Shown in pieces: positions 1 to 64,000 of a stretch of DNA of 64,000 bases. Within the stretch, counting starts at the first letter, position 1. Each line of letters opens with the position of its first letter. Both the position numbers and the translations under genes were made by a program. The stretch is taken from the IMG/VR virus record IMGVR_UViG_2541047802_000007, one strand, 5' to 3'. A model generated the notes under the pieces. That model searched no databases. It was not told where the DNA came from and worked only from the letters and a program-made list of their open reading frames with translations. This stretch comes from a virus (Duplodnaviria; Heunggongvirae; Uroviricota; Caudoviricetes).

Positions 1-399
1 GCGGCAAGGCAACAGGGGGACAAAAAAGCAGGTGCGCCGGTACTGGATAACCCGCGCCTTGATGCCATCCTAGCCGCTGCTGATGCTGGTTGTTTTGCCA
101 CCTACATCATGAAGCAGGGCGGCGTACTGGTTCCCCGCAAATATCACCTCATCAGAACCGCTTATGAAATCAACGAAGAGCCGACCGCCTATGGCGATCA
201 CGGTATTCGTATTTATGGCATCTGGTCACCCATTGCAGAGGGCAAGATCTGCACTCATGCGGTGAAGTGGAAAATGGTTCGTAAGGCCGTTGACATTCAG
301 GAGGCGGCAGCCGACCAGGGCGCTTGCGCCCCTTGGACTCGTGGCAATAACTGTCCCCTTGGACTCGTGGCAATAACTGTCCCCTTGCTGAAAATTTGA
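1..399 (+). CDS. A: C-terminal fragment of replication initiation protein (P2 gpA-like); 5' end outside window
   Basis: Open frame 1 from window start to stop at 397-399; position upstream of cos as in P2/186. Confidence 0.55.
341..392. repeat. Perfect tandem duplication, 2 x 26 bp (ggactcgtggcaataactgtcccctt), inside 3' end of gene A
   Basis: Direct reading of sequence. Confidence 0.85.
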
Positions 400-752
400 A
401 CCAACAGGAGAAAGATAAATCAGCTGATGGGGACCCCAGAACGGACATTACCAGCATGGATGACAAGGAGTTGCACGATTACCTGCACAGTATGAGCAAA
501 AAAGAGCGCCGGGAACTGGCAGCAAGGTTACGCCTGGTGAAACCGAAACGGCGTAAAGACTACAAACAGCGAATTACAGACCATCAGCGACTGCAGCTCG
601 TGTATGAGCTGAAGTCCAGAGGATTTGATGGCAGCGAGAAAGAGGTCGATTTACTCCTTCGCGGAGGCAGTATTCCGTCAGGAGCAGGCCTGCGTATCTT
701 CTATCGGAACCAGCGTTTGCAGGAAGATGATCAGTGGCGGAACCTGTATTAA
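396..752 (+). CDS. Hypothetical basic protein (start codon uncertain; possible ATG at 456)
   Basis: ORF only; no recognisable family. Confidence 0.35.
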
Positions 753-905
753 TTACGCGGGTTAACAATTCGTGCTCTTAATAATACCAGGCATATCAGG
801 CTGATGAACGTAAAAAATCGTTTTACATCAGTAAGATTATTATATACTGTAAATATAAACAGTGGTTATGCATACAGCATTGCGTGTGGTGTCATAGGAG
901 GAAAG

Positions 906-1094
906 ATGCAGGACTATTTTTTGGAGTCTTTGAAGCTCCAGCGCATTGATTTTTTTCTTAAGCTTGTAGCGGCTAGTGAGTGTAGTGATGAAGAGAAGGG
1001 GCTGGCTCTGCAGTGGGTTTCTGAATTGACTGATGAACTCATGGCAAAAATCAGAACCCACGAATACAACCGCTCAATGGATGTCATCAGCTGA
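906..1094 (+). CDS. Hypothetical small protein (63 aa)
   Basis: ATG at 906 preceded by GGAGG; ORF only. Confidence 0.4.
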   Translation: MQDYFLESLKLQRIDFFLKLVAASECSDEEKGLALQWVSELTDELMAKIRTHEYNRSMDVIS

Positions 1095-1104
1095 GGTGAC
1101 TTTT

Positions 1105-1338
1105 ATGCGCATTGAAATAATGATCGATAAAGAGCAGAAGATTAGCCAGTCTACCCTGGACGCCCTTGAATCCGAGCTTTACCGCAATCTGCGCCCCCTG
1201 TATCCCAAAACGGTAATTCGCATTCGCAAAGGTAGCTCTAACGGTGTGGAACTAACCGGACTGCAACTGGACGAAGAAAGAAAACAAGTGATGAAAATTA
1301 TGCAGAAGGTGTGGGAAGACGACAGCTGGCTGCATTAA
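1105..1338 (+). CDS. DinI-family protein (SOS/RecA modulator-like)
   Basis: 78-aa product with DinI/MsgA-like pattern; ATG at 1105 after GAGGTG. Confidence 0.65.
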   Translation: MRIEIMIDKEQKISQSTLDALESELYRNLRPLYPKTVIRIRKGSSNGVELTGLQLDEERKQVMKIMQKVWEDDSWLH

Positions 1339-1474
1339 GAAACGTTGCTGGCGTCTGAACTTGCTTCTGGCGTCAGCAAGGTTGAACAACGAGCCCTTGC
1401 GAGGCGTTAGCTCTGTAGTGCATGTCTATGCCGCATGAGATCGCATGATCGTTTGAGGATCGTTTTTGCTAAGG

Positions 1475-1498
1475 CCCGCCAGAACTGGCGGGCTTTTG
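1475..1498 (+). terminator. Rho-independent terminator candidate after dinI-like gene
   Basis: GC hairpin gcccgccag/ctggcgggc followed by TTTT. Confidence 0.5.
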
Positions 1499-1542
1499 CG
1501 TAGATCATGCAGGTGCATGAAAACCACTACATAAAGCGGGCA

Positions 1543-1561
1543 GGCGTGGCGGGGATACGAG
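1543..1561. other. Candidate cos site (cohesive-end sequence) of the P2/186-like phage
   Basis: GGCGTGGCGGGGATACGAG resembles recalled 186/P2 cos 19-mer (GGCGTGGCGGGGAAAGCAT / GGCGAGGCGGGGAAAGCAC); located upstream of Q as in P2. Confidence 0.5.
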
Positions 1562-1659
1562 CGCGCGTATTTGGTCGTTACTTAGCTTTTTTTTATCAAT
1601 AGATTAAGCTAACTTAAGTCTTTTTAGGAAAAAATATTTTTTCGTGATGAGGTAGAAAG

Positions 1660-3069
1660 ATGTCTTTTCTTGATATAAAAAAAATGAGTAAAGAGAGGTT
1701 TAATGCTTTTGTTGATTGGACCAGAATGCCAAATACTGAACTTTTAGGCTATGAGTTTGAGTGGTACTGTAGTCCGAGAGAGTTCCTGCTAGGGGCACTA
1801 TTATTGGATCAAATCGATGAAGATTATAGCGGTATTGTTTTAGCAAGAGACTTAAGTGGGAGATATAGATGTATTGACCTATTTACTAGTGTTTCAGAAA
1901 TGAATTCTGCACGAGCAAAACTAAAGAAATTAATGCGGAAGCATACTAAATTAAACGTAAAAGTATTTCCACAAGGTGATGAAACTTATAAAGCAATGGA
2001 TTTATTCACACCTATAGTTACACCAGATAAACTTCATCATCATTTTTCATTATTTGGTAAATATGCGAACTGGTCGCCTGCAACAGGGATAATCAAGGAA
2101 ATGATGAATCATTTTGAGGATGTCGACGGGAATTTTATAGAGCAGTTTCAGACAACAGGTTTTGATGCCCGGCTATGGGAGTTATATCTTTTCGCATATT
2201 TACGAGAGGAACACTTTTGGCTAGATAGGCAGTTTAATGCCCCTGATTATGTGGCACGTAAGTATGGTAATACTATTTGCATTGAAGCTGTAACGGTTAA
2301 TCCAACAGGGAATGATATTAATCAATCATCTGAAATGCTATCTGAACCTAAAAGTAAGGAAGAATTGCTAGAGAAAATAGAGAATTATATGCCGATTAAA
2401 TTTGGAAGTTCTCTCTATTCTAAACTGAAAAAGAAAACTCGATACTGGGATCTAGAACATGTTAAGGGGAATCCTTTAATTTTCGCAATTGCTGATTTTC
2501 ATGAACCAAACTCTATGATTTGGTCCCATAGTGCACTTTGGCAGTATCTTTATGGTATTCGCTATGAGCATGTTAAATCTGAAGATGGATGTTACAGTTT
2601 AGCAACTAAGAAAATTATATCGCATCAATTTGAGAAAAAGGAAATTCCTTCAGGCTTTTTCTTCTTGGATGAGTCTGAAAATATTTCGGCCGTCCTTAGT
2701 TCTAATAGTGGTACTATATCGAAGTTTAATCGGATGGGAAAACTGGCTGGTTTTGGAAGAAGTGACCTTAGATTATTTAGGAGTGGTTACTGCCATGATC
2801 ATGACCCAGAGGCATTATATCCAGCAGCATTTAGTTTTGAAGTGAAAGAAGGCGATATTACAGAAACATGGGCAGAAGGTTTAAATATGTATCATAATCC
2901 TAATGCTAAATATCCTGTAGATCCTGATTTATTTCCTTCAATAGCACATCATTTTCTTGAAAATGGAGAGGTTAAAAGTATAGTGCCTGACTTTCATCCG
3001 TATACATCTATTACCATAAATGTCTTAACTCAAAATAATAAAAAACAAAAAATCAGAGTAGATGAGTAA
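1660..3069 (+). CDS. Hypothetical 469-aa cargo protein, AT-rich, no recognisable family; candidate accessory/defence gene
   Basis: Long ORF with AGGTAG RBS-like sequence upstream; base composition much lower GC than flanking phage genes; located between cos and Q. Confidence 0.75.
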   Translation: MSFLDIKKMSKERFNAFVDWTRMPNTELLGYEFEWYCSPREFLLGALLLDQIDEDYSGIVLARDLSGRYRCIDLFTSVSEMNSARAKLKKLMRKHTKLNVKVFPQGDETYKAMDLFTPIVTPDKLHHHFSLFGKYANWSPATGIIKEMMNHFEDVDGNFIEQFQTTGFDARLWELYLFAYLREEHFWLDRQFNAPDYVARKYGNTICIEAVTVNPTGNDINQSSEMLSEPKSKEELLEKIENYMPIKFGSSLYSKLKKKTRYWDLEHVKGNPLIFAIADFHEPNSMIWSHSALWQYLYGIRYEHVKSEDGCYSLATKKIISHQFEKKEIPSGFFFLDESENISAVLSSNSGTISKFNRMGKLAGFGRSDLRLFRSGYCHDHDPEALYPAAFSFEVKEGDITETWAEGLNMYHNPNAKYPVDPDLFPSIAHHFLENGEVKSIVPDFHPYTSITINVLTQNNKKQKIRVDE

Positions 3070-3090
3070 TTAATTAGGTTTATTCTTGTT

Positions 3091-3111
3091 AACCACCTCA
3101 TAGAGGTGGTT
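3091..3111. terminator. Hairpin (aaccacctc-ata-gaggtggtt) between convergent cargo gene and Q; possible bidirectional terminator
   Basis: Perfect 9-bp inverted repeat. Confidence 0.4.
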
Positions 3112-3116
3112 ATTAA

Positions 3117-4154
3117 TTAGTCTAGGGATAGTTGATATTCTTTGAATGTAATAATATTATTTTTTAGCCATAAATTTAATTCTTCGAAACGTTTTTGCAA
3201 AGGTATTAATTCATTACGAACAAATACCCGACTTGCCTTCTCCACATCCCCAAACCCCCCAACATTATTCGGCAAAATTCCCATCATCTGAGGCGGTACG
3301 CGGTGTGCAGCCATCATGTCGTCCCGGCTCACGTTCTTGATGTTCAGAAATTCATCTTTCGCTGCGACTTCTGACAACGGGATGATCTGAAGCCCGTCCT
3401 TTTTGCCGTTAGGCGAGTACATAAACAGGTTGCGGAAGTTGCCAGGGCCTTTGGCGCTTTTCATCGCGTTGCGGAGGTTGTTCACATCTTCCTGGTTCTG
3501 CGCGGCGTCGGTCATATACATGATGAAGCCTGCATGACTGCCGTTAATGTAATACTTGCGGCGGAACAGCGTGGCAGACTCGTTGAGCAGGGCGGATGGA
3601 ATAGCAGAAAGATAACCGGGCAGGCCGTAGATCTCCTGGTTGATGTCCGGTTCCATCAGATGAAAGATGCTGCCTTTCGTGAACTGATATGGCTGCGTGG
3701 TCATACCGTATTGCACAAACCAGTAGGTATCCAGGTCTAACCCGCGTCGGGTGTATTTTGCCAAGGCAGGTTCAAGGGCGATAACTTCACCGAAGCGGTT
3801 CGTGCGTTTCTCCAGGTAGGCGTTACCAAATACCAGATAGTCCTGCACAAAACGCGAAAAAGCCTGCTGGCTGAGCAGCGGGTGAGGGATGTAGGTGCTG
3901 GTCAGAATGTTGCACTTTACTGCAATCGGGGAACTATGATGAACGGCAGCGCGGAAGGTGCGCGCCAGTCCGTCAAAGCTGACGGGCGGCTCATACCAGC
4001 GGTCCATCTGTACGCATTCCACATAATCCAGCAGTTCTCGGCGGTCCAGAACAGGAACGGGATCGCCGAAGCTGAATGCTTCGGCTGTAGTTTGACTTTT
4101 AAGCTGGATCTGTTTCGTCGCCGCAGCGCGGTTCTTCTTACTCTTTCCCATCAA
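3117..4154 (-). CDS. Q: Portal protein (P2 gpQ-like)
   Basis: 345-aa product similar to P2 Q; synteny with P. Confidence 0.85.
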   Translation of the reverse strand: MMGKSKKNRAAATKQIQLKSQTTAEAFSFGDPVPVLDRRELLDYVECVQMDRWYEPPVSFDGLARTFRAAVHHSSPIAVKCNILTSTYIPHPLLSQQAFSRFVQDYLVFGNAYLEKRTNRFGEVIALEPALAKYTRRGLDLDTYWFVQYGMTTQPYQFTKGSIFHLMEPDINQEIYGLPGYLSAIPSALLNESATLFRRKYYINGSHAGFIMYMTDAAQNQEDVNNLRNAMKSAKGPGNFRNLFMYSPNGKKDGLQIIPLSEVAAKDEFLNIKNVSRDDMMAAHRVPPQMMGILPNNVGGFGDVEKASRVFVRNELIPLQKRFEELNLWLKNNIITFKEYQLSLD

Positions 4155-5917
4155 AAAATCTCCACAATATTGCTGGTATTGGCGGATTCGCCCTGCAGCG
4201 GTTCGTTAAACAGTGCGTGCATCGTTGCCCAGGCCAGATCGGCGTGGCTGGCTTCTTCGCTGCGGCTGGCTTCATAGGTCGGGCGGTTGCCACTGGCGGT
4301 GGTGGCGCGGCGGATTGCCATAAAGGACTGCGCTATGTCGGTGTGTCCGGCGTCAAACTCCAGACGGCGGTGGCTGATAATGTCGTAGGCCTTGAGTACC
4401 AGGGCGTTTTTAACGTTGGGGTTGTAGACAAACTCCCGGACGGCAGGAAAAAACGCTTTCACGTTCTCGTAAACCCCGTGACCAACGCCGGTTGAGTCGA
4501 TACCGATATAGGTCACGTTGTACTGTTCGGTCAGTTTTTTGATGGCGTCAGCCTGGGCGCGGAAGTCCATTCCGCGCCACTGGTGACGCTCAAGAATGCG
4601 GAACTTACCGCCCGGCACGGCTGGCGGCGCCACCACCACGCATCCGGCGCTGTCGCCGTTCTGCGTACCTTTCGCCGGGTCATATCCGATCCACACTTCG
4701 CGCCAGCCAAACGGGCGCAGGGCCAGTGCATGAAAGTCGGTCCAGACTTCCCAACTGTCCACCATGCACGCCTGCAGCTCGCTGAGTGGGAACACAGACG
4801 CGAGATCGTCCACGAACTCACACATCAGCAGGTTCTGGTATTCGTCCGGGCTGTACTCCATGCGCAACTGGTCGAGGTCGAACAGGTTACAGCCGCCGCG
4901 CACCGCATCTTCCACAGTGACTATCTGGCGGTACTGCCCGTCTGCGCACAGCAGGCCGGGGGCCAGATTGCTGTGGGACAGGTCGATGTCCACCTTATCG
5001 GCTTTGTTGCGCCCTCGGTTGAACAGCGCACCGGACCAGAACGGATAAGCACTGTGTGTCAGGCTGGATGGCGTGGAAAAATAGGTTTGTCGCCATTTTT
5101 TGTGAATAGCCATACCGGAAGCCACTTTGCGCAGCTCCTGGAATTTCGGTATCCAGAAATATTCATCCAGATACAGGTTGCCGTGGTAACTCTGGGCCGT
5201 GCGGGCATTGGTGCCGAGGAAGTACAGCGTGGCCCCGTTAGGAAGCACCATCGGATCGCCTTTCAGCTCCACCTCCACTTCTTTGGCGAAGTCGATGATG
5301 TACTGCTTAAAGACGTGGGCCTGAGCCTTGCTGGCGGAAAGGAAAATCTGGTTACGCCCGGTTAGCAGGGCGTCAATCAGGGCTTCACGGGCAAAATAGA
5401 AGGTCGCGCCGATCTGGCGTGACTTCAGCAGGTTGCGGATGCGGTTGGTTTTTCCGGCTTCCCACCAGTGGCGCTGGTAGTTGAACATGGAGGAATGGAA
5501 GATTTCTTCCAGCTTCTCAATCTGTTCATCGGTGAAAACGTTCTTTTCCGGCTGACGGCGCGGGCCTTTGTTGCGGTTGGCGACGTTAGGGTTTAAGTCG
5601 GCTTCGTTGCCGCCATTGTTAAACTTGCCGATCCGCGCATGGCGCTCCGACTGGCGCGCCAGCAGGTCAATCTCTTTGAAATCTTTCCCTTCTTTGTGCT
5701 CCTTCATAATGAGCTGGCAGTAGCGTGCGGCGGTGGTGAGCTGCATCTGATCCAGCGGCCCATAGTCACCCCACTTGTCGCGTTTTTTCCAGCTGTGAAC
5801 GGTTGCAACTTTCTCGCCCAGCATTTCAGCAATGCGGGCTACGCGGTATCCCTGAAAGTACAGCAGCATGGCCTGCCGACGGGGATCGAGATCTGCGGGT
5901 GTCAGTGTGGTGTTCAT
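4151..5917 (-). CDS. P: Terminase large (ATPase) subunit (P2 gpP-like)
   Basis: 588-aa product, P2 P-like; overlaps Q start. Confidence 0.9.
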   Translation of the reverse strand: MNTTLTPADLDPRRQAMLLYFQGYRVARIAEMLGEKVATVHSWKKRDKWGDYGPLDQMQLTTAARYCQLIMKEHKEGKDFKEIDLLARQSERHARIGKFNNGGNEADLNPNVANRNKGPRRQPEKNVFTDEQIEKLEEIFHSSMFNYQRHWWEAGKTNRIRNLLKSRQIGATFYFAREALIDALLTGRNQIFLSASKAQAHVFKQYIIDFAKEVEVELKGDPMVLPNGATLYFLGTNARTAQSYHGNLYLDEYFWIPKFQELRKVASGMAIHKKWRQTYFSTPSSLTHSAYPFWSGALFNRGRNKADKVDIDLSHSNLAPGLLCADGQYRQIVTVEDAVRGGCNLFDLDQLRMEYSPDEYQNLLMCEFVDDLASVFPLSELQACMVDSWEVWTDFHALALRPFGWREVWIGYDPAKGTQNGDSAGCVVVAPPAVPGGKFRILERHQWRGMDFRAQADAIKKLTEQYNVTYIGIDSTGVGHGVYENVKAFFPAVREFVYNPNVKNALVLKAYDIISHRRLEFDAGHTDIAQSFMAIRRATTASGNRPTYEASRSEEASHADLAWATMHALFNEPLQGESANTSNIVEIF

Positions 5918-5963
5918 GGCACAAACCTACAGCCTTGAATGAAGGCTTTCCCCGCCTGCGGTT

Positions 5964-5981
5964 TGTGTGGTTGTCGGTACA
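5964..5981. promoter_or_regulatory. TGT-N12-ACA dyad (Ogr/Delta-type late activator site) in divergent P/O promoter region
   Basis: tgtgtggttgtcggtaca in P-O intergenic region. Confidence 0.5.
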
Positions 5982-6059
5982 AATACCGCGCATTGTTTCA
6001 CTGCCCCCATCACCGCAACCATAAGGCTCCAGTAAGTTTTTTCTAACGGAGCACGGCTC

Positions 6060-6893
6060 ATGACAGTGAAAGCAAAGCGTTTTCGCATCGGGGTGGAAGG
6101 TGCCACCACCGACGGACGCGAAATCCAGCGTGAATGGCTGGAACAGATGGCAGCCAGCTACAACCCGGCGGTGTATACCGCGCTGATTAACCTTGAGCAC
6201 ATCAAGTCTTATCTGCCGGACAGCACCTTTAACCGCTACGGCAAGGTGACGGCGCTGTTTGCTGAAGAAATCACGGAAGGTCCGCTGGCAGGCAAGATGG
6301 CGCTGTATGCCGACGTTGAGCCAACGGAGTCCCTGGTGGAACTGGTGAAAAAAGGCCAGAAATTATTCACCTCTATGGAAGTCAGCCCGAAGTTCGCTGA
6401 TACGGGCAAAGCCTATCTGGTCGGCCTGGCTGCCACTGATGACCCTGCCAGTCTGGGTACGGAAATGCTGACATTCAGCGCCAGTGCAGCCCATAACCTG
6501 CTGGCAAACCGCAAGCAGAATCCTGCCAATCTCTTTACCGCTGCAGAGGAAACGGTGATCGAACTGGAAGAAATCCAGGACGACAAACCGTCCCTGTTTG
6601 CCCGCGTCACGGCGCTGTTTACCAAAAAAGAGCAGTCCGATGACGCCCGGTTCTCTGATGTGCATAAGGCCGTGGAGCTGGTCGCCACTGAGCAGCAGAA
6701 CCTGAGCGCACGCACCGAAAAATCCCTGTCTGAGCAGGAAGAACGCCTGTCTGAGCTGGAGACTGCCCTGCAGGCACAGCAAACCGCCTTTAACGAACTG
6801 GTGGACAAGCTGAGTCATGAAGACAGTCGCCAGGACTACCGCCAGCGTGCAACAGGCGGTAACGCCCCCGCTGACACTCTGACCAATTGCTGA
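6060..6893 (+). CDS. O: Capsid scaffolding protein (P2 gpO-like)
   Basis: 277-aa product, synteny. Confidence 0.85.
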   Translation: MTVKAKRFRIGVEGATTDGREIQREWLEQMAASYNPAVYTALINLEHIKSYLPDSTFNRYGKVTALFAEEITEGPLAGKMALYADVEPTESLVELVKKGQKLFTSMEVSPKFADTGKAYLVGLAATDDPASLGTEMLTFSASAAHNLLANRKQNPANLFTAAEETVIELEEIQDDKPSLFARVTALFTKKEQSDDARFSDVHKAVELVATEQQNLSARTEKSLSEQEERLSELETALQAQQTAFNELVDKLSHEDSRQDYRQRATGGNAPADTLTNC

Positions 6894-6909
6894 TGGAGCA
6901 CAAAACCCG

Positions 6910-7968
6910 ATGAAGAAGAATACCCGCTTTGCTTTTAACGCTTACCTGCAGCAGCTGGCGCGTCTGAACGGTGTGGCAGTTGAAGAACTGTCCAGCAAGT
7001 TCACCGTGGAGCCGTCTGTGCAGCAGACGCTGGAAGACCAGATCCAGCAGTCCGCCGCTTTCCTGACGCTGATTAACGTCACGCCAGTGACTGAGCAGTC
7101 CGGTCAGCTGCTGGGGCTGGGAGTTGGCAGCACCATTGCCGGAACCACTGACACCACCGCGAAAGAGCGTGAACCTGTCGATCCGACGCTGATGGTCGAT
7201 GTGGAATATAAATGCGAGCAGACCAACTTTGACACGGTGCTGACCTACGCGAAGCTGGACCTGTGGGCGAAGTTTCAGGATTTCCAGGTGCGCATCCGTG
7301 ACGCCATCGTGAAACGTCAGGCTCTGGACCGCATCATGATCGGCTTTAACGGCGTGAAGCGTGCGAAAACCTCCAACCGTAGCGAAAACCCGCTGCTGCA
7401 GGATGTGAACAAAGGCTGGCTGCAGAAAATCCGTGAAGATGCACCGGATCACGTCATGGGCAGCACCACCACGGGCGGTGAAACCACACCGGGTGCGGTG
7501 AAAGTCGGGAAAGGTGGCGAATATGCCAACCTGGACGCCGTGGTGATGGATGCCGTCAATGAGCTTATCGATGTGGTCTACCAGGACGATGACGATCTGG
7601 TGGTGATTTGCGGTCGTGAACTGCTGTCTGACAAGTATTTCCCGCTGGTCAACAAAGAGCAGGAAAACAGTGAAAAACTGGCTGCTGATATGATCATCAG
7701 TCAGAAACGCATGGGTGGCCTGCAGGCCGTGCGTGCGCCGTTCTTCCCGCCGAATGCACTGCTGATCACCCGTCTGGATAACCTGTCCATCTACTGGCAG
7801 GAAGACACCCGCCGCCGCTCAGTTATCGACAACCCGAAACGTGACCGGATTGAAAACTTTGAATCCGTTAACGAAGCCTATGTGGTTGAGGACTACCGCT
7901 GCGCCGCACTGGTGGAAAACATCCAGATTGGCGACTTCAGCGCCGCAGCAGCAGAAACCGGAGCGTAA
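6910..7968 (+). CDS. N: Major capsid protein (P2 gpN-like)
   Basis: 352-aa product closely resembling P2 N. Confidence 0.9.
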   Translation: MKKNTRFAFNAYLQQLARLNGVAVEELSSKFTVEPSVQQTLEDQIQQSAAFLTLINVTPVTEQSGQLLGLGVGSTIAGTTDTTAKEREPVDPTLMVDVEYKCEQTNFDTVLTYAKLDLWAKFQDFQVRIRDAIVKRQALDRIMIGFNGVKRAKTSNRSENPLLQDVNKGWLQKIREDAPDHVMGSTTTGGETTPGAVKVGKGGEYANLDAVVMDAVNELIDVVYQDDDDLVVICGRELLSDKYFPLVNKEQENSEKLAADMIISQKRMGGLQAVRAPFFPPNALLITRLDNLSIYWQEDTRRRSVIDNPKRDRIENFESVNEAYVVEDYRCAALVENIQIGDFSAAAAETGA

Positions 7969-7971
7969 TTC

Positions 7972-8622
7972 ATGAGCCTGAGTCCCGCACGGCAGCATCG
8001 CCTGCGCGTTCAGGCTGAACAGGCCGCCCGCGAGGGCGGCAGCGTTCGCCACGCGTCGGGCTATGACCTGATGCTGCTGCAACTGGCGGAAGACCGCCGC
8101 CGTCTCAAGGGCGTTCAGTCCACGGTCAAAAAAGCGGAAATCAAGGTGGAGCTGCTGCCGAAGTACGCCGCCTGGGCGGAGGGTGTCCTGGCTGCCGGAG
8201 GCGCTCAACAGGATGACGTGCTGATGTACGTGATGCTGTGGCGCATTGATGCCGGAGATTATGCCGGGGCGCTGGAGATCGGGCGTCACGCCCTGCGTCA
8301 TGGCTGGGTGATGCCGTTAGGTAACCGCAACGTGCAGACCGTGCTGGCAGAGGAAATGGCAGATGCAGCCCAGAGCGCAATGCTTGCCGCCACCGGCTTT
8401 GATACCGATCTGTTGCTGAAGACCCTGGAGCTGACAGACGGTATGGATATGCCGGACCAGTCACGGGCGCGTCTGCATAAAGCGATTGGCGCTGTCCTGA
8501 GTGAAAGAAATCCGGCGTCTGCCCTTAATCATCTCAACCATGCGTTACAGCTCGATCCCCGCTGTGGCGTGAAAAAAGACAAACAGCAGCTAGAGCGCAG
8601 ACTGCGCAATGACAGCCGCTGA
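7972..8622 (+). CDS. M: Terminase small/endonuclease subunit (P2 gpM-like)
   Basis: 216-aa product resembling P2 M. Confidence 0.85.
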   Translation: MSLSPARQHRLRVQAEQAAREGGSVRHASGYDLMLLQLAEDRRRLKGVQSTVKKAEIKVELLPKYAAWAEGVLAAGGAQQDDVLMYVMLWRIDAGDYAGALEIGRHALRHGWVMPLGNRNVQTVLAEEMADAAQSAMLAATGFDTDLLLKTLELTDGMDMPDQSRARLHKAIGAVLSERNPASALNHLNHALQLDPRCGVKKDKQQLERRLRNDSR

Positions 8623-8717
8623 CAGAACGTGCCCCCGCGCACGGGCGGCACGGGGTGGCGAAAGGCACTGCCACATCAAAACCCCGTCCACCGCCCTCTA
8701 TTTCAGGAGAAAGCAGC

Positions 8718-9182
8718 ATGAAGTTTGTTGCGCCAGAACAGGCACCGGAACAGGCGGAAATCATCAGGAATACGCCGTTCTGGCCTGATGTGGACCTGTC
8801 GGAGTTTCGCAGTGTGATGCGCACTGACGGCACGGTGACGCAGCCGCGTTTAAAACAGGTTGCCCTGTCGGCAATTTCGGAGGTCAACGCAGAGCTGTAT
8901 GAGTTTCGCAGACGCCAGCAGATGCTGGGGTATGCCTCGCTGGCAGAAGTCCCGGCGGAACAACTGGACGGCAAAAGCGAGCGCATTCAGCACTATTTCA
9001 ACGCGGTTTACTGCTGGGCACGCGCCATGCTCAACGAACGTTACCAGGACTATGACGCCACGGCATCCGGTGCGAAGCGAGGCGAGGAACTGGCGGAAGC
9101 AAGCGGTGATTTATGGCGTGACGCCCGCTGGGCCATCAGCCGGGTGCAGGATGCGCCGCACTGCACAGTGGAGCTTATCTGA
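8718..9182 (+). CDS. L: Head completion/stabilisation protein (P2 gpL-like)
   Basis: ATG at 8718 after AGGAGA; synteny. Confidence 0.8.
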   Translation: MKFVAPEQAPEQAEIIRNTPFWPDVDLSEFRSVMRTDGTVTQPRLKQVALSAISEVNAELYEFRRRQQMLGYASLAEVPAEQLDGKSERIQHYFNAVYCWARAMLNERYQDYDATASGAKRGEELAEASGDLWRDARWAISRVQDAPHCTVELI

Positions 9183-9385
9183 TGAAAGTGCGTGCGCATC
9201 AGTATGACACGGTGGACGCACTTTGCTGGCGTCATTACGGGCGCACGCAGGGTGTCACGGAGCAGGTACTGAAGGCAAATCCGGGGCTTGCCGAATACGG
9301 CCCCTTTTTACCTCACGGGCTGCAGGTGGAGCTGCCGGACATTCCGACCACCACCACCGTGCAGACCGTCCAGCTATGGGACTGA
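9182..9385 (+). CDS. X: Tail protein X (P2 gpX-like)
   Basis: 67-aa product, synteny. Confidence 0.75.
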   Translation: MKVRAHQYDTVDALCWRHYGRTQGVTEQVLKANPGLAEYGPFLPHGLQVELPDIPTTTTVQTVQLWD

Positions 9386-9388
9386 ATT

Positions 9389-9604
9389 ATGACGCTTGAG
9401 CGAATCAGCGCCTTTATCACGTATTGCATCGCCGTCGTGCTGGCCTGGCTGGGCGATTTGTCCATCAAGGATGCCTCAACGCTGGGCGGCCTGATGATCG
9501 GTGTGCTGATGCTGGCTATCAACTGGTACTACAAACACAAAGCCTACCAGCTTCTGCGCGACGGGCAGATCTCGCGGGAGGACTATGAATCCATCAATCG
9601 TTAA
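9389..9604 (+). CDS. Y: Holin (two predicted TM helices)
   Basis: 71-aa hydrophobic product at holin position of lysis cassette. Confidence 0.65.
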   Translation: MTLERISAFITYCIAVVLAWLGDLSIKDASTLGGLMIGVLMLAINWYYKHKAYQLLRDGQISREDYESINR

Positions 9605-10097
9605 ACGCTGCCTTGTCGGGGCCGTGCTGGCTATTGCTGCCACGCTGCCGGGGTTTCAGCAGCTTCACACCTCCGAGGAGGGACTGAAACTGATCGCTGA
9701 TTATGAAGGCTGTCGTCTGCAGCCGTATCAGTGCAGCGCGGGTGTCTGGACCGACGGCATTGGTAATACGTCGGGCGTCATTCCCGGCAAAATTATTACG
9801 GAACGACAGGCAGCTGAAGGGCTGATCTCCAACGTGCTACGAGTGGAGCGGGCGTTGGAAAGGTGTGTGAAGCAACAGCCGCCGCAGAAGGTGTATGACG
9901 CTACGGTGTCGTTTGCCTTCAACGTGGGGACGGGCAATGCCTGTAGTTCCACGCTGGTGAAATTGCTCAATCAGCGGCGCTGGGCGGATGCATGCCGACA
10001 GTTGCCGCGCTGGGTTTATGTGAAAGGTGTTTTTAATCAGGGGCTGGATAACCGCCGTGCGCGGGAGATGGCCTGGTGTTTACAGGGAGCAAACTGA
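9585..10097 (+). CDS. K: Endolysin (lysozyme-like, N-terminal signal-anchor)
   Basis: 170-aa product with lysozyme-like motifs and hydrophobic N-terminus. Confidence 0.8.
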   Translation: MNPSIVKRCLVGAVLAIAATLPGFQQLHTSEEGLKLIADYEGCRLQPYQCSAGVWTDGIGNTSGVIPGKIITERQAAEGLISNVLRVERALERCVKQQPPQKVYDATVSFAFNVGTGNACSSTLVKLLNQRRWADACRQLPRWVYVKGVFNQGLDNRRAREMAWCLQGAN

Positions 10098-10098
10098 A

Positions 10099-10476
10099 AT
10101 GAAAAAGAAATTAATCAGCGGACTGTTTCTGATGTTATGGATGGCGCTGTTAATCGCAGCAATGGTGTATCCGCAGGGGATTTTTCCGGTACTGGCAGCG
10201 TCCGGCGTTTGGGTAGCCTGTTTGCTGACATGGGCGGTAATTCCGGTAGCACTGGCTGCGTTAATTAAGAATGGCCCGCTCTGGCAGGAGTTAAGGGCAT
10301 CTTTGCTGAAGACAATTACTCGAAAAGAAAACGTATTTACCAGTTGGGTGATGCGATTGCTGATTGTTGTAAGTCTCGCCTGGACGGGGTGGGCTATTAC
10401 CCTGGTCTTTTATCTACTGACCGTTATTGCCTTCTGGATCACCCGTAATCAGATGGCGCAACAGGTAGCAGCATGA
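10099..10476 (+). CDS. lysA: LysA-like membrane protein (lysis timing)
   Basis: ATG at 10099; multi-TM product; position. Confidence 0.55.
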   Translation: MKKKLISGLFLMLWMALLIAAMVYPQGIFPVLAASGVWVACLLTWAVIPVALAALIKNGPLWQELRASLLKTITRKENVFTSWVMRLLIVVSLAWTGWAITLVFYLLTVIAFWITRNQMAQQVAA

Positions 10477-10901
10477 ACCGGTTGCTGCTGGTTGTGCTGA
10501 CGTTATTACTGGCGGCGCTGGGCTGGCAGACGTGGCGGCTGGCTGATGCCAGCCAGACCATCAGCACGCAGGCAGACGAGCTGCAGAGCAAAAGCCAGGC
10601 ACTGGCAAAGAGCAATAGCCAGCTTATCAGCCTGTCCATTCTGACTGAAACCAATAACCGGGAGCAGGCGCGGCTCTATGCCGAAGCAGAACAGACCAGC
10701 ACGCTGCTGAGACAACGACAACACCGGATCGAGGAACTGAAACGTGAGAACGAGGATTTACGCCGCTGGGCTGATACTCCTTTGCCTGCTGACATTATCC
10801 GGCTGCGGAAACGTCCGGCACTCACCGGAGGTATGGCTTACCGTCAGTGGTTGTCCGCGAGTGACGCCGTGTCGGCTGGATCAGGCAACGCCGCGCACTA
10901 A
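10473..10901 (+). CDS. lysB: LysB, Rz-like i-spanin
   Basis: N-terminal TM helix plus coiled-coil region; position. Confidence 0.7.
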   Translation: MNRLLLVVLTLLLAALGWQTWRLADASQTISTQADELQSKSQALAKSNSQLISLSILTETNNREQARLYAEAEQTSTLLRQRQHRIEELKRENEDLRRWADTPLPADIIRLRKRPALTGGMAYRQWLSASDAVSAGSGNAAH

Positions 10902-11034
10902 CGGTGATCTGAACGCGTTGCTGGATGAAACGGAGGCCGCCTGGGCGGTCTGTGCAGACAAAGTGGACATGATTATTGCGTGTCAGGAGCGAAACAGTGA
11001 ACAAACCACAATCCCTGCGCCACGCCCTCAATAA
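10744..11034 (+). CDS. lysC: LysC, Rz1-like o-spanin lipoprotein, overlapping lysB in another frame
   Basis: Lipobox LTLSGC; embedded/overlapping arrangement typical of P2 lysB/lysC. Confidence 0.6.
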   Translation: MRTRIYAAGLILLCLLTLSGCGNVRHSPEVWLTVSGCPRVTPCRLDQATPRTNGDLNALLDETEAAWAVCADKVDMIIACQERNSEQTTIPAPRPQ

Positions 11035-11428
11035 AGCGGTGCCTTATGTCCGCAATAACCCGGACAAACTGCATCTGTTTGTGGATAACGGTTCGCTGGT
11101 TGCCACGGGGGCCAGCTCCATGTCGTGGGAGTACCGTTACACACTGAACGCGGTGATTGAGGATTTCAGCGGCGACCAGAATCTGCTGATGGCCCCGGTT
11201 TTGCTGTGGCTGAGGGATAACCAGCCCGATGCCATCAATAACCCGGCGTTACGGGAAAAGCTATTCACCTTTGAGGTGGATATTCTGCGCAACGATGTCT
11301 GTGATATCAGCCTGAACCTGCAACTGACGGAACGTGTGCTGGTCAGCACTGACGGCAGTGTGTCGAGCGTTGAAGCTATAGCGGAACCTGATGCACCTGA
11401 AGAAATGTGGACGGTGAAATGTGGCTGA
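10997..11428 (+). CDS. R: Tail completion protein (P2 gpR-like); GTG start after AGGAG
   Basis: Similarity to P2 R; synteny. Confidence 0.75.
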   Translation: MNKPQSLRHALNKAVPYVRNNPDKLHLFVDNGSLVATGASSMSWEYRYTLNAVIEDFSGDQNLLMAPVLLWLRDNQPDAINNPALREKLFTFEVDILRNDVCDISLNLQLTERVLVSTDGSVSSVEAIAEPDAPEEMWTVKCG

Positions 11429-11879
11429 ACTGCAGAAGGTGGACGACTGGCTGAGTGCCTTGCTGGCGAATCTGGAACCAGCCTCGAGAAGCCGCATGAT
11501 GCGCCAGCTGGCGCAGGAACTTCGCCGGACACAGCAGCAGAATATCAGGATGCAGCGCAACCCTGACGGCAGCAGCTATGAACCGCGACGGGTAACAGCA
11601 CGCAGTAAAAAAGGCCGTATCAAACGTCAGATGTTTGCAAAGCTGCGCACCACAAAATACCTGAAAACTGCCGCCAGCGCCGACTCTGCCAGCGTGCAGT
11701 TTGAAGGTAAGGTACAGCGCATTGCCCGTGTTCACCATTACGGTCTGCGTGATCGCGTCAGTCGCAAAGGACCGGACGTACGGTATGCAGAGCGGCGTTT
11801 GTTGGGTATTAACAATGATATTGAGAACAACGTTAAGAATGTTTTTTATCAATGGTTAATTAATAACAATAAGCCGTAA
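11421..11879 (+). CDS. S: Tail completion protein (P2 gpS-like); GTG start; C-terminal ~25 codons run into AT-rich cargo DNA
   Basis: Similarity and synteny; 3' end composition shift. Confidence 0.75.
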   Translation: MAELQKVDDWLSALLANLEPASRSRMMRQLAQELRRTQQQNIRMQRNPDGSSYEPRRVTARSKKGRIKRQMFAKLRTTKYLKTAASADSASVQFEGKVQRIARVHHYGLRDRVSRKGPDVRYAERRLLGINNDIENNVKNVFYQWLINNNKP

Positions 11880-11905
11880 AAATTTTAGATTAAAAATAAG
11901 TTATG

Positions 11906-11932
11906 AACGGGTGGCCTAGGAGGCCACCCGTT
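11906..11932. terminator. Bidirectional terminator hairpin (aacgggtggcct-agg-aggccacccgtt) between S and the antisense cargo gene
   Basis: Perfect 12-bp inverted repeat flanked by A/T runs. Confidence 0.6.
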
Positions 11933-11934
11933 AT

Positions 11935-13635
11935 TTATTCAAGGTGATTTGAAAGAGTAATTAATGGCTCAATCGGTTGGAACGCTTTTAAGGATGTTAA
12001 TATGTTTTTAACTTCCTTTGATACGATAGATAACGGGTTGTCTGTTACAGATAAGTAGGTGGTTAAATCTTGACCTGAAACACGGATAACATGTGGTAAT
12101 ATCGCAGTTATAACTGGTGTCCAAAGGTCGATTAAATCATCCAGAGAGTTATTTTTAGATAATGCTGTATCATATTTATATTTTATTTTCTTCTTGTTCA
12201 AAGGTTTATCTGTTAATTCTTCAAGTATTTCTCCGATGACGGATATTAAAAAGAATCGAGACTTTAAATTTTGGAGGAATAATAAGTTATCCTCATCTAC
12301 TTTAATTTTATTCTCTTTTGCACGGATTTGAGATTTTACTTTTTCTATAGCTTTTGAAATAGTGTAAGCACATAAAATATGCTGGGCTTTCGAATCATGA
12401 AAGGCATTGTCATAGGCTGATTTTGTATCGAAAACGTAGTTTTTACCTCTATTGGCGCTAACATAATCCCCATGTAACGCTATCAGCGGTTGAGCAACAG
12501 ACTCAATGCCAAATAAAGAACCAGTATTTTCGAAGCCGCGTTTCAGTGAATATGTATAACCAAGAGTGGAAAATTCTTCTGCCACCTGTTTTTGTTCTGT
12601 GCTGTTAGAGTAGTGATCCCAGGTTGTAATATGATTCTGAGTATTATTATACTGGACTATTTTTTTTACTTTGTCCGCATCATTACATTCAATAACCTTA
12701 CAAAGGACTTTTAGGCCATCTAATTTTTGTATATCTTGAACTGAACCAATAGAACCAGTGGTTTGAGCTCCATTTATGATTGAAACTCCTTCCAACAACC
12801 CTTTTTCTTTGTTGAATTTTGTTGTTAGGATTGATACACCATTGTTAAAGACAAAGAAGTCTTTTGGGGATGTTTCTGCGGTATTCTTAATTGATGAGTT
12901 TATTTTTCTTCTCTTATTTAATCCCATGAACCCCCTATAATTAGCAGAAAATAATTCTGCTCCATAATTTTTGTATAAATAATTTAGCCAAGTGCCGTTT
13001 GCAAAGCCAACATGTGAAGTCCAGCCATCACCTTGTACAGAATTTATAAGTTCGCCATTGAACTTTATATTGTCAGTCACAACAATTTGTTGTGATAGCG
13101 CAATATACAATTTTTCAAGACTATTAACACCAAGTTCTCTGTAAGTTACCTCAATTTCTTTGTCTGCAAATCTACCTGCTAGATAGTCACGACAAGTTTC
13201 AAGCTCAGTTTTAACCTGCTCAGATTCGGCACAATTATGGATATATAATAATTCAACAGCTTCAATTTCGTTATCATCAATTAATTTTCTAACCTCAGAA
13301 ATTTTTGCTCTTAATTTTGCATTTGGAGACTCTCCTGAGCCTGCCATAATCCACGCTAAAGCAGTGTTTAAGTCAGAAGCTTTATTTGCAGGCGCAACTA
13401 TTTTAAGTGCTTGCTGATTGCAGTAGTAACCCTGAGCAATAAATAACGTTGAATTAATTACGGTAATGAAGTCTATTTTCTTATCGTTTCCACCATCAGT
13501 AAGTCCATCAGATGCTAGCTTATCAAAATCGGATTCATCTAAGTAAAGACCTAATGACCATAAAAGATGTGCGTTACTAGTCCCGTACTTTTCTAACAGG
13601 GAAGTTTTATTTTGCAGTTGTCTTAAGTGTTCCAT
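11935..13635 (-). CDS. 566-aa cargo protein, AT-rich; tentatively AIPR/abortive-infection-like; candidate anti-phage defence gene
   Basis: Long antisense ORF between tail genes S and V; low GC; motifs LTDGGNDKKIDF and FVFNNGVSILT recalled as AIPR-like (unverified). Confidence 0.7.
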   Translation of the reverse strand: MEHLRQLQNKTSLLEKYGTSNAHLLWSLGLYLDESDFDKLASDGLTDGGNDKKIDFITVINSTLFIAQGYYCNQQALKIVAPANKASDLNTALAWIMAGSGESPNAKLRAKISEVRKLIDDNEIEAVELLYIHNCAESEQVKTELETCRDYLAGRFADKEIEVTYRELGVNSLEKLYIALSQQIVVTDNIKFNGELINSVQGDGWTSHVGFANGTWLNYLYKNYGAELFSANYRGFMGLNKRRKINSSIKNTAETSPKDFFVFNNGVSILTTKFNKEKGLLEGVSIINGAQTTGSIGSVQDIQKLDGLKVLCKVIECNDADKVKKIVQYNNTQNHITTWDHYSNSTEQKQVAEEFSTLGYTYSLKRGFENTGSLFGIESVAQPLIALHGDYVSANRGKNYVFDTKSAYDNAFHDSKAQHILCAYTISKAIEKVKSQIRAKENKIKVDEDNLLFLQNLKSRFFLISVIGEILEELTDKPLNKKKIKYKYDTALSKNNSLDDLIDLWTPVITAILPHVIRVSGQDLTTYLSVTDNPLSIVSKEVKNILTSLKAFQPIEPLITLSNHLE

Positions 13636-13709
13636 TTACCAAGCTTCTTTTTTGTTAATGAGATAACTCTCAATAATTTATAGATAGTAGTCGTTTTTTG
13701 CCAGTTGTT

Positions 13710-13727
13710 TGTGACAGCCGTGATACA
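13710..13727. promoter_or_regulatory. TGT-N12-ACA dyad (late activator site) upstream of V
   Basis: tgtgacagccgtgataca about 45 bp upstream of V start. Confidence 0.5.
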
Positions 13728-13773
13728 ACTATCAAAGCTACTTCTCAATTTTGAGATATAGCAGTCTATTTTC

Positions 13774-14352
13774 ATGAACACACAACTAACCGAAATCATG
13801 CGCCTTATCACCAACCTGATCCGCACTGGGGTAGTCACCGAAGTGGACCGGGAAAACTGGCTTTGTCGGGTGAAAACAGGCGACTTAGAAACCAACTGGA
13901 TCAGCTGGCTGACCCTGCGTGCCGGGAATGCCCGGACATGGTGGCGACCATCGGAAGGTGAGCAGGTGGTGCTGCTGAGTCTGGGCGGCAATCTGGAGAC
14001 CGCCTTTGCGCTGCCCGCTGTCTATTCGAATCAGTTCGCACCACCGTCGACGTCGGCGGACGCCTGCGTGACAGAACATCCTGACGGTGGCTGGTTTGAA
14101 TACGAACCCGCCACCGGGCGCTGGTATGTCAGGGGCATCAAATCCATGGTTATTGAGGCTGCCGACAATATCACCCTGAAAACCAGTGAGTTTGTGCTGG
14201 AGGCTGACCGCACGCGTATTAATAGTGAAGTAGTGATCAATGGCGGCGTTACCCAGGGCGGCGGTGCGATGAGTTCTAACGGGATCGTGGTTGATGCGCA
14301 TCAGCATACTGGCGTCCTGAAAGGCGGCGATACAACCGGAGGCCCGGTATGA
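13774..14352 (+). CDS. V: Baseplate spike/assembly protein (P2 gpV-like)
   Basis: 192-aa product, synteny. Confidence 0.85.
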   Translation: MNTQLTEIMRLITNLIRTGVVTEVDRENWLCRVKTGDLETNWISWLTLRAGNARTWWRPSEGEQVVLLSLGGNLETAFALPAVYSNQFAPPSTSADACVTEHPDGGWFEYEPATGRWYVRGIKSMVIEAADNITLKTSEFVLEADRTRINSEVVINGGVTQGGGAMSSNGIVVDAHQHTGVLKGGDTTGGPV

Positions 14353-14708
14353 CGCTTTATAGCGGGATGAACAATACCAGCGGTAAAGCCATTACTGATA
14401 TTGACCATCTGCGCCAGTCGGTGCGGGACATTCTGCTGACACCGCAGGGTAGCCGCATTGCTCGCCGGGAATATGGTTCCCTGCTGTCGGCACTGATAGA
14501 TCAGCCACAAAATCCGGCATTACGCCTGCAGGTCATGTCGGCAGTGTATGTGGCGCTGAGTCGCTGGGAGCCACGGCTGATGCTGGATTCCATCACCATC
14601 AACAGCAATTTTGACGGTTCAATGATGGTGGAGCTGACCGGGCGGCGGAATAACGGTGTACCTGTGTCCCTTTCCGTATCAACAGGAGCAGAGAATGGCA
14701 GTGATTGA
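14349..14708 (+). CDS. W: Baseplate protein (P2 gpW-like, gp25-like)
   Basis: 119-aa product, synteny. Confidence 0.85.
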   Translation: MTLYSGMNNTSGKAITDIDHLRQSVRDILLTPQGSRIARREYGSLLSALIDQPQNPALRLQVMSAVYVALSRWEPRLMLDSITINSNFDGSMMVELTGRRNNGVPVSLSVSTGAENGSD

Positions 14709-15603
14709 CCTTTCGCAGTTGCCTGCACCGCAGATTGTGGATGTGCCGGACTTTGAGACGCTGCTTGCCGAACGCAAGGCAGAATTTGTGGCGCTTCATC
14801 CGAAAGATGAGCAGGAAGCAGTGATCCGCACGCTGGAACTGGAATCTGAACCCGTCACCAAATTGTTGCAGGAGAACGCTTATCGTGAGTTGCTTCTGCG
14901 CCAGCGCATTAACGAAGCCGCGCAGGCGGTGATGGCGGCTTATGCCATAGGGAGCGATCTGGACCAGCTCGCTGCCAATTACAACGTGAAACGCCTGACG
15001 GTGACGCCTGCTGATAATGACGCTGTGCCGCCCGTTGCGGCAGTGATGGAAAGTGATGAAGCGTTACGCCTGCGTGTGCCTGCAGCCTTTGAAGGGCTTT
15101 CAGTTGCGGGGCCAACTGCAGCTTATGAATTTCATGCCCGAAGCGCCGACGGTCGGGTGGCGGATGCCAGTGCAACCAGCCCGGCACCTGCAGAGGTGGT
15201 GCTGACTGTCCTTAGCCGCGAAGGCGACGGAACAGCAGAAAAAGACCTGCTGGATGTGGTGGAGAAAGCCCTGAACAGTGAGAACGTCCGCCCGGTGGCT
15301 GACCGTCTTACGGTTCGCAGCGCAGAAATCATCCCGTACCGCGTGGAAGCCACCATTTTTCTCTATCCGGGGCCCGAAGCAGAGCCGGTAATGGCAGCGG
15401 CAAAAGCCAGCCTGCAGAAGTACATCGCCAGTCAGACGCGGCTTGGTCGGGATATTCGCCGTAGTGCCATTTTTGCCGCGCTGCATGTTGAGGGGGTTCA
15501 ACGTGTGGAGCTGGCTTCACCGCTGGCTGATGTGGTCCTGAACAAAACACAGGCCGCATCATGTACGCAGTGGAGCGTAACCAACGGAGGAACGGATGAA
15601 TAG
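14695..15603 (+). CDS. J: Baseplate protein (P2 gpJ-like)
   Basis: ATG at 14695; synteny. Confidence 0.85.
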   Translation: MAVIDLSQLPAPQIVDVPDFETLLAERKAEFVALHPKDEQEAVIRTLELESEPVTKLLQENAYRELLLRQRINEAAQAVMAAYAIGSDLDQLAANYNVKRLTVTPADNDAVPPVAAVMESDEALRLRVPAAFEGLSVAGPTAAYEFHARSADGRVADASATSPAPAEVVLTVLSREGDGTAEKDLLDVVEKALNSENVRPVADRLTVRSAEIIPYRVEATIFLYPGPEAEPVMAAAKASLQKYIASQTRLGRDIRRSAIFAALHVEGVQRVELASPLADVVLNKTQAASCTQWSVTNGGTDE

Positions 15604-16201
15604 TCTGCTGCCACCGGGTTCAACTTCACTGGAGCGCCGACTGGCGCAGACCTGTAGCGGGATTTCTGATCTGCAGGTGCCGCTGCGTGACTTGTGGAAT
15701 CCGGCAACCTGTCCGGTCAGTTTCCTACCTTATCTCGCCTGGGCGTTCTCTGTGGATCGCTGGGATGAGGGCTGGACAGAAAGCGTCAAGCGCCAGGTGG
15801 TGAAGGATGCTTTTTATATTCATCAGCATAAAGGGACCACCAGTGCCGTGCGGCGGGTGGTGGAGCCGTTCGGCTTTCTGATCCGCATTATTGAGTGGTG
15901 GCAGACCGGAGAGACACCGGGCACGTTTCGTCTGGATATCGGCGTGCAGGACCAGGGCATCACTGAAGATACCTATCTGGAACTTGAGCGACTGATAAGC
16001 GATGCCAAACCATGTAGCCGTCACATGATCGGCATGTCCATCAACCTGCAGACCAGCGGCCCGCATTGGGTGGGAGCCGCCAGCTATCTTGGCGAAGAAA
16101 TCACGATCTATCCGTATATCAACGAAACAATTATTTCCGGCGGCACCGCGCATGAAGGCGGGGCGGTCCATGTTATTGACACAATGAGAGTGAATCCATG
16201 A
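15596..16201 (+). CDS. I: Baseplate protein (P2 gpI-like)
   Basis: 201-aa product, synteny. Confidence 0.8.
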   Translation: MNSLLPPGSTSLERRLAQTCSGISDLQVPLRDLWNPATCPVSFLPYLAWAFSVDRWDEGWTESVKRQVVKDAFYIHQHKGTTSAVRRVVEPFGFLIRIIEWWQTGETPGTFRLDIGVQDQGITEDTYLELERLISDAKPCSRHMIGMSINLQTSGPHWVGAASYLGEEITIYPYINETIISGGTAHEGGAVHVIDTMRVNP

Positions 16202-17823
16202 GCACAAAATTTTATACCCTGCTGACGGATATTGGCGCGGCGAAACTTGCCAGCGCCGCCGCGCTCGGTGTGCCTTTAAAAATTACCCATATGGCGGTCG
16301 GCGATGGCGGCGGAACATTGCCAACGCCGGACGCCAAGCAGACAGCATTGGTAAATGAGAAACGCCGGGCTGCGCTGAATATGCTCTATATCGACCCGCA
16401 GAACAGCAGCCAGATTATTGCTGAACAGGTGATCCCTGAAAACGAGGGCGGTTGGTGGATACGTGAAGTGGGCCTGTTTGATGAGTCCGGGGCATTGATT
16501 GCCGTGGGAAACTGCCCGGAAAGCTATAAGCCGCAACTGGCTGAAGGCAGCGGACGTACCCAGACCGTGCGCATGGTGCTGATAACCAGCAGCACGGACA
16601 ATATCACCCTGAAAATCGACCCTGCCGTCGTGCTGGCAACCCGCAAGTATGTGGATGATAAGGTACTGGAGCTGAAGGTGTACGTGGATGACCTGATGGC
16701 AAAACATCTTGCCGCACCGGACCCGCATTCACAGTATGCACCCAAAGAAAGTCCGACGTTTACCGGGACACCCAAAGCGCCAACGCCAGCAGCAGGGAAT
16801 AACACCACGCAGATTGCGACCACCGCGTTTGTTCAGGCGGCTCTGACGGCTCTTATTAATGGTGCGCCAGCCACCCTGGACACGCTGAAAGAAATAGCCG
16901 CAGCCATTAACAATGATCCGAAATTCAGTACCACCATTAACAATGCACTGGCACAAAAAGCGCCGCTGTCGAGTCCGGCACTCACCGGAACGCCAACAGC
17001 TCCCACGGCGGCGCAGTCGGTCAACAATACACAGATTGCCACTACCGCTTTTGTGAAATCGGCAATTGCAGCAATGGTGGGTTCTGCACCTGCGGCACTG
17101 GATACGCTGAACGAACTGGCAGCGGCGCTGGGGAATGATCCGAACTTTGCCACGACAATAACTAACTCCCTTGCGGGGAAGCAGCCAAAGGATGCTACTT
17201 TAACGGCGTTGGCAGGGCTTTCTACATCAAAAGATAAACTCCCTTATTTTACAGGGGAAGATCGAGCTGCCTTAACTGCACTGACAAGTGTTGGGCGTAC
17301 CATTCTTAGCAGGCCCAGCGCACAGGGCGTTCTTGATTATCTTGGTTTAGGGGATGGCTCTGCATTACCTGTTGGTGTCCCTGTTCCGTGGCCTTCTGCC
17401 ACTCCACCGACAGGCTGGCTGAAATGCAACGGAGCGGCTTTTTCGGCTGAAGAATATCCCAAACTGGCAAAGGTTTATCCGACAAATAAATTGCCTGATT
17501 TACGTGGTGAGTTTATTCGTGGCTGGGATGATGGGCGTGGTATTGATGCTGGGCGTGCTTTATTGAGCCTTCAGGCTGGAATGCTGGAAAAACACCGCCA
17601 TATGGTTGTAGCCAACGATGGGTATGATTCAAAAGAGGAATGGGAACTGGCGGCAATCTTCAGAAAAGCATATACGCAAGGCCGGGGGCTTGATGCTGCC
17701 GATGCCGGAGGGACTCTGATTCCATCACCAACGCTACATACACGAGGGAGTATTGGTAACACAGGTGGGAGCGAAACCCGTCCACGAAATATTGCATTTA
17801 ACTATATCGTGAGAGCTGCGTAA
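16198..17823 (+). CDS. H: Tail fibre protein (P2 gpH-like) with internal repeats and C-terminal receptor-binding domain
   Basis: 541-aa product; repeated NNTQIATTAFV motif; position. Confidence 0.85.
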   Translation: MSTKFYTLLTDIGAAKLASAAALGVPLKITHMAVGDGGGTLPTPDAKQTALVNEKRRAALNMLYIDPQNSSQIIAEQVIPENEGGWWIREVGLFDESGALIAVGNCPESYKPQLAEGSGRTQTVRMVLITSSTDNITLKIDPAVVLATRKYVDDKVLELKVYVDDLMAKHLAAPDPHSQYAPKESPTFTGTPKAPTPAAGNNTTQIATTAFVQAALTALINGAPATLDTLKEIAAAINNDPKFSTTINNALAQKAPLSSPALTGTPTAPTAAQSVNNTQIATTAFVKSAIAAMVGSAPAALDTLNELAAALGNDPNFATTITNSLAGKQPKDATLTALAGLSTSKDKLPYFTGEDRAALTALTSVGRTILSRPSAQGVLDYLGLGDGSALPVGVPVPWPSATPPTGWLKCNGAAFSAEEYPKLAKVYPTNKLPDLRGEFIRGWDDGRGIDAGRALLSLQAGMLEKHRHMVVANDGYDSKEEWELAAIFRKAYTQGRGLDAADAGGTLIPSPTLHTRGSIGNTGGSETRPRNIAFNYIVRAA

Positions 17824-18425
17824 TGGATAAAGCCGTATTAAATAGCGAACTTATTGCCACGAAGGCGGGGAATATTACCGTCTATAACTATGATGGTGAA
17901 ACACGGGAATATATTTCTGAATCAACTGAATATCTTGCTGTTGGCGTCGGTATTCCCGCACATTCGTGTTTAGATGCTCCTGGTTCATATAAGTCAGGTT
18001 ATGTGTCCTGTCGAACTCTGGATTTGAGATCATGGGAATATGTGCCAGACCATCGCGGTGAAATCGTCTATAACACCGAAACGGGGGACTCAAAAGAAAT
18101 CACAGTGCCGGGAGATTACCCTGAAAAGACAACCACTATTGCTCCGTTAACACCATACGATAAGTGGGATGGTGAGAAATGGGTGACGGATACCAAAGCG
18201 CAACATAACGCAGCAGTGGAAGGGGCTGAACTGCAACGCCAGTCACTGATTGATGATGCCATGTCTTCCATTGTTCTGATTCAACTAAAATTGCAGGCGG
18301 GAAGAAAATTAACTGCGGAAGAAACAGTAAAGCTCGATTCCGTTCTTGACTATATCGACGTGGTAGCAGCAATAGATATCAGCACAGCCCCTGATATTAA
18401 CTGGCCCAAACTACCAGAAATTTAA
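17823..18425 (+). CDS. G: Tail fibre assembly chaperone (P2 gpG-like)
   Basis: 200-aa product directly after H. Confidence 0.75.
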   Translation: MDKAVLNSELIATKAGNITVYNYDGETREYISESTEYLAVGVGIPAHSCLDAPGSYKSGYVSCRTLDLRSWEYVPDHRGEIVYNTETGDSKEITVPGDYPEKTTTIAPLTPYDKWDGEKWVTDTKAQHNAAVEGAELQRQSLIDDAMSSIVLIQLKLQAGRKLTAEETVKLDSVLDYIDVVAAIDISTAPDINWPKLPEI

Positions 18426-18432
18426 ATTCCTG

Positions 18433-18455
18433 CCCCGCGCCTGCGGGGATTTTTT
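18433..18455 (+). terminator. Rho-independent terminator after G
   Basis: ccccgcgcctgcgggg hairpin followed by TTTTTT. Confidence 0.6.
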
Positions 18456-18466
18456 CGCCCCGTCGT

Positions 18467-18484
18467 TGTGCCATTTTCCATACA
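18467..18484. promoter_or_regulatory. TGT-N12-ACA dyad (late activator site) upstream of FI
   Basis: tgtgccattttccataca in G-FI intergenic region. Confidence 0.5.
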
Positions 18485-18559
18485 AAACCCATCGCGTGCA
18501 CCCTGCGTGTATCAACCAGAACATAGGCAGACCCCCTCTACAACCGGAGAGACTGCCTT

Positions 18560-19732
18560 ATGGCTCAGGATTACCACCACGGGGTGCGCGTTGTTGAAGT
18601 CAACGAAGGCACCCGATCCATTACCACGGTGAGCACCGCCATCGTGGGCATGGTCTGCACGGGCGATGATGCCGATGCAAAAATGTTTCCTCTTAATAAA
18701 CCCGTACTGATCACTGATGTGCTGACTGCCAGCGGTAAAGCGGGTGAGTCCGGCACGCTGGCCCGTTCGCTGGATGCCATCGCTGACCAGGCAAAACCCG
18801 TGACCGTTGTTGTGCGTGTGCCGCAGGGTGAAACGGAAGACGAAACCACGACCAATATCATCGGCGCAGTGACTGCTGAAGGTAAAAAAACAGGTATGAA
18901 AGCCCTGTTATCTGCCCAGTCACAGCTCGGCGTTAAACCGCGCATTCTGGGTGTACCTGGTCACGACACCAAGGCGGTAGCTACTGAGTTGCTGAGCGTG
19001 GCGCAAAGCCTGCGTGGGTTTGCTTACCTGTCAGCGTATGGCTGCAAGACGATACAGGAGGCGATCACTTACCGTGAAAACTTCAGCCAGCGCGAAGGGA
19101 TGCTGATCTGGCCTGACTTTACTGGCTGGGACACGGTGCTGAATGCCGAAGCAACGGCATATGCCACCGCCCGTGCGCTTGGTCTGCGCGCCAAAATTGA
19201 CGAGCAGACCGGATGGCACAAAAGCCTGTCCAACGTGGGCGTGAACGGTGTCACCGGAATTTCTGCAGATGTGTTCTGGGATCTGCAGGACCCGGCAACC
19301 GATGCAGGTCTGCTGAACCAGAACGACGTCACCACGCTTGTGCGTAAAGACGGTTTCCGCTTCTGGGGTTCCCGCTGCCTGAGTGATGACCCGCTCTTTG
19401 CCTTCGAAAACTACACCCGCACGGCGCAGGTGCTGATGGACACGATGGCAGAAGCACACATGTGGGCGGTGGATAAACCGCTTAACCCGTCGCTGGCCCG
19501 CGACATTATCGAAGGTATCCGCGCCAAAATGCGCAGCCTGGTCAGTCAGGGCTATCTCATTGGTGGTGATTGCTGGCTGGATGAGTCGGTGAACGACAAA
19601 GACACGCTGAAAGCCGGAAAACTCACCATCGACTACGACTACACGCCAGTGCCGCCACTTGAAAACCTGATGCTGCGTCAGCGCATCACCGATCAGTACC
19701 TGGTGAATTTCGCCAGCCAGGTCAGCGCGTAA
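18560..19732 (+). CDS. FI: Tail sheath protein (P2 gpFI-like)
   Basis: 390-aa product. Confidence 0.9.
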
Positions 19733-19741
19733 GGGGACAAC

Positions 19742-20257
19742 ATGGCTTTACCACGCAAATTAAAACACCTGAACCTGTTTAACGACGGGAACAACTGGCA
19801 GGGGATCGTTGAGTCGCTGACGCTGCCGAAATTTACCCGCAAATATGAGAAGTATCGCGGCGGCGGAATGCCGGGTGCGGTGGATGTGGATCTGGGGCTT
19901 GATGACAGTGCGCTGGACACAGAATTTTCCATTGGTGGTACTGAATTGCTGCTGTTTAAACAGATGGGTAAAGCCACGGTGGATGGCATCCAGCTGCGCT
20001 TTACCGGCTCTATTCAGCGTGACGATACCGGGGAAGTGCAGGCCGTGGAGCTTGTCGTGCGTGGACGTCACAAAGAAGTGGATTCCGGCGAGTGGAAGAC
20101 GGGCGAAAGCAACACCACCAAAGTGACCAGTACCAACAGCTACGCGAAGCTGACCATCAATGGTGAGGTGCTCTATGAAGTGGACCTTATCAACATGGTG
20201 GAAATTGTGGACGGTGTGGACCTGATGGAAGCGCACCGCAACGCCCTCGGCCTCTGA
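19742..20257 (+). CDS. FII: Tail tube protein (P2 gpFII-like)
   Basis: 171-aa product. Confidence 0.9.
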   Translation: MALPRKLKHLNLFNDGNNWQGIVESLTLPKFTRKYEKYRGGGMPGAVDVDLGLDDSALDTEFSIGGTELLLFKQMGKATVDGIQLRFTGSIQRDDTGEVQAVELVVRGRHKEVDSGEWKTGESNTTKVTSTNSYAKLTINGEVLYEVDLINMVEIVDGVDLMEAHRNALGL

Positions 20258-20311
20258 TATATCTGAACGGCGCGGGATACCGCGCCAGAACCCAATTGAC
20301 AGGACAGCAAA

Positions 20312-20614
20312 ATGAGCGATAAGCAGACTGAAAAGACCATTCAACTGGATACCCCCATCAAGCGCGGTAAAACAGAAATCACCGAAATTGTGCTGCGTAA
20401 ACCGCAGTCCGGTGCGCTGCGCGGTACACGCCTGCAGGCCATTATGGATATGGATGTAAACGCGATGATGACCGTGATCTCCCGCATCTCCAGTCCGGCA
20501 CTGACTGCACAGGAAATTGCAGAGATGGACCCGGCAGATCTCACTGCCATGTCGGTTGAGGTTGTCACTTTTTTATTGAAGAAGTCGGTGCTTGCCGGTT
20601 TACCGACAGCCTGA
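20312..20614 (+). CDS. E: Tail assembly chaperone E
   Basis: 100-aa product upstream of tape measure gene. Confidence 0.8.
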   Translation: MSDKQTEKTIQLDTPIKRGKTEITEIVLRKPQSGALRGTRLQAIMDMDVNAMMTVISRISSPALTAQEIAEMDPADLTAMSVEVVTFLLKKSVLAGLPTA

Positions 20615-20748
20615 CGGTTGACGATCTGGTGGCAGATATCGCCACCATTTTTCACTGGCCGCCATCCGTTACTGACGTTATGCCGCTGACCGAAGTGCTG
20701 GAATGGCGGTATAAAGCGATTCAGAGAAGCGGGGCCAACGATGAGTGA
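20312..20748 (+). CDS. E': E+E' tail chaperone made by programmed -1 frameshift at T-run near 20568-20574
   Basis: Open -1 frame continues from TTTTTT site to stop at 20746-20748; span length 437 = 3n-1. Confidence 0.55.
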
Positions 20749-23700
20749 TAACAACCTGCGTCTGCAGGTCATTCTTAATGCGGTTGACAAGCTCACCCGC
20801 CCATTTCGATCTGCGCAGGCCAGTTCAAGAGAACTGGCTGCTGCTGTCAAAAAATCCCGCGATGCAATAAAGCAGCTTGATCAGGCCGGGAGCAGTCTGG
20901 ACAGCTTCCGAAAGCTGCAGGCAGAAAATCAGAAATTAGGCGACAGGCTGAACTATGCCCGCCAGCGTGCAAATTTGCTCAGTCAGGAACTGGGAGCGAT
21001 GGGGCCGCCTTCGCAACGTCAGGTTGTTGCTCTGGGCCGTCAACGGCTGGCTGTTCAGCGCCTGGAAGAACGCCAGAAAAAGCTGCAGCGGCAGACGGCG
21101 CTTGTGCGTGCTGAACTGTACCGGGCGGGAATTTCTGCGAAAGACGATGCGGGAGCAACTGCCCGTTTAGCCCGTGAAACATCACGTTATAACCAGGAAC
21201 TTTCGAAACAGGAGGCGCGGCTGAAGCGACTGGGGGAAGCTCAGCGCAGGATGAATGCAGCGCGTGCCAGTTATGCCCGTTCGCTGGAGGTGCGTGATCG
21301 TATTGCAGGTGCCGGAGCCACCACCACGGCTGCAGGGCTGGCAATGGGTGCGCCAGTGATGGCGGCAGTAAAAAGCTATACCAGCATGGAAGATGCCATG
21401 AAAGGTGTGGCAAAGCAGGTCAGTGGTTTGCGTGACGATAATGGCAACCGCACTGCACGTTTTTATGAAATGCAGGATGCCATCAAGGCTGCCAGCGAAC
21501 AGTTGCCGATGGAAAACGGTGCGGTGGACTTCGCTGCACTGGTTGAAGGTGGTGCGCGCATGAACGTCGCAAACCCTGACGACAGCTGGGAAGATCAGAA
21601 ACGTGACCTGCTGGCCTTCGCCAGTACGGCAGCAAAGGCGGCAACAGCCTTTGAGCTGCCAGCGGATGAACTGTCAGAAAGTCTGGGGAAAATCGCCCAG
21701 CTCTACAAAATCCCCACCCGCAATATTGAACAGCTCGGTGATGCGCTGAACTATCTGGATGATAACGCCATGTCGAAAGGGGCAGACATCATTGATGTGA
21801 TGCAACGTCTGGGCGGTGTGGCTGACCGTCTGGATTATCGTAAAGCGGCGGCGCTGGGTTCCACCTTCCTGACACTGGGCGCTGCGCCAGAGGTTGCAGC
21901 CAGTGCAGCAAACGCGATGGTGCGTGAATTGTCCATTGCCACCATGCAAAGCAAGAGTTTCTTTGAAGGGATGAATCTGCTGAAACTCAATCCTGAAGTG
22001 ATTGAAAAGCAGATGACGAAGGATGCGATGGGAACCATCCAGCGCGTGCTGGAGAAGGTAAACGCGCTGCCGCAGGACAAGCGCCTGTCTGCCATGACTA
22101 TGTTGTTTGGTAAAGAGTTTGGCGATGACGCGGCGAAACTGGCAAACAACCTGCCGGAACTGCAGCGTCAGTTAAAACTGACAGCGGGCAATGATGCGCT
22201 TGGCTCCATGCAGAAAGAATCCGACATTAACAAGGATTCACTTTCTGCGCAGTGGTTGCTGGTCAAAACCGGAGCGCAGAACACCTTCAGCAGCCTGGGC
22301 GAAACGCTGCGCCAGCCGCTGATGGATATTCTGTACACGGTGAAAAGCGTCACGGGGGCGTTGCGTCGCTGGGTGGAAGCTAACCCGGAACTGACAGGCA
22401 CACTGATGAAAGCATCGGCTGTTGTGGCTGCGGTTACCGTCGGCCTCGGCACCTTAGCGGTGGCGCTGGCTGCAGTGCTGGGGCCGCTGGCAGTGATCCG
22501 TCTGGGATTCTCTGTGTTGGGTATCAAAACGTTATCTTCCGTTACGGCAGCAGTAACTCGAACCAGCAGCGCGTTGTCCTGGCTGGCTGGCGCACCACTG
22601 GCACTGCTGCGACGCGGGCTTGCTTCATCGGGCAACGCCGCAGGTTTACTTACTGCGCCGTTGTCGTCTTTGCGCCGCACGGCATCACTGACGGGAAATG
22701 TCCTGAAAACTGTAGCAGGTGCGCCGGTTGCACTTTTGCGGTCTGGATTATCCGGTTTACGTGCTGTTGCTGTGATGTTTATGAATCCTCTGGCGGTACT
22801 GCGCGGTGGACTGGCCGCCGCAGGCACGGTGCTGCGAGTACTGGCATCTGGTCCACTGGCGATGCTGCGCGTTGCCCTGTATGCCATATCTGGTCTGTTA
22901 GGTGCTCTGCTCAGTCCGATAGGTCTTGTGGTTACTGCACTGGCGGGCGTGGCGCTGGTTGTCTGGAAATACTGGCAACCTATCACCGCATTTCTCGGTG
23001 GCGTGGTGGAAGGATTCAAAGCGGCGGCAGGTCCCATCAGTGCAGCGTTCGAACCGCTTAAGCCCGTGTTCCAGTGGATTGGCGACAAAGTGCAGGCGCT
23101 GTGGGGCTGGTTTACTGATCTACTGACGCCCGTTAAGTCGACCTCTGCCGAACTGCAGAGCGCAGCGGCAATGGGGCGGCGATTCGGGGAGGCACTGGCG
23201 GAAGGGCTGAATATGGTCATGCATCCGCTGGACTCCCTGAAATCCGGCGTTTCCTGGTTGCTGGAGAAGCTCGGCATTGTCAGTAAAGAGGCCGCAAAGG
23301 CAAAACTGCCGGAAAGCGTGACGCGTCAGCAACCTGCGACGGTGAATGCAGACGGTAAAGTGATGATGCCATCGGGTGGTTTTCCATCATGGGGATATGG
23401 CTTTGCGGGGATGTATGACAGCGGCGGGTATATCCCGCGCGGGCAGTTTGGCATCGTCGGTGAAAACGGGCCGGAAATTGTTAACGGCCCGGCAAATGTG
23501 ACCAGCCGGAGAAATACAGCTGCACTGGCTGCCGTTGTTGCCGGAATGATGGGCGTTGCTGCCGCGCCAGCAGAGCTTCCACCGTTGCACCCCTTGGCAC
23601 TTCCCGCGAAAGGTGGAGAAGCAATTGTGAGTCGCGCAGCCACTGTGCCACTCGTTCAACGGATTGAGGCACCGACGCAGATCATCATTCAGACGCAGCC

Positions 23701-23818
23701 AGGACAAAGTGCGCAGGATATTGCGCGGGAGGTGGCACGCCAGCTTGATGAACGTGAACGCAGGCTGAAGGCAAAAGCCAGGAGTAACTACAGCGATCAG
23801 GGGGGATACGACGCATGA
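20741..23818 (+). CDS. T: Tail tape measure protein (P2 gpT-like)
   Basis: 1025-aa product, coiled-coil N-terminus, Gly/Ala-rich repeats. Confidence 0.9.
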   Translation: MSDNNLRLQVILNAVDKLTRPFRSAQASSRELAAAVKKSRDAIKQLDQAGSSLDSFRKLQAENQKLGDRLNYARQRANLLSQELGAMGPPSQRQVVALGRQRLAVQRLEERQKKLQRQTALVRAELYRAGISAKDDAGATARLARETSRYNQELSKQEARLKRLGEAQRRMNAARASYARSLEVRDRIAGAGATTTAAGLAMGAPVMAAVKSYTSMEDAMKGVAKQVSGLRDDNGNRTARFYEMQDAIKAASEQLPMENGAVDFAALVEGGARMNVANPDDSWEDQKRDLLAFASTAAKAATAFELPADELSESLGKIAQLYKIPTRNIEQLGDALNYLDDNAMSKGADIIDVMQRLGGVADRLDYRKAAALGSTFLTLGAAPEVAASAANAMVRELSIATMQSKSFFEGMNLLKLNPEVIEKQMTKDAMGTIQRVLEKVNALPQDKRLSAMTMLFGKEFGDDAAKLANNLPELQRQLKLTAGNDALGSMQKESDINKDSLSAQWLLVKTGAQNTFSSLGETLRQPLMDILYTVKSVTGALRRWVEANPELTGTLMKASAVVAAVTVGLGTLAVALAAVLGPLAVIRLGFSVLGIKTLSSVTAAVTRTSSALSWLAGAPLALLRRGLASSGNAAGLLTAPLSSLRRTASLTGNVLKTVAGAPVALLRSGLSGLRAVAVMFMNPLAVLRGGLAAAGTVLRVLASGPLAMLRVALYAISGLLGALLSPIGLVVTALAGVALVVWKYWQPITAFLGGVVEGFKAAAGPISAAFEPLKPVFQWIGDKVQALWGWFTDLLTPVKSTSAELQSAAAMGRRFGEALAEGLNMVMHPLDSLKSGVSWLLEKLGIVSKEAAKAKLPESVTRQQPATVNADGKVMMPSGGFPSWGYGFAGMYDSGGYIPRGQFGIVGENGPEIVNGPANVTSRRNTAALAAVVAGMMGVAAAPAELPPLHPLALPAKGGEAIVSRAATVPLVQRIEAPTQIIIQTQPGQSAQDIAREVARQLDERERRLKAKARSNYSDQGGYDA

Positions 23819-24300
23819 TGATGGTGCTGGGATTGTACGTGTTTATGCTGCGCACCGTTCCGTATCAGGAACTGCAGTATCAACGCAGCTGGCGACATGC
23901 GGCAAACAGTCGGGTAAACCGACGTCCGTCCACGCAGTTTCTGGGACCGGAAAACGACATGCTGACGCTTTCCGGTGTTCTTATGCCGGAAATAACAGGC
24001 GGCAGGCTGTCGTTGCTGGCACTGGAGCAGATGGCAGAACAGGGGAAAGCATGGCCCCTGATTGAAGGCAGCGGCACGATTTACGGCATGTATGTGATTG
24101 AGGGACTGAATCAGACTAAAACGGAGTTTTTCCGCGACGGTATGCCGCGCCGGATTGAGTTCACCCTGTCGCTCAAACGAGTGGATGAATCCCTGTCCGA
24201 TATGTTCGGTGATCTCAGTGCGCAACTGAATAATCTGCAGGACACGGCAACGTCTGCCTTAAGCGATATCAGTAAAACGGTGGGAGGGCTGCTGTCGTGA
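23815..24300 (+). CDS. U: Tail protein U
   Basis: 161-aa product, synteny. Confidence 0.8.
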   Translation: MMMVLGLYVFMLRTVPYQELQYQRSWRHAANSRVNRRPSTQFLGPENDMLTLSGVLMPEITGGRLSLLALEQMAEQGKAWPLIEGSGTIYGMYVIEGLNQTKTEFFRDGMPRRIEFTLSLKRVDESLSDMFGDLSAQLNNLQDTATSALSDISKTVGGLLS

Positions 24301-25397
24301 ATTTCAGCTCTGAACTGCTTAACAAAGGCAACAAAACTCCCGCATTCAGCATCAGTATTGAGGGCAGGGATATCACCACTGTGCTGGATAACCGCCTGAT
24401 GAGTTTGACGCTGACGGATAACCGGGGCTTTGAAGCGGACCAGCTTGATCTGGAGCTGGATGACGCTGACGGAAAAATCGTGCTGCCGCGCCGTGGTGCG
24501 GTTATTACGCTGGCGCTGGGCTGGAAGGGGCAGCCGCTTTTCCCGAAAGGGGCATTCACAGTGGACGAGATTGAACACACTGGCGCACCGGACCGCCTGA
24601 CTATCCGGGCGCGAAGTGCTGATTTTCGGGAAACGCTGAATACCCGCCGTGAAAAATCGTGGCATAAGACCACCGTCGGGGAAGTGGTGAAGGAAATAGC
24701 CGCGCGGCACAAGCTGAAGATGGCACTGGGTAAAGACCTGTCGGATAAGCCCGTGGAGCATATAGACCAGACTAATGAGAGTGACGGCAGTTTTCTGATG
24801 CGGCTGGCGCGACAGTACGGTGCCATCGCGTCGGTGAAAAATGGCAATCTGTTATTCATCCGGCAGGGGCAGGGCAAAAGCGCCACTGGTAAACCTCTGC
24901 CAGTGATCACTATCACACGCAAGGACGGCGACAGTCACCGATTTACCCTGGCAGATCGCGGAGCCTACACGGGCGTAATTGCCAGCTGGTTGCATACCCG
25001 CGAACCTGCGAAGAAAGAAAGCACCACGGTGAAGCGTAAGCGCAGAACTAAGAAGCAGAAGAAAGAGCCGGAAGCGAAGCAGGGCGATTACCTGGTGGGT
25101 ACGGATGAAAACGTGCTGGTACTTAATCGCACTTATGCCAACCGGAGCAACGCTGAACGGGCAGCGAAAATGCAGTGGGAACGCCTGCAACGCGGCGTTG
25201 CGTCATTCTCGCTACAACTGGCGGAAGGGCGGGCAGATCTTTACACGGAAATGCCAGTGAAAGTTAGTGGCTTTAAACAACCGATAGATGATGCGGAATG
25301 GACCATTACGACTCTGACTCATACCGTCAGCCCGGATAATGGTTTTACGACCAGTATTGAACTCGAAGTGAAGATTGATGATCTTGAAATGGAATAA
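24297..25397 (+). CDS. D: Tail protein D (late control D)
   Basis: 366-aa product, synteny. Confidence 0.85.
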   Translation: MNFSSELLNKGNKTPAFSISIEGRDITTVLDNRLMSLTLTDNRGFEADQLDLELDDADGKIVLPRRGAVITLALGWKGQPLFPKGAFTVDEIEHTGAPDRLTIRARSADFRETLNTRREKSWHKTTVGEVVKEIAARHKLKMALGKDLSDKPVEHIDQTNESDGSFLMRLARQYGAIASVKNGNLLFIRQGQGKSATGKPLPVITITRKDGDSHRFTLADRGAYTGVIASWLHTREPAKKESTTVKRKRRTKKQKKEPEAKQGDYLVGTDENVLVLNRTYANRSNAERAAKMQWERLQRGVASFSLQLAEGRADLYTEMPVKVSGFKQPIDDAEWTITTLTHTVSPDNGFTTSIELEVKIDDLEME

Positions 25398-25465
25398 AGT
25401 GTTCTCAATATTGATATTTTGTGTATCATTACAATGATTCTGATAGCAAAGGTAGGGATCTGGAT

Positions 25466-25552
25466 ATGATGAATTGTCCAAAGTGTGGTCATGCGGCACA
25501 CACAAGGAGCAGTTTTCAAGTAACTGAAAGCACCAAAGAGCGTTACTGCCAG
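25466..25552 (+). pseudogene. ogr: 5' fragment (29 codons) of ogr-like Cys4 zinc-finger late activator, truncated by the Mu-like insertion
   Basis: MMNCPKCGHAAHTRSSFQVTESTKERYCQ then TGA supplied by Mu end; resembles P2 Ogr N-terminus. Confidence 0.8.
25548..25552. repeat. 5-bp target-site duplication GCCAG (copy at Mu right end)
   Basis: Identical 5-mer at 62172..62176 immediately outside the other Mu end. Confidence 0.85.
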
Positions 25553-25645
25553 TGAAGCGGCGCACGAAAAGCGCGAAAGCGTTTCAAATAAAATACGAAA
25601 ACTCAAAACTTTCGCGCTTCAATTGAGACAGTTGTTTTATGTATG
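25553..25645. repeat. Mu right-end attR region (transposase binding sites)
   Basis: Terminal sequence resembles recalled Mu right end. Confidence 0.7.
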
Positions 25646-26092
25646 TCAGTTTCGTTTACATTTATATGTCTTAAAAATATTCACATCATCTCGGATATAA
25701 AGATTTTTTCCTGATTTATCAACGATAAAATACTTTATAACCGCAGGATTTCTAGTCAAAGCATAGAGATAATCAGTCCCTTTAATCTTTTCATCCTTGT
25801 CTTGTTCGTCAATTTGGCCTGTTTCTATCTGAGTGTATAGTTCACCTGTATCAAGGTCTGTCCATGACCCCATATCAACGCCCATATGCATACGAATACC
25901 GTGGCAGGTCCAAAAACCAGAGGCAGGGGCTTTATTTGCAACACTCTTATCTGGATCTATCCCGGCGGACCTTAAGACTGCATCAGCAGCCACTTCAGGA
26001 TCAAAATCTTTTTCTTGAGCGTGATTGACTGAGGAGGCGGTTAGTACGAATAGGCTGATGATGGTACTGATTAGCAATTTTGATTTTTTCAT
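25646..26092 (-). CDS. 148-aa predicted secreted/periplasmic protein (signal peptide), AT-rich; accessory gene next to Mu right end
   Basis: N-terminal MKKSKLLISTIISLFVLTASSVNHA signal-like sequence; low GC; lies between mom and attR. Confidence 0.6.
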   Translation of the reverse strand: MKKSKLLISTIISLFVLTASSVNHAQEKDFDPEVAADAVLRSAGIDPDKSVANKAPASGFWTCHGIRMHMGVDMGSWTDLDTGELYTQIETGQIDEQDKDEKIKGTDYLYALTRNPAVIKYFIVDKSGKNLYIRDDVNIFKTYKCKRN

Positions 26093-26136
26093 CTAATATG
26101 CTCCGTATGTGAGTAAATACATAAATTTATATGATA

Positions 26137-26874
26137 CTAATCAGAACTGCTTTTTGGGTATGGCTGAATCCTGAATAGTTTGGTATTTAGCCGCTTTCTT
26201 GCTCGCTTGTTCAGGAACCTGATGTAGCGATACTGATTAAATTTGTGCACCACGGCACGCTCTTTATTAGCCCGTAAATACATGCCTCGTTGTCCACCGC
26301 GCTTAATTGCGTTCATCGTTATCTCGTGATACCACTCACCATCCAGCTCGTAGAACGTGCTTTCATGGCTGCCAATAAAATCAAAATTTGACGCCTGATA
26401 CACAACGCCAGCACGTCCGCAGCGTTCGTCTGCAAAAGACTGAACCCACTCCACTGACGGATACAGTAACCTTATGGTTTTCAGTGCATAACTGATGGCC
26501 CGTGATTCAGAGTTGCGGGGCATGTCGTCGTGTAGCCACATGCGGTTCAACTCCATATAGCCCCGGTTATCCGTTTCAAGCACGACACGACGACCAGAGT
26601 TGGGGTTAAGGGCATATCCCCACTGGAGAACGCCAACCAGATCGCGTCCGCTGAATACTCCCAAGTGGAGGTAAGAGTTATTCACAAAACGGCGGGAATA
26701 GTGCTTTGTCTGAATAATTGTGCGGGCCAGCCAGCAGGATATGGTTTCAACGCGCAGCTCCTTTGAACCATAGCCAACAATCTGGCTTTCATACTCAATA
26801 ACGCACGGTTTCGTCAGAATGCGTGATTTCTTCTCTTTTCCCACAATGTTTCTCCGTGGGATGCTCGCAGGCAT
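26137..26874 (-). CDS. mom: Mom DNA-modification protein (true start probably internal to the listed ORF)
   Basis: Position directly downstream of and overlapping com; size class. Confidence 0.7.
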
Positions 26875-26983
26875 TCAGCATTATGATATGACGTTTGCAA
26901 CGCGGACACCTGATTTCAATGTGATCAAAGGAATCCGCCTTAAATAACAGTTTGTTGCAGTTTTTACAGCGAATTGATTTCAT
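26795..26983 (-). CDS. com: Com, zinc-finger translational activator of mom
   Basis: 62-aa product matching recalled Mu Com ([16 protein letters not shown]...). Confidence 0.85.
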
Positions 26984-27041
26984 CTCACCTCCTTTGCATC
27001 AATTCGCCACTATCTTAAAAAACATCGTGGGTTGAGTGTGG

Positions 27042-27659
27042 TTATTGGGGCATAATCGATCTGTATTGCCGATCGATTTGATTGATTCGATCGTCGTTTT
27101 CTATATGCGTTCGTTTCGCGGGGTGTTTTTTATACAGAGTTGACAGAGCCACATCATAGATCAATGCAACCTGCTTGCGGGGGATTCCTTGTACTAATAA
27201 ACGCCCGGCCTGCTCCCATTCCGCTTTGGTTAGTTTAGGTGGTCGCCCACCAATACGGCCTTTATTTCTGGCGGCAGCAAGTCCAGCCATCGTTCGCTCG
27301 ATGATTAGTTCTCGTTCCATTTCAGCCAGGGCACCCATAACGTGGAAGAAAAAACGCCCCATTGGAGAAGATGTGTCTATGCTGTCGGTAAGACTGCGAA
27401 AATTAATCCCTCGCTCCCGTAGTTCCCCGACGAGGGAAATCAGATGTTTCATGCTTCGCCCGAGGCGATCCAGTTTCCAGACAACCAGTGTGTCACCTTT
27501 TTGAAGGCGCTTTAACGCGCGTTTTAATCCAGGTCTGTCTGTCCTTGTTCCGCTTAATTTATCTTCAAATATTTGTTCACATCCTGCACAAACAAGAGCG
27601 TTTCGTTGCAGGTCTGTATTCTGGTCATTTGTTGATACCCTTACATAGCCAATCAGCAC
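27042..27659 (-). CDS. gin: Gin serine DNA invertase
   Basis: Product begins MLIGYVRVSTNDQ..., serine recombinase/resolvase family, adjacent to G segment. Confidence 0.9.
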   Translation of the reverse strand: MLIGYVRVSTNDQNTDLQRNALVCAGCEQIFEDKLSGTRTDRPGLKRALKRLQKGDTLVVWKLDRLGRSMKHLISLVGELRERGINFRSLTDSIDTSSPMGRFFFHVMGALAEMERELIIERTMAGLAAARNKGRIGGRPPKLTKAEWEQAGRLLVQGIPRKQVALIYDVALSTLYKKHPAKRTHIENDDRINQIDRQYRSIMPQ

Positions 27660-27703
27660 TCTGGATCTCCCGTTTAAAAGCGCAAATCACGCCATGCAGG
27701 CCG

Positions 27704-27733
27704 GAAACAACCATTATCTAAAACCTCGGTTTA
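27704..27733. repeat. gix recombination site (right inverted repeat of G)
   Basis: ttatctaaaacctcggtttacaggaaacgg is the reverse complement of 30705..30734. Confidence 0.7.
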
Positions 27734-27763
27734 CAGGAAACGGTAAACAGGGCTGGTAACGCC

Positions 27764-28600
27764 GTGCAAAAAAATGGCGATACCTTGTCCGGTGGGCTTA
27801 CTTTTGAAAATGACTCAATCCTTGCCTGGATTCGAAATACTGACTGGGCGAAGATTGGATTTAAAAATGATGCCGATGGTGACACTGATTCATACATGTG
27901 GTTTGAAACAGGCGACAACGGCAATGAATATTTCAAATGGAGAAGCCGCCAGAGCACCACAACAAAAGACCTGATGACGCTGAAATGGGATGCACTAAAT
28001 ATTCTGGTAAATGCCGTCATTAATGGCAGTCTTGGAGTTGGTACGACGAATGCGTTAGGTGGTAGCTCTATTGTTCTTGGTGATAATGACACCGGATTTA
28101 AACAGAATGGAGACGGCATTCTGGATGTTTATGCTAATAGTCAGCGTGTATTCCGCTTTCAGAATGGAGTGGCTATTGCTTTTAAAAATATTCAGGCTGG
28201 GGATGGTAAAAAATTCACGCTATCCAGCTCCAACAACTCCACGAAGAACGTAGGGTTTAATTTATGGGGCGCTTCGTCAAGGCCAACTGTTGCAGAGCTT
28301 GGCGATGATTCTGGCTGGCATTTCTATAGTCAGCGAAATACAGATAACTCAGTAATATTTGCTGTTAACGGTCAGATACAACCCAGCAACTGGGGGAATT
28401 TTGATTCCCGCTATGTGAAAGATGTTCGCCTAGGTACGCGTGTTGTTCAATTGATGGCGCGTGGTGGTCGTTATGAAAAAGCCGGACACGCAATTACCGG
28501 ATTAAGAATCATTGGTGAAGTAGATGGCGATGATGAAGCCATCTTCAGACCAATACAAAAATACATCAATGGCACATGGTATAACGTCGCACAGGTGTAA
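27764..28600 (+). CDS. S': S' variable part of alternative tail fibre (expressed only after G inversion)
   Basis: Tail-fibre-like ORF in opposite orientation inside G segment. Confidence 0.65.
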   Translation: MQKNGDTLSGGLTFENDSILAWIRNTDWAKIGFKNDADGDTDSYMWFETGDNGNEYFKWRSRQSTTTKDLMTLKWDALNILVNAVINGSLGVGTTNALGGSSIVLGDNDTGFKQNGDGILDVYANSQRVFRFQNGVAIAFKNIQAGDGKKFTLSSSNNSTKNVGFNLWGASSRPTVAELGDDSGWHFYSQRNTDNSVIFAVNGQIQPSNWGNFDSRYVKDVRLGTRVVQLMARGGRYEKAGHAITGLRIIGEVDGDDEAIFRPIQKYINGTWYNVAQV

Positions 28601-28603
28601 ATT

Positions 28604-29137
28604 ATGCAGCATTTAAAAAATATTAAGTCAGGAAATCCAAAAACAAAAGAGCAATATCAGCTAACAAAGAATTTTGATGTTATCTGGTTATATACAGAAG
28701 ACGGTAAAAACTGGTATGAGGAAGTAAATAACTTTCAGGAAGACACCATAAAGATTGTTTACGACGAAAATAATATTATTGTTGCCATAACCAAAGATGC
28801 CTCCACACTTAACCCTGAAGGTTATAGCGTCGTTGAGATTCCTGATATTACCGCCAACCGGCGTGCTGACGACTCAGGTAAATGGATGTTTAAAGATGGC
28901 GCAGTCATTAAACGTGTATATACCGAAGAAGAGTTGCGCCTACAGACGGAAAACCAGAAAAAAATATTATTACAGCAGGCCAGAGAAAAAACGCAGTTCT
29001 GGCAAACACAGCTTGCGCTGGGAATTATCAGCGATTCAGACAGGCAAAGACTCATTAACTGGATGTTATACATGCAGCAGGTTGATGCCACAGATACCTC
29101 TGTTCTTCCTGTAACATTCCCGGAACAACCAGAATGA
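28604..29137 (+). CDS. U': U' alternative tail fibre assembly protein
   Basis: Paralog of U (shared N-terminus MxHLKNIKxGNPKT) on opposite strand. Confidence 0.75.
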
Positions 29138-29165
29138 GACAAGGCCCGCTATCGGGCCTTAATTT

Positions 29166-29693
29166 TTATTCAGGCTTTTGTGGCCATTCAGGCTTTGCCG
29201 TATCTACACGGCTGACCAGAACGCTGTAGCGTTCCCATGATTCCAGCCGTGTGCGTTCCTTGTCTGTTGCCATATTCAGCCTTACAGCACGTTCCAGCGG
29301 TTGAATCACAGACTCCGCTTCAGAAAGCAAAGCGGCTTTTTGTAACTCAGCCTGCTGCTGCAGTTCCTGTTCTGTATATTCCCGTTTTACCACTTTACCA
29401 TTCAGAAACATCCAGTTTCCGTAATTATCTGCGCGACGATTTGCCGTAATATCGGATACTTCAACAACACTTAAACCTTCCGGGTTAATAGTTGAAACAT
29501 CTTTGCTTACGGTAACAATCACATTATTTTTATCGTATGCAATTTTTATAGTATCTGGTTGAAAGTTTTTTTGTTCTTCGTACCAGTTTTTACCATCTTC
29601 AGTATAAAGCCAGACAACTCCAGCTTTTTTGGTTAACTGGTATTGTTCTGGTGTTTTTGGGTTTCCTGCTTTAATGTTTTTTAAATGCATCAT
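29166..29693 (-). CDS. U: Tail fibre assembly protein U
   Basis: 175-aa product downstream of S. Confidence 0.8.
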
Positions 29694-29694
29694 G

Positions 29695-31230
29695 TCAAAT
29701 ACTCACAACGTTATAATATGTCCCACCAATCAACTTCTGAATAGGTCTTCTGGTTAATGTATCAATAAACTCATCGGTGTTGCTGTTTCCGGCTGCGGTC
29801 AGAACATATCCAGAAGTATCCCAATAACCAGGGCCTCGCCATGCTGATATTGATTCTGCGCTACCAAGTCGAATGTCTCTTACATATGTGCTATTGAGAT
29901 AATCAGCTAAATTTGAACCCCAACACCCGCCAAATATATTTCCATCGGTGTTATAACGGATGCCACCCGCAACAAGAGCACCCGGTGAAATAAAAGATTT
30001 ATCGTTCGGGTTAAACTGCCATAAAGCATCATTACCGCCATCGCCACGCATATGAATACATGGAACCGGAAATCCATACTGTTCTGTCAGCAAATAACCA
30101 AAGCTGACCGCGCCGGGATAGCCCTGTCCATTGCGAATGGACAAGCCCTTAACTATCGGCACGTAATGACCACCAGGAGTGGGATTCCAGGCAAACTGCG
30201 TCTGAACAAAAGGCGCGGTGGCATTATTCAACTGGTCTGCAAATGCGCCACTTCCATCAGGAATTATTCCCTGATGAATATATGCAACCCGCTTATAAAA
30301 ATCAGCAGATGCGGGTTGAAGCCCGAATGCCAGTTGTCCATTTGAATAGAATAAAAGGACACCGTCGCCGCCCTGTTTAATACCAGTGTCGTTATCTCCG
30401 AGAGTAATGGAATTACCGCCCAGTGCGTTATCTGTACCAAGCGCCAGCCCACCATCAATTTTGGCCCCGTGGCTGACCGATATAGCTCCTGTTCTCAGAT
30501 TTATAGCGAATGGCCTTAATGGGCCGATATCACCGTTTTCGCCTTGTCCTTCAGCCGTAGGGATGAAATGAAGGTACTCTTCTGAACGACGGAAAATAAG
30601 ACCGAAGGCATCATTAAAAATTCGCAGCGCATTCATCGTGCCAATTTTCAGTTCTCCGGTCATTTTATCGCCGGAACGCTGAACGGCGTTACCAGCCTTG
30701 TTTACCGTTTCCTGTAAACCGAGGTTTTGGATAAACAGCGGCTTATTGGGAATATCTGCTCCGTTCCGGTCTTTTGCCAGACGGGCATTGGCATTATCCA
30801 TCGCAATTTTCACCGCTTTTGCAGTGGCTGCCAGCGTTTCACTGGGGCTGTCAGTGGCACTGGTTAGCTGAACGAGTCCTTTTTTGTTCAGGCTGGCATC
30901 ATAGATATCCAGATTTTCACGTGCTGTACGCTGTGCTGATGCCCCGGCAGTTTTAATTTCGCTGAGGTTATTTTTTATCAGCAGCGCGTTATTGCTCATA
31001 ATGGCTTTAATGGACAGTGCAAGCTGGTTTAATTTTGTTTTATCCGGTTGAATACCGGCTTCTTCCAGCGTGTTTAATAACTCCGCCTGCACAATATTAA
31101 ACCAGTCCATGCCGGGCCATGTGATAACATTATTCCCGTCACCTTCTGAAAACCAGCGAACGATAGCACTACGCTGGGCGGATACGGGCGGCATGACGGT
31201 TACGCCGCTGTCGTTATCAATATAAAACAT
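29695..31230 (-). CDS. S: Tail fibre protein S (constant part outside G fused to variable part inside G)
   Basis: 511-aa product spanning gix site at about 30705-30734. Confidence 0.8.
30705..30734. repeat. gix recombination site (left inverted repeat of G) inside S
   Basis: ccgtttcctgtaaaccgaggttttggataa. Confidence 0.7.
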
Positions 31231-31772
31231 TAGTTATCTCCGTCATGGTAAACAAATTTATAAATCTGATGTGCGGGTTTATATTTCTCCAGTAAACATT
31301 CCAGCGCACCCGATTCATAAACACGTAACGGCGTCAGAACATTATCCAGCACCGTTGCGTTGCGATAATTTTTAATACCGTAAATATTGACCTGCGTAAC
31401 CCACTGGCCTTCTGTGGAATCCGTCAGCCTAACGGTAAAACCGTACTGTGCAGCCAGCCATTCATAAAAGCGCCGACTCAGATTGCCGGTCATACGCATT
31501 TTATTCGCGGCAGCCCGCTGGCGTTCGGACAAGGTGCCGTTTTCGCTGGTACAGTCCGGCAACCCCAGAAATGATTCCCACTCCCCCAGATACCAGCGGG
31601 ATGTGGACGGGAAACGCTCCCGCAGCATTTGCCGCGCATCATCCGCCGCAGTGGCAATCACGTCGCTGATGGCCTGCGCCAGCGCAGATAATTTGCTGTC
31701 GGGGCTTTTATTCCAGGCAAGCCCTGACGGCAGTAATTGCAGAAAGGCCGTCTGATAGGGTGTTACAGCCAT
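31230..31772 (-). CDS. Baseplate protein (Mu gp48-like)
   Basis: Size and synteny. Confidence 0.7.
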   Translation of the reverse strand: MAVTPYQTAFLQLLPSGLAWNKSPDSKLSALAQAISDVIATAADDARQMLRERFPSTSRWYLGEWESFLGLPDCTSENGTLSERQRAAANKMRMTGNLSRRFYEWLAAQYGFTVRLTDSTEGQWVTQVNIYGIKNYRNATVLDNVLTPLRVYESGALECLLEKYKPAHQIYKFVYHDGDN

Positions 31773-32845
31773 TCAATTGTCCCCGGTGTTAACAGTTCCG
31801 TATTCTCCGAACGCTGGATCTCTGTCGGGAAACGCACTTCAAAATCATCCAGACCGGTAACACCTGCCACCGCACGGATAATACGGGAGGGGGCAAGTGC
31901 GCCGCCCGGCGTCACCTCATTAAAAAACATGGTATTAATGGCGTGGGTAATAGCCTGTTTCAGTTCGGCTGTCTTCGGTGATATATAAATCCGTGGATTT
32001 ACCGGCTTTGCCTTTGGCGCAAATACAGTGACATTTACACCGTCAGGCTGTCCGACAATCAGACCGGTGATCGGGTCAGTATGACCGGCGATATAATCCG
32101 CCACGCGTTCCACGTCTGCCGGTTGTGGAAAAATATTGCTCCGGTTATCCATAACAAACGTCACCCCGACTGTGCCACCGCCTTTCCATGTCGGAAAACA
32201 CCAGGCACGGGTAACGCCGCTGACTTCACGTGCCCAGCGAACGTAATCAAACTGATTACCGCCGAACGGAGGGTACTGGACACGATATTCCAGCCGTGAC
32301 AGCAGTTCCGCTGCACTCTCAATATCAGCTCCACCGGAAAACCCTTTTACAGTGATGGCATCGGAAACAACACAGGCAACCGGGGTGATCAACGTTAAAA
32401 GGGTATTCTCACCGGTATTTCCTGCTTCACCGGCAGCCAGTGCGGTAACGGTAATTTCCGTCGTTCCTGCACGGTCAATCACAATGGCATCAGCCAGGCT
32501 GTAAACCACACCATCAGCACGCTGCCAGCGTGTACCGGCAGGAATGGTGGTCGCTGCCGATGTGGTGACAGTCAGCGGGCCGCTGGCGGCTGTCGCCTGT
32601 TTGCGGCGCACGCCCCAGAACCGGCAGTGCTCCAGCAACTCATCTTCATCTGCTGTCGACGGGATAATCTGCCGTCCAACCCATGAAATATGCTCGTGAC
32701 AACCGGCAGCAAGCCCTGCCTGGGCGTAAGCAATGGCACTCAGCGTTTTTTCACGGGCCTGAGGCCAGCTACCCGGCAGGCGCTGTTCAATATTCTGTTC
32801 TGTACGGGCAATCAGCGATGATAATGTCGGTGGTGAATAAGCCAT
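31763..32845 (-). CDS. Baseplate protein (Mu gp47-like, J-like)
   Basis: Size and synteny. Confidence 0.75.
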   Translation of the reverse strand: MAYSPPTLSSLIARTEQNIEQRLPGSWPQAREKTLSAIAYAQAGLAAGCHEHISWVGRQIIPSTADEDELLEHCRFWGVRRKQATAASGPLTVTTSAATTIPAGTRWQRADGVVYSLADAIVIDRAGTTEITVTALAAGEAGNTGENTLLTLITPVACVVSDAITVKGFSGGADIESAAELLSRLEYRVQYPPFGGNQFDYVRWAREVSGVTRAWCFPTWKGGGTVGVTFVMDNRSNIFPQPADVERVADYIAGHTDPITGLIVGQPDGVNVTVFAPKAKPVNPRIYISPKTAELKQAITHAINTMFFNEVTPGGALAPSRIIRAVAGVTGLDDFEVRFPTEIQRSENTELLTPGTIEWL

Positions 32846-33283
32846 TTAAACCCCGTTAAATGCTGCTTTAAACTCATAAGGAATAACGGAACCATCCGGT
32901 AATGTCAGTGCAATGTAGAGGTATAACCAGCCCTGATGTAACTGTTCCGCTCTGACGTTAACCGCACTTACCCGGCCTGCTGTTTTCAGCCATTCCAGCG
33001 CCTCTTCGGCATACCCTCTGGCACGTTCCAGCGTATCCTGTGTGGCTTTTTCACGTGATAACAGCCACAACCGCGAACCAATGGGGCGGTCGCGGTAACT
33101 GTCACCCCACCATCCACGGCGATCATCTGAACCATCCGGCAGCGTGTCAGAATCCAGCGCGCGCCGGTCGGTAAACAGGGAGATTGTCACATCGGTTGTC
33201 AGGCTGTCGTCGGTCAGCATATCAATGCCATCCTGTGCAATATCGCCGCGTCCGTTCGTCCAGATAATGGCTAAATCGGTCAT
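32846..33283 (-). CDS. Baseplate protein (Mu gp46-like)
   Basis: Size and synteny. Confidence 0.7.
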   Translation of the reverse strand: MTDLAIIWTNGRGDIAQDGIDMLTDDSLTTDVTISLFTDRRALDSDTLPDGSDDRRGWWGDSYRDRPIGSRLWLLSREKATQDTLERARGYAEEALEWLKTAGRVSAVNVRAEQLHQGWLYLYIALTLPDGSVIPYEFKAAFNGV

Positions 33284-33873
33284 TGCATTGGCCCCGTGGT
33301 TCCGCCGCTGTCGCCACGGTGGATATGCTTATCCGTCGATTTGCCATTGATGATGGCATCCGGGGCAGTAATATTGCTGTCGAACTGGCTTTTACCTTTA
33401 ACGCCCAGACCTTTCTGGATCTCAACGTCGCCGGTAAACGTGGTTCTGGGTGTATCAACGGTCATACTTTCATCGGCGTAAATCTCAACCGTTTTACAGG
33501 TAATGATGCAGCGCCCGTCCTTTGTCAGCCTGATACGATGTCCCTCGTGGTGGTAAATGCCTGCATCACCCGGTTCAAGATTTGTCGGGCGGTAGCGGCG
33601 GTCTTCCACCACAACGGCAATCCCCTGATCACGTTGTGCACCCACACAGGCAATCAGCGCCTCTGCGCCCGGCAGAGGAACGCTGAAATGCCCGTAATTT
33701 TGCAGGCGCTCCACTTCATCAGATTCCTCATCATCCAGCAGACCGACCTGCAGGTTCTGAACCTTTCGCCCGTCGTTAATCACGTTAACAACGGCACGCG
33801 CAAGCATCAGACGCACACGACGCATCAGCGGTGCCAGCAGGCGGTTCATGGCGGAATCATTTACTCTTTCCAC
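33280..33873 (-). CDS. Baseplate spike protein (Mu gp45-like)
   Basis: Size and synteny. Confidence 0.7.
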   Translation of the reverse strand: MERVNDSAMNRLLAPLMRRVRLMLARAVVNVINDGRKVQNLQVGLLDDEESDEVERLQNYGHFSVPLPGAEALIACVGAQRDQGIAVVVEDRRYRPTNLEPGDAGIYHHEGHRIRLTKDGRCIITCKTVEIYADESMTVDTPRTTFTGDVEIQKGLGVKGKSQFDSNITAPDAIINGKSTDKHIHRGDSGGTTGPMQ

Positions 33874-35000
33874 GGCGGCGTTTTCTCCGGGTGTCTGCGA
33901 TAATAATCTTCAACCAGCGCATCAATACCGCCGTTACTGTCGCCGCCTTTCCTGTTTTTACGGTCGCTTTCAACCGGCACCAGAAAGCCTTCGCGTGGTG
34001 CAAGGCTGACGCGGGTTTTCAGCCCGTCCTGGTCATTCAGTATCAGGGTGACTTTGCTGACCAGTAATTCTGTGGTTTTGATGGCATATATCGAGGCATC
34101 AATAGTGACCAGCAGGTTCGGCATCCAGAGTTGCCCGTCCTTGCGTGTCCATCCGTCAATTTCTGCCTCAAAGGTGATGGATTTTGCCAGTCTGCGGCGT
34201 TGCTCACGCAGGGCGCGGGCCTGTGCATCCTTCGCCGTAATTTTGCTGTCGGCAATGATGATCATCGGTCTGTAACGGGTCACATCACTGTCAGTGGCGG
34301 TCCCTTTCCGGGAGACGATACTTTTCGCATCAATATCATCACCCTCAGCACCATTTGCGCGGGCATACCCCTTGACGGTGTATTCGCTGAACCGGTCGCG
34401 GAAGTCTTCCTCAAAATCCAGTGTCAGCAGATTTTCTCCGAGAACCAGCTCATCAGTAGCTGTGCTGGCAGCCCGGCTGAATACCAGCTCTCCGGCGGCA
34501 TTGCTGGTCATCAGTACACCGCGTGCGCGGGAGGCACGCACCAGCGCCTCATAAACGGTTTCTGAATGGTCCAGCGTGAAGCCGGGAAAAGCTGCCGAAC
34601 TTTCCTTATCGGAAAGCTCCCAGCGAACGGTAACGCCATAAGGAGCGCACAGGTCACGCGCAATCTGTTCCAGTGTGCGGTTTTTCCACTGCCCGCCACT
34701 GTAAACGGCTGCACAGTCAATCAGGTCAGCCGTTTTGTCGCGCCCGGCAATAATGATTTTCATGCTGTCAGCGATCATCTGGCGTCGCCGCGAATCGATG
34801 TAACCGGTGCAGACAATCTGCCCGTCGATTTCCAGCGTGAACGCTTTCCCCGGTGCCAGCCCGGATAAATCTGTACCCGGTGGCACATTCACCCCCAGCT
34901 CAAAATATCCGGCTACGGATTCAATGGAGCGGGTGACAGAGACTGACGTCCAGCCGGTAAACAGCCTGCCATCCGCTCGCAGTGTGACGGTATTACTCAT
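33861..35000 (-). CDS. Baseplate hub protein (Mu P / gp44-like)
   Basis: 379-aa product, synteny. Confidence 0.8.
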
Positions 35001-36480
35001 TAATCACCTCAATACTGACACCACCGGGAACAAACAACGGGTTGCTGATACCGTTCCTGCGGGCCAGCCGTTGCCAGTTCCGGCTGTTTCCTGTGTAACG
35101 GTACAGGGCCACCATTGCAGGCATCGTCTCCGGCAGGCGGTGCGTTTCACTGCCCGCCAGTTGCAGCCCGCGTTTTTCCAGGTCGGCAACAACCAGCAGA
35201 CGCAGTTGCGTAAGCTGAACGCTGTCTGTCGAAAAGCCCTGCTCAGATGCCGTCAGAATGACGGTATCCAGTGCAGCCCCCAGCATGGCGGCTGTTTTTC
35301 CGATATCGGACACACTTTCAAATACCGGGGGCGTGGCTGTACCACTGTCTGAAAAGGATACCTGTGAAAAGCCGCCGTCCGGGGTTATGGCAGTTAACTG
35401 TAACTGTCCCTGTGTGACAGTAGCAGATGTGCTGCTGGCCCCGCTGGCTGTGCCGGTTGTGGTGGACGGGGCATCCAGTACAGGTGCACGGGCGGCATTA
35501 TCCATCCGGCGACTGAAATCCAGTGCCGCAGTCAGTGCCTGACTGGCAGCTTCTGCCCGGTATGTCTGCGCCGCTGCCAGCATGACGTAGTTCAGTGTGG
35601 CAATATTTTTTTCTGCAACCGGACTGTTGTACGAGGTTGTGATTGTCCCCTGTCTGCCTGCGGTGGCGGCATGGCGACGTTCGAATCGCTGCGCCAGACG
35701 GTTCCATGTGGAAAATGCTGTCCGGGTATCGCATAACGATGAAACGCCGGACAGCGCCCCCATCAGCGAGGAGGCCAGCATGGCAGGCTGGTTAATCAGG
35801 CTGGTCACAGAGCCTTTCATCGCAGAAAGCGATCCCATCAGACCGCTGACAGTCTGCGTAACCCCCAGATTGTCCACCGCATCACTGATATCATCAATGA
35901 CACCGGTTACAGCTTCCATCACGGCGGTTGCCGCCGCAGTGCCATCTTTTACGGTTTGCCAGACAGAGGACAGCGTATCTCCCAGAGAACCGGTTACAGC
36001 AACGGCCTGTGCCGGTACGGCTGCACTGGTGTCTGTCTCTGCGTCCGGGGCAGTATCCTGCAACGACGGATAAACGGTAACGGTGAACGCGTAATAATTC
36101 AGTTCATCCGCTTTAGTGCGGCATTCCCATGAATCCACCATGACGTCCACAGTGCCGAAATCAGGATGTACCAGCTCACCGCTACCCGGAGCATCAAGAG
36201 CATCCATCAGCGCACCCGCTTCATCTCTGGCTGTTTCTGCGTTGCTGTTCAGAATGCAGGCGCTGAATGTACGGGAGCGAAGCTTTTTCCCCAGGTCATT
36301 GACGCCGCCGGTATCACGTAACGGGTACTCGCGTTTAACCAGGCGACGTCCGCCAGCCTGTTTTTGCTCCTCGATGACGAGAAACGGCACGTTACGGAAC
36401 GTGCCTTTGCCGGTTGTTTTCTTACCACCGCTGATTTTATCCCGGACAGCATTAACGGCATTTAAAGCATCTTCAAACAT
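34993..36480 (-). CDS. DNA circularisation protein N (Mu gp43-like)
   Basis: 495-aa product, synteny. Confidence 0.75.
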
Positions 36481-36484
36481 GGTT

Positions 36485-38557
36485 TTACCAGCCTGTAATG
36501 TAGTTATCGCCCGCGTAAATATTCAGCCCCATACCATCCTCGGTGACACGGGAACTGGCCAGACGTAACCCCTCGCCAAGTTCGACGCGCAGCGAGGCTT
36601 CCGCATTCACTTTTTGTTCCTGCGGTTCCTTATCCGGGGCCGTCCATTTCTGATACAGGTCGGTTACAAAACCGCCCAGATACTCCCCGGCGACACTGCC
36701 CAACGTGGCACCGGCAACCGTACCCAGCGGTCCGGCAAGGCTGCCAACGGCACCGCCGAGCCATGCACCGGCTGTACTGCCAATTGCGCCTGCTTTTTCA
36801 TGGGTTGACGCCTGCTCATCCATCAGGACGGGGGCAAGCTGGAGTGCCCCCATTACCGGGCCACCCAGACGTGACAACGCACGACCGGCACCTTTCCCCA
36901 TCCAGCCCAGCGCCCCGGCACCTTTTGTCACAACCCGACCGATCGCACTGCCTGCAAGTTTGTTTCCGATACCGGAAAACCACCCGCCAACAGCACGCCC
37001 GGCATCAGCCAGCTTTCCGACCGTTCCCGTAACCAGTTGCCCGGCAGCACTGCCTGCAAGCCTGCTCAGAAGACCGGATTTACCGGGTAAAGGTAATGGT
37101 GCAGGCCGTGCTGTTACCGGTACGCCGGGTGGGGGTAATGTCAGTACAGGGCGTGGTGCAGGTAATGCCAGCGGCTGTGGCCCGGACAGCAATAACGGCT
37201 GGCGGGGTAACAGCGGGGCCATTCTTCCGCCGCTCCGTCCGCGACGACCGCCGCCACTCCCGTAGCCACCAAATCCACGGGGCCAGTTGATGACAAACAC
37301 ACGCTGAATGCCGATACCCTGCAACAGCGTCTCAGACGTCATGGCATCCGGGACCGGCAGACCTGCCTGCCCACGTTTGCGGTTTCGCATCCAGCGCCAC
37401 ATACGACGCCCGGTTTTAAACGGATAACTGGCAACCTGCCATGAGGGTTTTGCCACGGCCCAGCCTGCTCTCAGGGCTTTATTGGCAAGCCAGACAGACA
37501 CCAGAACAGCAGCCAGTTTTTTCAGGCTGACAATATTCTGGTCAACCCATGCCAGCGCATCTTTACCCGGTTTCAGCCAGCGCCATAATTCCTGCGCCGC
37601 GATTTTTACCGTTCTGAACGTGGTCAGAAATTTCTGACCAATGTTTTCTGCCAGTGCATCAAGTTCCCCGGATTTATCCGCCATGTCGTGCCAGTTAAGC
37701 ACCCGGCGCATCTCGTTCTTGATTTCTTCAAAGGGGCCGCTGTTTGCCACCTTTATGCGAAATTCAAGCAGGTTGGCTTCCATCTGGGCGAACATCCCGT
37801 CCCAGGAGTTCATCGCACTGGCCTGTGCACCTTTTGACTGTTCTGACAGCGTTCTGAATACCGTCAGAATGGATTTCAGGCCCAGCTTGCCTTTTTCACC
37901 TTGTTTGCGGATATCCTTAACGTCTTTACCCAGTGCATCCGCCAGCGTCTGGTAAACGTTAATACCGTAACCGGTCAGCAGGTTGGCATCCGCAGCTGTG
38001 ATTTGCTGGCGGGCAAACATCTGTTTCAGTTGCAGTGAGGCACCCTGTGCAGTGGGTAAATCCCAGCCGTGCATGGCCCCCTGATCCTGCAACATGGTGA
38101 TGAACTGTTTCGTCTGTTCATCCGTCATGCCGAAGCCTTTCGACGAACGGATCTCATCCAGAACACCACTCAGCCCCCACGTGGTGTCCTTCGCGTTCTG
38201 CTTTGCCCAGGCCATCATGGCCTGCGCTCTGACCTTATCGCCGTGATACAGCGAGTTCATGGCGATAATCTGTTGCTCACGCTGGGCGGCTGCACCAATA
38301 AACAGTTTATTGGCGGTGTAACCCACGCCAGCAATACCCAGCGCCCCGGCTGACAGCATTCGGAATGTACGGGTTGACAGAGAACCCATTCTGTCAATGG
38401 CACCAGAAACGCGCACAACCTCCATACGCAGGGCACGAAGGGAACTTTGCCCGCTACGGGACAGGGCGTTTATCTGGTTCGAATACTGGCGGGAACGCCG
38501 GGAAAGATTGCCATTAAGATCAATAATGACAGACGCCTTTAAGCGTTTCCCGGTCAT
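36485..38557 (-). CDS. Tail tape measure protein (Mu gp42-like)
   Basis: 690-aa product with Gly/Ala-rich C-terminus. Confidence 0.8.
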
Positions 38558-38701
38558 AGAGATTTCCTGATTTAACGGTGATATTGAGAGAGGGTTTTAG
38601 CCTGCTGGCAGTGCCGGAAAAAGCGGGACAGCGGAAGGGATAAGGCCCATTCCGGGCCACTTTTCAGAATAACGCCAATCGCTGTCGCCGCTTTCTCAAT
38701 A

Positions 38702-39136
38702 TCATTCCGGCACCGCAGCCACTCGCCCCCGTTCTTGTGTCAGCGATGCCGCCACAGCCATGTCGTACATTTCTGTGGCCAGCGACAGACGCTGGAAGTC
38801 ATCGACAGACAGCTTACGAATCAGCGCCATCGACAACGGGCCTTTGATGCAGCCCACGCTGGCAATCTGTCGGCGCAGCATTTCCAGTCCCATCCGGGAC
38901 GGGGAACTGACCAGCACCGGACCTTCCTTGCTCATTACAAGCTTTTCAGCAGCCGCCTGTGCATCAATCATATCGCCTGCGGTCAGTTCACGCAGTGTCA
39001 CGTCATACTGCATTTCAGTCTCGTCACCGGTGCCGAACGGCAGGCCGTCTTTCAGTTTCAGCACTCCGGACTGAATTTCTGCCACAATGCTGTCATGCAG
39101 TTCCTGTGCTTCAGGACCTAAATTCATTTCGTCCAT
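38702..39136 (-). CDS. Tail assembly chaperone (Mu gp41-like)
   Basis: Position between tube and tape measure genes. Confidence 0.6.
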   Translation of the reverse strand: MDEMNLGPEAQELHDSIVAEIQSGVLKLKDGLPFGTGDETEMQYDVTLRELTAGDMIDAQAAAEKLVMSKEGPVLVSSPSRMGLEMLRRQIASVGCIKGPLSMALIRKLSVDDFQRLSLATEMYDMAVAASLTQERGRVAAVPE

Positions 39137-39145
39137 TGTTTCCCC

Positions 39146-39502
39146 TTATGCAATGCGTTTGCTTTGTTTTGCCATCAGTACCAGCGAAATTTCGCCGCCG
39201 TCGTTTTTCGGTTCATCTGCCTGCCAGGCATTCGCCATCATCCAGGTTTCACCGGTGTCTGCCTGAAACTCTGCCGTGATGTTTTCCCAGCCGATGATTT
39301 CATCCAGACCGATATCACCACCGCCCGGAATTTTGCATTCCAGCTTTGCGGCACGTGGTTTACCTTTCCAGCCATAAACCCGCGAGCCGGTCACTTCTTC
39401 ACGGGTGATGCCGGAAGGTGTGAAGGAGGCACCTTCCATCGTTTCAAGCTCCATGCCATTGACACGGATGAACGCCACCCCCTGACGCTGATTTCCAGCC
39501 AT
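39146..39502 (-). CDS. Tail tube protein (Mu M-like)
   Basis: 118-aa product directly downstream of sheath gene. Confidence 0.8.
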   Translation of the reverse strand: MAGNQRQGVAFIRVNGMELETMEGASFTPSGITREEVTGSRVYGWKGKPRAAKLECKIPGGGDIGLDEIIGWENITAEFQADTGETWMMANAWQADEPKNDGGEISLVLMAKQSKRIA

Positions 39503-39511
39503 AAATGCTCC

Positions 39512-40999
39512 TTACAGAATGAACTGAACTTGTGCCGCGAAAATGCGGAACTGGTTAATCAGATTCGGGCCGCACAGCACATCAAGACGGTCTTTGTCGT
39601 CCTTGTTACGTGCCACATACAGCTCCTCTTTGAACGTGTCGAAATCCTCGACCAGTCCGGCGTTTTCCCATTCTTCAAACAGTGCCAGCAGCTCCGTTTT
39701 GATCACGGATGGCGTCACCACGGCCTGACCGGTGGCAAAGCGGGTGCCATCACTTGCCAGCTTGTAGTTCGGGAATTTCTGCGTGATGCGGGTTCGCAGC
39801 GAATAACGCAGATAACTCAGCGTGGCGATGGTATTCACGTTCAGATAAGACGGATCGCTGTCACCGTACTTGTTTGTGCGGTACATCGTGATCATGCGTT
39901 CAATCTGCATTTCACCACCATCATTCACGTTAAACGTGGAGATGCCGTCAAACAGCAGCGCATTACGTTCTGACCAGGTGAAACGATCCCCCACCGCAGG
40001 CGGCATTCTTCCGGGCAACGTCAGCGTCTGGAGTGGACGCGCCGGGTCGATGGAAAGCGCCTGGCTGGCAACGGCACACAGTGTGGCGGCGTACAGATAT
40101 GACGGTTCCGGTGCACCGGCAATCCCCATACAGGAAATCAGATGGTCATTACGGCTGACACCAAACGTGGAAATGTCCCCATACGTGCCGGACAGCACTG
40201 TCACAGCAAAGCCATCAGCCTGATTGACCGGTCCCCAGCGTTCCTGCAATTCAGTGCGTAACAGATTCAGGTTCGGTTCATCGGTATAGGGCATCACAAT
40301 ATATTTGTATTGCAGATCGCCCATTCCCGCGATACTTGCGCTGATATCCGGGTTGCCATTTTTCCCGGAGGCGGCTTTGAATGCCGTGATAATCCCGTAA
40401 GGGGTCGTTTCACCCGCGTAATAGTTCCAGCGCACGTCCACGGCAGATAATGCACCCGTAAATTTTGCACTCAGAACCACATCTGCATGGGTGTCATCAT
40501 CCCCGCTGTCTGCGCGAACTTCTGCCGTCACCGGTAAATCAGGCTGGCCTTTGATTCGGGCAACCAGCAGGTCAGCCAGCGCCGCTCCCGTTGCACCTGC
40601 TGCGACAGATACCGCCAGTCGCTGACCGGCAATGTAAGTCACAAGCGAGCCGTTTTCGCCTGCCGTTCCTGACAGTGAAATTTCACCGACAGCCGCATTA
40701 CCGGTGCCGTTCCCCTGCGGAATACACCACAGCTCCGCCACGCGGTTAGCGTTCAGGAATGCATCTGCCATCAGTGCCAGCATGGAACCCTGACCAAACG
40801 CCGCACTGGCCTGTGAGCCGGAACGGATACGGACAGGCACGTTTGGTGCCGCACTGGCTTTACTTCCGCTTTGCCCGAACATCAGCACGCGCTGACGGGG
40901 TGCCGGTGTTCCGCTGACGGCATTACTGTTATCAAATTCGATATACGTCAGAGGAACGCGAACATCTGACGGGATCGCGTTAAATGAAATATCGCTCAT
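39512..40999 (-). CDS. Tail sheath protein (Mu L-like)
   Basis: 495-aa product. Confidence 0.9.
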
Positions 41000-41202
41000 T
41001 TCGATTTACTCCGTTTTTTCGGCGCAGCGTCGGTATCATCCGCCGTGTTTTCGGTGCTCCCGACTTCAACCACATCACCGGCAGCAAGGCGACGTATCCA
41101 GAAACTGTTACGGGGCTTTTCTTCTCCCTCCGGAGCCAGTAATTTCATCGTGAGCGGGTCACGGATGGCTTTTCCCGCTGCGGGTTTAATTTTCAGCATC
41201 AT
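40996..41202 (-). CDS. Small protein (Mu gp38-like)
   Basis: ORF and synteny. Confidence 0.5.
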
Positions 41203-41734
41203 GATCCTTTTCCTGATTCACATTGATATGTGCGGCAAATTCCGGGGTTTCGTCCGGGAATTTCCAGGTCTGCCAGTGACGCTCGTAATCATCCAGCGAA
41301 TCCATGTCCACCACGGACGGCAGCGGGGTAGTGCCACTGAACAGAACGCCGTAAAGCACCACACCGGCATTGATACGGTTGTCGTCACAAAGATTTCTGA
41401 CCTGCGTCAGTCTCATCCCGGTGGTCGGGCCAAACGTCTGACCGTTAACACCGGCAATCAGTCGCTCCACAATCTGATAAATACCGGGCCGGTTTACCGG
41501 TTCCCCGTTCAGCAACTCCGCCACGACAAAAAATGCCCAGCGACTTTCAACTTCCCGACGCGTACGCCCCTCACCACAGCCCATCCATGCCAGAAATACC
41601 GATGGCGGGGCCAGAAAGAGACGGTGCACATCCTCGTTAGTCCATGTGCCGGTAAGGGGTTCCACCTGCCGCAGGGTTGCCCCAAACAACTCACGAACGC
41701 GCGCCAGCAGTGCGGCTTCGGTTTCTTCCAGCAT
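41186..41734 (-). CDS. Tail terminator/completion protein (Mu gp37-like)
   Basis: ORF and synteny. Confidence 0.6.
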   Translation of the reverse strand: MLEETEAALLARVRELFGATLRQVEPLTGTWTNEDVHRLFLAPPSVFLAWMGCGEGRTRREVESRWAFFVVAELLNGEPVNRPGIYQIVERLIAGVNGQTFGPTTGMRLTQVRNLCDDNRINAGVVLYGVLFSGTTPLPSVVDMDSLDDYERHWQTWKFPDETPEFAAHINVNQEKDHDAEN

Positions 41735-42159
41735 CAGATAAACCCCTTCTGTTTTCGTGAGAAGACCGGCGCGTCAGACTGCACCTGCACAAGGTTTTCA
41801 CCATCCGGCGAGGCTGCCGTCCTGCTTTCCACGCCGGGATCTGTTTTGCCATCGCGCACCTGTTCCAGCCAGCGCACTGTGTCCCTGTAGGCAGCGGTGA
41901 TCTGCTCGGTGGGTTGTGATTCATTCAGATAAAACCAGGCCACCACGCAACACTGCCGTTTCAGCAGTGAGGGGACGACGGTAAGCGGCAGAACAAAGCG
42001 CGCGGCGAGATAGCCATCAATAAAGGCCGAAGCATCTGCCAGTGCCTGTTCTGCCACGGCATCATCCGGCTGCCCGTCCGCTGTTTTAGGGCGGGTGAGA
42101 ATATCCAGCCGCGTACGTGTATAGCGGGCGCACAGGTCATTTACCGTCGCGTAATTCAT
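41734..42159 (-). CDS. Head completion protein (Mu gp36-like)
   Basis: ORF and synteny. Confidence 0.6.
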   Translation of the reverse strand: MNYATVNDLCARYTRTRLDILTRPKTADGQPDDAVAEQALADASAFIDGYLAARFVLPLTVVPSLLKRQCCVVAWFYLNESQPTEQITAAYRDTVRWLEQVRDGKTDPGVESRTAASPDGENLVQVQSDAPVFSRKQKGFI

Positions 42160-42566
42160 GCATCCGCCTCAGCCAGCGCCGCTTTGATTTGCGCACTGCT
42201 CACCGGTTCCCCCAGCGCCGCACTGACGGCTTTCACTTTGGGTTCCCCCCCTGCGGTAAAGTGTTCCGGGTTTGCCTTATCCAGACCGGCAACGGTCGCA
42301 CGGATACGGGCGTTCAGATCGCCCATACCCAGAACGTCCAGCCCCCCAGCCTCAGCGAGCGTTTCTGCTGACGATGCAGATACCACAGACAGCACGCTGT
42401 CGGCACGAATGATCGCCAGTTGTTCTTCGGTGACTTCCACGGTGTTTTCGCCACGTGTAAAGGCGATTCCGGCGCGGCGGTAGACCGGACGAAGGCATTT
42501 AATAATCGCCGTGCAAGTGATGCGAGAAGTGTCCAGCCGTTGTGAATTAAGCGAAGTGCCTGACAT
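42156..42566 (-). CDS. Head-associated protein (Mu gp35-like)
   Basis: ORF and synteny. Confidence 0.55.
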   Translation of the reverse strand: MSGTSLNSQRLDTSRITCTAIIKCLRPVYRRAGIAFTRGENTVEVTEEQLAIIRADSVLSVVSASSAETLAEAGGLDVLGMGDLNARIRATVAGLDKANPEHFTAGGEPKVKAVSAALGEPVSSAQIKAALAEADA

Positions 42567-42632
42567 AACACATGCTCCTCCTTTTCCTTTAAATCAGGTT
42601 AAAAGGCGGTCTGAACCGCCTTTTAATGACGG

Positions 42633-43550
42633 TTACAGGTAGTCAGCGACAACCAGTTGCAGCTTGCCCTTCATCTCGTTGGAGACGGTGGTATTGCCAT
42701 CCGCGAACAGTTCACGGTTAAGCAGTTGCTCTGCGGCTTTTTCCAGCCCGACCGGTACAACGATATGTGTCGGCTTCAGGCCCAGCTTCTTACCGCCATC
42801 ACCTTCAAACGCACGCATCAGTTGCCAGCCCTTCCAGAGGTTATCCAGCGTCAGATCACCTTTTACCGCGACAGCCATCTGCCAGAAGCCGTAACCGGCA
42901 GCACGGCGGGCGCTGGCACCAAACAGGAACTCGTTATCCATAAAAACGTGGTCGTCATCGATACGGGTACGTGCGACCAGTTCCGGTTTGCGGCGCTCCT
43001 GGAAAATCAGCGGTTTGACTGCGCGGGAGCAGTCCAGCAGATAGAACGGCAGACCGCTGAAGCTGTCCTGCTCAACGATGTTGGAGGTATTAACCGCGCT
43101 GCCCGTGCCGTCCACATTCGGATATACCGGATGCTCCTTGTCGAAGAAGTTCTGACCGTCATAGCACGGCTGGGTAAAGCCATCTTTCAGAAGTTTAAAA
43201 ATCAGCTCATCCGGCTGAACTGCCGCAGAACGGCCCATCTCCTGAAAAATCGGCGCATAAATACCCAGATTGTCATCCTCGAAGTCATCACGGGAAATAC
43301 CCACGGTGCCTTCAAACGTTTTATTGGCGATGGAGTAGCCATGCGCTTCCATTTGCTGAATGGTTCGCTTACCCACCCATTCTTTCAGGGTCGGGAATTT
43401 ACCCAGCCAGCCATAGGTATTACTGCGGGTGGAAGAGTTCACCACCATTGCAATTTTGTTGTACTGCGACGGGGCGTCTTCAAGACCGCCCTGAAAATCC
43501 TTACGCCAGGAGGTCATCAGGGCTTTAATGGATGCCGGGGTGACAATCAT
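42633..43550 (-). CDS. Major capsid protein (Mu T-like)
   Basis: 305-aa product, synteny. Confidence 0.85.
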   Translation of the reverse strand: MIVTPASIKALMTSWRKDFQGGLEDAPSQYNKIAMVVNSSTRSNTYGWLGKFPTLKEWVGKRTIQQMEAHGYSIANKTFEGTVGISRDDFEDDNLGIYAPIFQEMGRSAAVQPDELIFKLLKDGFTQPCYDGQNFFDKEHPVYPNVDGTGSAVNTSNIVEQDSFSGLPFYLLDCSRAVKPLIFQERRKPELVARTRIDDDHVFMDNEFLFGASARRAAGYGFWQMAVAVKGDLTLDNLWKGWQLMRAFEGDGGKKLGLKPTHIVVPVGLEKAAEQLLNRELFADGNTTVSNEMKGKLQLVVADYL

Positions 43551-44632
43551 TTTTCTTGTTCCTGTTTCATTTTCAGATACTCAGCCTCTGTAATGCCGAG
43601 CGCCTTCACTGCTGCCTGTTCATCAGCAGACAGCACCGCCACCGCCGTTTTTTCCTGCGACGGGATTTTCGCTGTGGTGGTCTGCATGGCAGATAACGCA
43701 GCGATAGGCTGTTTTTTCTCAAGCTGTGCCGACAGTGCCGCCACGCCAATCTGACCGCCAAGCTGTTCCAGATAGGTACGTTCGCTTTTGAAAATGCGGC
43801 CTTCCTGTTCCGCCTTGTCCAGAACGGCGCTCAGGCTGGCTGTGGCGCTTTGTGCAGTCGCCTGTGCCAGTTCATCACGCAGGGCGTTGTAGCTTTCCAC
43901 CGGGACGTATTTCGTCAGGTCAACGGCGGCTTTCTGTGCCTTTTCCAGTTCGGCAGACAACGCCGCCACTTTTCCGGCATCTGTTTCGAGCGCATCAAGC
44001 GCACTCAGGGCCGCGCTGGCCTGTTCATCGGTGATGTCTGCATTTTCGGGGACCGTCACCCCAAGACGCGCAAGCAGCTTGCGCAGCGTTTCATTCATGG
44101 GTTTGTTCTCCTGTTGAAGGATGTCGGGAAGGTCTGCCGCCAGTGCGGTCAGCTTTTTCATGCCGGTGGCACCGGGGTCATTGGTCAGCGCAGCAAGGCG
44201 GATTTGCAGCACTGCACCGGTGGCGGTGTCATACGGAAAAACCGCAGAGAGATAACCAAATTCGCCGTCATCGATGCGCTGCTGGGCCGCCGCCGTCCAG
44301 CGTGGGTGGATAAATAACCCTTCACCTTCACGCCACTGCATTTCATCGGCGTTAAACCAGCCAGCCGCGACGAGTTGTTCCGGGGGTAATCCTTTGTCCT
44401 TACGTAGCTGGTTATGCTCGTAATCAATCAGCACGTCCTGGTTGAGCGCGCGAACGCCTTCAACCAGACGCCCGGCAATCTCACCGTCGATGAACCACCC
44501 CTGACCGTCTGTCACATCAAACGGACGACCATCACGGGCACTGAAATGACCGGCAGGCAATAGCTGGCACCAGCCGTCATCGTCAATGGACAGCGCACTC
44601 AGTGCGGCAATGCCAATCGCGTGTTTTTTCAT
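43547..44632 (-). CDS. Head protease/scaffold protein (Mu I-like)
   Basis: 361-aa product, synteny. Confidence 0.85.
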   Translation of the reverse strand: MKKHAIGIAALSALSIDDDGWCQLLPAGHFSARDGRPFDVTDGQGWFIDGEIAGRLVEGVRALNQDVLIDYEHNQLRKDKGLPPEQLVAAGWFNADEMQWREGEGLFIHPRWTAAAQQRIDDGEFGYLSAVFPYDTATGAVLQIRLAALTNDPGATGMKKLTALAADLPDILQQENKPMNETLRKLLARLGVTVPENADITDEQASAALSALDALETDAGKVAALSAELEKAQKAAVDLTKYVPVESYNALRDELAQATAQSATASLSAVLDKAEQEGRIFKSERTYLEQLGGQIGVAALSAQLEKKQPIAALSAMQTTTAKIPSQEKTAVAVLSADEQAAVKALGITEAEYLKMKQEQEK

Positions 44633-44828
44633 GTCCTGCTGCTCATCATGGTTTGTGAGCAGTCAGTTTGCGGGAGGTGCGGGAAAATCTGGGGTTATGC
44701 TATTTGAGTAATGGAGAAAGAAAGTGGAAGGAAGATAAAACGGGATTCATACACCGTTAAATACCGGTTTAAAAATCCCGTGGCGCGTTTTAAAAAATCT
44801 GTGCGGCTGATTTCATGTCTGATTCAGT
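44633..44828. promoter_or_regulatory. Candidate strong gyrase site (SGS) region in G-I intergenic region at the centre of the Mu-like genome
   Basis: About 200-bp non-coding gap about 17.4 kb from left end, where Mu's SGS is known to lie. Confidence 0.45.
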
Positions 44829-45299
44829 TTATTGCCTCAGAGCGGCGCTGACGCGTTTTCTGATGGCATCAAAAATTTCCTGTTCCCCGGTCTTATCCAG
44901 CCCCATATAAGGACGCGCAGGAACGCCTGCCGGGCGGGGTGCCATATCGGGTGTACCGCCCCACTGATGAATGGCAGCATAAATTTTTGGCGAACCAATC
45001 AGGGCATAATCCTGTCCATAATCGGTGGTAATGCTGCGTGCCAGATCGCCATGCAGGGTAAGGATACTGCCCGGAACAAAACCATGATCCTGACGCCATG
45101 CCTGCCACGAATCGCTCCACGCTTCCCAGCCTTTCCCTGTATCCGGGTCTGCCTGCCGTTCAAATGCCTGTTCCGTGGATGACAGCAGCGCCGCAGCCAT
45201 CACGCGGGGAATGGCGCGGTCACGTGTAACGGTTCCCAGTTCATCCAGTGCAAGCTGAATACGTCGCACATCCACGGCAACGTTCATATCAAGACTCAC
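44829..45299 (-). CDS. Virion morphogenesis protein G (Mu G-like)
   Basis: 156-aa product, synteny. Confidence 0.75.
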   Translation of the reverse strand: MSLDMNVAVDVRRIQLALDELGTVTRDRAIPRVMAAALLSSTEQAFERQADPDTGKGWEAWSDSWQAWRQDHGFVPGSILTLHGDLARSITTDYGQDYALIGSPKIYAAIHQWGGTPDMAPRPAGVPARPYMGLDKTGEQEIFDAIRKRVSAALRQ

Positions 45300-46615
45300 T
45301 TATTCACCTCCACATGCCCCTCCAGTACGTCAATCATCCCGTCAGCAATCGCGGTTTCAAGCGACTGTGCAGATACGCGGCTGATACTGACCAGCACATC
45401 CGCACGGTCATTCTGCCTGCCGACTGTCTGTGATGTTCTGACCACAATCCGGGCCATGCCGTCACGGGTTGCCACAACATACAGCAACTGGTGGTTCTCC
45501 CTGTCCCACAATACTGCCTGTGGTTTTGCCATCAGCGACGGCAGATGCTGTAAATCCTCCGGTTTCAGGGCGGCATCAGCAGTGGTCGCCAGACTTTTCC
45601 CGTTCATCACAAGCAGACGGGCTGGCATATTCCCGGTGCGCTGATGTACGGCTTCAGCTACCGATTCCGTCATAAAACCCAGTGCCCGGATTTCATGACC
45701 GGTCTGACGTGATCCTGCCAGGCGTTTAAGCCAGAGGGAAAAAGCAAGCTGACGCTCCCGGCTGTTATTCAGCGTCTGAACAACCTGCTCACGCAACTGC
45801 GCGTCGCGAATTTCCACCAGTTTTCGAATCAGTGCCTGATCCGTACCAAATGCCGCCGAACCAGGGTTATATGACCAGCCCACATCTGGCGTCATTTTTA
45901 CCCGACCGTTGTCAAACGTGGTTGACGATGTGCGGAAAATCTCTCCGGTGCTTTCATCCGTACCGGCATCCACTTCGCGGGTATTCATGAATGACGCACC
46001 ATAACTGACCTGTAGCCCCAGTTCTTTCATGCGGGCCGCAGACAGCGCCCGGACGCGACAGCGGCAGTTCCAGCCATTGGGCGGGTAATGCGTCTGCCAG
46101 AAAATGTCGTCATACCGGAAAACCATATTGTGCAGCCGCGCATGTTCCGGGCGTGTTCTGCCATCCATAACGGCAACATACTGCCAGTACGGATACAAAT
46201 CTGCGGTATTCATCATCTGTGCATAACGTCCCGCCCCGTACGCCGTACGGGTATTGACGTTATAAATGGTTGCCAGACGACGCGGACTGCCCAGTTCGAT
46301 TTCCTTCGCGTTTCCCTCTGCATCCACGATGATTTGTTTTCCCCACCATCCGAGTTTTTGCAGCCGGGGGGCCAGTGTGCGGGTAAATTCCTCACGGGTG
46401 ATGCCTTCACTGACAGCCCGCTCCACTTCCTCACGGATTGTGGTCAGTACATCCATCCGGGTGGCTTTGGCAACGGTAAAGGCGCGGGCGTGCGCGTCTG
46501 CCAGTTGTTCGTACCAGTTCCAGGTGATGTTGTAGCCTTTGGCGCGGAAATACGCGACAGCCTCCTTTGGCGGGAGGCGTGCGGCATACGCCAGATCAAT
46601 GGTCTGCTGCGGCAT
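45296..46615 (-). CDS. Head morphogenesis protein F (Mu F-like); start may be 46651
   Basis: About 440-aa product, synteny. Confidence 0.8.
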   Translation of the reverse strand: MPQQTIDLAYAARLPPKEAVAYFRAKGYNITWNWYEQLADAHARAFTVAKATRMDVLTTIREEVERAVSEGITREEFTRTLAPRLQKLGWWGKQIIVDAEGNAKEIELGSPRRLATIYNVNTRTAYGAGRYAQMMNTADLYPYWQYVAVMDGRTRPEHARLHNMVFRYDDIFWQTHYPPNGWNCRCRVRALSAARMKELGLQVSYGASFMNTREVDAGTDESTGEIFRTSSTTFDNGRVKMTPDVGWSYNPGSAAFGTDQALIRKLVEIRDAQLREQVVQTLNNSRERQLAFSLWLKRLAGSRQTGHEIRALGFMTESVAEAVHQRTGNMPARLLVMNGKSLATTADAALKPEDLQHLPSLMAKPQAVLWDRENHQLLYVVATRDGMARIVVRTSQTVGRQNDRADVLVSISRVSAQSLETAIADGMIDVLEGHVEVNK

Positions 46616-48134
46616 CCAGACGCCCCCATATATCGGCAACAAAAATGGCACGGGTCAGCATGTCGATAAGTTCTGCATCATCCATCTGCGAATATAATGA
46701 AGCAGCTTTGTTCATGGCGGCTTCCGGGCCATCTTTCAGCACAGAAAAAATGACGGGTTTCAGCAGGGGATCAACCGAACGCTGCCAGTCTTCCGGTGAG
46801 ACGCCCATCCGGTCGATATCATCCTCCTGCGGGATATCTTCAGCGGATAATGCGGCCTCTTTCTGCGGACCGTTATCCGGGACAACCGGTTGAGCAGTAA
46901 ACACGGCTTCATCACCGACCGGCTGTGGAATATGAAGTTTTTCCTGTATCCAGGAAACCGGAATACGCATTCCCGCCGCCAGTTTCGGAATGGCGTCAGA
47001 CAGTGCCGTAATATCACCCGCTTCACTGGTATCAAATACAATGCCCGGCAGGCGGTTAATATCAATGGTGCTGTCACTGTTCAGTGCCAGCAGGGGATAA
47101 ATCAGGTCACGGTTAATACTGCGGGCAAGCTGGCCCACATCCGCGTTACGGATTTCCCGGCGAACCTCATCATGCACTTCACCCAGCGACCTCGCACCTT
47201 TATCGCCAGCCTCTGTGGTCAGGGTGCCGCCCAGAATGGCTTTTGAAATCGCTTTTTCTGCCCAGCCAATCATCGCCATAAAAGGGTCTGACTGACCATC
47301 TGCGGCGCTCTGAAAATCCAGCGTCATCCCCATCGGAATAATGCCACCGGCACGTCGCCCGATATCCATCACGGCCTGCATCAGCGTGGCTTTCTCGCGG
47401 TTCGTTGAGCCGGTCGGATATTTACCAACGCGCATGGGGAGTCCGTAAATTTCCAGAAACTCTGCAAAATCACGCACGGAATAGTTTTTAAAAATAAAAG
47501 GCCAGATAAGCGTGCGCACAAGGCCATTGGTGCCGACATACCCGGTGCGGGATTTGGCCCGGTGCATAAACCAGCCGAACGGTTGCAGCTCCAGCCCGTG
47601 ATAAGACGCATCACGCAGGCGTAATTCGTTCAGATTGTCGGGGTTCGCACAGAACAGCGCCGGATCGCGATGATGCAGCGCCACCGGCACGCGCATTTTG
47701 CCCAGCCAGCCCCATTCAATCTCCTGCATGGAATAACCCTTGAGAATGGCATCACCGGCATCAAACAGGGCATCTTCAAACCACGCCGCATCATGCAGAT
47801 ATTCATTCAGCATGTCGGCGTCTTTTTTCTCCTGTGCGCTGGCATCACGTGCCGGAGCGATGCGCCATTCCAGCGCCTGAATGGCAAGGCGGCGCTTGCT
47901 CAGTTCGGAAAAAAGGTGGGTGTCCTTTTCTTCCATATCAAAGGCCAGGTCAGCCTGTGCGGTCAGATCACCGCGTTCGGCATCACGCAGCATCTGCGCG
48001 GCCCGGTTCGGCGTCACACCACTGGAAGGATGCTCCTGCGTACGCTTCATGACCATTGCCAGCTCATCGCTGCGGGTCTGCATTTCATCGTCAAAATCAA
48101 ACGGCTGCCCGGAAATATCCAGAATACGGCCCAT
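46596..48134 (-). CDS. Portal protein (Mu H-like)
   Basis: 512-aa product, synteny. Confidence 0.85.
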   Translation of the reverse strand: MGRILDISGQPFDFDDEMQTRSDELAMVMKRTQEHPSSGVTPNRAAQMLRDAERGDLTAQADLAFDMEEKDTHLFSELSKRRLAIQALEWRIAPARDASAQEKKDADMLNEYLHDAAWFEDALFDAGDAILKGYSMQEIEWGWLGKMRVPVALHHRDPALFCANPDNLNELRLRDASYHGLELQPFGWFMHRAKSRTGYVGTNGLVRTLIWPFIFKNYSVRDFAEFLEIYGLPMRVGKYPTGSTNREKATLMQAVMDIGRRAGGIIPMGMTLDFQSAADGQSDPFMAMIGWAEKAISKAILGGTLTTEAGDKGARSLGEVHDEVRREIRNADVGQLARSINRDLIYPLLALNSDSTIDINRLPGIVFDTSEAGDITALSDAIPKLAAGMRIPVSWIQEKLHIPQPVGDEAVFTAQPVVPDNGPQKEAALSAEDIPQEDDIDRMGVSPEDWQRSVDPLLKPVIFSVLKDGPEAAMNKAASLYSQMDDAELIDMLTRAIFVADIWGRLDAAADH

Positions 48135-49791
48135 TACCAGCCCCCTCGTTCAAACTGGTGATAATCATCAAAATCATCGTTATCAACATCATCACCACGG
48201 TGGCGTGGTGGCAGCGCCTGTATGCTGTCCTCGTCGATAACAAAACCATTCATATAAGACGCTCTGACAGCCATACAGAGCGCCACGGCAAAGTCGCCAT
48301 GTCGTCGGCCTTTACCACCTTCATCTTTTGTGCGCCCCTTATCAATCTGCGGAATACCTTTGTCCACCTTGATGTGGAGCAGGTCATCAAGAGTGGTCTG
48401 GTGCCGGGCAATCGTGATGTTCTGCGCTTCAAACTCGCCTTTCAGTTTTGGCATCCACTCCTGATACCAGGATGCGGTCAGATTCACACAGTCGATCATC
48501 TCCGGGCCATAAATCAGACGGGCGGCTTCTGCCAGATAACCGCCGTTACCGGTGGCATCAAATGCAGCGCCGGTAAAACGGGGCAAACGGGACAGAATGA
48601 ATAAAAGGATTTGTCGCTGCTGGTCATAGGTCACATTACGCAGCTCCACGCGGAAACATTCGCGTTTGCGTAAGTCAGGAGTGATGGCAAGCGGAACAAA
48701 CACCGTCAGGTCGCCACGGCGTGCAAAGTCTTCGCCCAGTACGTGTTTATTGAGCGGCGACAGCGCATCGAGCAACGGGAGCAGCTCCTGTTCACACCAG
48801 TCCTGAACGATGCCGTGGCGCATTTGTGGTGTCAGCGATTCAAAATCGTCCGGGGCTTCAAAACGCAGAATCGGGATATCCCGCGCTGGCGTCATGGCGG
48901 CTTCAATCAGCACGCGTGACAGATAAGCGCCCCCGGATTTTTTAGGAATGCAGCCGTATTCCTCGTCGGCACTCTCTTTATTCGGCGCATTCCGGTACAG
49001 GCCATCACGCCAGGCTTTTTCCGCTTCCGGCGACCACGGCTGATTCGTGACGTAACAGATACGTCGGTACAACCCGTCAGCGATGGCATCATCCAGCGTG
49101 ATGCGGTGAACGCTGTAATCCTTGCGCCCCTCGCGCGCATCCTGAATGTACTGGTTAAACAGGTTATCGACGCCGTTATGTGTCGATATGATCCGCACGC
49201 GGGCACCCCACATGGTGAGAGCAAAGGCCGCTTTCAGGAGTTCGTCCAGGGCTTCATGAAATGCCGCCTCATCAATCACCACGTCCCCCTGCAAACCACG
49301 CAGGTTAGACGGACGGCTTGACAGCGCCTGCACCTTAAATCCGCTGTTAGGGAAACGGATCATATAAGTGAGGATTTCTTCTTTTTTGTCGCTGTCCCAG
49401 AAGGTCTGCTCCCAGACATCAGCCTTTGCCAGCTGGTTAAAGGCGCGGGCAAACAGGGCACAGGCGGCGATATATTCCAGCGCCATTTCCTGACGGGAAC
49501 CCACATAAAAGACGTTGCGACCGCCACGGCGGCGCGGCTTTGCTGCCGTCATGACATTGCGGCCCGCTTCGGCCCATGTCAGACCGGTACGACGGGATTT
49601 TTCAGCGATGCAAATCTGGCTTTCATCCTCAAACCAGCGGCGCTGATAGCCCAGAAAAACCGGTTCATTGCGGGGCTGTGCTTCCCCGATATCGGTCACG
49701 ATATTCACGCCGAGCAGTTCGGCTTCCTCACGCAGGTTGATTTTTCGGGGGGCATGAAGGGCTTTAAGGTTGTTTTCTCTGGTGTTCATAA
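48134..49791 (-). CDS. Terminase large subunit (Mu E-like); start at ATG 49791 (MNTRENN...)
   Basis: ORF, synteny; upstream part of listed ORF overlaps the preceding gene. Confidence 0.85.
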
Positions 49792-49796
49792 CCCTC

Positions 49797-50387
49797 TCAT
49801 GCCTTACCCAGCAGCACATCACGGATACGCTGCTCCAGCTCTTCGCTGATGCCATCCTGCCCGCGCAGTTCTTCACTGACGGCGTTTGCCGCTTCTTCTG
49901 CGAATGCCTGGCGGATTTCTTTCTCGCGCCGGTGGCTGGACATTGCCGTGGATTCCAGACGCTGTGCCGCCAGCATGGCATTTTTCAGCAGGTCAATATC
50001 CACGTCAGATTCCGGGTTTTCGATTTGCCGCATCATGGCCTTAAAAAGCTGGCTGCGGGCCATTTCCAGAATCAGCTTTGTGGTTTCTCCCATTGGCTTG
50101 TCGCCAAGTTCTGCGGTCAGTGCTGACGTCATTTCACGCATCTGTCGCAGGTTATGGCCTACTTGCTCGACGTTCGTCGCGTAACGGTTCAGACCGGAAC
50201 GGGAGAGTTTCATCTCATCCGGCAGGCCTGCGTCTTCAATCAGTGCGTTAATTTCTTCCAGAATGCGGGCCTGTGGGATCGCCTTATCACGCAGCATTTC
50301 ATGCAGCGTTTTACGTACGTTTTCCGGCAGTAAATCCACTTTTGAAGCCCGGCCCCGTGTTTTCCTGTCCATCACGCCTCCTGTCAT
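49797..50387 (-). CDS. Terminase small subunit/DNA-binding protein (Mu D-like)
   Basis: ORF immediately upstream of large terminase gene. Confidence 0.6.
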   Translation of the reverse strand: MTGGVMDRKTRGRASKVDLLPENVRKTLHEMLRDKAIPQARILEEINALIEDAGLPDEMKLSRSGLNRYATNVEQVGHNLRQMREMTSALTAELGDKPMGETTKLILEMARSQLFKAMMRQIENPESDVDIDLLKNAMLAAQRLESTAMSSHRREKEIRQAFAEEAANAVSEELRGQDGISEELEQRIRDVLLGKA

Positions 50388-50674
50388 GCACGGGGACGCG
50401 GACGCTTGACACCGGCAACGCGGGCGCGGCCTTCCGCCACATCCTGACCTCGGGAGGTCAGCGTTACGACATAAAAGCCGCGCAGGTTTTCCACGGTGAC
50501 CAGTTGCTGCTCTGCCAGCCAGTCAATCTGGCCGCGGACCACATCGCGGGAAACGTTGTGTCCGTATGCATCCAGACAGTCCTGAAGGATGGATTCGTTG
50601 GCTTCGTTATTGCAGTCCATCAGGGAACGCAGGATGACCAGACGACGGTCTTCAGTCAGAATATCGTTAATCAT
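50384..50674 (-). CDS. Hypothetical Mu-like late-region protein
   Basis: ORF and synteny. Confidence 0.5.
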   Translation of the reverse strand: MINDILTEDRRLVILRSLMDCNNEANESILQDCLDAYGHNVSRDVVRGQIDWLAEQQLVTVENLRGFYVVTLTSRGQDVAEGRARVAGVKRPRPRA

Positions 50675-50988
50675 GAATTACTCCGGTTTACTGCGTTTTC
50701 AAGCAGCAGCTCCAGTTGATGGGAAAATGACTGCACCCGCTGGGACAGCACCCGGATATCGCCGGACAGCTCTGCAATACGCAGGCGCATTTCGTGTACA
50801 TCTTCTGTGCCTGGGATGCTGGCGTAGCGGGTTTCCATTTCGGTCATCCGGTTTTCAAGACGCTCCACACGCTCGGTGCTGGCAAAACTACGACGCATCG
50901 CCCAGACGGCCCCACCGGCCACAACAGGCAACAGGTAAGGCCATAACGCTAAAACTGAAATCAAATCCATTATTCTGCTCCACGGCAC
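50671..50988 (-). CDS. Hypothetical membrane-associated Mu-like protein
   Basis: ORF with hydrophobic N-terminus. Confidence 0.5.
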   Translation of the reverse strand: MPWSRIMDLISVLALWPYLLPVVAGGAVWAMRRSFASTERVERLENRMTEMETRYASIPGTEDVHEMRLRIAELSGDIRVLSQRVQSFSHQLELLLENAVNRSNS

Positions 50989-51164
50989 CAGTGGCAGTAG
51001 TTCGCCATCGGCTGCTGTCTCAGCACATCAGGCCGCAGCTTACGACCGCAACCGGCACACAATACAGGTGGGTCATACGCCGCCGGGCGGGGAATATCAC
51101 GGGTATCCCCCTGCCAGAGTTCAGCGAGCAGCAGCTCCACCGCCCGGTTCTGGTCTTCGTTCAT
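50970..51164 (-). CDS. Small zinc-ribbon protein
   Basis: CxxC...CxxC pattern in 64-aa ORF. Confidence 0.45.
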   Translation of the reverse strand: MNEDQNRAVELLLAELWQGDTRDIPRPAAYDPPVLCAGCGRKLRPDVLRQQPMANYCHWCRGAE

Positions 51165-51462
51165 AAATTTCTTTCCTTCGGATCTCCTGTTCCCGGACTG
51201 ATGCCTTGTCGCGGTTGCACTGCCCGAGCGCCATCAACAGGTCAGCATTCCAGAGAAGGGATGCTCCCCACGTCAGGGGCTGTGGCATGGGCGGAACGGG
51301 CGTTGCTTCTGTCAGTTCTGTATCAGTTTCGGGCAGGATCACCACCGATGGCACGGGTGCGTTTTTCGAGTTCCCGCAACCTGTCAGCAGCAACGGCAGG
51401 CACAGGACGAGTGCTGCAATTGTCACCAGTAATGGCGGTTGTAATTTTTTCTTTTGCATCAT
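51121..51462 (-). CDS. Putative o-spanin lipoprotein (Rz1-like) overlapping i-spanin gene
   Basis: MMQKKKL... with lipobox LLLTGC in alternative frame of i-spanin gene; exact 3' end uncertain. Confidence 0.45.
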   Translation of the reverse strand: MMQKKKLQPPLLVTIAALVLCLPLLLTGCGNSKNAPVPSVVILPETDTELTEATPVPPMPQPLTWGASLLWNADLLMALGQCNRDKASVREQEIRRKEIYERRPEPGGGAAAR

Positions 51463-51709
51463 GATGTTCTGTCTCATCTGCCAGCCGTGCGGCACGATTT
51501 GCGGCACGGATAGCGGAAAATACCTGCATCGTCTGTTCCTGACCGTGTAACAACCATTCAGCAGTGTGGCGGGCCTGTTGCTCCGTCTGTAATTCACGGC
51601 GCAGCGTCTGGTTATCGTGGCGGGTGCTGTCCAGCCTGTGCCACAACACCCCGGACAGAACGGCGGTAAACACGGCTGCCAGCAGTAAACTTTTACTGGC
51701 GAAGGTCAT
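51323..51709 (-). CDS. Putative i-spanin (Rz-like)
   Basis: N-terminal TM helix then charged helical region; directly after endolysin gene. Confidence 0.6.
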   Translation of the reverse strand: MTFASKSLLLAAVFTAVLSGVLWHRLDSTRHDNQTLRRELQTEQQARHTAEWLLHGQEQTMQVFSAIRAANRAARLADETEHHDAKEKITTAITGDNCSTRPVPAVAADRLRELEKRTRAIGGDPARN

Positions 51710-52211
51710 CCGCCCCCCTGATATTCCAGATTGCCATTTCCACTTCGCGACGGTTCATCAGTCCTTTCCATTTATGGCCTGCGGCAAACACCCAGCGGGC
51801 CATCTGGTCACGCGCTCCGGCGTAATCACCGGCATTGAGTTTTTTCAGCAGCGTTGATTTACTGAATGCGGTAACACCGGTGTTGAAAATAAACGTTGCC
51901 AGCGCCGTTTTCTGATATGGCGTCAGCGGCACCCTGACAAGACGATCGATTGCCGCATAAACCGGTTTTAAATCACTGTCGAGGAGAGCCATACACTCCG
52001 CATGGCTGTAACGGCGCATTTCGATATCCGGCCCGGTATGTCCCACACAGACCGTAAGCACACCGGCAATATCGCGGTAAGGCATATAAGCGATATTTTC
52101 CAGATGGATCAGAGACTGACGGGTCATTTCCTGATAACCACCCACACCACCACCGGCAATCGTTGCCGCCAGCAGTGCGGCTTTCAGTTTTTTTGGTATC
52201 CCCGCCATCAT
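51693..52211 (-). CDS. lys: Endolysin Lys (lysozyme-like, signal-anchor)
   Basis: 172-aa product, Mu Lys-like, hydrophobic N-terminus. Confidence 0.85.
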   Translation of the reverse strand: MMAGIPKKLKAALLAATIAGGGVGGYQEMTRQSLIHLENIAYMPYRDIAGVLTVCVGHTGPDIEMRRYSHAECMALLDSDLKPVYAAIDRLVRVPLTPYQKTALATFIFNTGVTAFSKSTLLKKLNAGDYAGARDQMARWVFAAGHKWKGLMNRREVEMAIWNIRGADDLRQ

Positions 52212-52302
52212 GCTTCCCTGAAAAAATGCTCTGATGGCAGTCTAAAAAATCAGGTGACAGGTGCGGGATTATGGTGACAGGAAATAACCGGCAGGATGCC
52301 GG

Positions 52303-52725
52303 TTATTTTGGGCTTTCAGGTGAGAACAGATCAGGCTGATGACGCCGTGTATGCAGCTTTCTCTGGCGGGCAATAATCTGGTAGATCTGCGGCTGGGACA
52401 GGCGGTACTGGCGACGCAGTTCTTCCATGTTACGACCATTGAACTGGCAGTAAAGCAAATCGTCGCGTAACGCGGTCAGGATAGTATCGCCACAGGGGAT
52501 ATAAAACTGCCGCCCACCCAGAAAACAGGACAGGGCAACGGCCTGTTTACGGGCAAGCTCACGGGGATTGCTGACGTTCTGGCGTTTCAGTTCGTTTTCC
52601 AGAACATCAATCAGATCAACCACCGAACGGGGCCAGCGTGATTCCAGTTCCGGGGCAGGGATGTTATCAATATGTCCGATTAACTGGCGAATTGCCGGAT
52701 CGTGTTCAAATAAATCATGCTGCAT
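52303..52725 (-). CDS. C: Late transcription activator C
   Basis: 140-aa product, paralog of Mor (shared C-terminal HTH region). Confidence 0.85.
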   Translation of the reverse strand: MQHDLFEHDPAIRQLIGHIDNIPAPELESRWPRSVVDLIDVLENELKRQNVSNPRELARKQAVALSCFLGGRQFYIPCGDTILTALRDDLLYCQFNGRNMEELRRQYRLSQPQIYQIIARQRKLHTRRHQPDLFSPESPK

Positions 52726-52737
52726 ATTTTCCCCCGG

Positions 52738-62338: not shown

Positions 62339-62817
62339 TCATCTGGGATCTCACCCGTTTCAAGAAAATGTATAAAGCCAGGCTCATCTATGATGATTGT
62401 GCCTTTCATCCTGGCTGCCGATACTTTTGATGGGCCTGCATTGTAACCGCAACAGAGCATCTGAAGGCTTTGGGTTACAGAGGTTCTTACCGTTAATCCT
62501 TGTTCATTCGCCTTATCAACCAATCTTTCTTTATCTGCTTTCTTAAATCCGGTGAAACACACATCGAATGTATTTTTTTTCGGACCAGACTGCTTAGTGA
62601 GATGTGAGTAGTTTTCGGGGAGGAATGACGCGCATTCCTGAATGGCTTGTTCTGGTGAATCGTACTGTTTAAGAATGCGGTCTTTTCGGAAGGTTTTTAT
62701 TCGATCGGTGTTCTTACAAATGCCCTGTATATGATTTTCGCTATAACTGATGCTCTGTATTGAGTGAACTCCGATACGACCATTTGCATTGATGTAAACA
62801 AAGTGAAGTTCTTCCAT
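62335..62817 (-). CDS. 160-aa protein with C-terminal BRCT-like domain; cargo gene between ogr and attR
   Basis: C-terminal about 75 aa resembles BRCT domains such as that of NAD-dependent ligase; AT-rich. Confidence 0.6.
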   Translation of the reverse strand: MEELHFVYINANGRIGVHSIQSISYSENHIQGICKNTDRIKTFRKDRILKQYDSPEQAIQECASFLPENYSHLTKQSGPKKNTFDVCFTGFKKADKERLVDKANEQGLTVRTSVTQSLQMLCCGYNAGPSKVSAARMKGTIIIDEPGFIHFLETGEIPDE

Positions 62818-62900
62818 GTGAAACCTCTTTGCATGATTTCAAGATGGCGACAGGCAAGATGGACGCAAAAGTCTGTCGCCATTTTGCCGCCACTACCAAA

Positions 62901-62932
62901 GAAAAAGGGGCTACGCTTTTACGTAACCCCTT
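62901..62932 (-). terminator. Rho-independent terminator of ssrA
   Basis: On minus strand GGGGUUACG-loop-CGUAGCCCC followed by U-run directly after tmRNA 3' end. Confidence 0.6.
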
Positions 62933-62940
62933 GATTTATT

Positions 62941-63303
62941 TGGTGGAGCTGGCGGGAGTTGAACCCGCGTCCGAAATTCCTACATCCTCGGTACTACATG
63001 CTTAGTCAGTCTTTACATTCGCTTGCCAGCTGCGGACGGACACGCCACTAACAAACTAGCCTGATTAAGTTTTAACGCTTCAACCCCAGGCAGGGCTTCC
63101 ACGCGATCTCTTTTGGGTTTGACCTCTCTTGATCCCCGTCCTAAGAGCGGAGGCTAGGGAGAGAGGGCTCTAAGCAGGTTATTAAGCTGCTAAAGCGTAG
63201 TTTTCGTCGTTTGCGACTATTTTTTGCGGCTTTTTACGAGGCCAACCGCCCCTCGGCATGCACCTTGGGTTTCGCAAATCCCGTCGAATCCAGAATCAGC
63301 CCC
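62941..63303 (-). ncRNA. ssrA: tmRNA (SsrA), 363 nt
   Basis: Reverse complement begins GGGGCTGATTCTGGATTCGACGG and ends ...GGTTCAACTCCCGCCAGCTCCACCA, matching recalled E. coli ssrA. Confidence 0.95.
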
Positions 63304-63517
63304 AATGTGTAACGGTAAGTATACCAGATTTATGAGCAGCATGACTAGCCCAAAAGGCGTTATCATCCTGGAATTAGCGCCTGCATAGTATGATTTTTTT
63401 TCGATTAAGCAATGGGATGGCTACATCTGTGTCAGATTTGACAGTCGATAAGATGTTCATTCGCGCCACCGGATAGGGAGGCGCGGTGAGGATTTGATTA
63501 GTATCGCTTATATAGGT

Positions 63518-64000
63518 TTAACGGTGGGCATTTTTCATGATACGCGCTTTATCCACCTGCCATTCGCGTTCTTTGATATCTGAACGTTTATCGTGCTGTT
63601 TCTTACCTTTGGCGACGCCGATTTTCACTTTGCACCAGGCATTTTTCCAGTACAGGGAGAGCGCCACTACGGTATAGCCTTCTCGATTGACGCGACCGTA
63701 CAATGAGTCCAGTTCGCGCTGGTTGAGAAGTAACTTGCGGGTACGGGTAGGATCGCACACCACATGCGTGGAGGCCACAGCCATTGGCGTGATGTTAGCG
63801 CCAAACAGAAATGCCTCTCCGTCGCGCAGAAGGACATAGCTGTCGCTGATATTGGCTTTTCCTGCGCGCAGGGATTTAACCTCCCAGCCTTGCAGGGCAA
63901 GTCCCGCTTCGAACTCTTCTTCGATAAAGTATTCGTGACGGGCGCGCTTGTTAAGCGCGATGGTCGCTGAACCAGGTTTATGTGCTTTTTTCTTCGTCAT
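63518..64000 (-). CDS. smpB: SsrA-binding protein SmpB
   Basis: 160-aa product matching recalled E. coli SmpB; upstream of ssrA on same strand. Confidence 0.95.

Follow-up and report, generated by a model that had tools for sequence, protein, structure and literature searches.

A PD-T7-1-family gene as probable anti-phage cargo of a P2-like prophage, in the cos-proximal gpA-gpQ hotspot

Known PD-T7-1 systems and the P2 hotspot

The functional selection of Vassallo et al. 2022 (Nat Microbiol, PMC9519451) yielded 21 systems, PD-T7-1 among them. Cloned from ECOR46 with its native promoter, PD-T7-1 gives protection against T7, and its effect on T-even phages is stronger. The system is labeled “Nuclease” in the same source, where the underlying HHpred matches are weak (Hjc 80%, PDDEXK_5 55%) and cover residues ~171-219. 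A further copy, from NILS69, protects against a Teseptimavirus and reduces the plaque size of T7 (PMC12409345). Taken over these two sources, the phages that are blocked by tested family members are T7-like and T-even. Surveys that came later go no further than the nuclease-domain prediction, and no paper with a PD-T7-1 mechanism was found in the literature searched.

The slot between gpA and gpQ of P2-like phages is a described site of variable gene content. Rousset et al. 2022 count 1,650 gene arrangements among 18,150 occurrences of this hotspot (PMC9122126), and Vassallo et al. 2022 refer to it as “P2 defence hotspot #1” (PMC9519451).

Locus and exchangeable cassette

The window, i.e., the whole stretch of 64,000 nucleotides that was analyzed, harbors the gene under study in a P2-like prophage (Table 1). 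Between positions 1300 and 3300 its sequence recurs with 100% identity in E. coli S88 and in several further strains, many of them extra-intestinal pathogenic. In the S88 annotation, the genes listed first are the integrase, CI, early genes, a Dam-like methylase, and gpA, a frameshifted replication endonuclease. These are followed by a 62-aa ORF, a DinI-like gene, cos, the 469-aa gene, the portal gene Q, the terminase gene P, and then genes for capsid and tail.

The cargo gene starts with ATG and is annotated as the same CDS in RefSeq, where it is the S88 hypothetical protein WP_000008839.1; the 469-aa ORF called in the earlier note is thus present and identical to the RefSeq entry. A ribosome-binding site (GAGG, 1649-1652) precedes the start codon by 8 to 11 nt. 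The gene has a GC content of 35%, as compared with 53-57% in the flanks (57% in P), and is bordered by a 92-bp spacer on the 5′ side (26% GC) and a 47-bp spacer on the 3′ side (30% GC). The low GC that the earlier note had pointed out therefore holds against both Q and P (0.35 versus 0.53-0.57).

Table 1. Features of the cos-Q slot in the window and of the encoded protein
Feature	Position	Strand	Basis
Terminator-like hairpin with U-run, directly before cos	1471..1499	+	fold energy, shuffles
cos, 19-nt cohesive-end site of the P2-like prophage	1543..1561	.	comparison with P2 cosL
Low-GC exchangeable cassette (spacer, PD-T7-1-family gene, hairpin, Q 3′ tail)	1568..3201	.	homology breakpoints, GC
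AT-rich upstream spacer, 26% GC, with RBS; promoter presumed	1568..1659	+	composition, sequence
PD-T7-1-family cargo gene, 469 aa, WP_000008839.1	1660..3069	+	six-frame ORF list, RefSeq, PADLOC
Accessory domain, aa 1-108, four-stranded sheet and helices (alpha/beta)	1660..1983	+	predicted structure, conservation
Restriction-endonuclease-like core (PD-(D/E)xK fold), aa 120-300	2017..2559	+	predicted structure, conservation
C-terminal beta-rich domain, aa 301-460	2560..3039	+	predicted structure, conservation
10-bp hairpin between the convergent cargo gene and Q	3090..3112	.	fold energy on both strands
Portal gene Q, conserved right anchor of the hotspot	3117..4151	-	RefSeq ‘phage portal protein’; 62% identical to P2 gpQ
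Low-GC Q 3′ tail, last 28 codons, part of the cassette	3117..3201	-	GC 0.235

The cos site reads GGCGTGGCGGGGATACGAG and is identical to P2 cos (cosL) at 14 of 19 positions. Together with the adjoining sequence (1511-1555), it aligns to the P2 right-end flank and cos with 37 of 45 identities, which bears out the candidate site of the earlier note. The cos region is kept at 94-97% in three related phages (L004, L005, L006), and an Erwinia prophage (L011) has a near-identical cos-like site at the equivalent location. The hairpin that precedes cos folds with -23.4 kcal/mol (z = -4.9; none of 200 shuffles is equally stable) and has the appearance of a terminator that ends the early (gpA/DinI-like) transcription unit ahead of cos. 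Because of this terminator upstream of cos, a separate promoter for the cargo gene is inferred; promoter scans of the upstream spacer did not find a sigma-70 consensus. The second hairpin, located 3′ of the gene, folds with -14.7 kcal/mol on both strands (z-scores of -4.1 and -5.1) and could act as a bidirectional terminator.

The homology with three related Peduoviridae stops at 1567, 6 nt past cos, and restarts at 3136-3202 inside of the Q 3′ end. The flanks are 91-97% identical in these phages (L004-L006), whereas their cargo is unrelated. Within these boundaries the GC content is 0.24-0.35, as opposed to 0.53-0.57 outside, and the cargo gene is the only ORF. The Dam-like methylase of the prophage is part of the conserved early operon, 3 kb upstream, and does not belong to the cassette. 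In the three related phages the slot is occupied by a Hypoth_Ymh-domain protein (Escherichia phage vB_EcoM-813R9), by the retron St85 effector and reverse transcriptase (Klebsiella phage 4LV2017), and by an Abi-alpha-like protein (Klebsiella phage ST512-KPC3phi13.2). Of 5426 complete E. coli genomes, 1283 contain parts of the flanks in a 2-kb query but only 25 contain the cargo, and all 25 copies are at least 99.7% identical. The slot is situated between gpA and gpQ, adjoins cos, and has variable content between homologous flanks. It is the published cos-proximal gpA-gpQ hotspot, and the earlier view of a variable accessory slot at a P2-family genome end is supported by its breakpoints and by the unrelated cargo of the relatives.

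The right-hand boundary is located inside of Q, whose stop codon starts at 3117. The last ~28 codons of Q have 23.5% GC, in comparison with 52.7% for the remainder of the gene. Portal proteins of the window and of the three relatives share 93-94% identity over their whole length but diverge in their final ~25 residues. Four residues (N326, W328, F336, and Y339) are nevertheless invariant in the divergent tails, that of P2 included. As the tails diverge yet keep this pattern, each cassette brings its own functional version of the Q C terminus, which places the right-hand recombination boundary within Q. Where the cargo is 72-100% identical, the Q tails likewise have a lower GC content (26-40%) than the adjoining Q sequence (51-56%). 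The low-GC tail travels together with the cargo and belongs to the exchanged segment. The earlier suggestion that the AT-rich end of Q was remodeled with the insertion is in accordance with this.

Family assignment

The 469-aa protein is matched over its full length by the PADLOC model for PD-T7-1 (PDLC04073). Residues 7-457 align to positions 2-449 of the 452 in the profile, with E = 1.3e-196 and 651.7 bits. PD-T7-1 is the top-scoring PADLOC model, with PD-T7-5 (PDLC04110; residues 113-436, E = 1.4e-56, 190 bits) as the runner-up. PHROG 8571, a family of unknown function, matches residues 108-465 with E = 5e-152. Other resources are silent. Pfam yields nothing relevant for the protein or for 15 diverse relatives at lenient thresholds, NCBIfam gives a single match at chance level (E = 0.072; 11 bits, where the cut-off is 1061), and a profile search against all PDB sequences returns noise (best E = 0.75, gramicidin synthetase). 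By the sequence criterion of the defense-annotation tools, the protein is a member of the PD-T7-1 family.

The gene was described in the earlier note, which was made without database searches, as an orphan with no family match and as the window's best candidate for an undescribed single-gene function. Because of the full-length PD-T7-1 match, the gene is not an orphan. The function is not undescribed either, as PD-T7-1 was validated by Vassallo et al. 2022 and again with the NILS69 copy (PMC9519451, PMC12409345). What stands of the interpretation is the anti-phage cargo, for which the gene is a very good candidate, in a variable slot with an exchanged Q tail. What falls is the reading as an orphan of undescribed function; the gene is an ordinary example of a catalogued family in a catalogued hotspot. 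The observations that the earlier note named as contrary to its view (a confident match to a housekeeping or phage structural family, conservation of the gene at normal GC in most P2-like phages, or the lack of a phenotype in phage challenge) did not turn up.

The family is large. Among 1.84 billion representative proteins, a profile search retrieves 2994 clusters at E <= 0.001, of which 708 reach E <= 1e-30, with named matches in Erwinia, Klebsiella, Burkholderia, Pseudomonas, Massilia, and others. The homolog of Erwinia billingiae (74% identical) shows the same cos-cargo-Q arrangement in a P2-like prophage, with a cargo gene of 38% GC and a Q tail of ~40% GC. In IMG/VR, 12 of 24 homolog loci directly adjoin a P2-type portal, one of them with a cargo that is just 48% identical. 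A 59%-identical homolog resides in a chromosomal defense island, where an MmeI-like methyltransferase/endonuclease and an SNF2 helicase immediately precede it and a HATPase_c protein follows. Five kinds of context can be differentiated (cos-Q slot, Z/fun slot, lambdoid phage, Morganella phage, and chromosomal defense island). Their gene neighbors are entirely different and no partner gene is conserved. The gene is the sole element common to all contexts, which supports an autonomous single-gene module.

Two clades are present in E. coli. The first, with 449 aa (1350 nt), occurs in 201 of 5426 genomes and is eight times commoner than the 469-aa clade (25 of 5426), to which it is 33% identical. 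It is also found in the Z/fun slot that separates the tail-fibre assembly and sheath genes of Yersinia phage vB_YpM_46, in the lambdoid phage mEp460_ev081, and in a Morganella phage. The PD-T7-1 model scores the phage-borne 449-aa clade with 520 bits and the 469-aa protein with 652 bits, by which measure the latter is a central family member. The validated ECOR46 ORF (RCQ85672.1, 2183-3533) comprises 1350 nt or 449 aa (PMC9519451), as compared with 469 aa in the window. Because of the identical ORF length, the tested prototype probably belongs to the 449-aa clade and would hence be only 33% identical to the 469-aa protein. RCQ85672.1 itself is absent from the cluster look-up, and ECOR46 is not among the E. 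coli strains listed. Just one of the two E. coli clades has thus probably been tested experimentally, and probably not the clade of the 469-aa protein. Given the 33% identity, the phage range of the S88 clade might differ from that of the probable prototype.

Predicted structure and candidate active site

The AlphaFold2 model, calculated from a 70-sequence alignment, has high confidence (pLDDT 88.4, pTM 0.89) and is divided into three domains (Table 1). A Foldseek search of the full model against the PDB finds nothing at E <= 0.001. The fold neighbors of the core are Hjc (scores 5.8 and 5.5, 18-24% identity), UPF0102, FAN1, TnsA, Vsr, SdaI, Can2, and Upx, and further ones are the tRNA-cleaving CdiA-CT toxins and the tRNA-splicing endonucleases. 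The scores are modest, but the matches agree with each other. By this model the core takes on the restriction-endonuclease-like fold. A similarity to RmuC from the literature, which goes back to an HHpred match of 36.7% probability in the original supplement, was rejected, as RmuC is absent among the fold matches listed.

The candidate active site consists of E174 (helix 1), D196 (start of strand 2), E209 (strand 3), and K255, which is located on the helix that comes next. Among 150 family representatives at the 50% identity level, E174, P195, D196, and E209 are each 97% conserved, with gaps making up the remaining 3%, and K255 is 100% conserved. The PD...E stretch that the earlier note had picked out as a weak feature is accordingly real and comprises P195, D196, and E209. 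Position 211, which would hold the strand-3 lysine of the canonical ExK motif, is mostly occupied by V (49%) or T (45%) in the 150 representatives and never by K. The core therefore shows the fold and the three acidic residues of the PD-(D/E)xK superfamily, whereas the strand-3 lysine is absent. Relocated or replaced lysines occur in this superfamily. As suggested by the conservation, K255 may substitute for the missing residue. Together, fold class and conserved residues lead to the proposal that the protein is a metal-dependent nuclease in which the lysine has been relocated to the adjacent helix.

The C-terminal domain harbors three invariant motifs (SKFNRMG, ETW, and HNPNA). Fold searches give no informative structural match for it, and it has no recognizable enzymatic relative. 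The accessory domain is characterized by a conserved cluster of acidic and basic residues (E32, D50, D53, D55, R63, D64, and R70), and its placement varies across the family. The best 150 representatives include 97 with the domain order of the 469-aa protein, 23 in which the ~105-aa domain is C-terminal instead (e.g., P0186; domain-HMM E-values 1e-8 to 1e-28), and 26 that are core-only with less than 400 aa, some of which may be fragments. The residue cluster is kept in both the N- and the C-terminal placement. A natural relative of 370 aa (L037) consists of the core and the C-terminal domain only, and the PD-T7-5 model likewise covers these two parts without the accessory domain. As the module is found at either end or not at all, it is most simply explained as a regulatory or sensing unit that works with the core.

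Proposed function and alternatives

In the preferred explanation, which is highly probable, the 469-aa protein is a PD-T7-1 defense protein that is carried as exchangeable cargo between gpA and gpQ and is most likely a metal-dependent nuclease. P2-like phages would swap the cassette by recombination, with cos and Q as homologous anchors. The extent of the cassette, from 6 nt past cos to ~28 codons inside of Q, and its own Q tail point to such anchor recombination. The lysogen would presumably express the cargo gene from the AT-rich spacer, and the product would protect it against unrelated lytic phages. In the protein, E174, D196, and E209 would bind the metal and K255 would come in from the next helix in place of the strand-3 lysine, while target recognition or gating would fall to the ~105-aa accessory domain and the beta-rich C-terminal domain. 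The target would probably be phage DNA or its branched intermediates. T7 and T4 are unlike in DNA modification, yet both replicate via branched concatemers. The nearest fold neighbors belong to the small structure-specific nucleases and not to the sequence-specific restriction enzymes, and in combination with these concatemers the recognition of a DNA structure is a reasonable guess. The protein is most likely a self-contained, metal-dependent defense nuclease.

The cassette could also encode an abortive-infection toxin that, once triggered, degrades nucleic acid of host and phage, possibly RNA or tRNA, and kills the infected cell. This is possible, albeit on the unlikely side. It would fit with a cassette that has no methylase or other partner for the distinction of self and non-self, and with fold neighbors among the tRNA-cleaving CdiA-CT toxins and the tRNA-splicing endonucleases. 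The precedents in Vassallo et al. 2022 divide, as 12 of the 21 systems act by abortive infection but 7 of the 11 nuclease-like ones gave direct immunity (PMC9519451). In addition, the D/E residues of the metal site are nearer to DNA nucleases than to the tRNA-splicing enzymes, which are generally metal-independent. Within the nuclease reading, it is possible, though rather unlikely, that the PD-T7-1 family represents an undescribed nuclease architecture, in which a minimal Hjc/VRR-NUC-like core that lacks the strand-3 lysine is gated by a mobile acidic module of ~105 aa. The module might then serve for autoinhibition or for sensing of a trigger, and branched intermediates of replication or recombination, which T7 and T4 have in common, might be what the core cuts. 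A classification as restriction-modification, under which one review groups PD-T7-1, was rejected because the cassette has no methylase; Pfam finds no modification-dependent reader domain in the 469-aa protein.

Two other readings take the catalytic core or the defense role away. The protein could belong to the PD-T7-1 family with a core that is a degenerate scaffold for binding or sensing and has no catalytic lysine, so that the C-terminal or the accessory domain would be the effector. This is improbable, as canonical acidic residues that are 97% conserved together with an invariant lysine on the adjacent helix form the pattern of an active site and not of decay, and as the C-terminal domain resembles no recognizable enzyme. 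A prophage moron without a role in defense, e.g., for virulence or surface modification, is very improbable. S88 and several others of the cargo-carrying strains listed are extra-intestinal pathogenic, the defense role of the 469-aa clade is a predicted one, and some database records are named ‘glycosaminoglycan attachment protein’. This name was rejected as a functional clue, however, as it comes without domain evidence and no Pfam or NCBIfam family stands behind it. Two independent anti-phage validations of the PD-T7-1 family and homologs in defense islands and several kinds of phage hotspot argue for the defense protein instead.

With the PD-T7-1 reading the lead is largely closed, since the window's best candidate for an undescribed single-gene function already bears the label of a PADLOC model. 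The remaining value is modest and lies in E174, D196, E209, K255, and the accessory domain as targets for work on the mechanism of PD-T7-1. The presence of two E. coli clades with a mutual identity of only 33% adds to this, and the domain permutation and the non-canonical predicted active site are modest points of interest for the family.

Comparison with known systems

P2 itself offers a positional parallel. Its genes old and tin, for which Odegrip et al. 2006 is reportedly the source, are located in the gpA-gpQ inter-anchor region like the present cargo, and a P2 lysogen excludes unrelated phages. They differ in that the two P2 genes occupy the gpA side of cos, at the right genome end, and that the cos-Q gap of P2 measures just 167 nt, whereas the present prophage carries its cargo on the Q side of cos, at the left genome end. 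The Old and Tin proteins are unrelated to the 469-aa protein.

The minimal, structure-specific PD-(D/E)xK nucleases (Hjc, VRR-NUC/FAN1, XisH, and YraN/UPF0102) resemble the predicted core in fold and have no detectable sequence similarity to the 469-aa protein. In contrast to them, the protein lacks the strand-3 lysine, its core is embedded between two extra domains, and the role of its family is phage defense, as opposed to DNA repair for the Hjc-type nucleases.

PD-T7-5 shares the core and the C-terminal domain (aa 113-436) with identical conserved residues, but its model is without the ~105-aa accessory domain and scores 190 bits, as compared with 652 bits for PD-T7-1. PD-T7-1 is the known system whose model covers the 469-aa protein in full, and the two have further features in common: a single gene without partners, a low GC content, carriage by prophages, and a weak Hjc/PD-(D/E)xK signal at the matching region (residues ~170-220).

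Domain arrangement and naming of the PD-T7-1 family

The PD-T7-1 family shows a natural domain permutation. The accessory domain of ~105 aa, which is N-terminal in the 469-aa cargo protein of the prophage, is found at the C terminus in 23 of the 150 best family representatives (P0173, P0186, P0209, P0214, P0219, P0229, and 17 others), where its acidic cluster is kept, and it is missing from a further 26. The name "glycosaminoglycan attachment (site) protein" is given to family members in several database records. It is backed by no domain evidence and seems to be an annotation artefact that has spread from record to record.

Genomic contexts of the family

The two Escherichia coli clades, represented by the 469-aa protein and by a 449-aa protein, use different P2 hotspots, since the gene of the 449-aa clade in Yersinia phage vB_YpM_46 occupies the Z/fun position, with tail-fibre assembly genes on one side and sheath genes on the other. 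The gpA-gpQ hotspot itself consists of distinct variable slots, one on each side of cos. This follows from an additional insert of ~845 bp that Klebsiella phages 4LV2017 and ST512-KPC3phi13.2 carry on the gpA side (compared with window 1336-1420), which in ST512-KPC3phi13.2 contains an annotated hypothetical ORF.

A different setting is seen on a metagenome contig, on which a homologue of the cargo protein begins 3 nt past the gene for a 1455-aa MmeI-like methyltransferase/endonuclease. The gene order is SNF2 helicase, MmeI-like gene, homologue, and then a HATPase_c protein and a 1335-aa protein. The locus may belong to a more extensive defence island, or the nuclease may have been recruited here into a system of several genes.

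In the broiler-chicken isolates E. coli 33-6 and 58-3, an IS1 element cuts the match to the cargo gene (window 1568-3116; hits H17, H18, H83, and H84) into two, and the gene is therefore disrupted in these strains. The same kind of interruption, by an IS1-like element, affects one copy of the 449-aa clade (hit H91).

Location of the additional genes
Feature	Record	Position	Strand	Description
Second low-GC cargo gene	Window (same prophage)	11935-13635	-	566 aa
PD-T7-1 gene, 449-aa clade	Yersinia phage vB_YpM_46 (L007)	3489-4838		Peduovirus
Homologue of the cargo protein	Metagenome contig SRR8654052_16409 (L012)	on 1-13446		59% identical

Replication gene and second cargo gene of the prophage

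The replication endonuclease gene gpA, the 3′ end of which extends to window ~752, is annotated as frameshifted by RefSeq (6013-8453 in the S88 record), so replication of the prophage may be defective.

The prophage additionally harbors a second cargo gene with a GC content of 31-37%, compared to ~57% in the flanking regions. RefSeq labels its product "AIPR family protein," and the PADLOC AbiU model matches it with an E-value of 1.7e-24. The gene is placed between the virion-morphogenesis gene, which ends at 11879, and the following tail/baseplate gene, which starts at 13774, an insertion site that differs from the classical Z/fun slot.

Follow-up and report, generated by a model that had tools for sequence, protein, structure and literature searches.

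Foreign genes are held in three classical regions of the P2 genome, namely TO, Z/fun and orf30 (PMC3091744), and a further example of horizontal transfer in the orf30 region has been described (PMC6823313). In the P2 record, gene S is followed by a terminator, the nonessential Orf30 in antisense orientation, an activator-binding site and gene V, and a transcription start is annotated at the first base of V. The better-known hotspot studies focused on other P2 hotspots, and a preprint of 2026 reported AbiU in both P2 and P4 elements together with defence hotspots within the P2 late genes (10.64898/2026.02.27.708500). With regard to AbiU, a phenotype has been reported for the lactococcal protein only, which reduced plaquing and delayed phage transcription, and the reduction in EOP was only 10- to 100-fold (PMC13064643). 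The AIPR protein pFR77, encoded by a single gene of a P4 element, was assayed under its native promoter against eight coliphages; the validated systems do not include it, and it was listed only under the "additional tested systems" (PMC9122126, Table S2B).

Here we analysed a gene of this family in a window of 64,000 nucleotides, by which we mean the whole stretch of DNA under study. Positions 1-25554 of the window are 99.996% identical to the chromosome of E. coli S88 and carry a P2-like prophage adjoining ssrA. From its layout and flanks, the slot that holds the gene is the known classical orf30 variable region of a P2-like prophage (Peduoviridae, Wadgaonvirus-like). Neither the gene nor its family name is new, and the same is true of the variable slot and of AbiU/AIPR in P2/P4 elements; the finding of AIPR as such adds little, and standard pipelines already name the gene.

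The AIPR/AbiU-family gene and its slot

The gene lies at 11935..13635 on the minus strand, starts with ATG and encodes 566 aa. It is flanked by two tail genes on the plus strand, S (11421..11879; tail completion / virion morphogenesis, 152 aa), which matches Pfam Phage_tail_S with 139.9 bits over aa 3-146, and V (13774..14352; baseplate spike, 192 aa), which matches Pfam Phage_base_V with 65.7 bits plus Apex. A stop-free run of 566 codons has a chance of ~3e-20 given the local base composition, and no second plausible gene was found within 11880-13773. The GC content drops to 0.30-0.38 over 11750-13850 in comparison with 0.54-0.60 (~57%) in the flanks, and the AIPR gene shows a GC of 0.343 and a GC3 of 0.27, while the GC3 of V is 0.64. 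The original prediction of an antisense, AT-rich ORF of 566 aa amid the late tail operon is thus borne out by the ORF coordinates and the GC profile, and the deviant base composition (0.34 vs 0.57) is that expected of cargo in the orf30 slot.

It is evident from the profile matches that the 566-aa protein belongs to the AIPR/AbiU family. Pfam AIPR (PF10592) covers aa 229-498 with 90.9 bits (E 1.6e-25; profile positions 1-289 of 308), for which the gathering score is 25 bits. PADLOC AbiU (PDLC02357) covers aa 115-511 with 84.9 bits (E 1.7e-24; profile positions 138-513 of 537) and leaves the N-terminal 114 aa uncovered, and PHROG 1841 ("Abi alpha-like abortive infection mechanism") spans the whole protein with 489 bits. 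The identical protein of E. coli S88, WP_000400690.1, is already named "AIPR family protein" in RefSeq. Thus the tentative assignment to an AIPR- or Abi-like protein agrees with Pfam AIPR, which is above its gathering score, with PADLOC AbiU, with PHROG 1841 and with the RefSeq name, while no tail or structural family matched in Pfam or PHROG. More than 1000 homologues were found; the best 120 of them, which come from Proteobacteria, Clostridia, Cyanobacteria and Bacteroidota, are nearly all ~570 aa long with the same architecture, and an alignment of 50 homologues of distant phyla has more than 70 invariant residues.

Two other identities were rejected. MzaE gave 50.3 bits with the NCBIfam equivalog against a cutoff of 1050, and the neighbours here are S and V with no mzaA-D. 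The HEPN assignment, which was made for some AIPR proteins (PMC3506569), does not apply to the clade of the present protein (the S88-type clade), in which the R-x(4-6)-H motif and four-helix fold were not found.

The flanks of this prophage lineage occur in 1053 of the 5426 complete E. coli genomes, and the AIPR cassette in 4 of them and in none of the sequenced phage records. In Escherichia phage 500465-1 (Peduoviridae, Wadgaonvirus), which is the closest phage, V comes 68 bp after S with no cargo, and in empty-site relatives the flanks are 95-97% identical. An evenly spread sample of S-V sites in related E. coli prophages contained 28 empty and 27 occupied ones. Since about half of the sampled sites are empty, the gene is not a conserved part of the tail operon; the idea of a variable moron site between S and V is supported by the relatives with an empty site or other cargo, and by the Orf30 layout of P2. 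Other cargo at S-V includes AAA+DUF4435 (PARIS-like), TIR, GmrSD, an Sll1717 P-loop ATPase, DUF6216 (also in BL21), DUF2971 and hypothetical proteins.

Salmonella and a metagenomic P2-like contig carry alleles of 84-85% protein identity, which sit in this slot in the orientation seen here. Lone chromosomal homologues were found in Pantoea (80% identity) and Aeromonas (58%), and Klebsiella plasmids carry copies at 76% identity. In the P2-like, Pantoea and Aeromonas contexts it is a lone gene without a conserved partner. All alleles examined have 34-35% GC in hosts of 53-63% GC, and the maintenance of this low GC in such hosts indicates repeated successful transfer. The intact AIPR/AbiU gene is best described as a putative single-gene anti-phage system, the family name of which RefSeq already carries.

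The same prophage has a full-length homologue of PD-T7-1 at 1660..3069, in the classical TO hotspot. PD-T7-1 was validated by Vassallo et al., and the S88 homologue was tested by Rousset et al. as "Putative HEPN" without validation (PMC9122126).

Cassette replacement and transcription signals between S and V

Junction alignments with empty-site, other-cargo and same-cargo relatives located the boundaries of the exchange. Homology to the empty-site phage 500465-1 stops at ~11826 inside S, after RRLLG, and full homology with the empty-site relatives returns at the ATG of V. The S codons from ~136 onward (11827-11879, the last ~18 codons) form a recoded, AT-rich end, which moves together with the cargo; the last 72 nt of S have 24% GC and the remainder 57%. 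This end still gives the S C-terminus (RRLLGINNDIE...QWL vs RRLLGVNDDVE...QWL), and in the other cargo-bearing variants an AT-rich S end likewise keeps the S C-terminal pattern. Because homology is lost within S and regained at the V ATG, what took place is recombination within S and at the start of V that exchanged a cassette, and not an insertion into the intergenic spacer. The original prediction was right in that the end of S is built from AT-rich DNA, but a simple insertion does not hold, as the resident sequence was replaced from ~11827 to 13773.

The exchanged cassette (11827..13773), delimited by the junction alignments, the GC trough and blastn, comprises the recoded 3' end of S, a hairpin, the AIPR gene in antisense orientation and the divergent promoter region, to which the V late promoter belongs. 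The AIPR cassette of L009 aligns from 11929 through V by blastn. A hairpin follows S in each AIPR cassette, at the same place and with a different sequence, and the two full AIPR cassettes share a V core promoter in an AT-rich form. By these alignments, the cassette brings its own hairpin plus its own copy of the V promoter, and the locus shows cleanly how a cassette was exchanged in the P2 hotspot that has been studied least.

The hairpin is located at 11906..11932, between the convergent S and AIPR genes, and is GC-rich: 8 of the 12 base pairs of its stem are G-C, and the loop has 3 nt. Folding of the plus strand gives a dG of -23.8 kcal/mol (z -4.9) and folding of the minus strand one of -22.6 kcal/mol (z -6.2), and none of 200 shuffles was as stable. 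A terminator scan calls it on the plus strand only, where a T-run follows, which indicates that it serves the S operon as a terminator no less than the AIPR gene, and the equivalent hairpin is annotated as the O-operon terminator in the P2 record. Thus it is an intrinsic terminator of the S (O) operon and probably ends the AIPR transcript too. The hairpin postulated for the cargo does exist, but it is not the exclusive property of the cargo, being shared with, or mainly serving, the S operon.

At 13710..13727 on the plus strand lies TGTGACAGCCGTGATACA, which fits the TGT-N12-ACA dyad of an Ogr/Delta-type activator site, in this case for the V late promoter. The pattern alone occurs 12 times in the window, where 16.8 occurrences would be expected, and is thus not enriched; the support for the site comes from its conserved position, not from the frequency of the pattern. 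It precedes the V ATG by ~47 nt in each of the aligned relatives and corresponds to the annotated activator-binding site of P2, 42-69 nt before V. The late promoter dyad of V is thus preserved beside the cargo, as had been proposed, and its spacing from the V ATG is constant among all relatives. The divergent intergenic region (13636..13773) contains the V late promoter on the plus strand and, presumably, the AIPR gene's own promoter on the minus strand. A strict sigma-70 scan gave no minus-strand promoter for the AIPR gene, and a relaxed scan gave weak candidates only, the best of which scored 9/12 (CTGGCA-N16-TATAAA at 13704..13677, minus strand).

Downstream in the window, a Mu/D108-like prophage (25555..62167) is inserted in the ogr gene of the P2-like prophage. 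Its Mu ends are intact, it is accompanied by a 5-bp target duplication (GCCAG), and S88 lacks it; its junction with ogr was found in none of the complete E. coli genomes. This insertion inactivates the late activator expected at the V-promoter dyad. It also follows from the lysogeny of a Mu-like phage in an AIPR carrier that the AIPR gene does not exclude every phage. The window represents a natural experiment, in which a Mu-like phage lysogenised an AIPR carrier and knocked out its late activator.

Domains, invariant residues and selection

The protein can be divided into three regions. The N-terminal domain (aa 1-200; 13036..13635, minus strand) is predicted to take a PD-(D/E)xK (Mrr/FokI-like) fold, while Pfam has no family for the N-terminal 204 aa. 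The predicted structure contains the alpha-beta-beta-beta-alpha-beta core of Mrr/FokI-type PD-(D/E)xK nucleases, and the top structural matches include AF1548, MspJI and AspBHI, which are modification-dependent or Mrr-type enzymes. In the 50-sequence alignment, D47, D51, D55, Q68, K85, H133, N134 and E137 are invariant in this domain. Both motifs quoted in the original prediction are present and conserved in the family, at aa 45-56 (LTDGGNDKKIDF) and aa 260-270 (FVFNNGVSILT), and the former lies outside the Pfam AIPR domain, inside the N-terminal nuclease-fold domain.

The catalytic D...(D/E/Q)-x-K motif was not found in this domain. The nuclease motif reads D55-x12-Q68-G-Y70, with Tyr at the canonical Lys position of D...QxK; this Tyr70 is at least 90% conserved in the S88-type clade and aligns with the Lys of Q-S-K in pFR77 (DGADDNGIDAI...IIVQSKW in pFR77 vs DGGNDKKIDF...FIAQGYY in the S88-type clade). 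The invariant K85, which is on the following helix, might replace the missing catalytic Lys. Given Tyr for Lys, nuclease catalysis by the N-terminal domain is plausible but not assured. The unusual active-site variant of this clade is directly testable, in a family without an established mechanism.

The Pfam AIPR core (aa 229-498; 12142..12951, minus strand) is the most conserved part of the protein and shares 30% identity with the pFR77 core (E 1e-14). Its invariant motifs are NYRGF (232-236), NNG (264-266), INGAQT (287-292) and NNTQN (330-334), and the patterns NNG-I/V-T/S, I/V-NGAQT and NN-T/R-QN, invariant in the 50-sequence alignment, align with pFR77. The C-terminal region (aa 441-566; 11938..12315, minus strand), which is helical in the model with high pLDDT, is the most variable part, with a mean identity of 0.32 vs 0.63 in the AIPR core in the same alignment, and is a candidate specificity or sensor region. 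A Foldseek search of PDB with the full model gave no match at E <= 0.001, a profile search of PDB sequences with the 566-aa protein gave nothing meaningful, and among solved structures there was no convincing relative of the AIPR core that would explain sensing. A ParB/Srx-like (DndB/DGQHR-type) domain was considered, by structural similarity, as a candidate for the AIPR core.

Against same-site alleles, pN/pS was 0.08-0.18, with pN of 0.09-0.13 and saturated synonymous sites, and it peaked in the C-terminal region at 0.16-0.53. These values show that purifying selection on the AIPR gene is strong in all three regions, the nuclease-fold domain included.

Proposed action, rival explanations and comparison with known systems

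Taking these results together, we consider it probable that the locus is a horizontally exchanged orf30-slot cassette whose lone AIPR/AbiU-type protein acts against phages as a single-gene system. In the lysogen, where the late operons are silent, a promoter of its own would drive the AIPR gene in antisense to them, and transcription of the gene would stop at the hairpin, which is the terminator of the S operon as well. The cassette's own Ogr-dependent V promoter would let the expression of the tail genes survive the swap. When a competing phage infects, a trigger may be sensed by the variable C-terminal and AIPR regions, which would set free the N-terminal nuclease-fold effector to act on nucleic acid. 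Phage gene expression would then be blocked, in a manner like the delayed phage transcription by lactococcal AbiU, and the infected cell would possibly be lost, to the benefit of the prophage and the host population. The non-validation of pFR77, the small EOP reduction by lactococcal AbiU, the Tyr-for-Lys change, the absence of a consensus promoter in our scans, the Mu lysogeny in the carrier and the lack of a structural homologue of the AIPR core that would explain sensing are counted against this anti-phage reading.

The main rival is a direct restriction-like action, in which the protein would be a Type IV/Mrr-like nuclease whose AIPR and C-terminal regions recognise modified or foreign DNA, with the host spared. 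The structural matches to AF1548, MspJI and AspBHI fit this idea, AIPR genes have been described as common in restriction-modification operons (PMC2292703; PMC3506569), and GmrSD, a Type IV enzyme, occupies the S-V slot of another E. coli prophage. However, the AIPR gene stands alone here with no methylase or RM partner, the canonical catalytic Lys is missing, and the sole phenotype in the family, that of AbiU, is a delay of phage transcription, with an Abi classification. We regard a restriction-like action as unlikely, though the roles considered below are much less likely.

Alternatively, the gene may at present have no activity against phages in E. coli and be a passenger, with a non-catalytic fold or with another role for the prophage or host, that is retained chiefly because the slot tolerates cargo. 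The failure of the P4 AIPR pFR77 to be validated, the K-to-Y change at the catalytic position, the rarity of the cassette (4/5426 complete E. coli genomes) and the Mu lysogeny in the carrier cell would agree with it. On the other hand, a passenger hardly accounts for strong purifying selection in all three regions, for the full-length architecture and invariant residues retained across phyla, for the 34-35% GC maintained in hosts of 53-63% GC, which implies repeated successful transfer, or for an AIPR gene still intact though the surrounding prophage lost ogr, and this role seems quite improbable. Finally, a function in the tail region, whether structural, in assembly or through antisense control of S/V expression, might be suspected from the position inside the late tail-gene region and from the overlap of the upstream region with the V late promoter, but it is effectively refuted by the empty-site relatives and scarcely credible, as the gene is absent from close relatives sequenced as phages and from about half of the related prophages, is replaced by unrelated cargo in others, corresponds to an Orf30 annotated as nonessential in P2 and matches no tail or structural family.

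Beyond the probable anti-phage action, we may speculate, with low confidence in the whole of it, that the S88-type proteins form a distinct AIPR clade in which Tyr for Lys, under strong purifying selection, serves a non-canonical chemistry or the sensing of nucleic acid instead of its cleavage, and that the S-V slot is a third "plug-and-play" defence hotspot with self-contained cassettes, each having its own recoded S end, terminator and Ogr-dependent V promoter.

Compared with known proteins, MzaE of the MZA system has a weak similarity to the AIPR core (aa 213-349), and the present protein is not a member of it. The Mrr/FokI-type PD-(D/E)xK nucleases (AF1548, the FokI cleavage domain, MspJI, HamA and Upx) resemble the N-terminal domain in predicted fold with no detectable sequence similarity, and differ at the catalytic Lys position, where the S88-type clade has an invariant Tyr. 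Pfam AIPR and PHROG 1841 include the S88 protein, above the Pfam gathering threshold, end to end in PHROG and under the same name in RefSeq, but they are annotation families without an established mechanism, and the Pfam domain covers only aa 229-498.

Lactococcal AbiU (AbiUi/AbiU1) is similar in the HMM match over aa 115-511, in length and in the sufficiency of a single gene, and has a predicted N-terminal FokI-like nuclease fold in common (PMC13064643). The sequences were compared through the HMM, which leaves the first 114 residues uncovered, the lactococcal sequence itself having not been found in a search of plasmids; the two also differ in host and in carrier, a plasmid vs a prophage slot. 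The AIPR protein of pFR77, from E. coli E1167 (Rousset et al., 2022), is likewise encoded by a single gene in a hotspot of a P2/P4-type element. It shares the core, at the 30% identity (E 1e-14) given above, with the motifs NNG, NGAQT and NN(R/T)QN, and the N-terminal DGxxDxxID...Q motif is in register, although the N-terminal domains are otherwise unalignable by BLAST. It differs in its canonical Q-S-K, in contrast to Q-G-Y of the S88-type clade, and in its element and slot. As for the locus, orf30 of P2 likewise lies antisense at this position, with the S terminator on one side and the Ogr site of the V promoter on the other, but Orf30 is a different, shorter protein, whereas the cargo here is an AIPR gene.

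A transposable prophage in the late-activator gene

In the P2-like prophage, the late-activator gene ogr is interrupted by a Mu/D108-like transposable prophage of 36.6 kb (window 25555..62167), which shows 97-99% identity to D108, Mu and vB_YpM_3. The insert is bounded by inverted Mu ends and by a 5-bp target-site duplication, GCCAG (junctions at 25550-25554 and 62168-62172), and the two fragments of ogr remain at about 25466-25554 and 62168-62308. E. coli S88 does not carry this prophage, and the Mu/ogr junction was found in none of the 5426 complete E. coli genomes. The arrangement shows that the AIPR/AbiU-family cargo gene and the PD-T7-1 gene were already present in the cell when Mu lysogeny took place.

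Because the insertion falls within the zinc finger of Ogr and divides it near codon 29, the P2-like prophage should have lost activation of its own late promoters. Besides the V late promoter, the window contains three more TGT-N12-ACA dyads placed as expected for other P2 late promoters, namely two for the divergently oriented P and O promoters, which lie between the genes for terminase and scaffold (5906..5923 and 5964..5981), and one for the F promoter, which precedes the tail sheath gene (18467..18484). The replication endonuclease gene of the S88 prophage (P2 gene A homologue; 4433..6873 of the S88 region L001, mostly upstream of window position 1) is labelled as a frameshifted pseudogene in RefSeq, which suggests that a replication defect of the prophage predates the Mu insertion that the window shows.

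A second cargo gene in the TO hotspot

The classical P2 TO hotspot, with a DinI-like gene on one side and the portal gene on the other, holds a forward-strand gene for a 469-aa protein (1660..3069), which matched PD-T7-1 over its full length in PADLOC (652 bits) and had no match in Pfam. Thus, the prophage carries two defence-type cargo genes including AIPR. The TO-hotspot gene, exactly as it occurs in S88, was cloned as pFR103 ('Putative HEPN') and placed among the systems tested but not validated (Rousset et al. 2022, PMC9122126).

AIPR relatives and other cargo of the S-V slot

Pantoea ananatis has an AIPR gene of 80% identity (L006 / L007 6001..7701), which is followed by two small conserved ORFs and flanked by mug (UDG) and P2-like prophage genes. 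The prophage end next to it is ogr/D/U in one strain and gene A/CI in another, so this gene is located beside a P2-like integration site and not in the S-V slot. A 31% identical AIPR gene of Klebsiella phage ST512-KPC3phi13.2 (L004 5001..6704) occupies the TO hotspot of Klebsiella P2-like phages. In tblastn, its homology already begins about 250 nt before the annotated start of the CDS, and therefore the protein as annotated is missing the N-terminal region with the DGxxDxxID motif, which may reflect a misplaced start codon or truncation.

The S-V slot of Klebsiella phage Kp4865-2 contains a forward-strand gene for a 503-aa P-loop protein (L003 2474..3985) with no confident match in PADLOC. 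Among the sampled related E. coli prophages, the slot is empty in about half, and the cargo found in it includes PARIS-like AAA+DUF4435, a TIR protein, GmrSD, a Sll1717-family P-loop ATPase, DUF2971, many hypotheticals and DUF6216, the last with BL21 strains among its carriers.
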